Part shown: one piece after another, positions 1 through 64,000 of the stretch
Position numbering within the stretch: position 1 is the stretch's first letter
Layout: each line of letters begins with the position of its first letter
Assembly: GCA_963815195.1 (NCBI GenBank)
Contig: CAWFGE010000015.1
Span: 256,001-320,000, forward strand
Direction of reading: 5' to 3'
DNA: 64,000 nucleotides
DNA from: an uncultured Planctomycetaceae bacterium
GTDB taxonomy: Bacteria; Planctomycetota; Planctomycetia; Planctomycetales; Planctomycetaceae
Notes under the pieces: generated by a model
Databases searched by the model: none
The model's input: only the letters and a program-made list of their open reading frames with translations
What the model was told of the DNA's origin: nothing
Translations under genes and position numbers: made by a program

Positions 1-777
1 GAGGTGAAGGAATCCGATTTCGGCGGGCCGATGCGGGACAAGTTCGCCCAAGTCCGCAAGATGGGCTATGGCGTCGACGCCGCCATGCGAAATTATTTGG
101 GGGCGGTCAGTTCGCTCGACGACGATGTCGGCCGCTTGCTGGCCAAGCTTGATGAACTCGGACTCGAAGACAACACGCTTGTGGTTTTCAGCAGCGATCA
201 CGGCCCGGCCCCGATCCTGCCGCCGGGCAAGAATAAACGGCGGAACGCACTGGCGGAACAGGCCGAAAGGCGAACGAACATGCTCGGTTCGCCGGGCCCG
301 TTCCGTGGCGGCAAACACACAATGCTCGAAGGGGGCGTGCGCGTGCCGTTCATCATTCGCTGGCCGCATCACGTGCCGGCGGGACGCGTCGATCGGGATT
401 CGGTCCTCAGCGGCATCGACTGGCTGCCGACGCTGTGCTCCCTGGCGGGGATCAAAATCGACGCCGATGATTTTGACGGCGAAGATGTCTCGTCGGCGTG
501 GCTTGGCCGGGCCGTGCCTGCGCGGTCCAAGCCGTTGTTCTGGCGCGTGAGCCATCCCGGAGCGCCAGTGGGGATTCGCGACGGCCGATGGAAACTGTAC
601 GTCCCCAGACGCCGGCAAGATGAAACGGAACTCTACGATGTGACGGCGGATCCTGCGGAAGAGCACAACCTGGCGACGAAAAACCCCGACGTGGTGAAAA
701 CGTTGTCCGCCCGGATTGAAGCCTGGAAACGGGCGTTGCCCGAGGAATATACGAAGAGCAACAGTCAAATCGACTGA
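1..777 (+). CDS. Sulfatase, C-terminal part (5' end outside window)
   Basis: Motifs FSSDHG, GPFRGGKHTMLEGGVRVPFIIRWP, ELYDVTADPAEEHNLA typical of arylsulfatases. Confidence 0.93.
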   Translation, partial: EVKESDFGGPMRDKFAQVRKMGYGVDAAMRNYLGAVSSLDDDVGRLLAKLDELGLEDNTLVVFSSDHGPAPILPPGKNKRRNALAEQAERRTNMLGSPGPFRGGKHTMLEGGVRVPFIIRWPHHVPAGRVDRDSVLSGIDWLPTLCSLAGIKIDADDFDGEDVSSAWLGRAVPARSKPLFWRVSHPGAPVGIRDGRWKLYVPRRRQDETELYDVTADPAEEHNLATKNPDVVKTLSARIEAWKRALPEEYTKSNSQID

Positions 778-821
778 CGGTTCGGCCGGCTTCCATTTCA
801 CAAAAGCGAAAGGGGCAAACG

Positions 822-2138
822 ATGTTCAAAGACTTCTCCTCGGACGGTTTTCAAGCGCGACGCAATTGGCTTGCCGCGGCAACGGGGATGTCGGTTGCGG
901 GGCTTATGCAGCTTTTGGAACCGCGGGAAACGGCCGCTCAATCGTCGCCAACGAAGCAACAACGCGAACCTTACGGCGAGGCGGATAAACGCGAGCATTC
1001 TTCCGTCGAAGACATCCCGCATCGGCGGGACCGGATGCGAATTACCAAGATCGAGACGATGCTCGTCCAGCCGCGGTGGTTGTTTCTCAAAATCCATACC
1101 GATTCGGGCCTTTCCGGATGGGGCGAGCCCATTGTGGAAGGGCGGGCGAAAACGGTGGCGATGGCGGTGGAGGAAATGGGGAGGTATCTCATCGGAAAGG
1201 ATCCTCGCGATGTCGTCCACCATTGGCAGGCCATGTATCGCCACGCCTTTTACCGCGGAGGCCCCGTGTTAACCAGCGCGCTGAGCGGGATCGACATGGC
1301 GCTTTGGGACATCAAAGGCAAGGCGCTGGGCGTTCCGATCTACGAATTGTTGGGCGGGCCGACGCGGAGCCGGGTTCGCGTTTACGCGCACGTCAAAAAC
1401 GATCCCGAACTCTTAAAGCAGCGAAAGGCCGAAGGATTCCGGGCGTTCAAAACCACCGTCTTGAATGCCACGCGCTCGGGAATCGTCGCTTCCCGCCGGT
1501 TCATCCGCGACGCTGAGGAGGCGTTTGCGAAACTCCGCGAGGCCGGCGGCGACGAGGCGGAGATTGCCATCGATTTTCACGGGGCGATCAGCCCGCAAAA
1601 TGCGAAACTGCTCATCAAAGCCTACGAACCTTATCAGCCCATGTTCATCGAAGAGCCGGTCGCTTGCCAGAACGTGGACGTGATGGCGGAGATCGCGAGA
1701 GGCACGCCTCTTCCCATTGCGACGGGCGAACGGATTTTTACGAAATGGGGCTTTCGCGAGATTCTCGAAAAACAAGCCGCAAGCATCCTGCAGCCCGACC
1801 TCTGCCATGCGGGCGGAATCACGGAAGTCCGGTTGATTGCGGGAATGGCCGAGGCCTATTACGCCGCGGTTGCGCCTCACAATCCGCTCGGCCCCATCTC
1901 CCTCGCCGCGGGCATTCAACTGGCCGCGTCCATTCCCAACTTTCTTTGCCAGGAACAGGTCAGTCTCGGAGAGGGGTATCTGAAACAGCCTTTTGTCGTC
2001 CAGGACGGCTTCATCCCGCTTCCCACCGGCCCCGGTTTGGGCATCGAGATCGACGAACAGGCTCTGGCCGACAAAACCGGCCACGATTGGTTAAACCGCG
2101 AAACCTATTTCAAGGATGGATCCGTCGTGGATTGGTGA
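822..2138 (+). CDS. dgoD: Galactonate dehydratase-like enzyme (mandelate racemase/enolase superfamily) with N-terminal twin-arginine-like leader
   Basis: PRWLFLKIHTD-G--GWGEP-VEG, FYRGGPVLTSALSGIDMALWDIKGK, DFHG, IEEP, TGER, APHNPLGP; leader ARRNWLAAATG. Confidence 0.85.
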   Translation: MFKDFSSDGFQARRNWLAAATGMSVAGLMQLLEPRETAAQSSPTKQQREPYGEADKREHSSVEDIPHRRDRMRITKIETMLVQPRWLFLKIHTDSGLSGWGEPIVEGRAKTVAMAVEEMGRYLIGKDPRDVVHHWQAMYRHAFYRGGPVLTSALSGIDMALWDIKGKALGVPIYELLGGPTRSRVRVYAHVKNDPELLKQRKAEGFRAFKTTVLNATRSGIVASRRFIRDAEEAFAKLREAGGDEAEIAIDFHGAISPQNAKLLIKAYEPYQPMFIEEPVACQNVDVMAEIARGTPLPIATGERIFTKWGFREILEKQAASILQPDLCHAGGITEVRLIAGMAEAYYAAVAPHNPLGPISLAAGIQLAASIPNFLCQEQVSLGEGYLKQPFVVQDGFIPLPTGPGLGIEIDEQALADKTGHDWLNRETYFKDGSVVDW

Positions 2139-2143
2139 GTTCC

Positions 2144-2170
2144 GTAGCGGGGGCTTCCAGCCGCCGCTAC
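2144..2170. terminator. GC-rich palindrome (REP-like or bidirectional terminator) between convergent genes
   Basis: gtagcgggggct-tcc-agccgccgctac imperfect inverted repeat right after the dgoD stop. Confidence 0.5.
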
Positions 2171-2202
2171 GTTGGAGGCGGCATTCTTTCCGCGGGAGTC
2201 GA

Positions 2203-3048
2203 TTACGCGGGGCGAAGTTCCACGTGGTGATCGGGATGCACCACGACCAGGTGGTTCTGCGGAACTTCCTTCCAGCCGGACTCTGCGGTCAAAGGCTCCG
2301 AGGCGATGATCACCGTCTCGGATTTGCCGCTGCCGATCATGTAGCACTTTTCCTTTTCGCAGACGTACCGTTCGCCCGTCCGCAGCCAGAGACTCGGGGC
2401 GGTCGAGTTCATCGTCGCATACCGGGACACGACCGAACGTTTGCCATCGGACACCGCCATGTTGAGCAGCGACCGGCGGGTCGCCCCCGCCTCGCTCGTC
2501 AAGCGGCTCACGTCGTCGATCGTCGCCCGCATGGCTTCGACCATCGCTTCCGTCGGATCCATCGAACTCCGCTCGGCCGCATGGTCGCGGAACATCGCAA
2601 ACAGGTGCTCGGAATCTGTCGTTCCGTGAATCCACAAATAAGCCTCGTCCGAGAGGTTTTCGGTGATCTTCCGCTTGATCGCCCGGAACTCGGCGACCGA
2701 GCCGTTGTGCATGAACGAAAAACGGTCCGCAATAAACGGATGGCAGTTTGCCTCGGACACGGAAAACCCGCCCGTCGCAGCCCGCACGTGGGCCAGGATC
2801 GTCGGGCTGCGGCTGACCCGCGCGAGGTGCAAGAGATTCACGTTGTTCCATGCGGGCTGAATCGAACGGAACAACGCCGGCTCCGGGGAGAGGTCCGGGA
2901 CATACCAGGCGATGCCGAACCCGTCGCCGTTCAAAGGCTCCTCGCGAAGCCGGGCTTTGAAACTCTGCCGAATGATGGAATGCTCGGAGCGGGTCGTCAA
3001 AAGATCGAGCGTGATGTCGGGTCCCATATACAGCACGAATCGGCACAT
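2203..3048 (-). CDS. Class II glutamine amidotransferase (EgtC/YafJ-like Ntn hydrolase)
   Basis: N-terminal MCRF (Cys nucleophile), NGDGFGIAWY, AHVRAAT, NCHPF, HNG, GTTDSE, IASEPL. Confidence 0.92.
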   Translation of the reverse strand: MCRFVLYMGPDITLDLLTTRSEHSIIRQSFKARLREEPLNGDGFGIAWYVPDLSPEPALFRSIQPAWNNVNLLHLARVSRSPTILAHVRAATGGFSVSEANCHPFIADRFSFMHNGSVAEFRAIKRKITENLSDEAYLWIHGTTDSEHLFAMFRDHAAERSSMDPTEAMVEAMRATIDDVSRLTSEAGATRRSLLNMAVSDGKRSVVSRYATMNSTAPSLWLRTGERYVCEKEKCYMIGSGKSETVIIASEPLTAESGWKEVPQNHLVVVHPDHHVELRPA

Positions 3049-3122
3049 AAAAAGACCTCTCTCGGATGGTTCTATCAAATCAACCAATCGGAACGGTAGC
3101 TGCACTTTCTGCACCAAATTGC

Positions 3123-3290
3123 TTAGCTTAATACATTTAACGTATGAAGGTCTCTGGGCGCTTTGACCACAACGCCGACCGAACCTCGAGGATGCTGCGT
3201 GCGGCCGTTTTGGCCAACAACATCCTTCAGCATCACGACTTGTGTGCCGACTGAGAAGATCAAGTTGGGATTATAGTAAACTCGTTTAGC
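3123..3290 (-). pseudogene. N-terminal remnant of a nucleotidyltransferase-type protein, truncated at an AT-rich junction
   Basis: YNPNLIFSVGTQVV...HPRGSVGVVVKAP resembles the N-terminus of such proteins; ORF ends abruptly. Confidence 0.45.
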
Positions 3291-3477
3291 CACGCTCGAA
3301 GACTTTCGTGTTTGTCTGATCCTGATTGCGCTGCCCGAGCCATTCAATCAACGGCATCTGCCACTGAATCGAACAATATCGGGTTCCCGAAGCTCAGGTC
3401 GAAGCTCCGAAACCGATTCGAGTGCTTGTGCAGCAAGTAGCCGAGATCGGTGGCTGGTTTGCGTTCTGTGGAGATCG

Positions 3478-4044
3478 TCAGGAGCGTGTCATCCAGTTTC
3501 GTTTCTCAATGGTTCTAACGTTCGTGGCCCTTGCCAATTTCACGAGATAAGGTCCGAGACGTTGCAACACTTTATCAGTTCCGTCTCCAATAAACTCTGG
3601 CACATACACGGCATTGCCGTAGTTGCGCTCACACTTCTGGGGAGTGTCATCGACGACCAAAATGCGTTGCACGTCATAGCCTCGACGTTCCACCTTTTTC
3701 AAATCCTTCACATAATAGTACGTCTGCTTCTCCCCGTCGTATCTCGGGACGCAGCGATCTCGTCCCCACACGAATTGCAATTCCAGTCGTGACGGGAAGA
3801 TGCAATGCACGATGGCAGCAGCGTAATCTGGACTCGACGACGACCAGACTGCAAGGTCAAAATGCTCAGCCACATGGATGAGAAACTCGTGCAAATGCGG
3901 TCGCTGGTACACAAAATACGGGCCCACCACATGATCCGGCTCGTGGTCCAGCGGCCTCTCGCTGGCAAATAGCAGAGTTTCATCTAAATCAAGGATCAAC
4001 AGTGGGCGAACGGTGTCTGTCATATCATAAAGAGTCCTTCTCAT
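3478..4044 (-). CDS. HAD-family FCP1/NIF-type phosphatase
   Basis: LILDLDETL (DxDxT), RPHL-EFL, VWSSS, VKDL, VVDDTP. Confidence 0.9.
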
Positions 4045-4350
4045 GAAATCCTTCTATCACCAGATTATGACACTCGATCCACGTCGGCGGCTCGCATTTC
4101 TCGGCCAGTTTGCGAATGACCTGCTCGGGAACCGCTTTGCTTCGTGCTTTGTTTTGACGAAGCAGCGTCTCGAACGGCGGTTCGAGGTAGACGATTTCGA
4201 TGCGGGCATGGTAATCGGCAAACAGGTCGAGCCACCGACCGCGGGTCTGCTGCATCGTGTTCGTGGCGTTGAAGGCGAATGACGTGCCCGCCCTGAGCAA
4301 CTCCCGGCAGCGTTCTCGGGCAAGCTGCGCCACTTGTCCCTGATTGCCGG
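4025..4350 (-). pseudogene. C-terminal fragment of an AAA_33/polynucleotide-kinase-like protein
   Basis: FAFNATN...[16 protein letters not shown]...N-AR---VPE-VI--L...EPP-W-ECH; N-terminus missing, fused to an integrase fragment. Confidence 0.7.
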
Positions 4351-4610
4351 TTGGTTCGGTGGCGGTGCGATAGCGGCGAATGGTCTGCAACGATGAGCGA
4401 CGCACGTGTTCGTGCTGCTCCAGCCAACGCGTGCGGAGTTCGACAATCGAGATGGGCTCAAACCCCAGAGACGAAGGGATGCCCACTTCCAACTTCCAAC
4501 TGGGCATTGAATTCCGCGGCCATCTGCCGGGCGACTTCGCCGTCGGGACCGACACGCGGTTGTTTGCGTTTGCCGTGCTCGCGGTAACACACGTACCAGA
4601 CCCGGCCCCG
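4350..4610 (-). pseudogene. N-terminal fragment of a tyrosine integrase (frameshifted by a ttggaag duplication)
   Basis: Manual translation [40 protein letters not shown] / [42 protein letters not shown]. Confidence 0.6.
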
Positions 4611-4706
4611 CTCTCCGCTACAAAACGCGACAAACGGGAACTTTCTGAGGAGCTCAGAAAACGCAAATGCCCGCGAGTCAAGAACTTAGATTCACGGGCA
4701 GCAAGC

Positions 4707-4732
4707 AAAAGCGGAGAGAGGGGGACTCGAAC
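4707..4732 (-). repeat. att core, left copy (tRNA-Ser 3'-end-like fragment)
   Basis: aaaagcggagagagggggactcgaac; reverse complement GTTCGAGTCCCCCTCTCTCCGC matches a T-arm/acceptor end; 21 of 22 bp identical to 17910-17931. Confidence 0.8.
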
Positions 4733-4773
4733 AACCCTCGAAAACAAGGGGGAAACGGCCAATTCTTCCCCAG

Positions 4774-4793
4774 GCGGTGCAAAATCCGGTGCA
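4774..4793 (+). repeat. Putative integrase arm-type site GCGGTGCAAAATCCGGTGCA (copy 1)
   Basis: Identical 20-mer at 17737-17756 and 17781-17800. Confidence 0.7.
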
Positions 4794-5158
4794 CTTAATG
4801 CAGAAACGACCCCGATGGATGCCGATTTGCAAACCCTCATCGACCGATGGCCGGCCCTTCCAGAATCGGCGAAAGCCCACATTTTGGAAATCGCTCTTTC
4901 GGTGGGGAATGGGGAATAGTGGATACGCCGCATTGTTTGATTGGTGATTTCTTTTCTGATTCCGATTGGAGAATCAATTTGCCTAAATTGCAATGTTTGA
5001 GCGATCCCAACTTTCAATTTGGTTTGCCGATCATGCTGACCATAAGCGGGCAACAAAAGCAAACCCGCTTCAGCAATTCAGGAGATTGCTCTTCCCCTCT
5101 GAAACCGACTCGGGACAATTTGGCGGGAAACCTTTTCGGTCAACATAAGCGGGTAAAA

Positions 5159-5505
5159 ATGAACGAATTCGCCTGGAACGTGAAAACCGACGCCGAAACT
5201 GCGGCCCACAGAGCAGGGGGACGGCGGCATTACAATGCGTTCCGGCAGTTGCCGAGGCCCTGGGCGTGCACCGCAGCACGGTTTGCCGGGATTTGCAGTA
5301 TGCCGAAGATTTGGAACGCGGATTAAGCCCATTCGAAATTCACTTGAAACGAAAGGCCGAACGCAATCAGGAAATTCCAATGACACCGGACACATCTCCG
5401 TCCGATGAGCACTTCGACCGAATTTCCGTTTTGACTCGCGAACTCTTGGTGAAGGGGCTATCCCAGCACGATATTGACATAATCCTGAATCACCACATGG
5501 CATGA
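5159..5505 (+). pseudogene. Degenerate/frameshifted HTH protein
   Basis: AGGRRHYNAFRQ in one frame continues as GVHRSTVCRDL (HTH recognition helix) in another. Confidence 0.45.
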
Positions 5506-5589
5506 AATCAGCAGCAATGCTTTGGGGAGGACGGAGCCATCGCCAACCGCAAATCGAAATCAACTCAAGGAAATGGGCAACTGACCGTT

Positions 5590-6027
5590 GTGGAAACGGC
5601 CGTTCCGCCAACCGACGGTGACGCTTTGCAACAAAATGCGACACTTCCGGCGCAGCAAGCGCGGGCGGTGGTTGGTTTGTTGGGCGGTTTGTCCATCACC
5701 GAGGCGGCGAAAGTGGCCGGTGTGAACCGTGCGACCGTGCATCGCTGGTTGAAGGACGATTTTTCGTTTCAGGCGGCCGTGAATCGGGGCCGGCGAGAGT
5801 TACGGGAGGCTTTGCAAAGCCGGCTGATGAACTTGGCAGAGGATGCGATTTCTTGTCTGGAGCAGGCCGTGCAGGCCGGCGATGGAAAAACCGCCTTGGC
5901 CCTTCTGAAAGGTTTGGGATTCCTAGGTGGGAAACCCATTTCCATTCCAAGCGGCGATCCTGACGAGTTGCGGGACCAGCACGAAGAGCAAGTCGCCCGA
6001 CGCAAATTGCTTTCGGTCCGCCGCTGA
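5590..6027 (+). CDS. HTH protein, phBC6A51/small-terminase-like
   Basis: GLSITEAAKVAGVNRATVHRWLKDD-SFQAAV followed by helical oligomerisation-like region. Confidence 0.7.
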   Translation: METAVPPTDGDALQQNATLPAQQARAVVGLLGGLSITEAAKVAGVNRATVHRWLKDDFSFQAAVNRGRRELREALQSRLMNLAEDAISCLEQAVQAGDGKTALALLKGLGFLGGKPISIPSGDPDELRDQHEEQVARRKLLSVRR

Positions 6028-6108
6028 TTTTCCTTTCCCCCCGCCTTCGGGCGCGTTACACTGGCCGGATATTCATATCAGTGAAAATCGGGCGGTAGAA
6101 ACGGGCGG

Positions 6109-8547
6109 GTGATGGCGGTTGATAAGAAATCTCTCAGCGAACAGGACATTTGCCCCCAGTTCATCACGCCCACGATCCAATCTTCGGGTTGGGATTTGGC
6201 AACCCAAATCCGCTTTGAAGTGACTTTCACGGCGGGGCAGGTAATTGTCAAAGGGAAGTCCATCAAGCGGGGCAAGGGCAAGCGGGCGGATTATGTGCTG
6301 TTCTACCGCGAGAATCTCCCGCTGGCCGTCGTGGAAGCCAAGGACAACAAGCACACCATCGGTGCGGGGATGCAGCAAGCCCTCGTTTATGCCGATGGGG
6401 ATGCCCTGGATTTGCCTTTCGTTTTCAGTTCCAACGGCGATGGGTTTCTGTTTCACGACAAAACCCAAACCGGCGGGAAACTCGAAACGGAAATCGCCCT
6501 CGATGCGTTTCCCTCGCCCGATGAACTTTGGGAACGCTATCTGCAAGTGGAAGGGATCTAAAACCCGAAGTCCGCCCGCTGGTGACGAATGATTTCTATT
6601 CCGATGGCACCGACAAGAAGCCCCGCTATTACCAATTGAACGCCATCAACCGCACCATCGAAGCCATCGCCAAAGGGCAACAGCGGGTGTTGTTGGTGAT
6701 GGCCACCGGGACCGGGAAAACCTACACCGCGTTTCAAATCATTTGGCGATTGTGGAAACACGGACTCAAAAAGCGGATTCTGTTCCTGGCGGATCGGAAC
6801 ATCCTGGTCGATCAAACCCGCGTGAACGATTTCAAACCCTTCGGCGGGGCAATGACCAAGATCACCAACCGCACCATCGACAAATCGTTTGAAATCTATT
6901 TGAGCCTGTACCAAGCCATCACCGGGACCGAAGCGGAGAAGAACATCTACAGGGAGTTCTCCCGCGAGTTCTTCGATTTGATCGTGGTCGATGAATGCCA
7001 TCGGGGAAGCGCCAAAGAGGATTCCCAGTGGCGGGAGATTCTGGAATACTTCAATCACGCCACGCAAATCGGGCTGACGGCCACGCCCAAGGAAACCGAA
7101 TACGTTTCCAATATCCATTACTTCGGCGAGCCGGTTTACACCTATTCGCTCAAGCAAGGCATTCAGGATGGTTATCTGGCCCCGTATCGCGTGATTCGGA
7201 TTGATCTGGATAAAGACCTCGAAGGCTGGCGGCCTCCGCAGGGACATACCGACAAATTCGGCGAACTGGTGGAAGATCGGCAATACAACCAAAAAGACAT
7301 GGACCGCACGTTGGTGCTAGAGAAACGCACCGAACTGGTGGCCAAAAAGGTGACGGAGTTTCTCAAAGGGACCGACCGCTATGCCAAAACCATCGTGTTT
7401 TGCGAGGACATCGAACACGCCGAGCGGATGCGGCAAGCCCTGGTCAACGAGAACGCCGACCTCGCCGCCAAGAACCGCAAATATGTGATGCGGATCACGG
7501 GTGATAATAAAGAAGGCAAAGCCGAGTTGGATAACTTCATCGACCCGGAAAGCATTTATCCGGTGATCGTCACCACGTCCCAACTGCTTTCCACCGGCGT
7601 GGATGCCCAGACTTGCAAGCTGATCGTGCTGGACAAAACGCATTCAATCCATGACGGAATTCAAGCAAATCATCGGGCGGGGCACGCGGATCAAGGAAGA
7701 CTACGACAAGTTCTATTTCACCATCATGGATTTCAAAAAGGCCACCGAACATTTTGCCGACCCGAAATTCGACGGCCCGCCCATTTCCGTTTACATCCCC
7801 AAACCCGATGACCCCGTCGTTCCGCCCGATGAGGAGGATGAGAACCCCGAAGGCGGCGAATCGGGAGAACCCGACGGCGGGGAAGTGATTGACGGCGATC
7901 CCGCCCCGCCCGGCGGCGATGAGGGGGAGGACACCGGCAACGGGGGCGGGGGCGGAGGCGGAACCGGCAAGCGAACGAAAATCTACGTCGATAACGTGGA
8001 AGTCTTCGTCAAGGCCGAGCGGGTGCAATACTTCGATCCCCAAACCGGCAAACTGATGACCGAATCCCTCAAGGACTTCACCAAAAAACGGGTGGGGCTG
8101 GAATATGCTTCGCTGGATGATTTCCTGCAAACGTGGAACCAAGCCGAGCAGAAACAGGCCATCATTGATGAACTCGCCGAGCGGGGCGTGTTCTTCGATG
8201 CCCTCGCCGAGGATGTGGGAAAAGACTTCGATCCCTTCGACCTGGTTTGCCACGTCGCCTTCGATCAACCGCCGCTCACGCGGAAGGAACGGGCCGAGAA
8301 CGTCAAAAAGCGGAACTATTTTACGAAGTACGGCGAACAGGCCCGCGCGGTCTTATCCGCCCTCTTGGAAAAATACGCCGACGGCGGTTTCGAGGAACTC
8401 GACGACTTAAAGGAATTGAACACCTTGACCGTCGATCCGTTTTCCCAAATGGGAACCCTCGTCGAAATCGTCAACGCTTTCGGCGGAAAGGAAAAGTACC
8501 TTGAAGCTCTCCGCGAATTGGAGACAATCCTCTATCAAGCCGTTTGA
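6109..8547 (+). CDS. hsdR: Type I restriction endonuclease subunit R (EcoAI/EcoEI type), split by two frameshifts (~6560, ~7640)
   Basis: RADYVL...VVEAK nuclease motif, [38 protein letters not shown]-terminal [22 protein letters not shown]. Confidence 0.93.
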
Positions 8548-8576
8548 ACCGAACCCACCCAGGAAAAGATTTCCCA

Positions 8577-10022
8577 ATGGTCAGCAGCGCCCAAATCAAA
8601 TCCATTCAAGACACCATGCGGAAAGATGTGGGCGTGGATGGCGATGCCCAACGCATCGGGCAGATGGTGTGGTTGATCTTTCTCAAAGTCTTCGACGACC
8701 GCGAGCAGGAACACGAACTCTTAAACCCCAAGTACAAATCGCCCATTCCCGAAAAGCTCCGCTGGCGGAATTGGGCGGCGGACCCCGAAGGCATCACCGG
8801 CGATCCGCTTTTGGATTTCGTCAATCTGGAATTGTTCCCCACCCTCAAAAATCTTTCCGTGGGAAACGACAAGCTCAAAAAGGTGGTCCACGATGCCTTC
8901 GAGGATGCCTACAACTACATGAAGTCCGGCCAACTGCTCCGCCAGGTGATCAATCGGCTGAATGAGGATTTCGACTTCAACCGCTCGGAAGATCGGCACA
9001 TCTTCGGCGACATTTACGAGCAAATCCTCCGCGATCTGCAATCCGCCGGGAACGCGGGCGAGTATTACACCCCCAGGGCCGTCACGCAGTTCATGGTCGA
9101 GATGGTCAATCCCCAACTCGGCGAGAAAATCCTCGATCCCGCTTGCGGCACGGGCGGGTTTTTAACCTGCGCCATCGAGCATATTCGCAAAAACCAGGTC
9201 AAAACGCCCGCCGATGAGGAGAAGCTGCAAGCCTCGCTCAATGGCGTGGAGAAAAAGCAACTCCCGCATCTGTTGTGCGTGACGAACATGCTGTTGCATC
9301 GCGTGGATGTGCCCGCGAACATCCTGCACGATAACACCTTGAACCGTCCACTGACCGATTACGGACCCAAAGACCGCGTGGATGTGATCCTCACCAACCC
9401 GCCCTTCGGCGGCCAAGAGGAAGATGGCATCGAGAACAATTTTCCGTCCGCCTTCCGTACCCGCGAAACCGCCGACTTGTTCTTGGTCTTGATCCTCAGG
9501 CTACTCAAAGACGGCGGCCGCGCGGCGATTGTGCTGCCCGATGGTACGTTGTTCGGCGAAGGCGTCAAAACCCGCATCAAGGAAAAGCTGCTCGAAGAGT
9601 GCAACCTGCACACCATCGTGCGTTTGCCCAATGGCGTGTTTAGCCCGTACACCGGCATCAAGACAAACCTGCTCTTCTTCGAGAAAGGCACGCCCACCAA
9701 GCACATCTGGTATTACGAGCATCCCTATCCCGAGGGTCAAAAGTCCTACAACAAAACCAACCCCATCAAGATCGAAGAGTTCGCCCCCGAAAAGAAATGG
9801 TGGAAGAAGCGGAAGGAAACCGAATACGCCTGGAAAGTCTCCGCCCTAGACATCAAAGCCGGCGGTTACAATCTCGACCGCAAAAACCCCCACGCCCAAG
9901 ACCAAGGCCCCGGCGACCCGGAGGAACTCTTGGCCCAGTTCCATTCTCTGGAAAGCCAAATCCAAGCCACCCGAGACCAACTCCGCCAAGAACTCCAAGC
10001 CGCCCTGGACCGCCCCCAATGA
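8577..10022 (+). CDS. hsdM: Type I R-M N6-adenine methyltransferase subunit M
   Basis: GEYYTPR, DPACGTGGFL (motif I), NPPF (motif IV), VFSPYTGIKTNLLFF. Confidence 0.96.
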   Translation: MVSSAQIKSIQDTMRKDVGVDGDAQRIGQMVWLIFLKVFDDREQEHELLNPKYKSPIPEKLRWRNWAADPEGITGDPLLDFVNLELFPTLKNLSVGNDKLKKVVHDAFEDAYNYMKSGQLLRQVINRLNEDFDFNRSEDRHIFGDIYEQILRDLQSAGNAGEYYTPRAVTQFMVEMVNPQLGEKILDPACGTGGFLTCAIEHIRKNQVKTPADEEKLQASLNGVEKKQLPHLLCVTNMLLHRVDVPANILHDNTLNRPLTDYGPKDRVDVILTNPPFGGQEEDGIENNFPSAFRTRETADLFLVLILRLLKDGGRAAIVLPDGTLFGEGVKTRIKEKLLEECNLHTIVRLPNGVFSPYTGIKTNLLFFEKGTPTKHIWYYEHPYPEGQKSYNKTNPIKIEEFAPEKKWWKKRKETEYAWKVSALDIKAGGYNLDRKNPHAQDQGPGDPEELLAQFHSLESQIQATRDQLRQELQAALDRPQ

Positions 10023-11774
10023 CCCCCGCCGATTTCCTAAACCACTTCGCCCCGCTCACGGACACCGCAGGCGGCGTGCAGAAACTCCGAAACCTCATCC
10101 TGCAACTGGCCGTCCAAGGCAAACTGGTCGAGCAAGATCCCAACGATGAACCGGCGGCAGCGATCTTCTGAAAAGAATTAGAGAACGAAAAATCGCAATT
10201 GTTCGCGAAAGGGGAGATTCGGAAGCCGGCGAAGACTTCCACGCAGTCAATTCCAATGGTTCAGCGAACCCAAAAGCGGTTGGGCCAGGACCATGATGGG
10301 AATGTTCGTCATTAGAACTGATGTTCAGGGCAGCATCTCAAACCGGAAGCCTATAACGAAGACAGGCAAAGGCCATCCCGTATTCAACCGGTCCGGCTGA
10401 TTTGTGGATGACCGTTCATCCCACTGCAAGTCGATGGACTACACGAAACACGATCTATTGCTAAGCAAGGGGATATGTTTAGTTACGGTCAAAGGTGCAA
10501 CGATTGGAAAAACAACATATCTTGTGAACCGCGCAACGGCGTTTACAGCCGACGATTGATGGCCGCCCGTTCGATCTAGTCGTTCCGATTTTCTGCAATC
10601 TTGTTTTGAAGTCCACCTACGACATATTCCAAAGTCGGGCGTGGGTATTGCAATTCGCCGGTATCGGTACGCAGACGAAATCCTGAGCACTCACGATTTG
10701 GACTTCCACCCCTCGCCGAGCAGCGGCGGATTGTGGCGAAGGTGGATGAGTTGATGCGGTTGTGCGATGAGTTGGAAACTCGGCAGCAACCGAGCAGCGG
10801 GCGGTGCGGGTGCGGATGAGCGCGGCGGCTTTGGACCGCTTGACGAACGCGGCGGACCCCACCGAGTTCGCCCCGGCCTGGCAACGCCTCAACACCCACT
10901 TCGACACCCTCTTCGCCCGCCCCGAATCCCTCGCCCAACTCCGCCAAACCCTCCTCCAACTCGCCGTCATGGGCAAACTCGTCGAACAAGACCCAGACGA
11001 CGAACCGGCGGCGGAACTTATCAACGCATCAAACACCAAAGGGCAGAATGGTTAAACGCCAAGGTAATCAAGAAACCGAAACCGCTCTCGCAGATTACGC
11101 AGGGCGACATTCAAATGCTGCCTGCTGGATGGACTGCCGAACGGTTGGGAAACATCATTGATGCCCGTTTTTCGCTTTCCTACGGCGTTCTGGTTCCTGG
11201 GCCCGACATCTCTGATGGTATTCCATTTGTCCGGGTCTAAAGATTTGGACATCAAACCGAAAATTAAACCCGCGAAAACAATTGACCGGGCAATCGATGC
11301 AAAGTACCAGCTGAACTCGCCTAGTCGGTCGGAGAGATTTTACTTGGCGTTGTTGGAAGCATTGGAAAACTAGGAATTGCACCCAAGTCATGGGCTGGGT
11401 AAGCGAACATTGCCCGTGCTGTCTGTCGAATGACATGCCCGCTCAACAAGTCGAGCGAGACTTCTTGCTCTTGGTCCTCCAAAGCGCTCAGATTCAAAGC
11501 CATTTCAAGTCATCAACCCGGACACTTGCCCAACCAACGCTGAACATTGGCAATGATCGAAGAAACAGCCATTCCAATCCCCCCGCTTGCCGAGCAAAAA
11601 CGCATCGTCCAACGAGTGCAAGAACTGATGGCCCATTGCGATACCCTGGAAGCCCAACTCACCCGGCGGGAGGCTTCGGCGGACGAGTTGCTCGAAGCGA
11701 TGGTGGCGGCGATTCTGGCCGGTCGGGAGCCGCGTGCGGTCGGCAAACGGAACGGGCGGCAGCGGTCCGCATGA
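10019..11774 (+). pseudogene. hsdS: Type I R-M specificity subunit S, heavily frameshifted in both TRDs
   Basis: Two copies of LQLAV-GKLVEQDP-DEPAA (~10100, ~10955); PPLAEQ-RIV motifs (~10710, ~11580); multiple frame breaks. Confidence 0.88.
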
Positions 11775-12139
11775 ATGGGGAAAACGCTTCGGCCGCCAAC
11801 GCAGGCCCACCCAAACCAGGAAAGGCAACCCGATTGATGGCCAAGAAACGTTTCAACTACATCGTGACCGTTTCGTTTCAGATGCAGTTTTCCTTCCCGG
11901 AATCGGAAGTCGAACAAAGCGACGAAGGGGCCGAGGGCGATATGTCCCCCACGGATGAAGCCTTGGAAGCCCTGGAAGAGGAACTCGCCGAATTCCTAGG
12001 CCAAAACTACGGGGGCATTTGCAATATGGAAGCCTGGGCAGACTTTGATGAATTGCTGAGCACATACGAAGAATGAGCCGAAACAGCCCAACCGGCCCGG
12101 CGGACGAGTTGCTCGAAGCGATGGTGGCGGCGATTCTGG
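11677..12139 (+). repeat. 42-bp perfect direct repeat of the hsdS 3' end (11677-11718 and 12098-12139)
   Basis: cggcggacgagttgctcgaagcgatggtggcggcgattctgg present twice. Confidence 0.9.
11837..12076 (+). CDS. Small, very acidic hypothetical protein (79 aa)
   Basis: MAKKRFNY...ELLSTYEE; 20 Asp/Glu; lies between the 42-bp repeats. Confidence 0.6.
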   Translation: MAKKRFNYIVTVSFQMQFSFPESEVEQSDEGAEGDMSPTDEALEALEEELAEFLGQNYGGICNMEAWADFDELLSTYEE

Positions 12140-12627
12140 AACGCCGCGAGCGAGAAACGGACGGGCAACAAAACAGACGAGCGTCGGCTCGAACAAAATA
12201 AGGGGAATCCATGCCTGCCGAAAACCCAACCACGAAAGAGGCCCCCTTCTGCATCTCTGCCACGGAATCTCTTTTGCTTGGAATTGCGTTTGAGAACTAC
12301 GGATTGGAACGCGGAGGCCCCCGCGACGGTGGGAACGCGGCGGAACTGGGGGATTATAGGGGGCGTGTGGAATCCCCCATGATCCCAGCATAACGGGACG
12401 GAGTCCGCGTAGGATTGATGAACTCTGCCTCAAAATGCTTGGGGGATTAGGGGGGGGGGGTAGAAATCCAAATCAGACACAAACGCGGCTAGGGCGACGG
12501 CCCGAAAACCTGACCTGACAGGCCCGCCGCGTTTCTTCTTGAATCAGGGACCACGTAATCAGGACCGTGGCGATGCCAAAACCCGATCTAATTTGCCCGA
12601 CGTGTGGTGGCGATCTAGAGCCTGCGG

Positions 12628-13284
12628 ATGCAGGCCGCACTTGCGACAATTGCCGTTCTCCCCGTGGAAAAATCGTGGAGTCTCTGGACGGCACTCGAAT
12701 TGCATCGCAGGCACGGTGATTCGATCCCCCGAATCTTGAGCGGTGGGTGGATCAAACTGGAACAGGCGGGGCATGAGCTAGCCCGCCGGGAAGACCGTCA
12801 TGAGGAATACAAGGCCGACGGGCCGACGGGCAAACTCGAATTCCTCATTCGCTGGGCGATGGGAAAATATGGCATTTCCCGAAATGATTGTTTCGGCATG
12901 CGGGTTGAAGATTTCCTCGAAAAGATCGCACAAATTGACCCGCCGGAAAAAAATCATTCTGGCAACCCGCCAAGCGGTGATGACGTGGCCCATTCCGATG
13001 ATTTGATGCTCGATTTGCTATCGAGTTGGAGTGGAAGACAATCGCAGGCCCGGCGAATCGTGGAATTCCTTTGGTCCTACAATCGGCTGGTGGGATGGGA
13101 CGTGCTGCCTAAGGAAGCATTTCAGGGGAATGGCCGGCCGACGGATGAAGCCATACTGAAAGCCCTTAAGCGAATTAAGACCAAACTGAGTGCTGTGTTT
13201 GAACGCTTGGGCGTGGATCTGGAAATCCACGAATCAGAACGCCGCGTGAGACTGATAAAGCCCTCAGACAAGCCGGACAGATAA
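12628..13284 (+). CDS. Hypothetical protein, probable C-terminal winged-helix regulator
   Basis: 218-aa ORF; C-terminus RIVEFLW...DEAILKALKRIKTKL...LEI...RVRL fits a wHTH; precedes the xis/primase module. Confidence 0.55.
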   Translation: MQAALATIAVLPVEKSWSLWTALELHRRHGDSIPRILSGGWIKLEQAGHELARREDRHEEYKADGPTGKLEFLIRWAMGKYGISRNDCFGMRVEDFLEKIAQIDPPEKNHSGNPPSGDDVAHSDDLMLDLLSSWSGRQSQARRIVEFLWSYNRLVGWDVLPKEAFQGNGRPTDEAILKALKRIKTKLSAVFERLGVDLEIHESERRVRLIKPSDKPDR

Positions 13285-13301
13285 AGGGACATCAATGTCC
13301 C
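13284..13301. promoter_or_regulatory. Inverted repeat, candidate operator upstream of the xis/primase operon
   Basis: agggaca-tcaa-tgtccct, flanked by further GACA/TGTC half-sites. Confidence 0.4.
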
Positions 13302-13369
13302 TCTGACTGTCGGCATTCCTCCATAGACTCCGAGTGTGGTTTTCACTGAAGTCTCTGGAGGATTTTTTT

Positions 13370-13534
13370 ATGGCTGATGACTTATTAGAGCGGATTCCCC
13401 GCCCCGAGGAAATCAAACGGGAATTGGCCCCCTATTTGCGGGCCGTCGATTTGCTCAAAAAGCTGTTGAAGCTTGCCGAATATCGCGACCGCATGGAAGG
13501 AAATCGGGAGCGAAAAGGGGGGTCAAATGATTGA
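13370..13534 (+). CDS. Small hypothetical protein
   Basis: ggagga RBS before ATG; overlaps the next gene's start. Confidence 0.6.
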   Translation: MADDLLERIPRPEEIKRELAPYLRAVDLLKKLLKLAEYRDRMEGNRERKGGSND

Positions 13535-13754
13535 GCCTCTTCTCCTCGACAAGCTGGAAACGGCCCGGCGGCTGGGCATTAGCGTGCGCGGCCTTGACCG
13601 ACTCATCCGCGATCCTGATAACCCGCTTCCCTACATTCCGGTTGGGCGACTCATTAAATTCCGGCCGGCCGACGTACAGCGGTGGTTAGAGGGGAAGGTG
13701 ACGACCGCGCATCCGCCGCGGCAGGTATTGAAAAGCAAAGGGGGTGCCGAGTGA
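13527..13754 (+). CDS. Excisionase/AlpA-like HTH_17 DNA-binding protein
   Basis: LLDKLETARRLGISVRGLDRLI...LPYIPVGRLIKFRPADVQRWLE. Confidence 0.85.
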   Translation: MIEPLLLDKLETARRLGISVRGLDRLIRDPDNPLPYIPVGRLIKFRPADVQRWLEGKVTTAHPPRQVLKSKGGAE

Positions 13755-16294
13755 CCGACACCCCCCAAAAGATTGTCCTTTTTGATTCTATACCCGATGC
13801 CCTCAAAAGTCTGCCCCAATGGGTGCTCTGGAGAGGTGTGGAACGCGACGGAGAGAAAACCAAACTCCCATTCCGAACGAACAACCGACCTGCGCAAAGC
13901 AACAATCCCAAAACTTGGGCTGCATTTTCTGCGGTCGCCCTTCGGATTGAGCAGTTACAGATTCCCGAACTGCGATTGCCTAACGCCATTCCCTACGATG
14001 GTCCCGGATTCGTCTTCTCGAAGGATGATCCGTTTGTGGGAATCGACCTCGACGGTTGCCGAGATCCTCAAACGGGAGAGATGGCCGAGTGGGCGGTTGA
14101 GATAATCCAACGATTTGACACCTACGCCGAAATCTCGCCATCGGAAACGGGTGTCAAAATCTTCGCGAAAGGGAATTGGCCTTTCGATCGGGGGAAGAAA
14201 GTCACGGTCGCTGTTCAGCCCGTTTGCGAGAAAAGGCCCGGCATCGAAGTCTATGCCCACCGTCGCTATTTCGCCGTTACAGGTTGGCAAGTAGAAAGCC
14301 GGCCCGGATCGGTAGAGGATTGCCAAGCGGCACTCGATTGGTTGGTGGGAAAGTATTTTGCACAACAGGCCAAAGTGCAGAGCACTCCCCAAACTCATCC
14401 TAAGAAGGTGCAGGAGCGGGCGAGAAACTACCTCGCCAAGCTTCCTCCCGCAATCAGCGGACAACGGGGGCATGATGCGACCTATCACGCGGCTTGCGTC
14501 TTGGTGCAGGGGTTTGACTTGGGGGCAGATGATGCATTCCTATTGTTGAGTGAGTGGAGTGCGACTTGCCAACCGCCTTGGTCGGAAGCCGAACTCCGGC
14601 ACAAGATTGAAGACGCCTCCCAGGAACCCGGCGAACGAGGATATTTGCTGAAAAGTTCGCGTTCCAATACTCCGACGGAAAGCGGTAACGGTAACGGAAG
14701 CCCTCAAAATGATCCGTTTTCCGACCTTCCGTTACCGTTACCGCCCCCAGAAATGGAATTCTCGCCTTTTCCTACGGACGAATTGCCCGAACCGATTTCC
14801 CGATTTGTGAAGGAGGGAGCAATAGCACTGGGGTGCGATGAAAGCTACATCGCCCTCCCCCTGTTGGCCGTGCTCGCCTCCGCCGTTGGAAATACGCGGC
14901 GAATCAAACTAAAGAATTCCTGGTGTGAACCTTGCGTTTTTTGGGCGGTTATTATCGGCGAGTCCGGAACGCTCAAAAGCCCGGCAATGGATCTCGCCTT
15001 GGAGGTTTTGAACTCGCTTCAAGACCAGGCGTTCCGGGATTACGAGGAAGCTTTTCGGAAACATGAGCTTTCGCTCATAAACCATGAAGCCGCACTCAAA
15101 GAGTGGAAAACCCAGGGGAGAAAACGGTTAGAACCTCCCCCCGAATCTCCGGAAGAACCCATTGCGGAGCGATTTGTCTGCGAAGATACCACGGTCGAAG
15201 CGATTGCGGTGCTCTTGCTGAATCAACCCCGTGGGATATTGATGAAACGGGATGAGCTATCCGGTTGGATTAACTCATTCGACGCCTATAAATCGGCACG
15301 CGGAGCCGATGTGGCCCACTGGTTGAGCATGCATCGTGCTGGCTCATTGACGGTCGACCGAAAGACCGGTCGCAAAGTGATTCGTGTTCCCCGGTCTGCC
15401 GTCTCTCTCACGGGCGGCGTGCAGCCGAAAACCTTGAAAGCCGCATTGGGCGGACGCTATCAGGGAGATGGCCCCGAGGCGATGGAAGACGTTTCCGGGG
15501 AACATTGGGAAAATGGACTGGCGGCACGGTTGCTGGTTGCGATGCCTCCCCGCAAACCAAAACATTGGACAGAAGACGACCTTTCCGAAGAAACAAAGAA
15601 AACGCTGGAAACTATAATTAAAACGCTATTCCAACTCGATTTTCAGGCTGGTGACGATGGTGAATTGCTTCCGGTGGATGTCCCCCTCTCGCTTCAAGCG
15701 AAATCGGTTTGGATTCGTTTTTACAACGAACACGCCCGCGAACAAACGGAGATGAGCGGCAATCTCGCGGCGGCATGGTCGAAACTGGAAGGCTACGCGG
15801 CTCGCTTCGCCTTGCTCATCCATCTTATACGCCAAGCTACGAATGACTCCACTTTGGTCAACCCAGAGTTGATAGATGGGCAAAGCGTAAGATCCGGCAT
15901 CGCCTTATCGCGGTGGTTCGGTGATGAGGCCGCGCGGGTTTATTGCAGCTTTCAGAAATCCGGGGAAGATTCCGATTCCGTAAAACGACGCCACTTGCTT
16001 CGTGTCATCAGCGAACACAGTGGCCGGATTACCGTACGCGAGTTGATGCAAGCCTCCCGCAATTACCGCGAGAGCGCGGATACTGCAGAATCCGCGCTCA
16101 ATGAATTGAGAGCGGCCGAGCTAGGCTCATGGAACGTCGTAAAGACCAAAGGCCGGTCAAGACGCGAATTTTGTCTCCACGATGCCGAATCAGGCCCCGA
16201 CAGGCCACAGGAACAAGCCGAGCATTCTTCATCCCAGGATGTTGACTCCGGTGCCTCGCCTGAGTCAGAGAATGACGAGTGGGGGACGATATGA
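13751..16294 (+). CDS. AEP primase-polymerase fused to a DUF3987 (YfjI-like) helicase domain
   Basis: FVGIDLDGC, YAEISPSETGVKIF, IEVY--RYFAVTG; PriCT-like region; FPTDELP, GESGTLKSP, DELSGW, GLAARLL. Confidence 0.85.
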   Translation: MTDTPQKIVLFDSIPDALKSLPQWVLWRGVERDGEKTKLPFRTNNRPAQSNNPKTWAAFSAVALRIEQLQIPELRLPNAIPYDGPGFVFSKDDPFVGIDLDGCRDPQTGEMAEWAVEIIQRFDTYAEISPSETGVKIFAKGNWPFDRGKKVTVAVQPVCEKRPGIEVYAHRRYFAVTGWQVESRPGSVEDCQAALDWLVGKYFAQQAKVQSTPQTHPKKVQERARNYLAKLPPAISGQRGHDATYHAACVLVQGFDLGADDAFLLLSEWSATCQPPWSEAELRHKIEDASQEPGERGYLLKSSRSNTPTESGNGNGSPQNDPFSDLPLPLPPPEMEFSPFPTDELPEPISRFVKEGAIALGCDESYIALPLLAVLASAVGNTRRIKLKNSWCEPCVFWAVIIGESGTLKSPAMDLALEVLNSLQDQAFRDYEEAFRKHELSLINHEAALKEWKTQGRKRLEPPPESPEEPIAERFVCEDTTVEAIAVLLLNQPRGILMKRDELSGWINSFDAYKSARGADVAHWLSMHRAGSLTVDRKTGRKVIRVPRSAVSLTGGVQPKTLKAALGGRYQGDGPEAMEDVSGEHWENGLAARLLVAMPPRKPKHWTEDDLSEETKKTLETIIKTLFQLDFQAGDDGELLPVDVPLSLQAKSVWIRFYNEHAREQTEMSGNLAAAWSKLEGYAARFALLIHLIRQATNDSTLVNPELIDGQSVRSGIALSRWFGDEAARVYCSFQKSGEDSDSVKRRHLLRVISEHSGRITVRELMQASRNYRESADTAESALNELRAAELGSWNVVKTKGRSRREFCLHDAESGPDRPQEQAEHSSSQDVDSGASPESENDEWGTI

Positions 16295-16584
16295 CTCTCC
16301 CGCAATTGTTGGCCGAATTGGCCCGGTTGGGGGTGCGGTTGGAGGCCGATGGGGAGCGGTTGCGGTACGCTCCCCGCGCGGCCCTGACTCCCGAATTGGC
16401 CGAGCCGCTGCGGGAGCACAAGCCCGCGTTGTTGGCCTATCTGCGGACCGGGAAAATCATCTTCGACGCCCAAACCGCAACCGCGGCCGATGTGCGGGCG
16501 GCCCTCGACTTTTTCAATCTGTCTCGCATCGGGAATTCCGATGTTGTACTCTCACAGAATCAGGAACCTTTTCAGGAAAGGTAA
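16291..16584 (+). CDS. TubC N-terminal docking-domain-like small protein
   Basis: LLAELARLGVRLEADGERLRYAP--ALTPEL---LREHKPALLAYL. Confidence 0.7.
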   Translation: MTLPQLLAELARLGVRLEADGERLRYAPRAALTPELAEPLREHKPALLAYLRTGKIIFDAQTATAADVRAALDFFNLSRIGNSDVVLSQNQEPFQER

Positions 16585-16592
16585 ATCCCACA

Positions 16593-17954
16593 ATGGCAAG
16601 CATCACGAAGCAGCCCAACGGCCGGCGGACGATTCAGTTTACTGGTCCCGACGGTCGGCGGTTTTCCATCCGCCTGGGAAAAGTCACTCAGAGATTGGCC
16701 GAGCAAGTGAAGTTCCGGGTGGAACAACTCTTGGCTCCGAAGTTGGCTGGTCAAGCCCTCGATGCCGATACCGCCCGTTGGCTGGGCGAGATTGACGATT
16801 CTCTACATTCCAAGTTGGCCAAGGTGGGTTTGGTCGAATCCCGCGAACAAACGGCGGTGCAGGCCCTTGGGGCATTCCTTGAAGATTATGTGACCCGGCG
16901 AATCGACGTGAAGCCCGCAACCCAGGAAGTTTGGCGGCAAGTGATTCTGAATCTGACGAATCATTTTGGATACGATCGCGATTTGGCGAGCATCAATGAA
17001 GGCCATGCCGACGATTTCAAAATGTTCCTCATTTCTGAAAAACTGGCCCCCACCACAATTCACAAGCGGCTGCAATTCGCCCGGATGTTTTTCCGAGCGG
17101 CCAAAAAGCGAAAACTCATCTCAGAGAATCCATTTGCGGAAACGTCCGCCCCGGCGGGATCCTCATCAGCCCGGCAGCATTTCATCACGTTGGAGGACAC
17201 GGAGAAACTGTTATCGGTCGCGAATCCGACATGGCGAACGATCATCGGCCTCTGTCGGTTCGGTGGCCTACGCTGTCCCTCTGAAGTGCTTTCGCTCCGA
17301 TGGGAGGATGTGTTGTGGGATTCTCAGAAAATCGTGGTGACCTCGCCGAAGACAGAACACCACGCCGGCAAGGAAAACCGAATCATCCCGCTATTCCCCG
17401 AATTGTTGCCGATCCTGTTGGAAGCCTCCGAACTGGCCGACGATGGTGCGGAATACGTTGTCGGTGGAAATTATCGGGAAGCGGCCCAAGGCCCGTCAGG
17501 CTGGCGAAACAGCAATCTCCGAACGCAATTCGGGCGGATCGTGAAACGGGCGGGATTGTCCCCCTGGCCGCGGCTGTTTCACAATCTCCGCGCATCCCGC
17601 GAAACAGAATTGGTCAAGGAACATCCGATTCACGTGGTCACAAAGTGGCTGGGGAACACGCCCACGATCGCAACCAAGCATTATTTGCAAGTGACGGATG
17701 CCGACTTCGAGAGGGCAACCAGCCGGGAATCAAAAAGCGGTGCAAAATCCGGTGCATCATCTGCACCGCCTGGGGAAAAAGCGGTGCAAAATCCGGTGCA
17801 GACAGTGTACGCCACGTCTCGGCAAAAATCGTCTGAGTTGTTCCAACCCGATGGGAACTCAACAGTTCTGCCGAGTCTTGGCGAATCGTGCCGAGCAATG
17901 ACTGTACAAAAAAGCGGAGAGAGGGGGATTCTCATTAGGACTTGTCGTAAGTGA
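16593..17954 (+). CDS. int: Tyrosine recombinase/integrase; 3' end runs through the right att core
   Basis: GGLRCPSE (R), SPKTE (K), FHNLRAS (HxxR), WLGNT, KHYLQ (Y). Confidence 0.93.
   Translation: MASITKQPNGRRTIQFTGPDGRRFSIRLGKVTQRLAEQVKFRVEQLLAPKLAGQALDADTARWLGEIDDSLHSKLAKVGLVESREQTAVQALGAFLEDYVTRRIDVKPATQEVWRQVILNLTNHFGYDRDLASINEGHADDFKMFLISEKLAPTTIHKRLQFARMFFRAAKKRKLISENPFAETSAPAGSSSARQHFITLEDTEKLLSVANPTWRTIIGLCRFGGLRCPSEVLSLRWEDVLWDSQKIVVTSPKTEHHAGKENRIIPLFPELLPILLEASELADDGAEYVVGGNYREAAQGPSGWRNSNLRTQFGRIVKRAGLSPWPRLFHNLRASRETELVKEHPIHVVTKWLGNTPTIATKHYLQVTDADFERATSRESKSGAKSGASSAPPGEKAVQNPVQTVYATSRQKSSELFQPDGNSTVLPSLGESCRAMTVQKSGERGILIRTCRK
17737..17800 (+). repeat. Two further arm-type 20-mers with an inverted partial copy between them
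   Basis: gcggtgcaaaatccggtgca at 17737 and 17781; tgcaccgcctggggaa (17762-17777) is the reverse complement of 4766-4781. Confidence 0.75.
17910..17931 (-). repeat. att core, right copy (tRNA-Ser 3'-end-like fragment)
   Basis: aaaagcggagagagggggattc, direct repeat of 4707-4728. Confidence 0.8.
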
Positions 17955-18124
17955 TTGTCAAATCAGCACTTCCGGTTGCAACTCCTTGAGACTCTTGGAT
18001 TTCCGGTTTGTCATTTGAGTTCATCTGTAGTCAGGGTTTCTCAGGAATAGTCATTCGGATTGGCACATTGTGCCAATCCGAAATTTGGCTTCGGTGCCTT
18101 CATCAGACCATGGAGGTACTGAAC

Positions 18125-20407
18125 ATGGTGATTGATACTGGGCCTTTTTTTCAAGGCCGCAGAAGACGCAAGCACGGATTGCGAGGAGCGATTTATGCTC
18201 GCTATTCCACCCGCTTCCAGCATTCGATTGATGACCAAGTCCGCGAGGACCGCGAGTGGGCCGACCGCAATGGAATCGAGGTGGTCCGAGTTTTTACGGA
18301 TAAGGCCGAGAAAGGACGCAGCACACGGCGGAAGGGACTCAAGGCGTTACAGCAGGCGTTGGAAAACGACGAGATTGATGTCGTGATCGTTTTCACCACG
18401 AACCGGTTGTATCGCAAGATGTACCAGTCGCTGATGTTTGTGGAAGAAGAAATCGTCGACCGTGGCAAACGCTGCGTGTTTGTGCGGTCGGGGATCGATA
18501 CGGCCGATTCGGACGATTGGCGGCAACGGCTCCAACTTCATGCCCTAATTGATGAATTTCTGGTGCAGACCATTGCCAAACACGTGCATGCCGCTCACGA
18601 GGGCTTGCTCTTGCAAATTCGCGTGTTCGGCACGCTCACCTTTGGTTATACGGGAGAAGAAATTCCCGGCGTCACCACGCGGTTAGGACGCCCGGCTCGC
18701 CGGCTGATCATCGATCCGGAAACCAAAAAATGGGTCAAGAAGATCTTTCGCTGGTTTACGCAGTTCGAGTTGAGCTTGGCGGAAATCATTCGTCGCCTCA
18801 ATGCCAAAGGAGCTCCGTTGCCTCCGCGATCCACAACCAAGCGTTGGACTCGTTTAGCGGTCCGCGGAGTGCTCACCAATGCCCGTTACATTGGCTGTTG
18901 GGCCTACGGTTCCACGAAAGCTGTTTGGCTCAACAAAAAGTCTTACAGCCGCCAAGTGCCGCGGGACGCCCCTCTTCGCGAAATTACAATCGAAGATTTG
19001 CGCATCATCGATGATGTGACTTGGGCTAAAGCTCAAGAGCGTTTGCACAATTTGCAGCAAAACGCGGGTCGACACCCCAAGGATGGGGACCGGAAGTCCC
19101 GGCCTCGGGTTCTGAACAATCTGATCTATTGTGAAAAACACCATGAGAAGGCACTTCACGTGGGTAACGCCTACGGCAAATACATGTTTTGCAGTGTTTG
19201 CCGGGATTCCGCGGAACGGTTCCTATTTTCTCAACTTCCCCGAAAGTTGGCTTTGGAACTGATATGCGACCGATTGGCGGCGTTGATCCGCGAGGACGAA
19301 GACCTTATCCAAAAATGTATCACCGCCGCGCAAGAAACCGTGGAGGAATTTGAGCGACCCGATCCGAGTCGGCTTGCCGATCTTAACCGGCAACTCGTGC
19401 GTTTGAACGGGAACATCCAGTTTATCCTGGATGCTCCCGGTGAAACTGATGAAGACCAAGACGAAAACCACAAACGTCTTACCGCCCTGCGTCGCGAACG
19501 AGCGACGGTTCAACGCGAGATTGCCGAGCAGGAGGAACTGGCCCAACGCCCGCTCGATATTCCGAATCCAGACGAAATTCGCGAGCAGTTGGACCAGTTT
19601 GCCGAGATTCTCCAGCGGGCCGCCGAGAGCGACGATCCGGAAGAACTCGCGGCCGCAAGACAGATCATCCGCTTGATCACAGGCGGACGAATCATCGCTT
19701 CCCAATGTGGGGAGCGAAAACAGAAGCGAGGCTGGGTGCGGTTGCGGTTTTCCGTCAATCTCCTTCGCCTCATCAGCATTCCGAATGATGTTTCGTCGAA
19801 CGGCGAACTGGAAGTTGAGATTGACGTTCTGCCGCCGGACACGACCGAACACGAATCGGAGCGGGTGAAGAAGCTTTATGATGCCGGATTGGAGATTCGG
19901 GAAATCGCGAATCAAACCGGTTGGCATCGGAATCGCGTGACCAAACTACTCAAATATTGGTTTGAATCGCGCGGGCTCGAAATGCCGAACAACCGCGCCC
20001 GGCGGCATCAGTTGCCAAAAAAGCAAGAGGATCTTCCGGTCTACCAACAGATTGCCGATGAAGTGCATTCGTTGTGGTTCGACGGGCTGTCGGATTCCGA
20101 AATGGGCCGCCGGTTTGGGTGCAGTGATACCACCGTGCAAAAGGCTTTTGTTTGGTGGCACACGTCCCGGAATCTGCCGGTTCCGAACAAGGAAAGCCGC
20201 CGTCAAGCTTTGCGGGAACGGGTGAAACGGCTTTCTGACCGGAGGGTCCCTCTTAAGAAGATTGCGAAAGACGTGGGCGTTTCCGACGTCACGGTCCGCA
20301 AGTTGTTGAAGGAATGGTATGCCGACCAAGGGCTTTCCATGCCGGACGGTCGGACGACGCGACACCAGCCGCCCAAGCCGGGGGACAACACCTCCACAAT
20401 GGCATAG
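18125..20407 (+). CDS. Large serine recombinase with C-terminal tandem HTH extension (start uncertain)
   Basis: AIYARYST (catalytic Ser), SIDDQ, RKGL, NRLYR, FGY, L-NARYIG, RIIDDVTW--AQ, zinc-ribbon, coiled coil, three HTH-like repeats. Confidence 0.92.
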   Translation: MVIDTGPFFQGRRRRKHGLRGAIYARYSTRFQHSIDDQVREDREWADRNGIEVVRVFTDKAEKGRSTRRKGLKALQQALENDEIDVVIVFTTNRLYRKMYQSLMFVEEEIVDRGKRCVFVRSGIDTADSDDWRQRLQLHALIDEFLVQTIAKHVHAAHEGLLLQIRVFGTLTFGYTGEEIPGVTTRLGRPARRLIIDPETKKWVKKIFRWFTQFELSLAEIIRRLNAKGAPLPPRSTTKRWTRLAVRGVLTNARYIGCWAYGSTKAVWLNKKSYSRQVPRDAPLREITIEDLRIIDDVTWAKAQERLHNLQQNAGRHPKDGDRKSRPRVLNNLIYCEKHHEKALHVGNAYGKYMFCSVCRDSAERFLFSQLPRKLALELICDRLAALIREDEDLIQKCITAAQETVEEFERPDPSRLADLNRQLVRLNGNIQFILDAPGETDEDQDENHKRLTALRRERATVQREIAEQEELAQRPLDIPNPDEIREQLDQFAEILQRAAESDDPEELAAARQIIRLITGGRIIASQCGERKQKRGWVRLRFSVNLLRLISIPNDVSSNGELEVEIDVLPPDTTEHESERVKKLYDAGLEIREIANQTGWHRNRVTKLLKYWFESRGLEMPNNRARRHQLPKKQEDLPVYQQIADEVHSLWFDGLSDSEMGRRFGCSDTTVQKAFVWWHTSRNLPVPNKESRRQALRERVKRLSDRRVPLKKIAKDVGVSDVTVRKLLKEWYADQGLSMPDGRTTRHQPPKPGDNTSTMA

Positions 20408-20450
20408 AAAAGTCCGTTCCCAACACAATTTCTCCAAATCAATCGATACA

Positions 20451-20480
20451 GCGGAGTCGTCCTGTGCGACTCCGCTTTTC
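20451..20480 (+). terminator. Intrinsic terminator-like hairpin after the recombinase
   Basis: gcggagtcg-tcctgtg-cgactccgc-tttt. Confidence 0.65.
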
Positions 20481-20570
20481 ATTTGGGACGACGCAAACCC
20501 ACGCGATTTTGGGCTCCGCCTTCGTCAACACAACAATCTTTATCCATACTTTCCAAAAGGGAACTTATCA

Positions 20571-21392
20571 ATGACAAGTCTCACGCCTTCCGCCCGCACG
20601 ACTTCCGAAAGGGATCCAACGGTCTCGACATCGCACAATAGAACACCCTCAGCCGCCGTGTTGAGCTATACCACCCGAGGTGCGGTAACGAAACCGTTCG
20701 TGGAAATCGAAAACCTCATATGGCTTGTGCTGCATCAGGATGATCGTCGCGAGATATCTGAACTTCGTTTGGCGGGTTACACCGGTGGCCCTGTCCCTTG
20801 GGGCGTCGGTTGGGGCGGTGCCGAGCGAATGCTGTTCGAGAAGAACCTGCATTTGCAGCCCCAATTTGGTGCACGCGGTCGCCGTTTGAATCTGCGGCAG
20901 GCAAATGTTGTTCGACATGCGCGCCGCATGAAGCGTATCCTCCGACTTCGCCCCAACGCCCAAAAAGTTGCAATCCGAGAACGAATCCAACTCCCGCGTT
21001 TGTGGGCCGCCTTCGATAAAGCGATGGCTGAAACCATCACAGGGGACGGACCCGAGTTTTCTGGAATGTGTCATCTCACGGGCCAATCGCCATCCGAGCT
21101 TTTGGTTTCCTCGCAGCGAACCATTGGGAATCTCATTGCGTTTCCGCTGGATTGGGTCAGTCATGCCTGGGAAAAGATTGTCCAAATCTACGCCGATCTC
21201 GAACGATTTCCACGTTATCAAGTCGTTCCTTTCGGTAATACGGGAGCATCCCTGAGGGGTTACCGTGGCGCTTGCGAGTTCGACTTCTACGAAACTCGGT
21301 TTGCTACTCCTTCCACCAAACCGTTCGTCTCCATTGAAGAAGGCGCTCGAAACACTTCTAACGAAGAGGTTTGCGAAATCACCCTCACCTAA
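20571..21392 (+). CDS. Hypothetical protein (273 aa)
   Basis: Open frame with RBS-like aaaggga before ATG; no family recognised. Confidence 0.6.
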   Translation: MTSLTPSARTTSERDPTVSTSHNRTPSAAVLSYTTRGAVTKPFVEIENLIWLVLHQDDRREISELRLAGYTGGPVPWGVGWGGAERMLFEKNLHLQPQFGARGRRLNLRQANVVRHARRMKRILRLRPNAQKVAIRERIQLPRLWAAFDKAMAETITGDGPEFSGMCHLTGQSPSELLVSSQRTIGNLIAFPLDWVSHAWEKIVQIYADLERFPRYQVVPFGNTGASLRGYRGACEFDFYETRFATPSTKPFVSIEEGARNTSNEEVCEITLT

Positions 21393-21576
21393 ATTCAGGC
21401 CAAAAAGGTGGCATTATATAAGGGGAATGCTTACCTCTTGGCGAGCGGTCCATTCACATTTTCGGCTCGGCGATTTTCCAGTCATTTGGCTGGTGTCGCC
21501 GAGCTTTTTTTCGTTTCACCGAAAGGAGATCAGATATGCCGAACAAACCAACGCTGTCGGTGGTAAGCCTGAGAGA

Positions 21577-22296
21577 ATGCCGGTTGATGCGCGCCATCAA
21601 TGTCACCGAGGAAGGAAACCGATCATCGTGCGAGGATTGACACCATCAGCAAATTTACACGACGAGTCTAAAGCGGTTGCAACGCACGGAAAGCCGTTAC
21701 TGGTGTTTCTGGAAGGAACGCACGATATTGCTTGTCTCAAACAATTCAGCCGGATGGTGAATGCAACCGATCCCACATTCGCCGATTTGAGTGAATGGGA
21801 ACGAAATGGCCAGATCGTGTTTCTGCCGGTGGGTGGGAGCAACCTTAAAACTTGGACAAATCGGCTGCGGCATCTGGGCCATAAAGAATTTCATCTCTAC
21901 GACAGAGAAGACCGTTTCATTGCCGAAGACCGCGCCCGAATCGTGGCGGCCATCAATCGACGATCCGACTGCTTTGCGGTGTTAACCCAAAGGCGGGCCC
22001 TGGAAAATTACATCCATCCGAAGGTTGTCGCGCAGGCGTTGGGGATTGATGTCCAATTTGGCGATGGGGATGATGTCCCGGAAGTCGTCGCCAAAGAGTT
22101 ACTAAGGCAAGCCAACGGCCCGGCTTGGGAAGACTTATCCCCGCGAGGTCGAAAGCGACTGAAAGACCGAGGCAAGAAACGATTGAACAATGAGGCGGTT
22201 GGCCTCATGACCTACGAGCTACTCAGGGATTGGGATCCGCGAGGAGAAGTCATCGGCTGGATTGAGGCCATTAGACGCTTGGTCATTAACAAATAA
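21577..22296 (+). CDS. Stand-alone TOPRIM domain, OLD-nuclease-like (start uncertain)
   Basis: VFLEGTHD, FLPVGG, LYDRE, RALENYIHP match OLD-family TOPRIM motifs; no ATPase domain. Confidence 0.7.
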   Translation: MPVDARHQCHRGRKPIIVRGLTPSANLHDESKAVATHGKPLLVFLEGTHDIACLKQFSRMVNATDPTFADLSEWERNGQIVFLPVGGSNLKTWTNRLRHLGHKEFHLYDREDRFIAEDRARIVAAINRRSDCFAVLTQRRALENYIHPKVVAQALGIDVQFGDGDDVPEVVAKELLRQANGPAWEDLSPRGRKRLKDRGKKRLNNEAVGLMTYELLRDWDPRGEVIGWIEAIRRLVINK

Positions 22297-22335
22297 TAAA
22301 TCCATTCATCGAGCACAGAGAGGAGAAGAGATTTT

Positions 22336-22704
22336 ATGTCGCACATCGTAACGATCTTGACCGAAGTCCGTGACCAAGCCGCCGTCGAAGCGGCTTGCCA
22401 TCGACTTAAATTACCCGTTCCAACCCACCGCATTGTTCAGCTCTTTAGCGGTTCGGCAACCGGGTTGGCGGTGGAACTTCCAGATTGGCGGTATCCGCTC
22501 GTCTGCGATTTGCCAAAAGGCGAACTGCATTACGACAATTTCAACGAACGCTGGGGCGAAAAACGACATCTGGACAGTTTTCTGCAAGCCTATGCGATCG
22601 AGCGGACTCGCATCGAATGCCATCGCCAAGGATATACCATCACCGAGCAGCCTCTCGAAGACGGTTCCGTCAAACTCAGTGTGAATGTTGGGGGGACGCT
22701 ATGA
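22336..22704 (+). CDS. DUF1257 (Ycf35-like) protein
   Basis: MSHIVTILTEVRD--A---AC-RL ... FLQAYA-E----E----GY-ITEQ-LEDGSVKLSV. Confidence 0.8.
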   Translation: MSHIVTILTEVRDQAAVEAACHRLKLPVPTHRIVQLFSGSATGLAVELPDWRYPLVCDLPKGELHYDNFNERWGEKRHLDSFLQAYAIERTRIECHRQGYTITEQPLEDGSVKLSVNVGGTL

Positions 22705-22892
22705 AAACAATTGAGATTATCGTCTCACCGGAGGGGCAAACGCGGCTCGAAACCAAAGGCTTTTCCGGGCAAGAATGTCAACAGGCAAGTCGGTTTCTCG
22801 AAAAAGCCTTGGGCCAAACGGCAAAGGAACAACTGAAACCCGAGTTTTATCAAATCGAACGCACGACGGAGCAACAAATCGAAAACGAATAG
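22701..22892 (+). CDS. DUF2997 small protein
   Basis: MKTIEIIVSPEGQTRLETKGFSGQECQQASRFLEKALG...KPEFYQ; ATGA overlap with DUF1257 gene. Confidence 0.8.
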   Translation: MKTIEIIVSPEGQTRLETKGFSGQECQQASRFLEKALGQTAKEQLKPEFYQIERTTEQQIENE

Positions 22893-22914
22893 TTGTTGCT
22901 TCCGACACTTTACC

Positions 22915-22965
22915 AGCCCTTGGTTTTCCGTCTTCTGTAAGGAGGGAAAACCAAGGGCTTTTTTT
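22915..22965 (+). terminator. Strong stem-loop plus U-tract inside the gene cluster
   Basis: agcccttggttttcc ... ggaaaaccaagggct-tttttt (15-bp stem). Confidence 0.7.
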
Positions 22966-22988
22966 CGTTTCTGAATCAGGAGTTTTCT

Positions 22989-24485
22989 ATGTCGCTTTCT
23001 GAAGAACTGCAGGAGCATATCGCAGCCTGTTTTACAGGGCTCTGGATTGAGACCGCCGAGCGCGAGGATGCGCTATTGGAGATTTCTCTCCTTTGCCGTC
23101 AACACGATTGGAACTTGGCCGTGTGGGATGTGGAGCAAGGGTTTCAATGTGCTGGCGAATCGCATTCGGAATCTCAAGCCGGCACAGCGGACCCCTTGGC
23201 CGCAATTCGCACGCTCAACGCTCTGGCAACACCGACGGGGTCCGCTCTGTTGGTTCTCCCCGATTTTCACCGGTTCTTGAATTCTGCCGAGATTGTGCAA
23301 GCCTTACGGCGGCAAATCGTTCAAGGCAAGCAGAACCGAACCTTTGTGATTATCCTCTCTCCGGTCGTTCAAATTCCTGTTGAGCTCGAAACATTGTTCT
23401 TGGTCCTGCACCACGAACGTCCCAACCGGGAGCAGTTAGCAGAGATCGCCCAAGGCATTGCAACCGAGGCGGGGGAACTGCCCGAAGGGGAAGCCCTCGA
23501 CCGGGTCTTGGATGCCGCAGCCGGATTGACCCGCTACGAAGCAGAAGGGGCGTTTTCCCTTTCTTTGGTTCGCGAAGGGGCTATCGGTCCCGAAGCGATT
23601 TGGCAGTTGAAATCCCAGACCTTTCAGAAGGCGGGATTGCTGCAGCTCTATCGCGGACGCGAAACCTTTTCGGACCTGGGCGGATTGGAAACTCTGAAGA
23701 ATTTTTGTTTGCGGGCCATGCGTCAGCAAGGCAACCCCGATCCGCTCAAGCGTCCCAAAGGCGTGATGCTGCTTTCGCCGCCCGGTTGTGGGAAAAGCAG
23801 TTTTGCGAAAAGCCTCGGCCATGAGACGGGGCGACCCACAATTATTCTGGACGTGGGCCGACTCTATGGGGGCATCGTGGGCGAAACCGAGAAGAATGTT
23901 CGGCAGGCGTTTCAAATGATTGATGCCATGCAACCCGCCGTGGTAATGCTGGACGAAGTCGAAAAAGCGTTGTCTGGTGTGGGCGGATCGGGCCGCAGCG
24001 ATTCCGGTGTTTCCTCGCGGTTGTTTGGAAATTTCTTAACGTGGCTTAACGATCACGAAAGCGACACCTTCGTGATCTGCACTTGCAACGACATCTCGTC
24101 TTTACCAGCCGAGTTCTCCAGGGCCGGTCGCTTTGACGGCCTATTCTTCATTGACCTCCCCAATGCGGAAGAACGCAACGCGATCTGGGCGATTTGCTTG
24201 CGGACGTTTTCCCTTGATCCCGCTCAGCCCAAGCCCAAGGACGATTTATTTACCGGCGCTGAGATTCACGCCTGTTGTCGCTTGGCCGCCTTGTTGGATG
24301 TGCCATTAGTTGAAGCCGCAACGAACGTCGTCCCCATTGCGAAGACCGCGGCTGAATCGATTGAAAAGCTCAGGCAATGGGCCAGCGGCCGCTGTCTCTC
24401 GGCTAGTCAGCCGGGACTTTATGAGTATCAAAGTGGGTCCCCAAAGAAGCGGCGGCAGATCCCGCGCGATCCGTCTGCGAATTGA
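22989..24485 (+). CDS. AAA+ ATPase (Ycf46-like: degenerate N-terminal module plus active AAA module)
   Basis: DLGGLETLK, SPPGCGKS (Walker A), VMLDEVEK (Walker B), RAGRFD (Arg finger), FTGAEI. Confidence 0.92.
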   Translation: MSLSEELQEHIAACFTGLWIETAEREDALLEISLLCRQHDWNLAVWDVEQGFQCAGESHSESQAGTADPLAAIRTLNALATPTGSALLVLPDFHRFLNSAEIVQALRRQIVQGKQNRTFVIILSPVVQIPVELETLFLVLHHERPNREQLAEIAQGIATEAGELPEGEALDRVLDAAAGLTRYEAEGAFSLSLVREGAIGPEAIWQLKSQTFQKAGLLQLYRGRETFSDLGGLETLKNFCLRAMRQQGNPDPLKRPKGVMLLSPPGCGKSSFAKSLGHETGRPTIILDVGRLYGGIVGETEKNVRQAFQMIDAMQPAVVMLDEVEKALSGVGGSGRSDSGVSSRLFGNFLTWLNDHESDTFVICTCNDISSLPAEFSRAGRFDGLFFIDLPNAEERNAIWAICLRTFSLDPAQPKPKDDLFTGAEIHACCRLAALLDVPLVEAATNVVPIAKTAAESIEKLRQWASGRCLSASQPGLYEYQSGSPKKRRQIPRDPSAN

Positions 24486-24517
24486 GCAGTTCACATTGCC
24501 CTTCACTCTTTCCTGAA

Positions 24518-25873
24518 CTGGACTTTTGCAAAATCAGGTTAATCCCAATTTGGCGATGATATGGTCATAGCTTTGCGATTTCTCTGTGGCTTGTTGGATG
24601 GCCCAGGCCAGTGTGGTCCGCAGGGTCTCTCCAAGCATGGCGCGGCAGGCTTCGCCGATGGTCGTCAGCCGAGAGAGTGCCCAATCTTTCGCATGGTTCT
24701 GCTGGAGTTGGCTCACGAGCAAACTGTACGCCAGCATGACCAAATACATGTGCCTGGTCTGGCCCTGGCCATTGCGCAGCTGACAGTCTCCCATGCCCAG
24801 CTCTTGCTTGCCATCCCGATGATAGGTCTCCGTGCCTGTCCAGCGATGTCGATAGACTTTGAGGATCCGCGTCACTTCCCAGCGCACCCGATTGGTCACC
24901 AGAATCTTTTTTGGCGTTTTGTCCCGTCGCTTGTCCCAGAGGATCACGATCCGCACTTTATGATTCACTTCCGGAATGCGAATCGTGCAGGTGAAATACC
25001 ATTGCCGTCTTGTCGCCGCGGCGAAGTTCCTTGCGGCTTTCTGGCTCGATCGTGGCCGCGAACTCCTCGGCCTTATATTGCCAGCCTTTGACCTCGATCT
25101 TGCGGTTGAATTTCAAGTCGCCCACGTAGCCCCGCGGCCGGTCGAACTTGTCCTTCTTCGATGGATGTGGTTCAGGTTCTCCGCGTTGGTGAAGTAACTG
25201 TCGAAGGTGAAATCGCCGGGGATGTTCCGCGCAGACCCAGTCGATCAACTCGCAGAACAACACCGTGTGGTTCTTGAACGTCTCGCCGGTGGCCTCGCAC
25301 TGGACGCGTTTTTTGAAGCGGCGAAACTCCAGCGGATAATGTTTGCCGCTCGGCGCAGACGTAGTTGACGAACAGATAATCGTGGGCGATCTTGTGGCGG
25401 CTCTCGGCGTGATCCCAGAACCAGCCCACATCCTTGATGAACTGGCCGTCGTGGTCGATCAGCACATCGTCGATGGCGATCACGCCCTGGTCGCTGTACT
25501 GGGTCGTCGCATCCTGTTGCAACAGTTCCAGCCGCCGTTCGTTGAGCGCCTTCTCATCCCAGTCGACTTCGGTGAGGAACCGGTTCAGACAGGATTGGTC
25601 CGTGGTTTCGGCAAACTCGCCGTTGATGCCGGTGATGGTTTTGTTGTGGGCCACCATCAATCCGGTGAGATACTCCGCAAAGTGCCGCCGTTGCGGTTCG
25701 CAGGAAAACAAGTCACCAAATTCTTCGACCGCGTCCAAAACGACTTGGGGGAACTCGACGATTCCTGGCATGCTCGCTACCTCCCTGGTCCGTGTGCGCC
25801 ATCCGAATTGACGTCAATTAGACACAAAATCGCCTATTTTTCCAGGGCGATCTAAAAGATTGCAAAAGTTTAG
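24518..25873 (-). mobile_element. IS701-family IS; transposase (24534-25771) frameshifted
   Basis: TIRs ctggacttttgcaa / ttgcaaaagtttag; 5-bp TSD CTGAA (24513-24517, 25874-25878); VIAIDD and RW--ETYHRDGKQELG motifs. Confidence 0.88.
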
Positions 25874-25912
25874 CTGAACACTATTTGATCCCTTTCAGAA
25901 AGGAACGATTTA

Positions 25913-26881
25913 ATGACGACAGCACTTGATGATCAGCAAATGGAACTCTCGGCCGAAGCGGCTCAACGTTTGCGGTCCAGCACCGCCGCGGTGCGTTTGA
26001 GTATCAAATGGCTGGGGACGCGGAAGACACTCACCCCCGGTCAACGAGCCGAGGCCGCGGAATCGTTTGGCGCGGAAGGTCAGTTTCTCTCCGCCGGGAA
26101 AAAACTCTTGGACGTGCGGCATTCCGCATTTCGGGCGGTGACGGCGATTCGCACCAAAGCCGTGGCCCATTGGAAGGCGGAGACTTTGCCCTTTCCGGAG
26201 CCGGGCTTGCGACTGATCCGCCAGAACCGCATTGCCGATTTCGATGCCCGCATGCGGGATTGGAGTGCGGAACTCGATGAGGCGGTCGAAAATCTCGACC
26301 AACACTACACCGAACTGAAGCAGGCGGCTGCTCAGCGATTGGGGCGGCTGTATAATCCCGCCGACTATCCCGAAAGCCTGACTGGAGCCTTTGAAATCAG
26401 TTGGGACTTCCCGAGCGTCGAGCCGCCGGACTATCTGCGGCGATTGCATCCCGAACTTTATGAACAAGAATGCCGCCGCGTGGCCAATCGGTTTGATGAG
26501 GCCTTGCAATTGGCCGAGCAGGCTTTCTTGGAGGAGTTGCACAAGTTGATCACTCATCTCACCGAACGTCTCTCGGGGGATGAGGACGGACAGCCGAAAG
26601 TTTTTCGCAATTCGGCCATCGAAAACCTGACGGAGTTCTTCACCCGCTTCGGTCAGCTCAATGTGCGTTCCAATGCCGAGTTGGATCGTCTTGTCGATCA
26701 AGCCCGGGAGATTGTGACGGGCGTCCAGCCGCAAAGTTTGCGTGACAACCACGTGCTCCGGCAAAGCGTGGCCCAGGAACTTGGCGAAGTGCAGACGGTT
26801 CTGGATGATTTGTTGGTGGACCGTCCCCGGCGGAATATCTTGCGCTCGCCCAAGAGCCAGCAGCCAACGGAGTCGGAATAA
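25913..26881 (+). CDS. DUF3150-like helical protein
   Basis: SAGKKLLD, TLPFPEPG-RL, LGRLYNPADYP, FRNSAIENL-EF; family call by resemblance only. Confidence 0.6.
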   Translation: MTTALDDQQMELSAEAAQRLRSSTAAVRLSIKWLGTRKTLTPGQRAEAAESFGAEGQFLSAGKKLLDVRHSAFRAVTAIRTKAVAHWKAETLPFPEPGLRLIRQNRIADFDARMRDWSAELDEAVENLDQHYTELKQAAAQRLGRLYNPADYPESLTGAFEISWDFPSVEPPDYLRRLHPELYEQECRRVANRFDEALQLAEQAFLEELHKLITHLTERLSGDEDGQPKVFRNSAIENLTEFFTRFGQLNVRSNAELDRLVDQAREIVTGVQPQSLRDNHVLRQSVAQELGEVQTVLDDLLVDRPRRNILRSPKSQQPTESE

Positions 26882-27157
26882 TGGATCTCCGCATCGAACC
26901 CGGCGGTTGCATTCGCACGATTTACAGCGAAGAGATCCCCTTACGAGCACTGGGCCGGTTGACCATCCGTCGCGGCAGCCACGTGGAACCTGATCAAAAC
27001 GGCTATTGGTTTGCTGATCTTGCTCCAGTGGACGGTCCACGATTGGGGCCGTTTACTCTTGCGAAGCGATGCTCTGGCTGCCGAACAACATTGGCTCGAA
27101 ACGCATTGGCTCACTCGACCATCAAACGAAGAAGGGTTTCCCAAAGCCGAATCATAG
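26881..27157 (+). CDS. Small hypothetical protein, frameshifted near 27060
   Basis: IRTIYSEEIPL--LG-L-IRRGSHVEPD--G-WFADL-PV-GP-LGPF then RSDALAAEQHWLETHWL in another frame. Confidence 0.6.
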
Positions 27158-27281
27158 TTGCCTTTCAATTAGGCGAAACTAAAAACGCAAGCACGATACA
27201 GCCTCGCGCTGTGCGAGGTGGTTATGTTTTTTCACATGACCGCCTCGCAAGGGGCGGTCACTATTCCAAGGAGACTGTCCT

Positions 27282-27563
27282 ATGCGTCTGCGGAAATGCG
27301 AGCGAAAGCCCTCGCAGGATTTGGTTCTTGCCGTGGCCTTGGCCACGGGGGAATCCATCCACTTGATTCACCAACGCGGCTTTCAACTTGTTGTCGAACC
27401 ACCCGAGCAACTGGAACAGCGACTGGGTCTCTCGTGCCCCGGTTGTGGTCAGGAAAACCTGCTCAGTGAGCGGGGACTTGAAGAACTGCCCGAGTGGGCC
27501 GAGTGTCCGCGTTGCGAAGCCGCTTATCCCTACCGCCACGAAGAAATCTACACCCTCGATTAA
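27282..27563 (+). CDS. Small zinc-ribbon protein
   Basis: CPGC ... CPRC; aaggag RBS. Confidence 0.65.
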   Translation: MRLRKCERKPSQDLVLAVALATGESIHLIHQRGFQLVVEPPEQLEQRLGLSCPGCGQENLLSERGLEELPEWAECPRCEAAYPYRHEEIYTLD

Positions 27564-27661
27564 CACATCCGAAGAACACCACTGCACCAACCATCGAATG
27601 CGTCCGCTTCCCAAGTGGGGAGCAATCCCTTTTCTTTCTCACGCTTGAGGAAATTTAAGCC

Positions 27662-27898
27662 ATGACACAGTCCCTGAACGTTCTCTACATCAACAATGAT
27701 GGAGCCGGATTCGCCGACTATTTGAATGTCGCTCCCGGCACGACCGTCCAAGCCTTTTTCGCCGAGCGAATTCCCGGTGGTCGGGCTCAGGATTATTTGA
27801 TCCGCGTGAACCGCTTGCCCGTCGCCTCCGACTACGTCCTTCAAGATGGTGATCGCGTGACGATCACTCCCACGAAGATTGAGGGAGCCATTTCGTAG
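27662..27898 (+). CDS. Ubiquitin-like (MoaD/ThiS beta-grasp) protein with a short C-terminal extension after Gly
   Basis: 78 aa; [31 protein letters not shown]. Confidence 0.85.
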   Translation: [78 protein letters not shown]

Positions 27899-27984
27899 CG
27901 TTCTCGTCCCATTTGAAGTTGCAACGAGGCGAGGTCGCCGGGAAATGAACCGGTGGCCTCGCTTCTTTATCCCGAAAGGAAAAC

Positions 27985-29001
27985 ATGTTGGATTCAAAAC
28001 AACGCTCGGCCCTAAAAATGGCAGAGCGAATTCATGAGCAACTGTCACAAGGCCATTCTGCGCAGACCCAGAAATTGCAGTTGCCCGAAGACAACTGGGA
28101 CGAATGCCAACGGTTGTTTCGGCGAATGGAAATCGCACGATCGCGCGGTTGGAATCTCGCCGTCCGCAAACTTTTGCCACAACTCCCCTTGGCCCTGCGA
28201 GCACTTCAACTGCGGTTGGAGCAACTCACGCCCACAATCCAACTCAAGGCGGTTCCATCGCTGCGGGCCATTTACGAAGAAGTCCTGGCTTTGGAAGCCG
28301 AGTTTCCTCGCGTCACCTGCGACCTACGAAAAGGCACGTTGGCGGTCGAAACGGAATCGCTTGTTTTGGAAGGTGTCGCACTTGGCAGCTTTGAGATTCG
28401 GCTGGAGGTGAAGAATCGGCCGAATGGTTTCACGTATGAAGTCCTCGCACTGGAGCCTTATCCTTCGGCCTCGAATTCATCCGTGACGCACCCGCATGTG
28501 CAGGATGGGCAACTCTGCGAGGGTGAGGGGCGAGCGGCGATTCGCAGCGCCTTGGATTCGGGTCGATTGTGCGATTTCTTCGTCATCGTGTCGCAAATCC
28601 TTCGCACCTATAACCCGTCCAGCGCCTATGTCGAATTGGACAACTGGAGCGGCGAACCCTGCGAGGATTGCGGAGGGATTACCGATGATGAGGACCGTTG
28701 GAATTGCGAAGGGTGTGAGCGTCTCCTCTGTAGCGAATGCTACGTGAGTTGCTCGGATTGTGGGGATGCCCATTGCAGCGATTGCACCAATTCCTGCGAA
28801 GGTTGCGATGAGTCGCTTTGTCGAAAATGTCAGCATTCGTGTGAGTCGTGTGGAAACATCGTTTGTCATTCCTGTCTGGAAGAGGATGACGTCTGCAAAT
28901 CCTGCCACGCCGCTTCGGCGGTAGAAAGTACAAGTCATGCCCATGAGACAACCCAAGAACCTCCGCTCGAAACGGTCCCCGCAGAAATTCCCTCGCCTTG
29001 A
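27985..29001 (+). CDS. Prokaryotic E2/UBC-like conjugating enzyme fused to a Cys-rich (10x CxxC) tail
   Basis: [15 protein letters not shown] mirrors the E2 HPN...C active-site motif; ILRTYNP; ten CxxC pairs. Confidence 0.7.
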
Positions 29002-29670
29002 GCGAGCCCCGACGCTTCGCTTTTCTCCTTATGCTTGGGCGAAACTTCTTTTCCTTCGCGATCAGGGTGAAACCGAAATCGGGGGATTCGGAATCACGGC
29101 GGAATATGATCCGCTTTTAGTGGAAGACATCGTGCTTGTTCTGCAAACCTGCACGGCGGTCAGCGTTCGCTTTGACGATGCCGCCGTCGCGGATTTTTAT
29201 GATGATCAAGTGGATCGCGGCTTTGCGCCCGACCGATTTTCCCGAGTTTGGGTTCATACGCACCCCGGAAATTCCGCCCAGCCCAGCGGAACAGATGAGG
29301 AGACGTTCGAGCGAGTATTTGGCCGTTGCGACTGGTCGGTCATGTTCATCCTGGCCTGCGGCGGAGATTCTTATGCTCGCCTGCGTCTCGGCGATTGGTC
29401 CCACAGCGGAGATGGTTATTCCAATCGAAGTGGACTACGACGCCTCGTTTCCCGCTTCCGACATCGCCGCCTGGGAACAGGAATACGAGAACTGTGTGCG
29501 GTCCATCGAAGGTTGGAGAGAAACGAACTTCAACGAAGGCAAAACGAGAACAAAGGGCCGCCGTCCCACCAGCCTTGCCAAACCCGTGGTGGGACGATGC
29601 GAGCTTTGATCTCATGGCTTCCGATCTGTCTTATTCTGAGGAGGATTTTCACGATTATGAATCGTTTTGA
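28943..29670 (+). CDS. JAB/MPN+ (JAMM) metalloprotease, candidate deubiquitinase; frameshifted in the 3' half
   Basis: ETEIGGFG and [16 protein letters not shown] (HxH-x7-S-x2-D). Confidence 0.88.
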
Positions 29671-30306
29671 ACGGCAAAGCGAACTCGTTCCCCAAGTTCG
29701 CCTCCAAGAAACCTCCGCAACCGTAATTGGAGTCGGCGCGGTCGGGCGGCAAGTGGCATTGGGACTCGCGGCCATGGGTGTCAGGCGGTTGCAATTGATG
29801 GACTTCGATGACGTGGAACCCACGAATGTCACCACCCAAGGCTATTTTAGCCAGACCGATTTGGGGCAACCGAAAGTCCTCGCCACGCGGCAGGCTATCC
29901 AGTTGATTGATCCCGATATTGTTGTCACGCCAATCCAGGATCGCTTTCGCGCGAAGTTCGATACGGGGGAAGCGATCTTTTGCTGTGTGGACAGCATCAC
30001 GGCCCGCGCTGCGATCTGGCGGAGTTTGAAAGACCGCTGCCGCTTTTGGGCCGATGGGCGAATGCTCGGTGAAGTCTTGCGGGTATTGACCACCACCAGC
30101 GACCCTCGATCGGCAACATTATGAAACGACACTATTTTCCCAGAGCGGAAGCACAAACCGGACGTTGCACTTCTCGCAGCACGATTTACACCGCGGGCAT
30201 TTGTGCCGGTTTGATGCTGCATCAATTCTCACGCTGGCTCCGTGACTTGCCGACCGACTGCGATATCTCGTTCAACCTATTGGCTGGCGAATTCGTTTTG
30301 AATTGA
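29657..30306 (+). CDS. E1-like ThiF adenylyltransferase; frameshifted near 30120
   Basis: [45 protein letters not shown], distal GRCT Cys. Confidence 0.9.
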
Positions 30307-30350
30307 ACCCGAAACACCCAGACCCAAATCAAATTGAGGAGGTACTTCCT

Positions 30351-30524
30351 ATGGGGGCTCGTCAAAAACTTAATAACGTCTATGTCACAATCGCGTTGAT
30401 CGTCGCCGCCTTGGCGGGATTGTTGACGCAATCCACGTTTGTGTTCTGCATCGCCTTGGCGTTGCTCATCATCACCAACATTGACTCGGGAGCCATCCGC
30501 CCCAACAAACGCCGGCGTCGTTAA
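30351..30524 (+). CDS. Small two-helix membrane protein
   Basis: gaggagg RBS; MGARQKLN, two hydrophobic segments, basic tail. Confidence 0.65.
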   Translation: MGARQKLNNVYVTIALIVAALAGLLTQSTFVFCIALALLIITNIDSGAIRPNKRRRR

Positions 30525-30562
30525 TTTGGGGGATTTTCCCTTTTTGATTCTAAATGCATGCG

Positions 30563-30600
30563 ACCTGCCCGCCCTTCGGGGCGGGCAGGTTTTGGCTTTT
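30563..30600 (+). terminator. Intrinsic terminator ending the cluster
   Basis: acctgcccgccc-ttcg-gggcgggcaggt-ttt. Confidence 0.8.
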
Positions 30601-30854
30601 TCTTTAGCCCTCAGCACCAAACAATTCCCCTAGCCTGAGCGACCACTTTCAAGGAGACCGATGGCAGTGTGATTTCTGACAAGATCACGAACGTCTTTCC
30701 ACAAGTTGCAATGTTTTCCGTGATGTGGCTACAACCAGCATCTTCAACCATGGAAATAAAGGAAACCGGCTAGCGACCTGAAAACGAGCCGCCGTGACAG
30801 AATCAGATTCGCCGAGCGGCATTCGAAATGCCGCTCGATGCTATCACCGGGCTG

Positions 30855-32538
30855 GTTAGAGTCTGACTTTGTCACTTCTGCGGACGTTGCGCGTATGTTT
30901 TTAGGCTGCCAAGGGCAGTCCGTGGTAATGCAATTGGATCATTGTTCCCAACAGTTTTTGACCAAGGGCCGTCGTTCGCCAGCGGCGGGTGCGGGGGATC
31001 TTTGCAATCAGCTTGCGGACGTGCAGGCGTTTCAGGAACCGCGTCACGGCGTTGGCCTCTCGCCGTTGACGATTGCGGTCCGAAGGAAGCCCCCACAAAA
31101 ACTTTCGAATGTCGGCATTCCGAAAGCCCTTGAGCAAGTGATCGCCCGCCATCACCGCTTGGAACAACCGCACGTCCTCCCGCCGCGCGGGATTGAACCC
31201 TTTGTAGCTTCGACCTTGATGCACTTTCGCTTCGGCCAGTTTGGCGACCTCGTGATACGCGGGAGCGGGATCGTCCACCACCGACAAGGCATTGAGGTAG
31301 CGTTCGTTCGCGGCTTTCGCGTGCCGTTGATACTCCGGCAAATTCGCGACGCCTTTGTTCAGGGGAGCCCACACCATTTGGGGCTCGCCGTTCCGCATCC
31401 CCTCGCGGTAGATGCGGAACTCGCGCGGCTGGTTGATCACCGTTTCCACGCGGAGAATTTGGCCAAACTTGTCGTACATCTTCAGCCAGTTGTCTTTCAT
31501 CCGGTGTTTGACCCGCGCCCCCGGATCGCGCTTCTTCTTGACATCGGTCAGAACTTCCCCTTGGAAGTTGCCATGAAGTTTTCGGCCCAGAAACGTGAGA
31601 ATGTCACTAGCCGAGAAACTGACCACGGCGTGATCGATCAGCCGTGGATAAAGTTCGCCGAGCGATTTTTTGTCGGCGAAAAGAACGTCCGAGGCGTATT
31701 CCGCCTGGTCGATGACCCAGTAGTAGGTGTGATCGCTCAAAAAGCCGTCGGGCCCCACCACGGGATTGACCTGCCGAGCCCATCCGGCCAGTTGCTTGAC
31801 CCAGTTGAGTTGGGCAAAGCGGTCGGCCATTTTCTGAGCGGCTTTGGGGTTTTCCAATTCGATAAAGGCGTTGTCTTTTTGGACGAAACCCAGCCCCGCC
31901 TTCTGCATCTTTCGGGCCAGCCAATCGTGGCCGTTGACGTAGACTTGAATGCCGTAGGGAAACCAGGTCTCCAGGCGGATGTGCATCAAGCCGAACTTCC
32001 GGTCCAGATAGTAATAGTAGATCACCCGTTGCGGCCGGCGTTTGAAGGAAAGCTTGGGCTTTCGCTGGCCATACGCCAGAGCCACCGTTTTACAGGTTTC
32101 CTGCACGCACAAAACGGCCACCAATCCCTCGGCCAATTTGTCCTTTCGAATCAGGTTCTGAATGAACGGTTCCTTCTTGAACTTGCCTTGGCGATACAGG
32201 TAGGGCCGGCCGGCTTCCGCCGCCACGGCTTTGGCGTGATCAACCAACCGCTCCGATTCCTGTTTGAGTCGGGGCAGAAAGTCCTTCCGCTTGATCTTCA
32301 AGGCATAGTCCACGAAGTCGTTCAAGCGTTTGTCGTTCCAAAACGGCAAATGGCCTTTGAAAATCACTCGATCAAAACAGTTCAAACTGGTTACAATCTG
32401 TTGAGAAAACTTGGAAACAAAACTCGAAGCAAACATCCTGGCGTCCTCCAGCAGTTGGCGGTCTGACAACACCAACATGACTGGAGGACGTCAATTTTGC
32501 CAGACACCTTTTTGGTTGCGGCCATCAGGCCGCGTTAG
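30855..32538 (-). mobile_element. Unclassified 1679-bp IS-like element, copy 1 (no TIRs; CTAAC at both junctions)
   Basis: Near-identical to 45358-47041; gttag at 30855-30859 and 32534-32538. Confidence 0.9.
30901..32478 (-). CDS. Putative transposase of the unclassified element (Rep-like core, C-terminal wHTH)
   Basis: 525-aa ORF identical in protein to 45418-46995; LKMYDK...LRVET; GFRNADIR...LKRLHVRKLIAKIPRTRRW. Confidence 0.8.
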   Translation of the reverse strand: MLVLSDRQLLEDARMFASSFVSKFSQQIVTSLNCFDRVIFKGHLPFWNDKRLNDFVDYALKIKRKDFLPRLKQESERLVDHAKAVAAEAGRPYLYRQGKFKKEPFIQNLIRKDKLAEGLVAVLCVQETCKTVALAYGQRKPKLSFKRRPQRVIYYYYLDRKFGLMHIRLETWFPYGIQVYVNGHDWLARKMQKAGLGFVQKDNAFIELENPKAAQKMADRFAQLNWVKQLAGWARQVNPVVGPDGFLSDHTYYWVIDQAEYASDVLFADKKSLGELYPRLIDHAVVSFSASDILTFLGRKLHGNFQGEVLTDVKKKRDPGARVKHRMKDNWLKMYDKFGQILRVETVINQPREFRIYREGMRNGEPQMVWAPLNKGVANLPEYQRHAKAANERYLNALSVVDDPAPAYHEVAKLAEAKVHQGRSYKGFNPARREDVRLFQAVMAGDHLLKGFRNADIRKFLWGLPSDRNRQRREANAVTRFLKRLHVRKLIAKIPRTRRWRTTALGQKLLGTMIQLHYHGLPLAA

Positions 32539-32690
32539 GAGAATTCCTGAAAGAGACAGAGCGCCTAGCTGACTCGAGCGATCTGTCCAGCTTTCGAAAG
32601 ACTTGCCGTACTGGACACGGCGTCTCTCCTCCAAAGATGTCCTCAATTTCAGCTTTTTCGAATTGCATCCACAACGTAAGCCAATTCTCG

Positions 32691-35600
32691 CTACTCTTCA
32701 AACTCCAGTTCGATTTCTGCTTCCTCTTCCTCTTCCACTTCGACTGCGGATTGCAGTTCCAGGACGGCGGTGCGCAGTGGTTCGTAGATGGGGATTTCTT
32801 GTCCCACAATCTCGAAAGTCACCGCCAGAGTGTATGTGGCTGCCGCCTCCGGATCGCGACTCCAGCCCTGATGCCCGCGGACGGCAATGCAAAGATCATC
32901 GGGAAGAGCATTCGAGGCGACGAAAGCCCAATCTTTCTGTAGCGTGCCGACGCCCCGACGGACACCGGGCAGATGGCCCCAGTTGCTTCGGGATTCGATC
33001 CTCCAGCCCAACGCGCCACTACCTTCATCCATCTGTTCATCGTCAGATTTCAGCGCGCGTGTCAGGAAGGCTTCGAGAGATTCGCCCTTGCGATTGCTCA
33101 TCCAATCCAGCCACGTCGCCAAGTAGCCGCGATGCGTCCTTCGTGTACGTCTTGGAGCGGCGGCGTAGGATAACGTGACATCGATGCGAATCGTGAAGTC
33201 ATCGGCGGGACGGCGAAGCTCTGCGGGAATCGGAACCTGATAGATGTGGCAGTCACCTGGCCCCAACGTCCGCTCCTTGTGAGTGATGAACGTCGTCCGA
33301 AAGTCGGTGTTGGTGGTTGCCCGTTCCGTATCGGGGATGCCGTAACCAAGACGACGGAGGACATCGACTTGTTCTTCTCGGGAGAGCGCGGCGGCCCATG
33401 CCGGCCAGTGAGCCGATTGCACGATCAGCGCGCGGTAGAGGAGACAAGATTCCTCGGGAAGCAACGCCTGCAAGCGGGCCGCGATTTTCGTCACCTTGGG
33501 GGCGGCGAACGAGGTGCCGACCTCGTCTCGGTCGAAGGCTGGGCCGCCGTGAAGCGTCGAGCGGATCAGCTCAGGGTAAAAGTCGCGACCGTCTTGGGGA
33601 TTATCGACAGTTGGAGAGTCTCCGGCGGTGTGAAGAGAGTCTCCACCGTATTCGACGACATCGGGCTTGATGGATTCCCAGATACCAAGTCCTGCCCGAC
33701 TGAAGGCGGAGGGGTAGCCCTTTTCAGATGCAAAACTCCTCCAGTGGGCGGTTTCCAAGGCACCGTAGTTGGACAGCGCCAGTTTAGTGTGTTTTGCCTG
33801 GAAATCATGGGGTTTTGTCTTTTCGGGGTCACGTGACGCAGGATTTGATTTTGTCGACGTCGATTCCGAGGGAGAGATACAGCTGGATTCGCGTTTTGGT
33901 ATGTGAAATTTTCGACTGAACGGTGCGGTCTTGATAGTGCCGCTGGCTCTTTAAGTCCTTCTCGTAGGCTTCGTCACGAAACGGAGCGGGCAGGTGATGG
34001 TGCATCAGGTAACTGTTGAGGCTCCGGCGAACCTGTTCGACGGTGAGTTCTCCCGTCTGGTGGGTGTCCAGGCTCTGACGAATCCGGCTGCATAACAGGG
34101 AACTCAACGCGGTCACGTAGTAGTGACGATGAATGCTCCGCCAGCCACGAACTTGGAAGTGATCCATGCCCAACTCGTCTTTGGCCACGCGGAAGCAGGC
34201 TTCGATCGTCCAACGACGGAAGGCGACCCGCAGCAACCAACGCAACGTCACGCCGCCCCGCCCGACCACCTGGTTGGATAGAAAAAACTTGATTTCCCCA
34301 GTTCGCACATTCCGGGCCACAATCAAGGTCTGTTGTCGGCTGGGGAGTTTGGCTTCGGTCTTCCGCCAGACTTTGAGCCATTTGACCTCCCAGACCTCGG
34401 GACCCTTTTGCGTGTCCTTGATCCGATACCGCTGCCAAGTTTGCTTTTGAAACTTGGAAGAGAACTTGATCAAGTTGCGGACTTCGCAGGCGGGCGGCGG
34501 GCACCAGGCGCGGGGCGTCTTCTTCCCCCGCCTCGTCTTCGACTTCCGCGGTTTTGTCTTCCGCGACTTCGTTCGACTTCGCTTTGGTTTTGTGGTCCAA
34601 ACCCGCGTATCACAGGGGATTTCCGCGACATAGGCTTGCTTTCGATCCTCGAGTCCATCCAGGAACTTGCTGTCTCGGCCATACAGTTCATCGCAGGTCC
34701 ATACCGCCACGCGGATGCCATTCTGTAAAGCCCGGTCAATCAAGCCCAACGCGATTTGCGGCTTCGTCTGAAACGCGATGTCCTTGGGAATGGGATTTTT
34801 CTCTCGCCGCGCTTGGTCATCAGCCCAGTCTTCCGGCAGGTAAAGCTGACTGTCCAAAAGCGTGTGAAATCCGGGAGTCGAGTACGCCAGATGAACTCCC
34901 ACGGTGCAGTTATCGACCTTTCCCCGGTGGCCGTTGTACTGCCGGGCGGCCCCGGCGGTCTCCGAACCGCTCTTGCTGATCCCGGATTCATCCACGGTCC
35001 CAATCGCCTCCTCGTGGGCATGATCCCGGGCGAGGATCTGCTGACAGCGATCTCGCAATTTTTCCTCATCCCACTTGATCGATTCGAGAAACCGCTGTAG
35101 CGTTCGGGGAGGTTGGTTGAACTTCAACGCGATGGCCTCACAGTTCTTTCGTTTGACATCCGACAACTGACCCTTGACATAAACCCTGAACAACCGGCGT
35201 GCGGGCCAGCTTAAAAAGCAATCCGCAAACATCGCCAGAAACACTGTGAGCAGTCGACCGAGGTTCTTGATCTCTTCTAAAGTCATCATGGCGGTCCTCC
35301 GTGATCCATTTGGGTAAACTCACACGGAGGATCGCCTGATTTCATTCGTAACGGAAGGCTAAGCCGAGTACGGATTTAGAGAGTAAAGTGGCGCTGTCCA
35401 ATTAGGCAATGGAACCCACCGTGAGCGCTTGAAGGCTTTGGCTCGGATTGGCGATACGAGAGGCGTTTTCACCCAGATAGTCGGGATACGGTTTGCCGGC
35501 GGCAATCTGTTCAGCGATGCCGGACCGGGGAGCCGGACGCGAATTCTTCAAATTGCCTGCGCTCTGAATGATCAAGACATCATAATCGTGGCAAAGCAGA

Positions 35601-36955
35601 TCGATTTCTGCAGCCCACGCCGACATGTGCCGCGTCCGGCAGGGCCCATCAGCATTGATGGAATGATTGAAGATTCGTGTATTGCGGGGGCCGTCATGGT
35701 ATCGCTTGACAACTTCCCGTAACACGGCCGGAGGAAACATCTCTTGGGGCATGCCACAGTTCTCGTCCAGCACACGGGCGTTTTGCACCCACGTCTTCAG
35801 ATGGACGACACCCGTCTTAGGGATGTCTTCCCCGTGAAGCACGGCTCCGGCGACTCGTGTGCCGTGACCGCCGGGCGGAACATAATCGGCAACATTGGTG
35901 TCAGAGACATTGGGTAGGAAACAATGCGAGGATTGTTTGTCGATCCCCGGTTCCAGCCAAATATGCTCCTCCTGGATTCCACTATCGACTACACAGACAG
36001 CGGGAGCGTTTTCGTCCGGCGATTGAACGTCCAGGCGTGCTGCGACCTCTTTGAGTCCACGGGCAATTTGTTGAGGCGTCTCGATCTCATCCGGTTCGGT
36101 CACTTCGAAGATGTACGGATAACTGAGTACAAGGTCTTTCAGCCCCCGACCGGGGATTTTGATGCGGAGCGTAAAGCTATCAGGAAGGCTCAACGCTTCG
36201 GTATCGGCATTGTCGACATTCATCAGGATCTCGGCCTGGTAGTGATCGATAATACCGCGGACGGTCTCAAGCCGTTGGTCCTTCAGATCGTCCCATTTGT
36301 CATAGGCTTCGAGCCGCTGATTCGACCAATCGTTCTCTCTCCGCGCCCATGTCTCATCTTTCCAACGGGGGTTTCGTTTGGGTTTGTTCGGTATTTCCCA
36401 ATCGCCGACGCAGGTAATGCCCACGTCACAGATGTAGAGTGAATAATCAGGTATCGTTGGCCACTCCTGAAACAGCGTGTCTGTGAGGATGAGTTTAAGC
36501 CGCTCTTCCTGCGTTAAATCTTCACGTAATTCGTGAATTCGCGCGACATTTGCAGAGCCTGTAATGCTGCCAACGAAATCTGTGAGTTTTTGCTGGAAGT
36601 CTTCCAGGTCGACATCTTTCGAGGCGACGATAACAAACCCGTTCTCTTGTTCCGAGACGATTTCAAAATGGAATTGTCGCCGTAAGTCATCGAGATCAAG
36701 GGACGGATCGATTTTCAGTAACAGCGGGATACCTGCTTCGATTGGCGGTAGCCCGTTTTGAACACGTGCCGTTTGACTGGTTTTCCAGTTTGCGGAGACG
36801 TTTTCTGACTGCGTTCGCAACCCTCCAGCGTGTCCTGATCGGTGGGATTTATTATTTGCTGTGGTCGGATTTTCCGCTTGAGGGGCGGGTGGGAATCGAG
36901 CGGGTCCGCGTTCGCGGAGTATCAACTGAAGATATTCAAAATTGTGATCCGGCAT
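32691..36955 (-). pseudogene. S8 (subtilisin-like) peptidase, IetS-like, interrupted by an IS701-family element
   Basis: Triad motifs VVDSG, GHGTRVAG, GTSFAAP; removing the IS restores ...VGSIAYGALETAHW (875 aa). Confidence 0.9.
33769..35402 (-). mobile_element. IS701-family IS (intact transposase 33829-35289)
   Basis: TIRs ttggacagcgccagttta / taaagtggcgctgtccaa; TAG duplicated (33766-33768, 35403-35405); DESGISKSG, ARQYNG--GKVDNC, DELYG, RWTIE-CF--AK-ELGMDHFQVR. Confidence 0.93.
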
Positions 36956-36958
36956 TGC

Positions 36959-37966
36959 CTACTCGCTTTTCGTGTCCGTATTCCGATGACTCAACTCGTG
37001 GATCGCTTTCTTGAGTAGTGATTCCGTGACGACCTTTTCGCCGCAGAGGACGGCCGCTTTCGCGGCATCTTGGGCCGCTTTCACCGACATCGCCGCGGAT
37101 GCGCCTGCGAGTTGGCTGACGAGACGATTCCAGTCCATTTTCGGGGCAACTTGCACGGCCGATAAAGTCATCCGCAACAGCTTTTCGAGTTCCTCCAGTC
37201 CCGGCAAGGGAACTTGGAAGACTTCATCGAATCGCCGAAACAAGGCTTCGTCAAGGGAGGCTTCGACATTCGTTGTCGCTACCAGGAGACCGGGCGCATC
37301 GAATTCTTCCATCAATTGCAACAACGAATTGACGATCCGGGATGCTTCTCCGATGTCTTTCGATGTGGTCCGGGAACGAGCGATAAAGTCGCACTCGTCC
37401 AAGAGCAAGACGGACGGGCGTTCTTTAGCGGCGTCAAACACGGCTCGGAGGTTTGTGGCCGATTCCCCAAAATACGACGAAAGCAGCGCATCAAATCGGA
37501 CTTTCAGAAGCGGCAGGCCCGTATTCCACGCAAGCCGCTTGGCCCCCAGCGACTTGCCGCATCCTGGTGGTCCATAAAGCAAGATCGTCTTGCGGTTGCG
37601 AAGTCCATAGGCACCAAGACGTTCCCGAGCAGCATACTCCCGTTCGATTCTGGCAAACCGCTCCTCGACCTCGGGAGGGAGGACCATGTGGTGCTCCAGT
37701 GCCTCTCGCGGAACGAGCGTCGTGAGCAATTCCCCGTGACGACGGCTAAGAGGTAACTCTTTCAGAGTGCGGTCACTGTCCGTCGTCGGAATGTGACCGG
37801 TATTTTTGGGGCGAGGTTTATTCAGGATTTCTTCAAGTTGGTTGGCAAGTCGCCCGTGACCGCTTTTCCGTTCCGACTCGACGATTCTCTGCGCGAGTCG
37901 TTCCAGATCGCTTTGCGAGCCTTCAGCAATGGCTCTTACCACCCGTTTCATAATGTCGGCGTTCAT
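36959..37966 (-). CDS. AAA+ ATPase, IetA-like, directly upstream of the S8 peptidase
   Basis: YGPPGCGKS, LLSSYFGES, LLLDECD, ATTN, FRRFD. Confidence 0.92.
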   Translation of the reverse strand: MNADIMKRVVRAIAEGSQSDLERLAQRIVESERKSGHGRLANQLEEILNKPRPKNTGHIPTTDSDRTLKELPLSRRHGELLTTLVPREALEHHMVLPPEVEERFARIEREYAARERLGAYGLRNRKTILLYGPPGCGKSLGAKRLAWNTGLPLLKVRFDALLSSYFGESATNLRAVFDAAKERPSVLLLDECDFIARSRTTSKDIGEASRIVNSLLQLMEEFDAPGLLVATTNVEASLDEALFRRFDEVFQVPLPGLEELEKLLRMTLSAVQVAPKMDWNRLVSQLAGASAAMSVKAAQDAAKAAVLCGEKVVTESLLKKAIHELSHRNTDTKSE

Positions 37967-38009
37967 TTTTGTGCCGCTCTCGATTTTGAATTGGCTCAAT
38001 GAATTTGGG

Positions 38010-38276
38010 TCAAAGTCTCGGACGGACAACGTCTGATTTGCGGGTGTCCGTTTTATCGGCTCCTGGCTCTTGTAGCACATATCGCCAGCCCTCCTCACTT
38101 CGTTCCGCACGGATATTGTGTCCTCTCTCGCGAAGCGCACACACCGCTCGCGAAACCGTGGGAATCGAAATTCCAAGCTCGTCGGCGATTTTCGGAGTGG
38201 AATACCGACCACTTTGGATTAAACGAAGGACAGTTTCCAGCCGCTTTTCGATCTGCAAGGAACGCTGGTAGAGCAT
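38010..38276 (-). CDS. HTH_11-type regulator
   Basis: YSTPKIADELGISIPTVSRAVCALRERGHNI. Confidence 0.8.
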   Translation of the reverse strand: MLYQRSLQIEKRLETVLRLIQSGRYSTPKIADELGISIPTVSRAVCALRERGHNIRAERSEEGWRYVLQEPGADKTDTRKSDVVRPRL

Positions 38277-38812
38277 AGGACGGATTCTCCGGGAGACTCA
38301 CCAAGTTCGTCTATCGGAATCTGATAGACTTCTCAACCAATTATTTTGCACAAGGTCAGAGATTTCAAGGAGATATTGCCAACGAAGTTCTCAAATTGAG
38401 AGTCGCTCTACGATGTTCCGAGAGACCGTTTTTTTCGGCGGTCATGAAAGCCGAGTCGGCCTGGGACATTGTGTTTGGCGTGCTGCATTTCTTCAACTCG
38501 GGAATATGCGGTTTGACTTTGCCGCGAGGGCTCATCCCGTTTTGGTGGCATGGCGCAAACCCGAATCGTTTGCTGCAAACGTTTTAACAGTCACAACTTG
38601 CGACATGCACTCGCCTTGATTGTTTTTGGCATGGTCGTGTCCACAACCAATCCGATTTCAATTAACTGGCTGCGATTGTAGGGGGAAATGGTTCCGGCAA
38701 TATTCGGAAAGCGGCGAGGCGGACATCGACGTCAAATGGAACCCACTGTTGGGGCGCGATTTTGAACCTTTACCGATGAGGAGGAGGTATGCGGGTTTGT
38801 TTGCTTTTTCAC

Positions 38813-40067
38813 CAGGGCCATCGCCTATTTCACAATACCGAGGAGAGTGAAGAGGCGTTGAGAATTCCGTGTGAAGCTGCGGATTTTAGCGGCGATGTTG
38901 TCGGTTCCCAGTTGGCGGAGCCAGTTCAGGGCGGCATTTCGGAACGCCGCCAGGTTCTCAGGTGCGTGGCCCCGAAAAATCGTGCAGCGATCTTCGTCCA
39001 TCGTCGTGTCTCGAACATGATGCACTCCGTTCTCGATGGCTCCCCAGTGTCCGCGTGACAATTTCAACAACGTCGCGGCATCGGCCTGGCTGGGTTTGAG
39101 AGACGTCACGAAGTAGGCGATTTCGTGTTGCCTTTCCTCGCCGATCTGCCGCGTGCGTTCAATCCGGCAAACTTGGCCGACGTGGGGCCAATCCAGATGA
39201 TCATTCAGACCAATCGTACGGGTGAGTTCTCGCGTCTCCACCCGCCCATGTCCCTTCTCCACTTGCCGGATGGTTTCACGCTCCGCCTGCCGCTCTTTTT
39301 GCGCCCAAGGGGGAAAAAGCCGCCTCACTGGCGGCGAACTCATGCTGGATGTCTCGAAGCAAATTGGGCTGATTCTCTTTCACCTGAAAGAAATAATCGC
39401 CCCCGGAATCGACGATCTCCTCGCACAAATCCCGCTGACAGAAGATCGCATCGCCCGTGACGACGCGTCCCTCCCACACGAGGGCTTTCAACAAGTCGAA
39501 TGCGGCTTTGTGTTCGTTGGTCTTGGCATCAACCGGCAACTGAGACAACACGCAACCGGTCTGATGATCCACCGCGGCCAGCAAATGCACGGCGGGCGAA
39601 AAGTCTCGCAGCGTGCCGCACAAGGTCTTACCGTCAAACGCCACGCCCTGGAGGGTTTCCTGGTCGGCGGGAAGTTTGAGTTCCTCGGTGATCCATCGTG
39701 TGAGGATGGCTTCGAGAACCTTGGGATCGAGTTTCATCAACAGATCGCGAAAGCCATCTTTTTGGGGAGGCCTCCGCGTAAAGCCCATCGCATGCCAGAT
39801 CTCAACCGACTGATCATGCAACCATTCGACAATGCCTGTCCACCCGCGATGACCGCAGAGAAAGGCACAGACCACGGCCGTCAGCATAGCCGCTAAAGGA
39901 TGACGCCGTCCCTTACGCCCGCGTGGATCAGGAACTTGCACAAATAGGCCAACAAGCTCCCGGCGCGAGCCGGTTCCATCGAAAGTCCTCCTTGCAGAGA
40001 AAAACGTGCTCCTTAAACCCAATGTAAGTTTACCAGACCAGTCAACCCCAACAAGGCGATTACCCTG
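38813..40067 (-). mobile_element. ISAs1-family IS (transposase in two frames, 39276-40022 and 38825-39343)
   Basis: TIRs cagggccatcgcct / aggcgattaccctg; 10-bp TSD gctttttcac (38803-38812, 40068-40077); DPR-RKGRRH-L, FDGK, TGDA, VKENQP, GHGRVETR, HW-AIEN--H-VRD. Confidence 0.93.
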
Positions 40068-40179
40068 GCTTTTTCACCTGGCAGTATGGACAGATTCTGG
40101 CTGGATGTCTACAGTGGGGGTTCCCGATTCCATTGTCCTTTCTTCCCGCTGATCTTTGAAATGCTGGGAGCTTTTCATG

Positions 40180-40920
40180 CCGAGTTCGGAAAGTAGCTTC
40201 TCGTCAGGTGACAGCCTCTCTTCGGAAAGCTCTCCCAGCAGTGAATCTTCGGAAAGCTCTCCCAGCAGCGAATCTTCCGCAAGCAGTTTCTCTTCGGAAA
40301 GTTCGGCGAGCAGTCGGTCCTCAAACAGCAGCGAATCGTCGGCCAGTTCTGAGAGCAGCCTCTCTTCGGAAAGCTCTCCCAGCAGTTCGTCTTCCCCGAG
40401 CAGCGAATCGTCGGCCAGTTCGGCGAGCAGCGCGTCCTCCGCGAGTAGCCTCTCTTCGGAAAGCTCTCCCAGCAGTGAATCCTCGGAGAGTTCCCCGAGC
40501 AGTGAATCCTCGGAAAGCAGCCCCTCCTCCGCAAGCAGCGAATCCTCGGAAAGCTCCGCAAGCAGTGAATCCTCGGAAAGCAGTTTGTCTTCGGAAAGCT
40601 CCGCAAGCAGTGAATCCTCGGAAAGCAGTTTGTCTTCGGAAAGCTCCGCAAGCAGTGAGTCCTCGGAGAGTTCCCCGAGCAGTGCATCCTCGGAAAGTAG
40701 CCAGTCCTCGGCAAGCAGTTCCTCTTCGGAGAGTTCCCCGAGCAGTTTATCTTCCTCAAGCAGCGAATCGTCAGCCAGTTCGGCGAGCAGCGCATCCTCC
40801 GCGAGCAGCCTCTCCTCGTCCAGTAGTTCGTCCTCGGAGAGTTCCCCGAGCAGTGCCTCCTCGTCAAGCAGTTCGTCGTCCTCCAGCAGCGAATCGTCGG
40901 CCAGCAGTGAGTCCAGTCTT
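40180..40920 (+). repeat. Low-complexity tandem repeats encoding a Ser/Glu-rich tract (~250 aa)
   Basis: Recurrent tcttcggaaagctctcccagcagtgaa / SSESSPSSES units. Confidence 0.9.
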
Positions 40921-43900
40921 GTCGAGTTGTGCCAATCGACGGGGCCAAGGCGTCCCGGCAGTTCGTGCCGACTGCCGGAAACGCCTACCGACTCTTGTAC
41001 CACCTCGTGTTCGAGTTGCGATTCGGAAGCCGATGGCGACTCGACCCAATCGGAGGGCAGTTGCGGATGCGATGACGGCATCACCTGCGAGCCGCCGCCG
41101 TTGATCTCGCTGGAGAGCGAAACCTCAGCCGATGCGGAATGCCTGCCTCCGGCGGATACCTCGGACGATCAACTGGATTCGATCCGGAATCTGGGACGGT
41201 GCGGCAATCTCTGGGTCGATGTGGGAACCGGGGCGGTCAGTGCCGGGTACGGGCTGCCGACCGGGGCCAGTTTCACTCCCGACTTGGGGATGTTTTACAA
41301 TTCGCAATCCTCCGAACCCGGCGGTTGGACGGGATCGTTTGAGCGGTATGTCGAAGAGCTCGACAATGGGAATGTGATCCTTTTCCTGGGAACCGGCGAG
41401 GTCTACTGTTACGAATGGGATGAAAACTCGGGAGAATACGTGCGGCCCGATGGAGCGCCTGGCGAACTCACGCAATCGACGAGCCCGCCCGGTTGGACGG
41501 AATCCGATGATGACGGCAACGAGTTTCATTACACGCAGACAGACAGCCTGGGTTTGTTGTCTTCCTTCACCAACGGGGCGGGGGCCACCTGGAATGTGAC
41601 GACCGACGCCAATCACAACATTACGCAAATCGAAAACCCCGCCGGCGAAGTCACGACCTTCACCTACGATGAAGCGGGGCGATTGACCAAAATCACCGAA
41701 CCCGGCGGACGCGAAACGACCTTTGAGTACGATGGCGACAACCTCAGCAAGATCACAGGACCGGACCTGTGCGTTACGGAATACGAGTACGATGCCCAGG
41801 GGCGGTTGACAGGCCAAGTCAACCCGAATGGGGGACGCTCGACCCTCACATACGATGCATCGGGAAATGTGCAGACTTGCACGAACCCAGCGGGAAATAC
41901 GACGACCTATTCGTTCGATCTGTCGTCCGTGAGCATCACCAACCCGGAAGGTAAAACCTCCCAAGTGGAACTCAACCCGGACGGCAGCGTGACCAAGCTG
42001 ACCGATCCACTCGGTAACGAAACGAAGCTGACCTGGAACGACAAAAAACAGGTAGCTTCGTTGGAAGATGCGATGGGACGGCGGACGAGTTACACCTATG
42101 ACGGGAACCAACTCAAAACCGCCACTCGCCCTAACGGGACAATCTCCACCTACACTTACAATGCGAACAAGCGTCTCACGGGCCTGAAACTTCCCGGTCA
42201 AGGCGTGTATACGGTTCTGCGTGACAGCAACGGGCAACGAATCGCTCAGATCGATCCGCTCGGCAATCGAAGTTCCATGACCTATAACGCCAAGGGGCAA
42301 CTCAAATCGGTCACGAATCCGCAAAACGAAACCATCACTTACGTTTATGATGCCAGCGACCAACGCGCGGCCCGCATCAATCCTTTGGGCGAGCGGCTGA
42401 CCTATTCGTACAACAGCAACGGGGTTTTTCAGGGCACGGTTTCGCCCTTGGGAGCCCGGACCACGTTGATCAAAAACGATCTGAATCTGACCACTGTGTC
42501 CATCAATCCGCTCGGGAACCGCACGAGCTACACCTACGATGCCAACGGCAACCGCTTGACCTCCACCAACCCCCTCGGCCACACCTCCGAGACAATCTAC
42601 AACCCAGGCAACCGCCCTCTGGCCCACATCGACCCGCTAGGGAACCGCACCAGTTACACCTACAACGCGGTAGGTCGTCTCCGCCGGAAGGAAAATCCCC
42701 TCGGGAACATCACGACCATGGCCTATGATGCGGCCAATCGCCCCGTGGCTCGCATTAATCCGCTCGGTCAGCGGAGCACCACCATCTACGACGAGAGCAA
42801 CCTGCCCATCGCTCAGATCAATCCCGCCGGGGAACGCAGCACGACGGTCTACGATGACGACTACCGCGCCATTGCCCAGGTGGATCCGTTAGGAAATCGC
42901 AACACCACGATCTACGACAACAACAGCAACCCCATCGCCCAGATCAACGCCCTCGGCAACCGCAACACCACGATCTACAACAAGAACAACCAACGCATCG
43001 CGAGCCTCAACACCCTCGGCAACCGCAACACCACCGTTTACGACTCCAGTGGGAGGCCTCTCGCGCAAATCAATCCGGAAGGCGAAAGAACCACCACCGT
43101 CTACAACACCGCCGGGCAAAGCGTGGCGAGCATCGACCCACTCGGCAATCGCAACACATCGGTCTACGATCAAGACGGCCGAACCATCGCCTCCGTCAAT
43201 CCGCTCGGGAACCGCAGTACGACCGTTTATAACGCCGCCAACCAGGCGATTGCCAGTATCGACCCGCTCGGCAATCGTAACACCACGATCTACAACGCCG
43301 TCGGCCGATCTGAAGCCAGTATCAACCCCCTCGGCCACCGAACCACGACTATCTACGACACCGCCGGTCGCACCATCGCCAGCGTCGGTGCCCTCGGCAA
43401 CCGCAACACCACGATCTACAACGCTGCCAACCAAACCGTCGCCACAGTGGATGCCCTCGGCAACCGCACCAGCAGTACCTACAACGCCGCCGGGCAAGGC
43501 GTGGCCAACATCAACCCGCTCGGCAATCGCACGACCACGGTTTACGACACCGCCGGTCGCCCCGCCGCGAATCTCGATCCTTTGGGCAACCGCACCACGA
43601 ATGTCTACAACGCCGCCAGCCAGGTGATCGCTTCGGTCGATCCCTTGGGAATTCGCACCAGTAGCATCTTCAACGCGACCGGGCAAACGATCGCCAATAT
43701 CGATGGCGAAGGCCACCGCACCACCTCCAGCTACGACGCCGCAGGGCAACAAATCGCAACCGAAGACGCGCGCGGAAACCGGTCGACCACGATCTACAAT
43801 GCCGCTGGAAATACAATCGCCCAGGTCGACGCTCTCGCCAACCGCACGAGCCTTACCTACGACGCAGCGGGGAGGAACATTGCAACGACGAATGCCAACG

Positions 43901-45357
43901 GCGAATTGTCTACGATCGTCTACGACACCGCTAGCCAACCGATTGCCTCCATCAATCCACTGGGGAACCGCAGCACGACGGTTTATGACGATGCGTCCCG
44001 GCCCATCGCCTCGATCGACCCCTTAGGCCACCGAAGCACCTCCCTCTACGATGCCGCCGGGCAAACAAAGGCGGTGGAAAATGCTCTCGGCTATCGCACC
44101 AGTTTCAGCTACAATGCCAATGGTGCCCAAACGGGCAGCCTGGATGCCAACGGGAATCGCAGCACCAACATTTACGATGCCGTTGGTCAGACCATCGCGG
44201 AGATCAATGCTTTGGGCAATCGCGTGACGACCGTCTTCGATGCGGCCGGGCAAACCAGCGCTCTCGTGGACCAACGCGGCAATCGGCACAGTTTCACGTA
44301 CGATGCCGCCGGAAACAAAATCGCCCAAATCGACCCGCTAGGCCGTCGAACGACCCAAGGTTACGACAACGCCGGCCGCCAAACCCTCCGCATCGACGCC
44401 CGTGGCAACCGCACCACCTACGTTTACGACAATAACGATCAAGTCATCGCTCGCAAATCTCCGAACGGTATGGCCGCCACCTTCGCATTCGACCCCGTCG
44501 GTAACCGAACCCTCATGCACGATGCCACGGGCCGTTACAGCTACAGTTACGATGTGGTCAATCAGACGCTGGTGAATCAGCAACCCAACAACAAGACGAT
44601 CAGCTACGCCTACGATGCCATCGGTCAGCGTTCCGGGATGATCGACCCCGATGGCGGTCGATTCACGTATCAATACGAAACCGCCGGGCAGATCAACGCT
44701 CTTGAGAACCCGTGGAGCGAACCCACAACCTTTGCTTACGACGCCGCAGGCAGGCGGATGCTCAAGAAGTTAGCAAACGGCACACGGGCCAGCTTTACCT
44801 ATGACGACGCCAACCGGCTCACCGCGCTTTACAACCTCAAGAGCGACAGCAGAGTCATATCCAGTTTCGACTACCACTACGACAACACCGAAAACCGCAC
44901 GCATGTCGTGGAAGCCAATGGCGACCGGGTGACGTGGAGTTACGATAAGACGTATCAACTCACGGCGGAGCAACGTAGCGGGGCCAACGCCTACGCCCAC
45001 ACCTTCAGCTACGACCCGGCAGGCAATCGTCTCGTTAAGAATGAAGAAACGGCTAGGACCACGTACAGCTACGATGCCGCCAATCAGTTGCAGACCTCCG
45101 TCGACGGAACCGGTACGACGACTTACACCTTCGATGCCGATGGGAATCAGCAGATCGTCGAAGCACCAAACAATGACCGCACAACGACCGTTTGGGATTA
45201 CGAGAATCAGCCGACAAAAGTTTCACTACCAAGTGGCACGATAAACACTGCGAGCTACAACGCTGATAAGTTCCGGATTGAACTCGAAGAATCGACCGGG
45301 ACCAAACGATTCGTGTGGGATGGCCAGCAATATCTGCTAGAAACGGATGGAAGTAAC

Positions 45358-47041
45358 CTAACGCGGCCTGATGGCCGCAACCAAAAAGGTGTCTGGCAAA
45401 ATTGACGTCCTCCAGTCATGTTGGTGTTGTCAGACCGCCAACTGCTGGAGGACGCCAGGATGTTTGCTTCGAGTTTTGTTTCCAAGTTTTCTCAACAGAT
45501 TGTAACCAGTTTGAACTGTTTTGATCGAGTGATTTTCAAAGGCCATTTGCCGTTTTGGAACGACAAACGCTTGAACGACTTCGTGGACTATGCCTTGAAG
45601 ATCAAGCGGAAGGACTTTCTGCCCCGACTCAAACAGGAATCGGAGCGGTTGGTTGATCACGCCAAAGCCGTGGCGGCGGAAGCCGGCCGGCCCTACCTGT
45701 ATCGCCAAGGCAAGTTCAAGAAGGAACCGTTCATTCAGAACCTGATTCGAAAGGACAAATTGGCCGAGGGATTGGTGGCCGTTTTGTGCGTGCAGGAAAC
45801 CTGTAAAACGGTGGCTCTGGCGTATGGCCAGCGAAAGCCCAAGCTTTCCTTCAAACGCCGGCCGCAACGGGTGATCTACTATTACTATCTGGACCGGAAG
45901 TTCGGCTTGATGCACATCCGCCTGGAGACCTGGTTTCCCTACGGCATTCAAGTCTACGTCAACGGCCACGATTGGCTGGCCCGAAAGATGCAGAAGGCGG
46001 GGCTGGGTTTCGTCCAAAAAGACAACGCCTTTATCGAATTGGAAAACCCCAAAGCCGCTCAGAAAATGGCCGACCGCTTTGCCCAACTCAACTGGGTCAA
46101 GCAACTGGCCGGATGGGCTCGGCAGGTCAATCCCGTGGTGGGGCCCGACGGCTTTTTGAGCGATCACACCTACTACTGGGTCATCGACCAGGCGGAATAC
46201 GCCTCGGACGTTCTTTTCGCCGACAAAAAATCGCTCGGCGAACTTTATCCACGGCTGATCGATCACGCCGTGGTCAGTTTCTCGGCTAGTGACATTCTCA
46301 CGTTTCTGGGCCGAAAACTTCATGGCAACTTCCAAGGGGAAGTTCTGACCGATGTCAAGAAGAAGCGCGATCCGGGGGCGCGGGTCAAACACCGGATGAA
46401 AGACAACTGGCTGAAGATGTACGACAAGTTTGGCCAAATTCTCCGCGTGGAAACGGTGATCAACCAGCCGCGTGAGTTCCGCATCTACCGCGAGGGGATG
46501 CGGAACGGCGAGCCCCAAATGGTGTGGGCTCCCCTGAACAAAGGCGTCGCGAATTTGCCGGAGTATCAACGGCACGCGAAAGCCGCGAACGAACGCTACC
46601 TCAATGCCTTGTCGGTGGTGGACGATCCCGCTCCCGCGTATCACGAGGTCGCCAAACTGGCCGAAGCGAAAGTGCATCAAGGTCGAAGCTACAAAGGGTT
46701 CAATCCCGCGCGGCGGGAGGACGTGCGGTTGTTCCAAGCGGTGATGGCGGGCGATCACTTGCTCAAGGGCTTTCGGAATGCCGACATTCGAAAGTTTTTG
46801 TGGGGGCTTCCTTCGGACCGCAATCGTCAACGGCGAGAGGCCAACGCCGTGACGCGGTTCCTGAAACGCCTGCACGTCCGCAAGCTGATTGCAAAGATCC
46901 CCCGCACCCGCCGCTGGCGAACGACGGCCCTTGGTCAAAAACTGTTGGGAACAATGATCCAATTGCATTACCACGGACTGCCCTTGGCAGCCTAAAAACA
47001 TACGCGCAACGTGCGCAGAAGTGACAAAGTCAGACTCTAAC
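45358..47041 (+). mobile_element. Unclassified 1679-bp IS-like element, copy 2, inserted in the Rhs gene
   Basis: ctaac at 45358-45362 and 47037-47041; removal restores Rhs ETDGSNLTQAVWTNEP. Confidence 0.92.
45418..46995 (+). CDS. Putative transposase of the unclassified element (copy 2)
   Basis: Identical protein to 30901-32478. Confidence 0.8.
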   Translation: MLVLSDRQLLEDARMFASSFVSKFSQQIVTSLNCFDRVIFKGHLPFWNDKRLNDFVDYALKIKRKDFLPRLKQESERLVDHAKAVAAEAGRPYLYRQGKFKKEPFIQNLIRKDKLAEGLVAVLCVQETCKTVALAYGQRKPKLSFKRRPQRVIYYYYLDRKFGLMHIRLETWFPYGIQVYVNGHDWLARKMQKAGLGFVQKDNAFIELENPKAAQKMADRFAQLNWVKQLAGWARQVNPVVGPDGFLSDHTYYWVIDQAEYASDVLFADKKSLGELYPRLIDHAVVSFSASDILTFLGRKLHGNFQGEVLTDVKKKRDPGARVKHRMKDNWLKMYDKFGQILRVETVINQPREFRIYREGMRNGEPQMVWAPLNKGVANLPEYQRHAKAANERYLNALSVVDDPAPAYHEVAKLAEAKVHQGRSYKGFNPARREDVRLFQAVMAGDHLLKGFRNADIRKFLWGLPSDRNRQRREANAVTRFLKRLHVRKLIAKIPRTRRWRTTALGQKLLGTMIQLHYHGLPLAA

Positions 47042-47480
47042 ACAAGCGGTATGGACCAACGAGCCAGACCAATACACCAACCTCATCTCTCAACGCCAAG
47101 GAGGAACGACCCAATATCCCAATTTTGAAGCCCTGGGATCAACGTGCGAACTGACTGACAGCAACGAATCAGTCACCGATACGTGGGTGTACGACGCGTG
47201 GGGAAATGTAAAATCTCGGACGGGCACGACGATTTTTCCACTACAGTTTGTTGGACAACGTGGATACAGAATTGATATGGATACTGAGGTGTATTATATA
47301 GTCAAACGACTACTGAATCCCAAGATCGCACGTTGGTTGTCATTTGATCCACTTGGCCTCGCTGTTTTTCCACAAAATCTATATTCTTATGTTTCAAATC
47401 GCCCCATTTTATCCATCGATCCGTCTGGTGAGAAGATTCTCATTTGGGGGTTTGAGGGGTTTTTGGCAGCGGGGACTAAG

Positions 47481-48973
47481 TTCGAGTTTCGCACATTTTG
47501 GAGTGAAGATTTGTCTCGATAAAAGGCGGCCTGCCGTGCAGAATCTAGGAAAGGAAAACGCCTGGATTCTGAAACTCACGGAGGCCGCACATGGAAGGTA
47601 TCACAACGTTCATGGTTTTGCTCGATGTTTTTCAACCGGTTTTCACTCAGCCGAGTTTCGCCACGTTTCGTTTGTTGATGACGGGCTGGATTCTCTCGCA
47701 TCGGCATCGCTACGTCACCGATTTGATTCTCTCCAGCGACTCGGTCGGCAACGGCCACTTTTCCGATTACCACCGCTTCTTCAGCCACGCGAGTTGGAGC
47801 ATCGACCAGCTTTGGCGATTGCTGGCGGGACTGTTGATCAAAGGCTTGATCGGCTCCGACGCCGTGATTTTGCTGGCGGGCGACGACACCCTCTGCCGCA
47901 AGCGCGGACTGGGTTTGTTCGGCGTGGGCATGCATCACGATCCGCTGATTTCCTCGAAGGCCAAGAAGCTGGTGAGCTGGGGCCACGATTGGGTGACACT
48001 GTGTCTGGTGCTCGTAAAACCCTGGTGGGCGCCCACCAAAGTGTTCGCGTTGCCGATCTGCATGCGGTTGTATCGCAATCGGCAAGGGCTGACGAAGGGG
48101 AAGAAGAAAAAGCTCACGAAGCCCAAAGCGAAAAACCCGAAGCACCGCACGCGACCGGAACTGATGCGCGAAATGCTGAAACTTGTGGCGGGCTGGTTTC
48201 CCGAGCGGCAGTTCTTGTTCGTGGGTGACAGTCTTTACACTGGCGAGAGCGTGCTGCGTTACCTGCCCGAGAACACGCATATGATTGGTCAGGTGCATCC
48301 CCAAGGCGCGATGTACGAACCTGCGCCGGAGAAAAAGCCCGGTCGCGGCGCCGCGCAAAAAAGGCGCGCGGCTCTCCACGAAAGAGGAGTGGGCCAACGA
48401 CGGTTCCGCCTGGACCCGGTTGACGTTCAACCAGTACGGACTGCACACGACACTCGAGGTCAAGACCCGCCAGGGGTTGTACTACAAAGCCGGCAAGGAC
48501 CGCTTGCTCACGTTCGTATTGACACGCGACACCCAAGGCAAGCGCCCGATGCAAATTTTCTACTGTACCGATTTGACGAGGGACGCGCGCAGCATCCTGT
48601 CCGCCTATGCTTGTCGGTGGTCGATCGAAGTCACGCATCATGACGCCAAACAGTATTTGGGTTTGGAAGACCCGGCCAACCGCCTGCCTCTGGCGGTGGA
48701 ACGCACGGCCCCGATGGCCATGTTCTTATATAGCTTGACCGTCTTGTGGTATGCCGAGCACGGCCACGCGCATGTGCGGTTTCCGAACCGTCCTTGGTAC
48801 ACGCGCAAGCGCGAGCCGAGTTTTGCAGATATGCTGACCACACTCCGCCGCTTAACCTGGGAAGAGAAATTATCGACAGTGCCGCCAGGCAGCAGTCTCC
48901 AAAATAAAAACATAAACCTGCTAACGTACCTGGCCACCCTCACCGGGTAACGCCGGAATGTGCGAAACTCGAA
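47481..48973 (+). mobile_element. IS701/IS4-like IS with frameshifted DDE transposase (47591-48950)
   Basis: Perfect 17-bp TIR ttcgagtttcgcacatt / aatgtgcgaaactcgaa; 5-bp TSD CTAAG; GDDT, GDSLY, Y--RWSIEVT--DAKQYLG. Confidence 0.9.
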
Positions 48974-49687
48974 CTAAGGGAAAGCTATCTGATGAAGTCA
49001 TAAAAGACAAATACAAACCAATAGCGCAGAATATTTTTGCTCCGGGAGACATTGAATTTACGATCCAAGGTCAGAAAGTTGGACAGGCGGGGCGACAAAG
49101 GGAAATAGCAAAGGAAATCATCAAGAAGGCGAAGACGCCTGAGCACGATGATCCTTGTTGCTTTCCCCGGATCGTACTCATTGGCTATAGTTGGGGTGGT
49201 AATACAGCGTCTAAAGTTCTGTCCTACATCGAACAGTTTGACCCTGGCGTCTCTGTTGACCTTGTGTTTACCATTGACCCCGTGGTCGGTGTGCCTTTAG
49301 CGCATGGCAGTTTTTTCCCACCTGCCCCTGGTGCGACTCAAGTAATTCCAACTTCATTCTGCAAATGGCAAAGCTATTTTCAGAGAACGGCCAGGCCACC
49401 CTTTGTCGCCTACCACGGTGACACGATGCGGCCCGCATCGAACGATGAGAAGACGAAAGCTGATTTCAACGTGGAGTTTAAGCGTCGGTTTGGGATACAA
49501 CCACAATGGAATGGCCATGTGTTGATTCCGCATTTCAAATCAATACAAAGCGATTGGCACAGAGATTTGCTCGATTTTATCAATTCTGGTTTGACAAAAG
49601 ACTCGCCTTCATTTTGTGGCGTGTCGGATGTGTGTCCTTGAATGAGTCCCATTTACTTTCAACGCGCAGAGCTGGAAAGGAATTCCA

Positions 49688-51388
49688 ATGCACCAATACA
49701 CTAGCCCTTTCTCATTGATTCTTATGTCTGGAATTATGTTCAACGTCGTGCAGACCGGTTCAACAGCGGTCGGACTCGACGACGTGCCGCGCCTATCACT
49801 CCGCGAAGCCAAAGCGATGATCACCCAGAAGAATGTAGAACTACAAACAAAGGGGGTGATCGCGATATTGCTCGACAGGATGGAACATCCTGAGGCGATG
49901 TTAAACTATATATCGGATAGTGCTGTTCAAGTCGATGAGCGATGTATTACGATCCTTCTACGGCTTGTTACGAATGAAGACGATCCTGGGCGTCGCATCC
50001 TAAAGGAATCGGGACTCGACTTTTTCAGCTACTTTAACCCAGGCGACGAATCCGCCCACTACTTCAATTTTTGGAATCTCTTTCCCGCTGCGAGAGGTCT
50101 TCTTGCAGACCGAATTCGAAAGTTGGCAGCTGATCCAGATGAATCCCGCCGGAAGAGTGCAACAATGGCCCTGTCACTGGGGATATTGGATCTCAAGCAA
50201 ACGCGGCAGATCCTCGATAAGCTTAGCGATGATTCATCTTGGGAGGTTAGATCTGAAGCAGCAGTGGTCACTATACAGCTTGGCCACAAAGGTGTGTTTG
50301 CCGCTGATTATGTGTCGGCCATGCTCAAGAGGGCTGTGCTTCGAGACACGGATGAACGTGTGAGGGAAAGGGTGGTAGACGTTTTAGCGAAAGAGTTTGA
50401 GTCGGAATGTTGTAGTAGGCTCAAACTTCGCTCCGAATTGGTGCATTCCCTCGTGACTTTGGCCAAGCAAGATCATGCAGCAGATGAAGTGCTACTTGGC
50501 GCATGTGCCAGAGCCGCCTTGGCGGCAAATACGTCAAGCGAGGACGCACTTGCATTAATTCAATTGATGATGAACCGCGAGTTTTTGGAAAGTGATAAAG
50601 GACTTATGCCTGAGTACATATCGCTGTTAAGTTGTTTGTCAAAAAATGAGCTTTCTAAAATCACGGATAATTTCAGCGATGTGACGCCAGAATGTCGGTA
50701 TGATGATTATCTTCGTTCGCTCGGGCAAAGCGCGGTAAAGATGGCTCCTGATAAGGACGCCGTGGACTGTATTGTTCGCACAGTTTGCGCAGGTTCCAAA
50801 GTTGATGCCCTTGGACCGGTCCTTCGAAGGCACAACCCCGAAGTGCTTGGGAGAATCATCCGCCAAGTGAGTGCCCAACACCTAACTGAGGCAGGATCGT
50901 ATTCATTTGGAATAGTCTTGGCGAACGTTTCAGCTGGGGTTGCTCACAGGGAGAAAGACGTATTCAGTCGACTTGTGCGGTCGGAGAATGTATGGATTCG
51001 CACGGGGGCTGGTATCGCAATGCTGTCCGCTGGAATTACTGAGTGGCGTGCAGGGAAGATTCTGAATGAAGTGCTGAATGATCCGAAGGTGGATGGAAGA
51101 TTTCGGCTTATGGCTTTAGATTGCTTGATTGCAAACAGACAACTGAAAACTGTTGCTGGAGCTACATTGGAGCAGTTGATGACGGCACAAGAAGGTCTGA
51201 CGCATCTTGGCTATTGTAAAGAGGCCATCTTATGCACGTTGATTGACGCAGTTGGGAATGGAGCGGATTTCGACGATAAAGTTCCAACGGCCATTCTATT
51301 CGCCTTAAAGCATCCAGATGTCTCAACGTGTTACAGAGTTCGAAAAGCGATGTTGCGCAGTGCCAAAGATAGCAGGCCAACTCGATAA
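49688..51388 (+). CDS. HEAT-repeat-like protein, candidate immunity partner of the Rhs toxin
   Basis: DPDESRRKSA--AL, DDSSWEVRSEAA, DTDERVRERV repeats; immediately downstream of the Rhs CT; same lower GC. Confidence 0.6.
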   Translation: MHQYTSPFSLILMSGIMFNVVQTGSTAVGLDDVPRLSLREAKAMITQKNVELQTKGVIAILLDRMEHPEAMLNYISDSAVQVDERCITILLRLVTNEDDPGRRILKESGLDFFSYFNPGDESAHYFNFWNLFPAARGLLADRIRKLAADPDESRRKSATMALSLGILDLKQTRQILDKLSDDSSWEVRSEAAVVTIQLGHKGVFAADYVSAMLKRAVLRDTDERVRERVVDVLAKEFESECCSRLKLRSELVHSLVTLAKQDHAADEVLLGACARAALAANTSSEDALALIQLMMNREFLESDKGLMPEYISLLSCLSKNELSKITDNFSDVTPECRYDDYLRSLGQSAVKMAPDKDAVDCIVRTVCAGSKVDALGPVLRRHNPEVLGRIIRQVSAQHLTEAGSYSFGIVLANVSAGVAHREKDVFSRLVRSENVWIRTGAGIAMLSAGITEWRAGKILNEVLNDPKVDGRFRLMALDCLIANRQLKTVAGATLEQLMTAQEGLTHLGYCKEAILCTLIDAVGNGADFDDKVPTAILFALKHPDVSTCYRVRKAMLRSAKDSRPTR

Positions 51389-51523
51389 AGTAAGACTGAC
51401 AAAAACTGTGAAAATGATTCGAGAAACGACACACTCAGGGGAAGTTCGCCAAGTTGCCGCAATGGTGCTCCGTGTCATAGATCCTGGAACATTGCCCTGT
51501 CCGTCTATACGGGAGGATTAGGA

Positions 51524-52329
51524 ATCCTTTCCCTCGCTCTGGTCGCGGTTTTGATCGAAACTTGCCGAATTGTTGTCCCATTCGTTGATGTTTGTTCCCG
51601 CCGGAATTTCAGTAGTTCCAAAAAATGACTTGTCGTAAGTCCTGAATTGATAGGAGATTTCGAGAAGCTTCGTCGCTGAACCCCCGACGGTCGAAATGAC
51701 CCTTGAAAACATGGGGTTTGCTACAGATGACCCGAAATATCCACTCGTTCACTTTGAGTGTTCTTGTGGACACAGCTTTGCTGCCGCAAACCGTTTTTTG
51801 GAACTACTGAATTTGGTAAATCCGTTAATTCCGGTAAGTCCCACGCCGGGAGCTTTGTTGTGCCCGTCTTAATTGTGATCGCATTCGTTGCCGAATTAAC
51901 GCTGTAGGGAATCGATTTGTCAGAACAGCAAAAGTCTTCATGGGCAGAGTGGTCAGCGGCGTCCCAACGGATCGCGCGATCGCTCTCCAGAATTCCCAAC
52001 AATTCGGCAAAACGCCAATTCGCAAGCAAAAATCTCTACAGCGTGAATTTGGCAACGAATGCGACCACAATTAAGCCGGGCACAAGTAGCAGCCTGCGCA
52101 AATCTCAACCCCATCGGCTCCAAGACACCTCGGACGGTCGCCTCGACGCTCACCTTCCGTCACACCCAACAATCCGCACCGCAAAATGCGCCTCATCCAA
52201 AACCATCGCACTCAACCAAGGAAGGCGAGATGCAAATTGACCGAAACCATCTGCGCTCCCCCTCTCCAGAATTCCCCACAATTCGGCAAAACAGCAATCA
52301 ACAAGCCAAAATCCCTACAGCGTTAATTC
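51524..52329. repeat. Degenerate orphan ends of the four-gene DDE/ExeA transposon, including a MITE-like unit 51859-52084
   Basis: 51524-51610 resembles the left end at 54132; tgtgcccgtcttaattgtg (51859) and cacaattaagccgggcaca (52084) are inverted right ends; 52090-52329 resembles 63230-63410. Confidence 0.75.
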
Positions 52330-52409
52330 GTAAGCGTCCGAGGTAGCCATTGTTGACGAGTGGTTTACGCTTTAGGGATTTCTGGAAATCCTGACAGCGG
52401 AGACTTCTC

Positions 52410-52766
52410 ATGACGAAAGCGGAATCGGTGTGGCGGGAGCGGTTGATTCGGTTTCAAGGCAGCGGATTGACCATCCAGGCGTTTTGTGAACGCGAGGGCG
52501 TTTCGGTCTCCAACTTTCATGCCTGGAAAAGGCGGTTGGGGATCGGCCAAGCGAAGAGGTCGTCTCGAAGATCGGCGAAGGGCCGCGATCCGAAGCCGCC
52601 CTTGTTTGTGCCGGTGGGCGTGGCGGTGGGGGCCTCGGCTTCGGAGGTGCGGATCGAACTCCCCAGCGGGGCGGTGGTGCATGTGCCTTTGGAGGCGGAT
52701 GAACGCGTGCTGGCCTTGGTGATGGAAGCCGCCGCCCGGAGTCGAGAGGAGGGCTCGGCATGCTGA
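52410..52766 (+). CDS. tnpA: IS66 accessory protein TnpA
   Basis: W-ERL-RFQGSGLTIQAFCEREGVSVSNFHAWKRRL, FVPV. Confidence 0.88.
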   Translation: MTKAESVWRERLIRFQGSGLTIQAFCEREGVSVSNFHAWKRRLGIGQAKRSSRRSAKGRDPKPPLFVPVGVAVGASASEVRIELPSGAVVHVPLEADERVLALVMEAAARSREEGSAC

Positions 52767-53119
52767 GCCTCTCGCCTTTGGTCCGCGTGTTTTTGTGCAC
52801 CAAGTCCACAGACCTCAGGAAAGGATTTGATGGTTTATCCGGGTTGGTCGAAACCGTGTTTGAGGCGGATGTCTTAAGCGGGCATTGGTTCGTGTTTCTC
52901 AACCGCCGTCGCGATCGCGTGAAAATCCTGGCGTGGGATCATGACGGCTTGTCCATCTTTTACAAACGTCTCGAGCGAGGAACTTATCAAATGCCTCGCG
53001 AAGGGGAAGATCACGTGGAGTTGGATCAGGCGGAACTTTCCATGCTGCTTTCGGGAATTGATCTCACGAGTGCCCGGCGTCGCAAACGCTATCAGAAACG
53101 CGAATCGTCCCAGCGGTAA
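52760..53119 (+). CDS. tnpB: IS66 accessory protein TnpB
   Basis: TDLRKGFDGL, FVFLNRRRDRVKILAWDHDG, KRLERG. Confidence 0.93.
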   Translation: MLSLSPLVRVFLCTKSTDLRKGFDGLSGLVETVFEADVLSGHWFVFLNRRRDRVKILAWDHDGLSIFYKRLERGTYQMPREGEDHVELDQAELSMLLSGIDLTSARRRKRYQKRESSQR

Positions 53120-53552
53120 CTCCCCGCGAAGCCTTGGAAAAAATTTTCGATTTTTGGGGAATAAACGCGAAGGGTGAGGGATCCTGTTCGAGGATTCCCT
53201 GCCCCTTTTTTGCGTGTTGTGCCCGATGGCTTCCGATTCCTCACTTCCTGATGACCTGGCCGCGTGCCACGCGCTGATTCGGCAGTTAGCCGAACAGAAC
53301 GCGGCACGGCAACCCGCCATCGAGGAACAGCAGCGTGCTTTGGAAGAGAAACAGCGTGTGTTGGAGGAAGTCGATGCGAGCTATCACGAACTCCAGCAGG
53401 AACACGTGTCAGAGAACCCAAAGGTTTACGCAGTTACGGAACCCGAACTGTTACGCACCGATTCCCCCAAGAGCGATGGCTTTGGAGGGCTTGAAAATCC
53501 CCCGCGCGCGGGGGATTTTCAAATTTTCTGACCGGGGCAGGCGGTGCCCCGT

Positions 53553-54131
53553 CTATTCGCCCGGTCGCGATGCTCCCTCGGATTTTGCGGAGTCGGAAAC
53601 GGGTCGAGTCGCGTCCCGAACCGTTTCCTTGGCCGAAGTCAGGGACGTGATCGGCCGTTCGCCAAGTTGAGCATCTAACTCTTTCAATCGGTAGCTGCGG
53701 CCTTGGATGTTGAGCACGGTTGCGTTGTGAAGCAAACGATCCAAAATCGCACCCGCAAGAACCTCATCATCCGCCAACACGCTGGGCCAACTGGCAATTC
53801 CCTTGTTCGTCGTGATCGCAATCGAAGAGCCCTTCGCGTAACGATAGTTCAGAACGCGGAACAACAGATTCGCACTTTCCCGATCCAATTGCTCGTAGCC
53901 AAACTCGTCGAGGACCACCAGGTTGGAGGACATGTACTTGCGGTGCTTCAAACGGGTTGGACTCAAGGCCGCGTCCTTGCGCAACTGATGAAGCAGTTCC
54001 TCGACAAGATAAAAACTCACCGAGAAACCCGTCTCGATCGCCCGCGTGGCCAGTGCGACCGCCAGATGCGTTTTTCCCACACCCGGCGGACCTTGCAGCA
54101 GCAAGGCCCCACCATCACGAATCCACTGGGC
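53553..54131 (-). pseudogene. istB: IS21 helper ATPase IstB, 5'-truncated
   Basis: LLQGPPGVGKTHLA, VVLDEFGY, ITTNK, AILDRLLH, G-SYR. Confidence 0.9.
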
Positions 54132-54345
54132 TGTCCTTTGCCTCGCTCTGGTCGCAGTTTTGATCGATAATTGCCGAATTGTCGTCGCATTCGTTGATGT
54201 TTGTTCCCGCCGGAATTTGGCAAAACCGTTACTTCCGGTCAGGGCCGCACCGGGAACGTTGTACCCCGCTCCAATGCCATTTTTCTCATACCCCGCCCCG
54301 AGGTCGTGGCCGGTATCATGGTTGGCTTTCGGGGAGCGGGCCCAC

Positions 54346-54906
54346 GTGAGCGCGGGGCGATGGTTTTACTGGGACGAAGAGGGCTTTCGCGCAATTTCCG
54401 AGAAGCTCAAAATGACGGCGTGCCCGCATTGCCAGGTGACCGGCTTGCTGGTTCTGCACGGCTTTTTGCGGGGCTATGATGAGAGCAGCCCGCGGGAAAA
54501 GACGGTCCGCGCCCGGCGGATTTTCTGCAGCAACCGCAACAATCGCCAAGGCTGCGGGCGGACGTTCAGCGTCTGGCTCGCGGACAAAATCCGACGGCTG
54601 AGCCTCTCGGCCGGCGGTCTGTGGACGTTTCTCCAATCCGTTGTCGCTGACGGCATCGGCGCGGCCATCCGCCGCATCGATTGCCACCTGAGCGACCGGC
54701 AGATGCAACGGATTTGGAAACGATTCGACCTCGGCCAAAGCCTGATCCGCGCGGCGCTTTGGAATCAGTGTGAGCCGCCGGAACTGCCGGCCAATTTTCC
54801 TCAGTCTCCGGTGGCGGAGGTTCTGGCTCATCTTCAAGCCGCCTTTCCCCATTCGGACAGTCCCATCGCCGCCTTCCAGCACGCCCTGCGGACGTTCTTT
54901 ATCTAG
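54346..54906 (+). CDS. Zinc-ribbon/HTH accessory protein of the transposon (start uncertain)
   Basis: ACPHC...HG--RGY...RIFCSNR----GCGRTFS. Confidence 0.7.
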   Translation: MSAGRWFYWDEEGFRAISEKLKMTACPHCQVTGLLVLHGFLRGYDESSPREKTVRARRIFCSNRNNRQGCGRTFSVWLADKIRRLSLSAGGLWTFLQSVVADGIGAAIRRIDCHLSDRQMQRIWKRFDLGQSLIRAALWNQCEPPELPANFPQSPVAEVLAHLQAAFPHSDSPIAAFQHALRTFFI

Positions 54907-55201
54907 AGCGGTCCTTAATGTGCTTTCCCTATCCTGCCTCTGGGTGGGGTTGGACTCGCTGCTCAACTGGCGTCGGAATGACGGGATGATGGCGTTTGCG
55001 ATGCCGCCCCGCACGCCGATGGGCGAATGGCATGGCTTCCATTAGCCGCCGGATTACGCCGATCGTGACCGAATTTTCGTCGCGCTGCGCGGACACCATC
55101 CGCTCAAAAATGGGTGACAACACAAGCTGTCGTTTCTTGAGGCGACCGCTTTTGGGACAACGTTTCTTTCGGTCAACAATCCCCAAAGCAAGGAGAACCC
55201 C

Positions 55202-58200
55202 ATGAAGCAGCCTTCGGTCTATTTGAAGATGCGTGTGCTGGGAGCCATCGACACGGTCGAAGGCCGCACCCGACACGAGCGAATCCACAAAGTCGCCGCC
55301 ATGACCTTTCTCGACGAGGAGGGCCATTCCCGCCAGTTCACCTGGCGAACGATCCAGACTTGGTACTACCGTTACAAAAACCACGGTATCACCGGTATGA
55401 CGAACGGCTCGCGGAGCGACAAGGGACAGACCCGCAAGATCACGCCCGAGGAACTGCTCGAAGCCCTCAACGCCGCCAAGCCGCACTTCCACAACAAACG
55501 TTACAACAAGCTGGCGTTGTACCGCTTTTGCATCGAAAAAGGGCTGCTCCGCCGCGACCAAATCGCCCAGACCACCTTCTATCGGTTCCTTCGCGAGTAC
55601 GACTTGCTCGCCCCCGAAGACAAGGACACTCACAAAAAACGTCTGGCTTTCAGCATGAACCCGGATTATTCATCAGGTTCGTGCGTGGTGAGTATTTCCG
55701 TGGCGGAAAGTGCACCGGGTGGTTGGGGAGCGGAGGATGGGCGGACCGCCCCCTTTCCCCCTGGGGCCTGGCGATCGTTGGGTGAGTGAAGGAAAGAAAC
55801 AGAAAGGCGGATGCCACGATGGCGAACTGCTCAGTCCCGAAGAACCAGTTGCTCATGGGCGTGACGTGGGAGAGGTGTGTAGGGCCGCGGGCGAGCTCCG
55901 CGCGGACGTGGCCAGAGGTTGGCCAGACGCAGCGATCGGATGCGGGAAGACATCGCGGCCCAAAACGCGCTCACGCTTTCCTCAATGTAAATCACGAGGC
56001 GGCGGGAGTGCTTCACGACCCGCGCTCCTGTCCGCAGCACCGACTGCTGGAAACGATGCAAGTCCCAGCAACCGCCCAACTCGTCCTCGAACTCGATCCG
56101 CAGCATCGACGCCAGGTTGAACGCCAGCAGGCCCAACAGCAACGTCACTTCGTTCTCCGCAAACACCGATGACGAAAGACGGCAGCCAATCACCGCGTTG
56201 AATTCGCCCAGCCGGTCCTCGAACGTGCCGCGCTTGCGGTAGTGCGACAACACCTCATCCGCCGAGCGTTGCTCCTCGGTCCAGTTTGTGATCAGGAAGA
56301 AGTAACGCGGAAACAGAGCCAGTTGGCCCGTCTTCGCCTCCGGCTTGTCGACGATGACCAGAATCACCCGCTGCGGATGACGCCAGCCCTCGGCTTGGTA
56401 CTTTCCGAGTTCGATCACGTCCTCATATCCCCCTTTGGGCGGCCGGCCTACGGGACGTGTCAGATAGGGCGCGGCCATCTCTTCCAGCACGTTGTTCTTC
56501 TTGATTCTCCCGCAAAAACGGATGTTTTCGTCGGTCAACTCATCCAACACCGGGCCGGCGATGAAACCCGCATCGATCCGGAGGTCGAAGCTCCACGCCA
56601 GTTGCCGGGCCTTGCCGACCACGTTGCGAATAAACCGCCGGATGCCATTGGCCGTATGCACGCTGCCTTGCCGCAGGATGGCATGAATGAAGCCGTTGCC
56701 CAGCCGCTGGCCTTCCCGCGCGTATCGTAGTCGCCGCCGACCGAGAAACTAGCGACCAGCGGATGATAGACGGTCTCCTTGTAGTAACCGTTGTAGCGGG
56801 CCCCCGGCTGCTGGCCATAAACCTGCATTGGGAAACTGTCAATGTCGATGGTGGCGTAGCGGACGCGGCGGTCGCTGTCGCCGGTGCTTTTGATGTGCCG
56901 ATGGATCCAGTCGAACAAGGCGCATCCGCACGGCTTCGAGATTCGTCTTGCAGTCGGCCAGCCAATCGATGAGCCGGGATTGGGTGGGCTGGCTGGCCAG
57001 GCGTTGGTTGAGCACTTCTTCGCCGGGCCGGTCCCAGGCGGCCATCTTCATGGCGGGATCATGGGCGAGCCGGTCGAGATCATCCTGATCGGACTCTCCC
57101 AGGGCCATGGCGTAGATTCTTTCCCGCAGCAGTTCGACGCCTTGATAGCGGACGCGGTCTTGCCGGCGAGGATCGATCAGTCGATCGGCAAGGGATTCGG
57201 TGAGTCCGAGCCGATGATCGAAGTCCCGCAGGAGAACGGCACCGGCGTGTGACGTGAGCCGCTGATCGACGGACTTGACCTTGACGGAACGATTGAAATC
57301 GGGCTCGAAAACGTTAGTCTGAGCTTCACCCATCGCGTGTTTCCTCCGTAGGGTTTCGGGATTAGATATAACCCTTAAACGCACAGGGTCACGCGATGGT
57401 TCCTTCTTTTTTCAGCTTTTTTGGTGAATAATCCGGGATGAAGTACGCCAACCAACTCTGGCAAGCCGACACGATGTTCGGCCCCTATCTCGACACCGGC
57501 GTGCCTGGCGCGGCCCGCAAGCAAGCCAAGCTGATCGCCTTCATCGACGATGCCAGCCGGGTCTTATGTCACGGCGAATTCTTCTTTGAGGAGAACGTCG
57601 ATTCGTTGGTGCAAACCCTCCGCGCCGCCTTCTATAAACGCGGCATTCCCGAGCAACTGCTAGTCGACAACGGCTCGATCTACAGCGGCCAGGAAATCAC
57701 CCTGATCTGCGCCCGCGTGGGTTGTCTTCTGCGACATACGGCGGTCCGAGACGCCGCCGCCAAGGGGAAGATCGAACGCTTCTTCCGCCGCGTCCGCGAC
57801 CAATTCCTGATCCGCCAACTCGATCTCTCCTCGCTCGCGGCCCTCAATCGGCAGTTCACGACTTGGATCGAAAGCGATTACAACGCGGTGGAACATGACG
57901 CGATTGGCCTAAAACCGATCGACCGCTTCGGTATGGATCTCAGTCGAGTCCGCTTCCTGTCGCCGTCCGAACACAACGATGAACTGTTCTATGCCGAGGC
58001 GACCCGGAAGGTCAAAAAGGACAACACCTTCAGTTTCCAAAACCGTCGTTATGAAACGCCCGTCGATCTCCGCGACAAGCCAATTGAGATCCGCTACGAC
58101 CGGCACCGCAACGATGCCGCGGCCATCGTGATCTACTACAAGGGCCAGCGGATGGGCGTCGCCCGGTTGCTGGATGCCGTGGCCAATGGACTCTTGCGAA

Positions 58201-58220
58201 GAAAGGAGCAACAGCCATGA
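55202..58220 (+). pseudogene. DDE transposase (rve plus Mu-like C-terminus) interrupted by IS1380
   Basis: 55202-55659 plus 57443-58220 rejoin to 411 aa, matching 59708-60943. Confidence 0.92.
55660..57437 (-). mobile_element. IS1380-family IS, transposase (55831-57333) frameshifted
   Basis: Perfect 13-bp TIR cccggattattca; 5-bp TSD ATGAA; LTSHAGAVLLR, D-DDLDRL-HDP, IDIDS, YNGYY---YHPL, RIDAGF, Y-KRG--E. Confidence 0.93.
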
Positions 58221-58466
58221 TGATCCGCGCTTTTTATGGACTGACCCAAGTGTGCCCGTCTTAATTGTGGTCGCATTCGTTGCCGAATTAACGCTGTAGG
58301 GATTTTGGCTTGCTAACCGTTGTTTTGCCGAATTGTTGTGAATTCTGGAGCGGGTGGGCGCGATGGTTTTGGATGAGGCGCATTTCGCGGTGCGGATTGT
58401 TGTGTGGGACGGATGGTGAGCGTCGAGGTGTTTTGGAGCCGATGGAATGGAGATTGGAGCAGGTGA

Positions 58467-58797
58467 CTATTTCGGCGCGGTTGGCGGATTGTGCTTTTGG
58501 GCTTCTTGGGTTTGGTAACATTGCAGCCATTGTTCCAGCAGGGCGACGGCGGAGCGGAAGTTGTAGCCGAGCTGGATCAAGAGGTCGATGTTGTTGAAAT
58601 TCTGACCGCAGCAGAAGCAATGGGCAAGGTTGTTCTTGGGGTTGACGGTGGCTTTCATCTCGCCGCAGTTCGGGCAGAGGAATCGGAAGTAGCCCTCGCT
58701 ATGCTTGGACGGCGGGGCCTCGTGGCCGAGGGCGGCGAGGGTGACCGGCATGGGCAGGTCGTTGCGGATTCGACGCAGCAAGCTCGCGGGAATCATG
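58467..58797 (-). CDS. CHC2-type zinc-finger protein (copy B)
   Basis: RFLCPNC...NPKNNLAHCFCCGQNFNNIDL...F-SAV-LL, DnaG-like Zn-binding domain. Confidence 0.75.
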
Positions 58798-58907
58798 GCG
58801 TGCTCCGGGGAGATGAGATCGACTCTCCCACACTCCATCCGTGATGGCGGAGCGTTGGAGAGTCCGAGCGAGATGGGTTTGGGCTTACGGATGGGGCGCG
58901 GATCGGA

Positions 58908-59711
58908 TCAAAAATCCGTCAGGTCGCTTTCCTTTTGCCAATGGGGTTGCCGCAAGACGCGGTTGACGTTGTCGATGTCGATGGTCTTGTTGCCGGAGCG
59001 GACCGCCTGGATCAGGCAGCCGACGCAGAGGTTTCTTGCCTTGCGGAGGACGCCATCGGCCGAGCGGACGATGAGGTCGATGGCCGGGTCGGTCAAGGTG
59101 TTGTGTCCAAGGCCGACGCGGTCGAGTTCGCGCAGGAGGAACTCCCGCAGGTCGTCGGGGTTTAAGCCGCTTAGTGATCACCGAATAGGTGACGCGGCTT
59201 TTGATGTCGCTATTGACGCCCAGGTCCAAATTGGCGAGCAGGCTGGGCTGGCCGATCAACACCAGATTGTGATTCTTCGGAAAATCCTCGAAGAGCAACC
59301 GCAGCTTTCGCAGGTTGGCCAGGTCCATCAGATGGGCATCGTCGAGGATCGTGGTCAGACACTTGCCGGCGTGGTTGAGGCTAAACGCCTGCTCGATGAG
59401 TTTCCGTTCGCACTTGAAGGCGTTGCTTTCGAACTCGATGAGGAAGGCGTTGCAAAGGATCTTGACGGTGTTGGTGTAAGTGTGCAGAGTCCGCGCGACG
59501 CTAGCGATCAGGTACTGGTTCTCGGGGAGCCGTTGCAGCGACTGCTTGATGACGGTCTTGCCGGTGCCGGGAACGCCGAGAACCAGACAGAGCCCGCCCT
59601 GCTGACAATGCACCTTCAGTGTGTCGTGGATCTCCTGCTGTTGGGGCAAGAGCTGGATCTCGCGGTGTCGAAGGGGTCTTGGGTCAGTCCATAAAAGGCG
59701 CGGATCATCAT
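58908..59711 (-). CDS. ExeA-like AAA ATPase (copy B), frameshifted near 59160
   Basis: GVPGTGKT, ILDDAHL, LVLIGQP, SADGVLR. Confidence 0.85.
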
Positions 59712-60943
59712 GGCTGTTGCTCCTTTCTTCGCAAGAGTCCATTGGCCACGGCATCCAGCAACCGGGCGACGCCCATCCGCTGGCCCTTGTAGTAGATCAC
59801 GATGGCCGCGGCATCGTTGCGGTGCCGGTCGTAGCGGATCTCAATTGGCTTGTCGCGGAGATCGACGGGCGTTTCATAACGGCGGTTTTGGAAGCTGAAG
59901 GTGTTGTCCTTTTTGACCTTCCGGGTCGCCTCGGCATAGAACAGTTCATCGTTGTGTTCGGACGGCGACAGGAAGCGGACTCGACTGAGATCCATACCGA
60001 AGCGGTCGATCGGTTTTAGGCCAATCGCGTCATGTTCCACCGCGTTGTAGTCGCTTTCGACCCAAGCGGTGAACTGCCGATTGAGGGCCGCGAGCGAGGA
60101 GAGATCGAGTTGGCGGATCAGGAATTGGTCGCGGACGCGGCGGAAGAAGCGTTCGATCTTCCCCTTGGCGGCGGCGTCTCGGACCGCCGTATGTCGGAGA
60201 AGACAACCCAGGCGGGCGCAGATCAGGGTGATTTCCTGGCCGCTGTAGATCGAGCCGTTGTCGACTAGCAGTTGCTCGGGAATGCCGCGTTTATAGAAGG
60301 CGGCGCGGAGGGTTTGCACCAACGAATCGACGTTCTCCTCGAAGAAGAATTCGCCGTGACATAAGACCCGGCTGGCATCGTCGATGAAGGCGATCAGCTT
60401 GGCTTGCTTGCGGGCCGCGCCGGGCACGCCGGTGTCGAGATAGGGGCCGAACATCGTGTCGGCTTGCCAGAGTTGGTTGGCGTACTTCATGCTGAAAGCG
60501 AGCCGTTTTTTGTTGGTGTCCTTGTCTTCGGGGGCGAGCAAGTCGTACTCGCGAAGGAACCGATAGAAGGTGGTCTGGGCGATCTGGTCGCGGCGGAGCA
60601 GCCCCTTTTCGATGCAAAAGCGATACAACGCCAGCTTGTTGTAACGTTTGTTGTGGAAGTGCGGCTTGGCGGCGTTGAGGGCTTCGAGCAGTTCCTCGGG
60701 CGTGATCTTGCGGGTCTGTCCCTTGTCGCTCCGCGAGCCGTTCGTCATGCCGGTGATGCCGTGGTTTTTGTAGCGGTAGTACCAGGTCTGGATGGTTCGC
60801 CAGGTGAACTGGCGGGAATGGCCCTCCTCGTCGAGAAAGGTCATGGCGGCGACTTTGTGGATTCGCTCGTGCCGGGTGCGGCCTTCGACCGTGTCGACGG
60901 CTCCCAGCACGCGCATCTTCAAATAGACCGAAGGCTGCTTCAT
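59708..60943 (-). CDS. DDE transposase (rve plus Mu-like C-terminus), intact
   Basis: LWQADT, FIDDASR, LVDNGS-Y, KGKIERFF. Confidence 0.93.
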   Translation of the reverse strand: MKQPSVYLKMRVLGAVDTVEGRTRHERIHKVAAMTFLDEEGHSRQFTWRTIQTWYYRYKNHGITGMTNGSRSDKGQTRKITPEELLEALNAAKPHFHNKRYNKLALYRFCIEKGLLRRDQIAQTTFYRFLREYDLLAPEDKDTNKKRLAFSMKYANQLWQADTMFGPYLDTGVPGAARKQAKLIAFIDDASRVLCHGEFFFEENVDSLVQTLRAAFYKRGIPEQLLVDNGSIYSGQEITLICARLGCLLRHTAVRDAAAKGKIERFFRRVRDQFLIRQLDLSSLAALNRQFTAWVESDYNAVEHDAIGLKPIDRFGMDLSRVRFLSPSEHNDELFYAEATRKVKKDNTFSFQNRRYETPVDLRDKPIEIRYDRHRNDAAAIVIYYKGQRMGVARLLDAVANGLLRRKEQQP

Positions 60944-61238
60944 GGGGTTCTCCTTGCTTTGGGGATTGTTGACCGAAAGAAACGTTGTCCCAAAAGCGGT
61001 CGCCTCAAGAAACGACAGCTTGTGTTGTCACCCATTTTTGAGCGGATGGTGTCCGCGCAGCGCGACGAAAATTCGGTCACGATCGGCGTAATCCGGCGGC
61101 TAATGGAAGCCATGCCATTCGCCCATCGGCACGTGGGGCGGCATCGCAAACGTCATCATCCCGTCATTCCGACGCCAGTTGAGCAGCGAGTCCAACGCCA
61201 CCCAGAGGCAGGATAGGGAAAGCACATCAAGGACCGCT

Positions 61239-61799
61239 CTAGATAAAGAACGTCCGCAGGGCGTGCTGGAAGGCGGCGATGGGACTGTCCGAATGGGGAA
61301 AGGCGGCTTGAAGATGAGCCAGAACCTCCGCCGCCGGAGACTGAGGAGAATTGGCCGGCAGTTCCGGCGGCTCACACTGATTGCCAAAGCGCTGCGCGGA
61401 TCGGGCTTTGGCCGAGGTCGAATCGTTTCCAGATCCGTTGCATCTGCCGGTCGCTCAGGTGGCAGTCGACGCGGCGGATGGCCGCGCCGATGCCGTCAGC
61501 GACCACGGATTGGAGAAACGTCCATAGACCGCCGGCCGAGAGGCTCAGCCGTCGGATTTTGTCCGCGAGCCAGACGCTGAACGTCCGCCCGCAGCCTTTG
61601 CGATTGTTGCGGTTGCTGCAGAAAATCCGCCGGGCGCGGACCGTCTTTTCCCGCGGGCTGCTCTCATCATAGCCCCGCAAAAAGCCGTGCAGAACCAGCA
61701 AGCCGGTCACCTGGCAATGCGGGCACGCCGTCATTTTGAGCTTCTCGGAAATGGCGCGAAAGCCCTCTTCGTCCCAGTAAAACCATCGCCCCGCGCTCA
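61239..61799 (-). CDS. Zinc-ribbon accessory protein (copy B), frameshifted near 61385
   Basis: Near-identical to 54346-54906. Confidence 0.7.
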
Positions 61800-62019
61800 C
61801 CTGGGCCCGCTCCCCGAAAGCCAACCATGATACCGGCCACGACCTCGGGGCGGGGTATGAGAAAAATGCATTGGGGCGGGGTACAACGTTCCCGGTGCGG
61901 CCCTGACCGGAAGTAACGGATTTGCCAAATTCCGGCGGGAACAAACATCAACGAATGCGACAACAATTCGGCAATTATCGATCAAAACTGTGACCAGAGC
62001 GAGGCAAAGGACACCCAAG

Positions 62020-62789
62020 ACCCCTTCGACAGCCGCGAGATCCAGCTCTTGCCCCAACAGCAGGAGATCCACGACACACTGAAGGTGCATTGTCAGCAGG
62101 GCGGGCTCTGTCTGGTTCTCGGCGTTCCCGGCACCGGCAAGACCGTCATCAAGCAGTCGCTGCAACGGCTCCCTGAGAACCAGTACCTGATCGCTAGCGT
62201 CGCGCGGACTCTGCACACTTACACCAACACCGTCAAGATCCTTTGCAACGCCTTCCTCATCGAGTTCGAAAGCAACGCCTTCAAGTGCGAACGGAAACTC
62301 ATCGAGCAGGCGTTTAGCCTCAACCACGCCGGCAAGTGTCTGACCACGATCCTCGACGATGCCCATCTGATGGACCTGGCCAACCTGCGACAGCTGCGGT
62401 TGCTCTTCGAGGATTTTCCGAAGAATCACAATCTGGTGTTGATCGGCCAGCCCAGCCTGCTCGCCAATTTGGACCTGGGCGTCAATAGCGACATCAAAAG
62501 CCGCGTCACCTATTCGGTGATCACTAAGCGGCTAAACCCCGACGACCTGCGGGAGTTCCTCCTGCGCGAACTCGACCGCGTCGGCCTTGGACACAACACC
62601 TTGACCGACCCGGCCATCGACCTCATCGTCCGCTCGGCCGATGGCGTCCTCCGCAAGGCAAGAAACCTCTGCGTCGGCTGCCTGATCCAGGCGGTCCGCT
62701 CCGGCAACAAGACCATCGACATCGACAACGTCAACCGCGTCTTGCGGCAACCCCATTGGCAAAAGGAAAGCGACCTGACGGATTTTTGA
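62020..62789 (+). pseudogene. ExeA-like ATPase of copy A, 3' part (5' part at 58217-58250)
   Basis: Rejoins in frame to 267 aa after removing copy B. Confidence 0.88.
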
Positions 62790-62900
62790 TCGGATCCGCG
62801 ACCCATCCGTAAGCCCAAACCCATCTCGCTCGGACTCTCCAACGCTCCGCCATCACGGATGGAGTGTGGGAGAGTCGATCTCATCTCCCCGGAGCACGCC

Positions 62901-63230
62901 ATGATTCCCGCGAGCTTGCTGCGTCGAATCCGCAACGACCTGCCCATGCCGGTCACCCTCGCCGCCCTCGGCCACGAGGCCCCGCCGTCCAAGCATAGCG
63001 AGGGCTACTTCCGATTCCTCTGCCCGAACTGCGGCGAGATGAAAGCCACCGTCAACCCCAAGAACAACCTTGCCCATTGCTTCTGCTGCGGTCAGAATTT
63101 CAACAACATCGACCTCTTGATCCAGCTCGGCTACAACTTCCGCTCCGCCGTCGCCCTGCTGGAACAATGGCTGCAATGTTACCAAACCCAAGAAGCCCAA
63201 AAGCACAATCCGCCAACCGCGCCGAAATAG
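62901..63230 (+). CDS. CHC2-type zinc-finger protein (copy A)
   Basis: Identical to copy B protein. Confidence 0.75.
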   Translation: MIPASLLRRIRNDLPMPVTLAALGHEAPPSKHSEGYFRFLCPNCGEMKATVNPKNNLAHCFCCGQNFNNIDLLIQLGYNFRSAVALLEQWLQCYQTQEAQKHNPPTAPK

Positions 63231-63641
63231 TCACCTGCTCCAATCTCCATTCCATCGGCTCCAAAACACCTCGACGCTCACCATCCGTCCCACACAACAA
63301 TCCGCACCGCGAAATGCACCTCATCCAAAACCATCGCGCCCACCCGCTCCAGAATTCACAACAATTCGGCAAAACAACGGTTAGCAAGCCAAAATCCCTA
63401 CAGCGTTAATTCGGCAACGAATGCGACCACAATTAAGACGGGCACACTGAAGTGTCACAATTTCATCCTTTCCAAGATTCGCCACCGCCGCCTCCCTCGG
63501 GACCGAAATCCGTCACGATGGCGTGCGGTGGGCGAACGTGCGAGTCAGTCGCGAGACAAGCGACTCCCTCGCACTAACCACGAAATGAAACTGCGTAAGA
63601 CTTCGGGTTCACTAACTCCGGAAATTCAAGGTTCTGTGACA

Positions 63642-64000
63642 GCATGGGCGTCGCCCGGTTGCTGGATGCCGTCGCCAACGGACTCTTGCGAAGAAAGGAG
63701 CAACAGTCATGATGATCCGCGCTTTTTACGGACTGACTCAAGACCCGTTCGACCACTGCGAGATTCAGTTGTTACCACAGCAGCAGGAGATCCACGACAC
63801 ACTGAAGGTGCATTGTCAGCAAGGGGGACTCTGTCTGGTCCTCGGAGTTCCCGGCACCGGCAAGACGGTCATCAAGCAGTCGCTGCAACTGCTCCCCGAG
63901 AACCAGTACCTCATCGCCCCCGTCGCGCGGACTTTGCACACTTACACCAACACCGTGAAGATCCTTTGCAACGCCTTCCGCATCGAATTCGAAAGCAATG
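63642..64000 (+). mobile_element. Third, slightly diverged copy of the transposon: transposase 3' end plus ATPase 5' part (from 63709), running off the window
   Basis: MGVARLLDAVANGLLRRKEQQS then MMIRAFYGLTQDPF...GVPGTGKT. Confidence 0.85.

Follow-up and report, generated by a model that had tools for sequence, protein, structure and literature searches.

The closest precedent for the integrase described here is that of Myxococcus phage Mx8 (IntP). In the published account of this phage, attP lies within int, integration gives the gene a new 3' end and the enzyme an altered specificity, and a similar principle is described for Mx9 (PMC6070905); according to the Islander report, the integrases of Mx8 and SSV reach past attP (PMC4383910). 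The SSV-type suicidal integrases (SSV1, pTN3, and pT26-2) also have att in int, target tRNA genes, and are reported to have their gene split on integration, which detaches the catalytic Int(C) from Int(N) and leaves two inactive halves (PMC8371274). In mycobacteriophage integration-dependent immunity, attP again lies within an open reading frame (ORF), integration removes a C-terminal segment, and tandem prophages occur; there, it is the repressor gene that is split, and the protein sheds an ssrA-like degradation tag (PMC9934374). Islander-type tRNA islands (T-stem/J subsite) carry a full tRNA at one end and a 3' fragment at the other, together with arm repeats, tandem insertion, and a T-stem/acceptor identity block; in the standard model of such islands, int is kept whole.

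Here we analyze a 64,000-nucleotide stretch of DNA (the window) from an uncultured Planctomycetaceae bacterium (GCA_963815195.1, contig CAWFGE010000015.1), in which a tyrosine integrase gene crosses the attachment site of its own island. Coordinates are window positions unless a contig is named, and all window features given are on the plus strand. As in Mx8, attP falls within the integrase ORF, past the codons for the catalytic domain; the Mx8 genome record shows an antisense T-arm-like stretch at about codon 416 of 533, followed by about 110 residues. However, the two integrases are barely alignable (best E value, 0.13), and our tail profile scores 2.6 bits on Mx8, at a position outside the Mx8 tail, so we find no homology between the tails. 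Mx8 is a full phage, but the element in the window is satellite-like, an island of 13 kb, and its type of tail is a defined 30-residue hairpin common to two integrase subfamilies and no fewer than 14 tRNA targets.

A preliminary description of the window had offered both Mx8 and SSV1 as comparisons. The former is apt, and SSV1 is the poorer match because the catalytic domain stays whole here. We rejected an SSV-like identity since the SAM-like and catalytic domains are both present in the integrated ORF, and the window island loses a distal tail only. In contrast to integration-dependent immunity, the split gene is an integrase rather than a repressor, and the lost part is a folded hairpin with no ssrA-like Ala-Ala end. 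In contrast to the standard tRNA-island model, the ORF in the window family is selected to cross both arm and core. The accessible portions of PMC12884075 and PMC11610982 hold nothing on this integrase/tail family, and our search of the openly accessible literature listed no description of the design in Planctomycetota.

RESULTS

The integrase gene contains the attachment core of its island

An ORF and domain search defined the integrated form of the tyrosine integrase at 16593..17954 (453 amino acids). Pfam places a SAM-like domain at residues 94 to 182 and a catalytic domain at residues 197 to 369, with all five conserved residues of the R-H-R-H-Y set present (R227, H330, R333, H363, and Y364). 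A linker of about 70 residues separates the catalytic domain from the att core, which falls at residues 440 to 445, inside the ORF and 3' of the catalytic domain, and the protein ends ...QKSGERG-ILIRTCRK*. This right core (17910..17928) is an exact 19-bp match to the left core at the far end of the island (4707..4725) and is common to the island and an adjoining 80-kb segment. The core matches the 3' end of tRNA-Ser(GGA) in reverse complement, and int reads that end antisense; when up to two mismatches were allowed, a 15-base core pattern had 2 matches in the window versus 0.25 expected. An 18-bp arm-type repeat is present in three copies (4776, 17739, and 17783) versus 0.06 expected. The left-arm copy (4776..4793), a putative Int-binding site, overlaps the linker codons of the tail, and the other two (17739-17756 and 17783-17800) lie in the linker codons of the integrase.

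Across the left core, the integrase frame continues into an orphan 3' part of int (4725..4919; 64 codons plus stop), which lacks a conserved start codon of its own and ends ...SVGNGE* at 4919. Joining the two ends in silico yields a 509-amino-acid integrase (445 + 64). These results bear out the preliminary claims that an att site lies within the integrase gene and that the left core carries its frame on to 4919. The further claim, that excision exchanges an 8-amino-acid tail for a 64-amino-acid extension, holds in silico for the extension, but the 8-amino-acid tail (ILIRTCRK*; 17928..17954) is incidental to this genome and derives from a second insertion. Its codons belong to the end of the 80-kb segment, which ruled out a host or tRNA origin for them. 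Where the intact tRNA adjoins, the same frame extends about 30 residues further, so the 8-residue length is an accident of this genome. The right junction itself is real: an assembled contig from public run X2 covers 17763-17990 with zero differences. Neither a circle joint nor an empty-site joint was seen in four low-depth contig sets, and no sigma-70-like promoter was found near the tail.

The island is part of a tandem insertion at tRNA-Ser(GGA)

No tRNA gene was found within the 64-kb window. The intact tRNA-Ser(GGA) gene (C15 c353878-353965) is on the same contig, to the right of the second core and 79,964 bp from it, with no further core between them at up to three mismatches. The locus is thus a tandem in the order intact tRNA, 80-kb segment, core, 13.2-kb island, core, host DNA. 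The 80-kb segment (window 17929-20407; G000:C15:273932-353877) starts with a large serine recombinase (18128..20407), a neighbor outside the island, at the near end of this second segment. The first 208 bp of the segment are 91% identical to an end on contig C8 that adjoins a tRNA-Ser(CGA) fragment, and the segment probably represents a second family of tRNA-Ser-targeting elements.

Among 24 element end pairs, an identity block at the T-stem/acceptor junction is invariant (one mismatch overall at positions -8 to 0), while T-loop positions vary. The block is intact at both window cores; at the right site, the semiconserved CGAA beside it has been replaced. With the T-loop side of the right site changed in this way by the second insertion, the island copy may excise poorly until that segment leaves.

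The 13.2-kb segment between the cores is bounded by a direct repeat of a tRNA 3' end and carries arm repeats, which, together with the R-H-R-H-Y residues, place it among tRNA-integrated tyrosine-integrase islands. By its genes, it is a satellite-like integrative element: it encodes a helix-turn-helix (HTH) protein that weakly resembles small terminase subunits (5590..6027), type I restriction-modification cargo (hsdR in pieces, hsdM, and probable hsdS pieces; 6109..11373), an excisionase-like HTH_17 protein that is a candidate directionality factor (13530..13754), a primase-helicase (primase N-terminal part and DUF3987; 13682..16294), and, between the latter and int, a small TubC_N-like protein resembling N-terminal docking domains (16279..16584). 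An int-alpA RNA motif (Rfam RF02996, 50.1 bits) is present at 12482..12549. Extra single bases at 6539, 6556, 7640, and 12681 are missing from contigs of run X1; the hsdR frameshifts, several of which are absent from the X1 contigs, look like assembly errors. An 82-bp duplication (11677-11758 and 12098-12179) follows the restriction-modification genes.

Related integrases read through the tRNA in frame

Relatives come from Planctomycetota, and we analyzed 138 integrase loci (33 + 105). After setting aside 1 locus without a C terminus, 13 ending within 300 bases, 20 without a downstream tRNA, and 2 with a tRNA but no T-arm motif found (one of which, L130, stops early), 102 distinct loci were kept for the read-through count. 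In 96 of these 102, no stop interrupts the integrase frame between the catalytic domain and the tRNA 3' end (median, 158 nt), whereas the other two same-strand frames are open in 32 and 26 and the three reverse frames in 29, 41, and 50. Fourteen kinds of tRNA are targeted, and each of the three possible reading frames of the T arm is used (72, 22, and 8 loci). An antisense-tRNA-like peptide, recognized by a loose pattern, likewise ends 105 of the 120 top protein homologs. One integrase relative (L115) runs into a four-tRNA cluster (Leu, Glu, Tyr, and Leu) in Limnoglobus roseus.

The far-end tail stays in the integrase frame and is under protein-level selection

By DNA repeat alone, we located the second att copy in 26 elements. 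A hairpin tail lies within 400 bases of that copy in 16 of them, and all 16 tails follow the integrase frame through a link free of stops; the profile used to find them drew in part on these tails, yet each of the three frames was scored with it. T-arm frames 0, 1, and 2 account for 1, 10, and 5 of these cases, respectively. The remaining 10 elements have no detectable hairpin: 2 are chance repeats, 2 have integrases that stop before att and carry no tail (L042 and L048), 2 have a stop just after att (L032 and L040), and 4 have a shorter or different in-frame extension. The preliminary description had proposed looking in homologous islands for early stops or random frame relationships, and its reading survived on both counts, given the 96 open loci and the 16 in-frame tails. 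We observed in-frame extensions of 50 to 77 codons at L089, L038, L045, and L046, in which a different or half-length helical end replaces the hairpin.

Of 60 genomes searched, 49 contained tail matches, 218 in all, and 130 of these matches were taken as loci. Matching tails to integrase ends across contigs added 22 integrases, 18 in frame and 4 out. The out-of-frame cases are L088, L097, L101 (two rows), and L102; the tail at L088 probably belongs to another element at the same tRNA, and the L097 integrase stops early. Counting a tRNA-Ala exception from the window's own genome, 34 of 39 are in frame (P = 1.5e-5 against a null of 0.545, which allows for frame skew), the significance of which is overstated, as related elements are not independent.

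We counted stops in the 84 of 132 distinct tails that had a T-arm motif and enough flank. The tail frame contains 18 stops in 3,591 codons inside att versus 72 in 2,940 codons outside, and the other two frames contain 80 and 131 stops in 3,507 codons inside att. In-frame ATG codons are not enriched (17/84 tails, versus 30/84 and 20/84 in the other frames). With no such enrichment and a frame tied to int, we rejected the tail as a stand-alone gene. Entropies at the three codon positions of 88 tail cores are 1.12/0.83/1.57, the first invariant Leu of the tail uses all six Leu codons, and dN/dS over 80 close pairs is about 0.23, in cores chosen by a protein pattern, which lowers dN. Together, these results show that the frame of the tail is conserved and that the tail is under selection at the protein level.

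A compact helical hairpin occurs with two distant integrase subfamilies

The conserved part of the tail is a helical hairpin (4821..4910) with the consensus D-P-x-L-x-x-L-x-x-A-W-P-x-L-P-x-x-x-R-x-x-I-L. In a 40-amino-acid model, helices are predicted at residues 9 to 20 and 23 to 38 (core pLDDT, 94 to 95). A homodimer prediction scored 0.32 against a mark of 0.42. Profile searching found 10,414 representatives at 50% identity, the best 150 of which are 38 to 234 amino acids long, and the hairpin is present in 31 of 151 genomes sampled across Planctomycetota. The Atlas clusters that match the tail are unnamed and, where the taxon is known, mostly from Planctomycetota. No Pfam family is common to more than 1 of 21 tail members, PHROGs gave no match for the window tail, a PDB sequence search with the tail gave a best E value of 0.34, and Foldseek with the hairpin returned nothing at an E value of ≤0.001. 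The best match in the VIA structural search (Z score, 4.7) reflects a common two-helix arrangement, with small dimerization domains among the weak rows. GenBank phages yielded no close relative of the integrase or the tail.

Two database proteins (P0006 and P0055) consist of an integrase, a tRNA-fragment peptide, and the hairpin. Fusions are also found in 5 of 25 viral loci, representing three distinct elements (L151/L152, L154/L155, and L165), with neither a tRNA nor a second junction copy in the available DNA; L152 carries a phage head gene. These relatives, viral and database alike, thus carry the longer integrase expected of a free form. Elsewhere among the viral loci, the tail of L161 is out of frame and L168 to L170 have no tail. 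In the viral contigs, a single-protein scan found no relative and an alignment scan did. No long protein that includes the window tail came out of one weak search; the fusions came to light by other routes. A chromosomal contig (L187; G322:C9) carries a C-terminal integrase remnant whose reading runs through a tRNA-Val fragment directly into a hairpin tail; this is a tandem junction or a stranded attP, which restores the fusion while integrated.

The window's own genome (G000) holds seven more hairpin tails (C5:4783-4969, C12:1025706, C7:105721, C8:287584, C1:6161, C13:1093609, and C15:120759), most of them just inside tRNA fragments (Val, Ser, Thr, Cys, Leu, and Ala). The 4.9-kb element on C5 (tRNA-Val; integrase 70% identical to that of the window) shares the in-frame layout. 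Two other loci deviate, in an assembly that has single-base errors: the two ends of the tRNA-Ala pair are in different frames, the out-of-frame end containing a homopolymer run, and at tRNA-Cys the integrase runs into a stop within the tRNA copy.

The same genome encodes a second integrase subfamily, which aligns to the window integrase over only 72 amino acids (29%) and whose copied tRNA segment reaches the anticodon arm. We found 67 matches to it in 34 genomes and examined 30 loci. A downstream tRNA is present at 22 of the 30, and 18 of these 22 read into it, versus 3 and 2 in the other frames. Where the far-end att match is at least 31 nt, all nine integrases (10/10 tails) are in frame with the same hairpin; of three weak att matches of 14 to 17 bases, one is in frame and two are out. 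Because the same hairpin is matched in frame in this subfamily, one hairpin serves two distant integrase subfamilies and two tRNA subsites.

DISCUSSION

Integration removes a selected protein domain from this integrase, which excision would restore, and the catalytic domain stays whole throughout. We are close to certain that the tail swap is real and under selection. The one reading that would empty it of protein meaning, namely, that the read-through and the frame match arise as side effects of arm DNA conservation, draws on the overlap between arm-type repeats and linker codons but is largely refuted by a frame match seen in all three tRNA frames and at both att subsites, by stop depletion that steps exactly at att, and by variation that is synonymous, and we give it next to no credence.

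As to what the swap accomplishes, we lean, by no great distance, toward a role for the hairpin in favoring integration, such that its loss would bias the resident enzyme to stay put or excise. With the attachment site in int, downstream of an intact catalytic domain, the excised circle would encode the 509-residue integrase with its hairpin and the inserted copy the shorter form; the state of the DNA would in this way set the form of the enzyme. Crossover would occur at the tRNA T-stem/acceptor junction. On a linker of about 100 residues, the hairpin could bridge integrase protomers or bind a partner in the attP × attB complex, and the tail-less enzyme, weaker in integration, would carry out attL × attR recombination together with the island's excisionase-like protein. 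That same protein counts against a tail switch, which is then not needed for directionality, as do linkers that double as arm-site DNA, which limits their variation. Since the Mx8 tail is not homologous, the role we suggest for the hairpin is borrowed by analogy. We put forward more tentatively, as something we would not quite expect to hold, a broader proposal: that a portable, undescribed hairpin (>10,000 clusters), lost on integration and gained on excision by barely related subfamilies, is a built-in directionality factor, making a phylum-wide recombination-state switch that works by gene fusion and not through a separate protein.

The swap might instead set the amount of integrase, not its specificity, with the hairpin stabilizing the circle form or the tRNA-derived end destabilizing the resident form. 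State-dependent degradation tags are reported for attP-split mycobacterial prophage repressors (PMC9934374), and the ends of the 96 integrated forms are suggestive: they stop a median of 9 amino acids past the T arm (within 20 amino acids in 84 of 96, versus 50 and 48 in the other frames), mostly on nonpolar residues (L, 22; V, 17; F, 8; P, 8; and I, 5). We nonetheless consider this explanation unlikely. The tRNA sequence dictates those ends; the tails have no ssrA-like Ala-Ala end (11 of the 150 best representatives end in Ala, and the window tail ends GNGE); and a folded hairpin with an invariant Trp and Leu exceeds what a degron needs.

Less probable again, in our view, is that the hairpin docks an element-encoded factor, a helper-phage protein, or a host factor and so links the circle integrase to replication or packaging rather than to the direction of strand exchange. 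A portable interaction module would suit two subfamilies that share the hairpin while aligning so poorly, and the island has satellite-like genes (the primase-helicase, the TubC_N-like docking domain, and the small-terminase-like HTH protein), but our analysis turned up no partner.

We give very little weight to the possibility that the tail is an ordinary integrase C terminus needed for full activity, so that the enzyme is disabled by integration and the element trapped in place, without any regulated switch. Archaeal suicidal integrases are reported to act in this manner (PMC8371274), and in one relative (L037), the hairpin directly follows the catalytic domain with no att between them. Against this, integration leaves intact the entire catalytic domain and about 70 residues beyond it, hairpin-less relatives with intact ends exist (L038, L045, and L046), and the truncated Mx8 enzyme is reported to be active (PMC6070905).

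Under our preferred reading, in which the hairpin favors integration, as under its rivals, the tail swap itself has clear antecedents. Published accounts of Mx8 (and Mx9) and of the archaeal suicidal integrases describe integrases that are altered by the recombination they carry out. What is new relative to Mx8 is a conserved tail domain and the wide spread of an Mx8-like tail swap, which prevails across two large integrase subfamilies from a single phylum, both with the same compact, conserved tail. Database sequences of these integrases are mostly the truncated form ending in an antisense-tRNA peptide (105/120 by the loose pattern), and thousands of short "hypothetical proteins" beside tRNA fragments are explained as orphan integrase tails. 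Because the tail is compact, deletable, and swappable, C-terminal control of tyrosine-integrase directionality becomes directly testable, and such tails could guide the design of one-way integration tools for planctomycetes.

Follow-up and report, generated by a model that had tools for sequence, protein, structure and literature searches.

A block of co-oriented genes in a planctomycete genomic island was found to be the joining of two modules, a five-gene AAA backbone and a Ubl-E2-JAB-E1 cassette, and the linkage between the AAA and the cassette is strong but optional. The block was analysed in a window of 64,000 nucleotides from an uncultured Planctomycetaceae bacterium (contig CAWFGE010000015.1, positions 256,001–320,000). 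The coordinates of its features within the window are listed in Table 1.

Genomic context and layout of the gene block

The block sits at one end of an island of approximately 80 kb with tRNA-Ser repeats at both edges. The partner of the left att repeat lies about 80 kb away (C15:353875-353895; 100% match over 21 bp; tRNA-Ser by ARAGORN) next to the tRNA; a tyrosine integrase is located there as well and gave a Phage_integrase match (L361:14523-15773). The G+C content of the island was mostly 53–56%, with one 10-kb bin at 59%, and that of the flanks was approximately 60%. A type I R-M system is present upstream of the island, and an IetAS pair 2 kb downstream of the block. A large serine recombinase upstream of the same block could also be observed in loci L034, L037, L038, L211, and L293.

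Between the serine recombinase and the terminator, 13 genes were distributed on the forward strand in the order orfA, TOPRIM-like, DUF1257, DUF2997, AAA, DUF3150-like, orfB, Zn-ribbon, Ubl, E2, JAB, E1, and small membrane protein. This order is not due to chance, because the same order recurs in other genomes. The approximately 13 co-oriented genes, the intergenic IS701, and the terminator described in an earlier note on this DNA were all real; terminator prediction gave 23 sites in total, which was not above shuffles (21.4). The IS701-type element is a later insertion, and a contig from another metagenome (run X2) joins position 24513 directly to 25875 at the IS-free site. Frameshifts interrupt orfB, JAB, and E1 in the window assembly, the homologues of all three being whole, and the window copy of the block is damaged as assembled.

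Table 1. Features of the gene block and the adjoining island edge (window coordinates)
Feature	Position	Strand	Remarks
21-bp att repeat, left island edge	17911..17931	.	copy of tRNA-Ser GGA 3' end
Large serine recombinase	18122..20407	+	Resolvase E 8e-19, Recombinase E 4.8e-17
orfA, 273 aa, cassette-associated	20571..21392	+	no known family
Stand-alone TOPRIM-like (OLD-type), optional	21577..22296	+	start codon uncertain
DUF1257 (Ycf35-like), backbone gene 1	22336..22704	+	22.0 bits; phrog_20456 E 4e-6; conserved position
DUF2997, backbone gene 2	22701..22892	+	E 1.8e-17; phrog_23133
Ycf46-type AAA+ ATPase, backbone gene 3	22989..24485	+	phrog_8638 E 9e-91; Walker A/B, Arg fingers
IS701-type element, DDE_5, frameshifted transposase	24518..25873	-	5-bp target duplication; intergenic
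DUF3150-like, backbone gene 4	25913..26881	+	transitive HHalign to Pfam-DUF3150 protein
orfB, ~80 aa, backbone gene 5	26881..27157	+	frameshift near 27060 in window assembly
Small Zn-ribbon protein, rare accessory	27282..27563	+	weak Zn-ribbon matches
Ubl, pro-form	27662..27898	+	invariant G75-A76, then short variable tail
E2	27985..29001	+	N-terminal helical hairpin; UBC fold, H-P-H, Cys178; C-terminal Cys-rich repeats
JAB peptidase	28937..29609	+	E...HxH...S..D motif; Prok-JAB E 7e-5; consensus of 70 homologues
Single-domain ThiF-like E1	29657..30306	+	ThiF E 8e-24; consensus of 66
Small two-helix membrane protein	30351..30524	+	accompanies both tail types
Intrinsic terminator, 13-bp stem + T tail	30562..30591	+	top-ranked predicted site

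The Ubl-E2-JAB-E1 cassette

Both G75 and A76 of the Ubl, a putative beta-grasp protein, were invariant in 28 members, with a tail of 0–30 aa beyond the alanine. A ThiS-family match was obtained for 26 of the 28 (best E 6.9e-6) and no PDB sequence match for the Ubl. The family comprises 583 representatives (50% identity; E<=1e-10), including di- and tri-Ubl forms. In the E2, H169/H171 of the H-P-H motif and Cys178 were invariant. Its predicted model (pLDDT 92.8) gave many UBC matches in Foldseek (prob up to 0.97, E 0.03–0.15), and HHalign against a Pfam UQ_con E2 (95.5) aligned the catalytic Cys, in agreement with a UBC fold that has an HPN-like motif and a Cys downstream of it. A coiled-coil part and the Cys-rich repeats are fused to this E2. 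The E1, approximately 220 aa long, carries a late Cys invariant in 14/14 sequences and no Zn-binding CxxC pairs in its consensus. The JAB frameshift (near 29395) lies past the catalytic motif; that of E1 (~30105–30135) lies upstream of the Cys, which separates the window E1 from this conserved residue.

Judged by sequence and predicted model, all catalytic residues of the cassette were conserved across homologues. In genomes, JAB and E1 followed E2 in 30/30 loci and the Ubl preceded E2 in 27/30, the remaining three beginning at a contig end; of 52 metagenome loci, 51 had an E2 behind the Ubl, and E2 with JAB was present at 58 of 67 E1 loci in phages. The cassette is probably a real protein-conjugation pathway.

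The AAA backbone

The five-gene backbone is common to the window island and to phages of approximately 200 kb. DUF1257, DUF2997, and a Ycf46-type AAA are adjacent in the window, the first being marginal: conserved position and phrog_20456 support the DUF1257 label, whereas its Pfam score fell just short of the 22.2-bit cut-off. The DUF3150-like gene gave no direct match to PF11348 in the Pfam scan, and its label comes from HHalign to a PF11348 (DUF3150) member (prob 77.6, E 1.9e-5). Its family is very large and conserved (5969 clusters among 8000 scored candidates), and its predicted model (pLDDT 80.6) showed no clear fold match.

A single recognisable AAA module was revealed in the ATPase (Pfam AAA at residues 259–389). 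The earlier description of a two-module AAA is unsupported, because the N-terminal 222 residues do not align with the AAA half (HHalign prob 0.4); a degenerate first module in the N-terminal half is possible. Pore loop 1 was non-aromatic in 31/31 planctomycete copies (16/16 parsed Ubl-linked, 15/15 Ubl-free) and aromatic in 11/12 lineage II and 4/8 lineage III phage copies. The window-type loop, S-L-V where p97 D2 has 'MWF', resembles the non-aromatic D1 loop.

Accessory genes

No match for orfA was obtained in Pfam, NCBIfam, PHROGs, PADLOC, or Atlas. All of its 20 homologues were found directly upstream of a Ubl gene, and among cassette loci it occurred in 0/16 from genomes and 20/71 from metagenomes. 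The TOPRIM label drew on the motifs E-G-x-x-D, D-x-E/D, and E-N-Y, which are present, whereas profile matches were weak (PADLOC GajA E 0.01; no clear PDB match, best E 0.33–0.86). Every evaluable homologous TOPRIM locus (8/8) carried the cassette. Among AAA loci, the gene was found in 6/14 with the cassette and in 0/16 without a Ubl (Fisher p 0.005; related loci are not independent), and it was present in 6/16 genome cassette loci. Neither orfA nor TOPRIM was detected in large-phage cassette loci. In L038, L051, and L204, a homologue of the Zn-ribbon gene precedes a Ubl.

Co-occurrence of the AAA module and the cassette

The AAA-seeded set consisted of 36 matches from 401 genomes, with at most three candidates scored per genome; five were too short, leaving 31 evaluable. 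The cassette accompanied 14/31 of these close AAA copies, and 16/31 were without a Ubl, 11 of the 16 carrying a clamp-like gene as an alternative tail. This alternative tail consists of clamp-like and nuclease genes. Seeding with the cassette revealed a nearby AAA in 12/16 genome loci, in 3/18 metagenome loci with >=5 kb upstream (none near in 15/18), and in 19/45 dereplicated phage loci (absent nearby in 26/45). The pairing spans three AAA clades (25–36% identical) and three gene orders. The co-occurrence of AAA, DUF1257, DUF2997, and DUF3150 with the Ubl cassette, which the earlier note had suggested checking, extends far beyond the window genome.

AAAs related to the window AAA also occur in cultured phages, and a terminase was present in 2/5 carrier phage records. 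ParB- and RecA-like genes were observed among the phage neighbours. Of 27 phage loci with a close-clade AAA, five were too short; none of the other 22, which extend >=5 kb downstream, contained the cassette, and E1 was absent from 10/10 phage records holding the closest AAA, the positive control being detected in 4/4. Of six near-complete phages that carry the cassette but no AAA close to it, five had no AAA anywhere. Module spacing was fixed in lineage III phages (three genes, ~3.5 kb), and 2.4–8.6 kb of variable genes lay between the modules in lineage II.

In the AAA tree, Ubl-linked and Ubl-free copies interleaved and no Ubl-specific clade was formed; the Ubl label needed eight changes, at least five of them forced by starred branches, and one Ubl-linked AAA was separated from clamp-linked AAAs by no more than 0.04 changes per column. 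The label was nevertheless more clustered than in any of 500 shuffles. Mantel r was 0.72 for DUF3150-like/E1 vs 0.52 for AAA/DUF3150-like (17 loci; kin not independent). The idea of one multi-gene system thus stands as far as the pairing recurs and TOPRIM and orfA homologues occur only in cassette-bearing loci. An obligate unit in which the AAA is a Cdc48-like segregase is not supported, in view of the Ubl-free AAA copies, their interleaving with Ubl-linked ones, the E1-free phage records, the AAA-free cassette phages, and the single intact module and non-aromatic pore loop of the window-type AAA.

Comparison with known systems

In PMC10557695, Bil (BilABCD, types I/II; Iyer 6C/CEHH) is presented as a Ubl-E2-JAB-E1 system with a Gly and trimmed tail, 1–3 Ubl domains, and no E3. 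The window cassette likewise shows this order, a conserved Gly with a tail, tandem Ubls, and no E3. However, the Bil E1 is multidomain (IAD-AAD-CYS) with structural Zn and the window E1 is a single domain without a Zn site, the window E2 joins a classical His-Pro-His...Cys to helical and Cys-rich extensions, and the window cassette family is also phage-borne. PADLOC gave no BilA, BilB, or BilC match for the Ubl or E2, and JAB matched only CBASS-type JAB models. The gene order of Bil is therefore present, without its multidomain Zn E1 or BilA/B/C profiles.

Bub (6E/DUF6527), according to bioRxiv 2024.11.21.623953, has E1/E2 without catalytic Cys, fused as BubAB/BubCD or BubBD, and needs DUF6527. 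Ubl, E2, JAB, and E1 components are shared, but the window has four separate genes with invariant Cys in E1 and E2, and the Pfam scan of the window contained no DUF6527; membership was rejected on these grounds. In operon type 6d of Iyer 2006 (PMC1779556), a small Ubl, a JAB, an E1, and an E2 are each encoded by a gene of their own, and the operon lies on mobile DNA. The window cassette shares this arrangement; in contrast, the 6d E2 lacks the classical His, which is invariant in the window type (H169/H171), and the 6d JAB has a JAB-N domain. Type 6d, which we take to be NCBIfam PRTRC, was rejected because H-P-H is invariant and PRTRC_ThiF scored 25–37 bits in two tabulated proteins, far below the 144.75 cut-off; no other PRTRC family was matched, and 120 members gave no Prok-E2 Pfam match. 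Planctomycete RING-containing E1-JAB-RING-E2 operons, reportedly described by Burroughs in 2011, are present in L067–L071. Their E2 also has C-terminal Cys-rich repeats and aligns with the window E2 (HHalign 95.5), but these operons encode Prok-RING_1, FHA, and a UQ_con-positive E2 in another order and have no AAA core. With no match to the Bil, Bub, or 6D definitions tested, the cassette family is apparently undescribed.

The three families DUF1257 (Ycf35), DUF2997, and Ycf46 are also known from cyanobacteria and plastids. A DUF2997-DUF1257-fed7 cluster is described in PMC4284462, and ycf46 belongs to a stress-induced three-gene operon (bioRxiv 2025.07.21.665879); the accessible text of these two sources contains no Ubl link. 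The window triad differs in lying on mobile DNA with DUF3150-like, orfB, and exchangeable tails. Cdc48/p97 proteins were the closest PDB sequences to the window AAA domain, but the window protein has one intact module instead of two, a non-aromatic pore loop, and no recognisable N-domain or Ubl-binding cofactor. The AAA of the Cluster O mycobacteriophage Corndog (gp96) is 33% identical to the window AAA. Its gene belongs to a non-structural part of the genome in which beta clamp and ParB-like genes are also found, and the protein was detected in infected cells (PMC4351075); no Ubl cassette was found among annotated genes within 9 kb.

Possible functions of the two modules

We give about an even chance to the following explanation: the block would be the accessory ('early') part of an element integrated in a planctomycete genome and would combine two separable modules that are frequent companions on selfish elements, and its AAA would be no dedicated extractor of Ubl conjugates. 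The first module would be an AAA+ remodelling unit that is complete with its small partners and works without any Ubl. In the cassette, by analogy with Bil, JAB would trim the pro-Ubl behind the invariant Gly, E1 would adenylate the Ubl and load it onto its own conserved Cys, the Ubl would pass to Cys178 of E2, and the Cys-rich repeats and helical hairpin of E2 may replace an E3 in choosing the target. As the cassette is also present in large phages, it most likely works for the element (host take-over, counter-defence, or inter-element competition) rather than for host immunity. We propose that the modules adjoin because of same-stage expression and probably related, DNA-linked targets, as suggested by the gene neighbours, namely the clamp-like and nuclease genes of the alternative tail and the ParB-/RecA-like genes of phages. 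Counting against this explanation, the pairing recurs more often than shared transport obviously requires (12/16 genome and 19/45 phage cassette loci; three clades, three orders), together with the fixed lineage III spacing, the aromatic lineage II pore loops (11/12), the DUF3150-like/E1 correlation, and the clustering of the Ubl label.

The same recurrence across clades and orders, the p97/Cdc48 matches, and the aromatic lineage II loops would suit the segregase proposed earlier, in which the AAA, joined by DUF1257/DUF2997 and by an adaptor, DUF3150-like, acts on Ubl-tagged proteins wherever the modules meet, Ubl-free copies using another tag or target. This is rather unlikely, since each module is also found alone in complete or near-complete genomes, tails are exchanged on near-identical AAAs, the window AAA has one intact module with an S-L-V loop, Ubl-linked and Ubl-free copies interleave, and variable genes separate the modules in lineage II. 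In its broadest form, a phage- or element-encoded Ubl pathway would mark host or rival-element proteins for a Ycf46-type AAA+ with DUF1257/DUF2997/DUF3150-like cofactors to strip or unfold; that an E2 with its own E3-like Zn repeats works with an AAA+ recruited at least three times in this way is a tentative reading of low probability. Since each module also occurs alone, such a machine is no more than possible.

A target within the block itself (TOPRIM-like, orfA, or DUF3150-like), which the cassette would arm or restrain by modification much as Cap2/Cap3 of CBASS act on their cyclase, is unlikely; the AAA would then be incidental. The confinement of TOPRIM and orfA to cassette loci and the Mantel r of 0.72 favour such a target, but both genes are patchy even there and undetected in large-phage cassette loci, and the TOPRIM assignment is weak. 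That the cassette protects the host against phages as Bil does, from within a defence island and by conjugating Ubl to phage structural proteins, is quite improbable: the order Ubl-E2-DUB-E1, pro-Ubl tails, and tandem Ubls agree with Bil as given in PMC10557695, and IetAS and the R-M system lie near, yet the family is on many phage records, and PADLOC matched no BilA/B/C for Ubl, E2, or JAB, its BilD match being confined to the adenylation domain (E ~6e-6). A sulfur-carrier or small-molecule pathway of the ThiS/ThiF type, suggested by ThiS as the sole Pfam match of the Ubl and by the single-domain, ThiF-like E1, is highly improbable, given that the gene after the Ubl is almost without exception an E2 whose active-site Cys is invariant, sulfur-metabolism genes were absent from the loci inspected, and E1 scored far under the ThiF/MoeB cut-offs.

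Significance

The characterised bacterial ubiquitination pathways CBASS, Bil, and Bub are described as host immunity. The size of the present family, its conserved thioester residues, the built-in Zn-repeat arm of its E2, and its carriage on large phages and islands point to ubiquitin-like tagging employed by selfish elements. The repeated but optional pairing makes the function of the Ycf46/Ycf35/DUF2997 orphans, an old question, testable, and intact loci such as L040, L037, and L034 permit reconstitution. If tagging and extraction were indeed coupled, the block would be a bacterial and viral counterpart of ubiquitin-Cdc48 and would offer a first rationale for the substrates of the plastid orphans Ycf46 and Ycf35.

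Organization and setting of the block

Thirteen co-oriented genes on the + strand could be identified between the large serine recombinase and a 13-bp-stem terminator, in agreement with the earlier note, which had seen about 13 genes, a terminator near 30563 and an intergenic IS701. The window corresponds to positions 256001-320000 of contig C15, and the closest homologues, to judge from their names, point to a planctomycete host. The block carries orfA, a TOPRIM-like gene, a backbone (DUF1257-DUF2997-AAA-DUF3150-like-orfB, with a Ycf46-type AAA), a Zn-ribbon gene, the Ubl-E2-JAB-E1 cassette and a small membrane protein gene. The IS701-type element was located, and a contig of another sequencing run joins the sequences on either side of it, giving an IS-free junction.

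Coordinates of features in and around the block (window coordinates unless a contig or locus is named)
Feature	Coordinates	Strand	Remark
Type I restriction-modification genes	6528-10022	+	HsdR apparently split over two frames
Second, tandem element left of att repeat	12628-17954	+	satellite-like
21-bp repeat	17911-17931		identical to 3' end of tRNA-Ser ~80 kb away
IS701-type element	24518-25873		between AAA and DUF3150-like gene; 5-bp duplication
Terminator	30562-30591		13-bp stem
IetAS defence pair (IetA ATPase, IetS subtilase)	32691-38212	-	
DDE_5 (IS701-type) transposase	33829-35289		interrupts IetS
Two RHS-repeat proteins	40156-45405; C15 ~326000-331300 (L360:7053-12263)		near-identical Ser-rich leaders precede both
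Copy of att-LSR leader	C8:223430-223632		91% copy
Second DUF3150-like gene	C10:271-4916		broken by ~2.4-kb insert

The distant tRNA-Ser adjoins a tyrosine integrase, and the G+C content between the tRNA-Ser repeats is mostly 53-56%, compared with about 60% outside. The repeat, the integrase and the shift in G+C content therefore place the block at one end of an integrated island. None of the 22 ORFs scanned in the island belonged to a conjugation system or a virion; genes for LRR, Clp-like AAA and glycosyltransferase proteins were also present inside it. The tandem element encodes an HTH_17 excisionase-like gene, a DUF3987 primase-like gene and a tyrosine integrase, the end of which overlaps the att repeat. 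Contigs C3, C10, C11 and C14 of the same assembly have partial copies at their ends; those of C3 and C14 carry Ubl genes with no cassette, and the insert in the C10 gene carries an ORF labelled reverse-transcriptase-like from its sequence.

In the window copy, orfB, JAB and E1 are frameshifted (near 27060, 29395 and 30105-30135, respectively), E1 ahead of its conserved Cys, while their homologues are whole; the L040 and L037 types are examples of intact loci. Four of 27 loci in a background test were split across frames, the window E1 among them, and the frameshifts may reflect either assembly error or decay. No sequencing run contained more than 0.20 of the words of the block, no RNA dataset was listed for it, and a promoter scan gave 3 sites against 7.0 expected.

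The Ubl-E2-JAB-E1 cassette

The four cassette genes travel as one unit: JAB and E1 follow E2 in 30/30 genome loci, and Ubl is followed by E2 in 51 of 52 metagenome loci. The Ubl matched the ThiS family in 26 of 28 members and has an invariant Gly-Ala ahead of a variable tail; the family reaches 583 representatives at E<=1e-10, tandem di- and tri-Ubls included, and its alignment had no significant match among PDB sequences. The E2 family consists of 430 homologue clusters, and none of 120 members matched a Pfam E2. Its model (pLDDT 92.8) is composed of a helical hairpin, a middle domain and Cys-rich repeats. A wide fold search was taken up by the coiled coil of the protein; numerous UBC structures were matched by the middle domain, at prob up to 0.97 and E 0.03-0.15. 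All members keep H169-P170-H171 and C178, which in an alignment with a UQ_con-positive E2 (HHalign 95.5) correspond to its HPN and catalytic Cys. JAB retains the E..HxH..S..D motif (consensus of 70), and E1 is a ThiF-like domain of about 220 aa in which a late Cys is invariant and CxxC pairs are absent. The cassette may conjugate proteins, by analogy with Bil (PMC10557695).

The AAA backbone and its alternative tails

The backbone gene order is kept in planctomycete elements and in phages of about 200 kb, the AAA of which is ~50% identical to that of the window. One recognisable AAA module was found, to which the N-half does not align, so a two-module AAA is not supported. Pore loop 1 lacks an aromatic residue in all 31 parsed planctomycete copies (among close-clade phage AAAs, the search pattern missed 17 of 18); by alignment it is unlike p97 D2 and like p97 D1. 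The model of the DUF3150-like protein had no Foldseek match at E<=0.001, only helical-bundle matches being returned.

A clamp-like gene, often with a PD-(D/E)xK nuclease, occupies 11 of the 16 cassette-free AAA loci, and its product matched Atlas DNA_pol3_beta clusters (score 0.94). This alternative tail (L079-L098, L195, L243) comprises c3, the clamp-like protein (~450 aa), c50 and the nuclease; L243 has both the tail and a Ubl cassette. The small protein c3 resembles HU in its first helices (the top PDB match of its alignment had E 0.4, not significant); it occurs in most homologous loci and was not detected in the window. A distant version of the module (L101:1509-9692, L102:11554-17058) contains c50-like, PD-(D/E)xK, RadC-JAB, true DUF3150 and Ycf46-type AAA genes.

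Co-occurrence of the two modules

An AAA-seeded survey of 401 genomes yielded 36 close matches outside the source assembly, 5 of them too short, leaving 31 evaluable. A full cassette was present in 14, a Ubl gene alone in 1 and neither in 16; the co-occurrence proposed earlier holds in that the modules pair repeatedly, but each also occurs without the other. With E2 as the seed in the same genomes, AAA lay at most 9 kb away in 12 of 16 loci having at least 7 kb upstream. Among the best 80 of 527 Ubl-seeded metagenome loci, AAA was found in 3 of the 18 with at least 5 kb upstream, and many others carried HATPase and DUF2958 genes upstream. A genome-contig scan gave only 2 loci. L063, with a partial E2, was excluded from the counts; weak "E2" matches beside distant AAAs (L064-L066) were dropped as Cys-rich chance matches, and L067-L071 belong to a different RING-type system. 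In a quick-method AAA tree of 61 rows (copies with a stop or below 380 aa omitted; the "clamp" label of L082 taken from its nuclease tail alone), Ubl-linked copies are intermixed with clamp-linked ones; no fewer than 5 changes of the Ubl label are required, yet it is more clustered than in shuffles.

For phages, the best 80 of 422 AAA-seeded loci had E1 or E2 nearby in 5. The cassette was absent from all 22 evaluable close-clade loci, and E1 from 10/10 whole records with a close-clade AAA, in a search that detected 4/4 known carriers. E1 seeding gave 67 loci, 58 with E2 and JAB; after clustering at 90% identity, 19 of the 45 evaluable clusters had a co-oriented Ycf46-type AAA within ~10 kb (12 of 37 at 70%). 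Among the 10 cassette records with no near AAA, two carry one at a distance of ~20 kb, and no AAA is present anywhere in 5 of the 6 that are near-complete. Three gene orders were evident, with AAA clades mutually 25-36% identical: backbone then cassette (I); cassette, 2.4-8.6 kb of variable genes, then AAA-DUF3150-DUF1257-orfB-DUF2997 (II); and cassette, two unknown genes, ParB-like, AAA, RecA-like, DUF2997, radical SAM and DUF1257 (III). The AAA pore loop is non-aromatic in lineage I and mostly aromatic in lineage II. The clamp-like alignment, used as a hitch-hiking control, had no relative among viral contigs; the phage figures therefore stand without a matched null, as does the estimate of about three independent joining events. 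Since both modules are joined repeatedly and each is also found alone, their pairing recurs, yet it is optional for either module. Another type of phage-borne cassette, JAB-E1-Ubl with no E2 or AAA detected, occurs in 17 viral loci (L274-L290), and phage contigs L187 and L188 (L313, L315) have a di-Ubl as well as two tandem Ubl cassettes that differ from each other.

Possible roles of the block

Gene content, conserved residues and co-occurrence counts are observed directly; the chemistry, targets and purpose of the block are inferred. There is about an even chance that selfish elements carry here, in an early or accessory gene run, two separable modules: a Ubl conjugation pathway that works and an AAA+ unit independent of it, which would be co-located for co-expression. 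The suggestion of the earlier note, that the AAA may be a segregase for Ubl-tagged proteins and form a single system with the cassette, is unlikely: repeated pairing agrees with it, but the link is optional both ways. Complex prediction of AAA with Ubl scored 0.00, which has no bearing either way.

Modification by the cassette of its own TOPRIM, orfA or DUF3150-like protein is somewhat less probable again. Each of the 20 orfA homologues is immediately upstream of a Ubl, so orfA is not an orphan. Among AAA loci, a TOPRIM-like gene is present in 6 of the 14 that bear the cassette and in 0 of the 16 that are Ubl-free. Both genes favour the cassette, though neither is universal. No usable Atlas match was obtained for orfA, nor a significant match of the TOPRIM alignment to PDB sequences. 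Protein distances over 17 loci correlated for DUF3150-like/E1 (r 0.72), DUF3150-like/AAA (0.52) and AAA/E1 (0.36), so that the DUF3150-like protein follows E1 more closely than AAA, and AAA follows E1 weakly; proximity and kinship can account for this pattern. Host defence of the Bil type is improbable: gene order and the predicted pro-Ubl processing are shared with Bil (PMC10557695), but the cassette differs in E1 architecture and fails Bil profiles. A sulfur carrier pathway, which the ThiS-family Ubl and ThiF-like E1 would suit, is very improbable for genes that travel with a UBC-like E2.

Relation to known systems

The cassette also falls outside Bub (bioRxiv 2024.11.21.623953) and type 6d (PMC1779556), as these are defined in the two sources; "AAA" and "Planctomyc" have 0 occurrences in the main text of PMC1779556. 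Ycf46, Ycf35 and DUF2997 are known from cyanobacteria (PMC4284462; bioRxiv 2025.07.21.665879), and a related AAA of cluster O mycobacteriophages shares its region with beta clamp and ParB-like genes (PMC4351075). A separate planctomycete ubiquitin-like operon (L067, L069, L071) encodes E1, JAB, FHA and Prok-RING_1 proteins, a RING-trypsin fusion and a canonical E2 bearing Cys-rich repeats. In the titles and abstract openings searched, neither the cassette nor its link to Ycf46, DUF1257, DUF2997 or DUF3150 was described; supplementary and older operon lists may include the family. The cassette is a real and non-trivial new form of putative bacterial ubiquitination, carried for the most part by selfish elements, and is joined to the AAA backbone module repeatedly but optionally.
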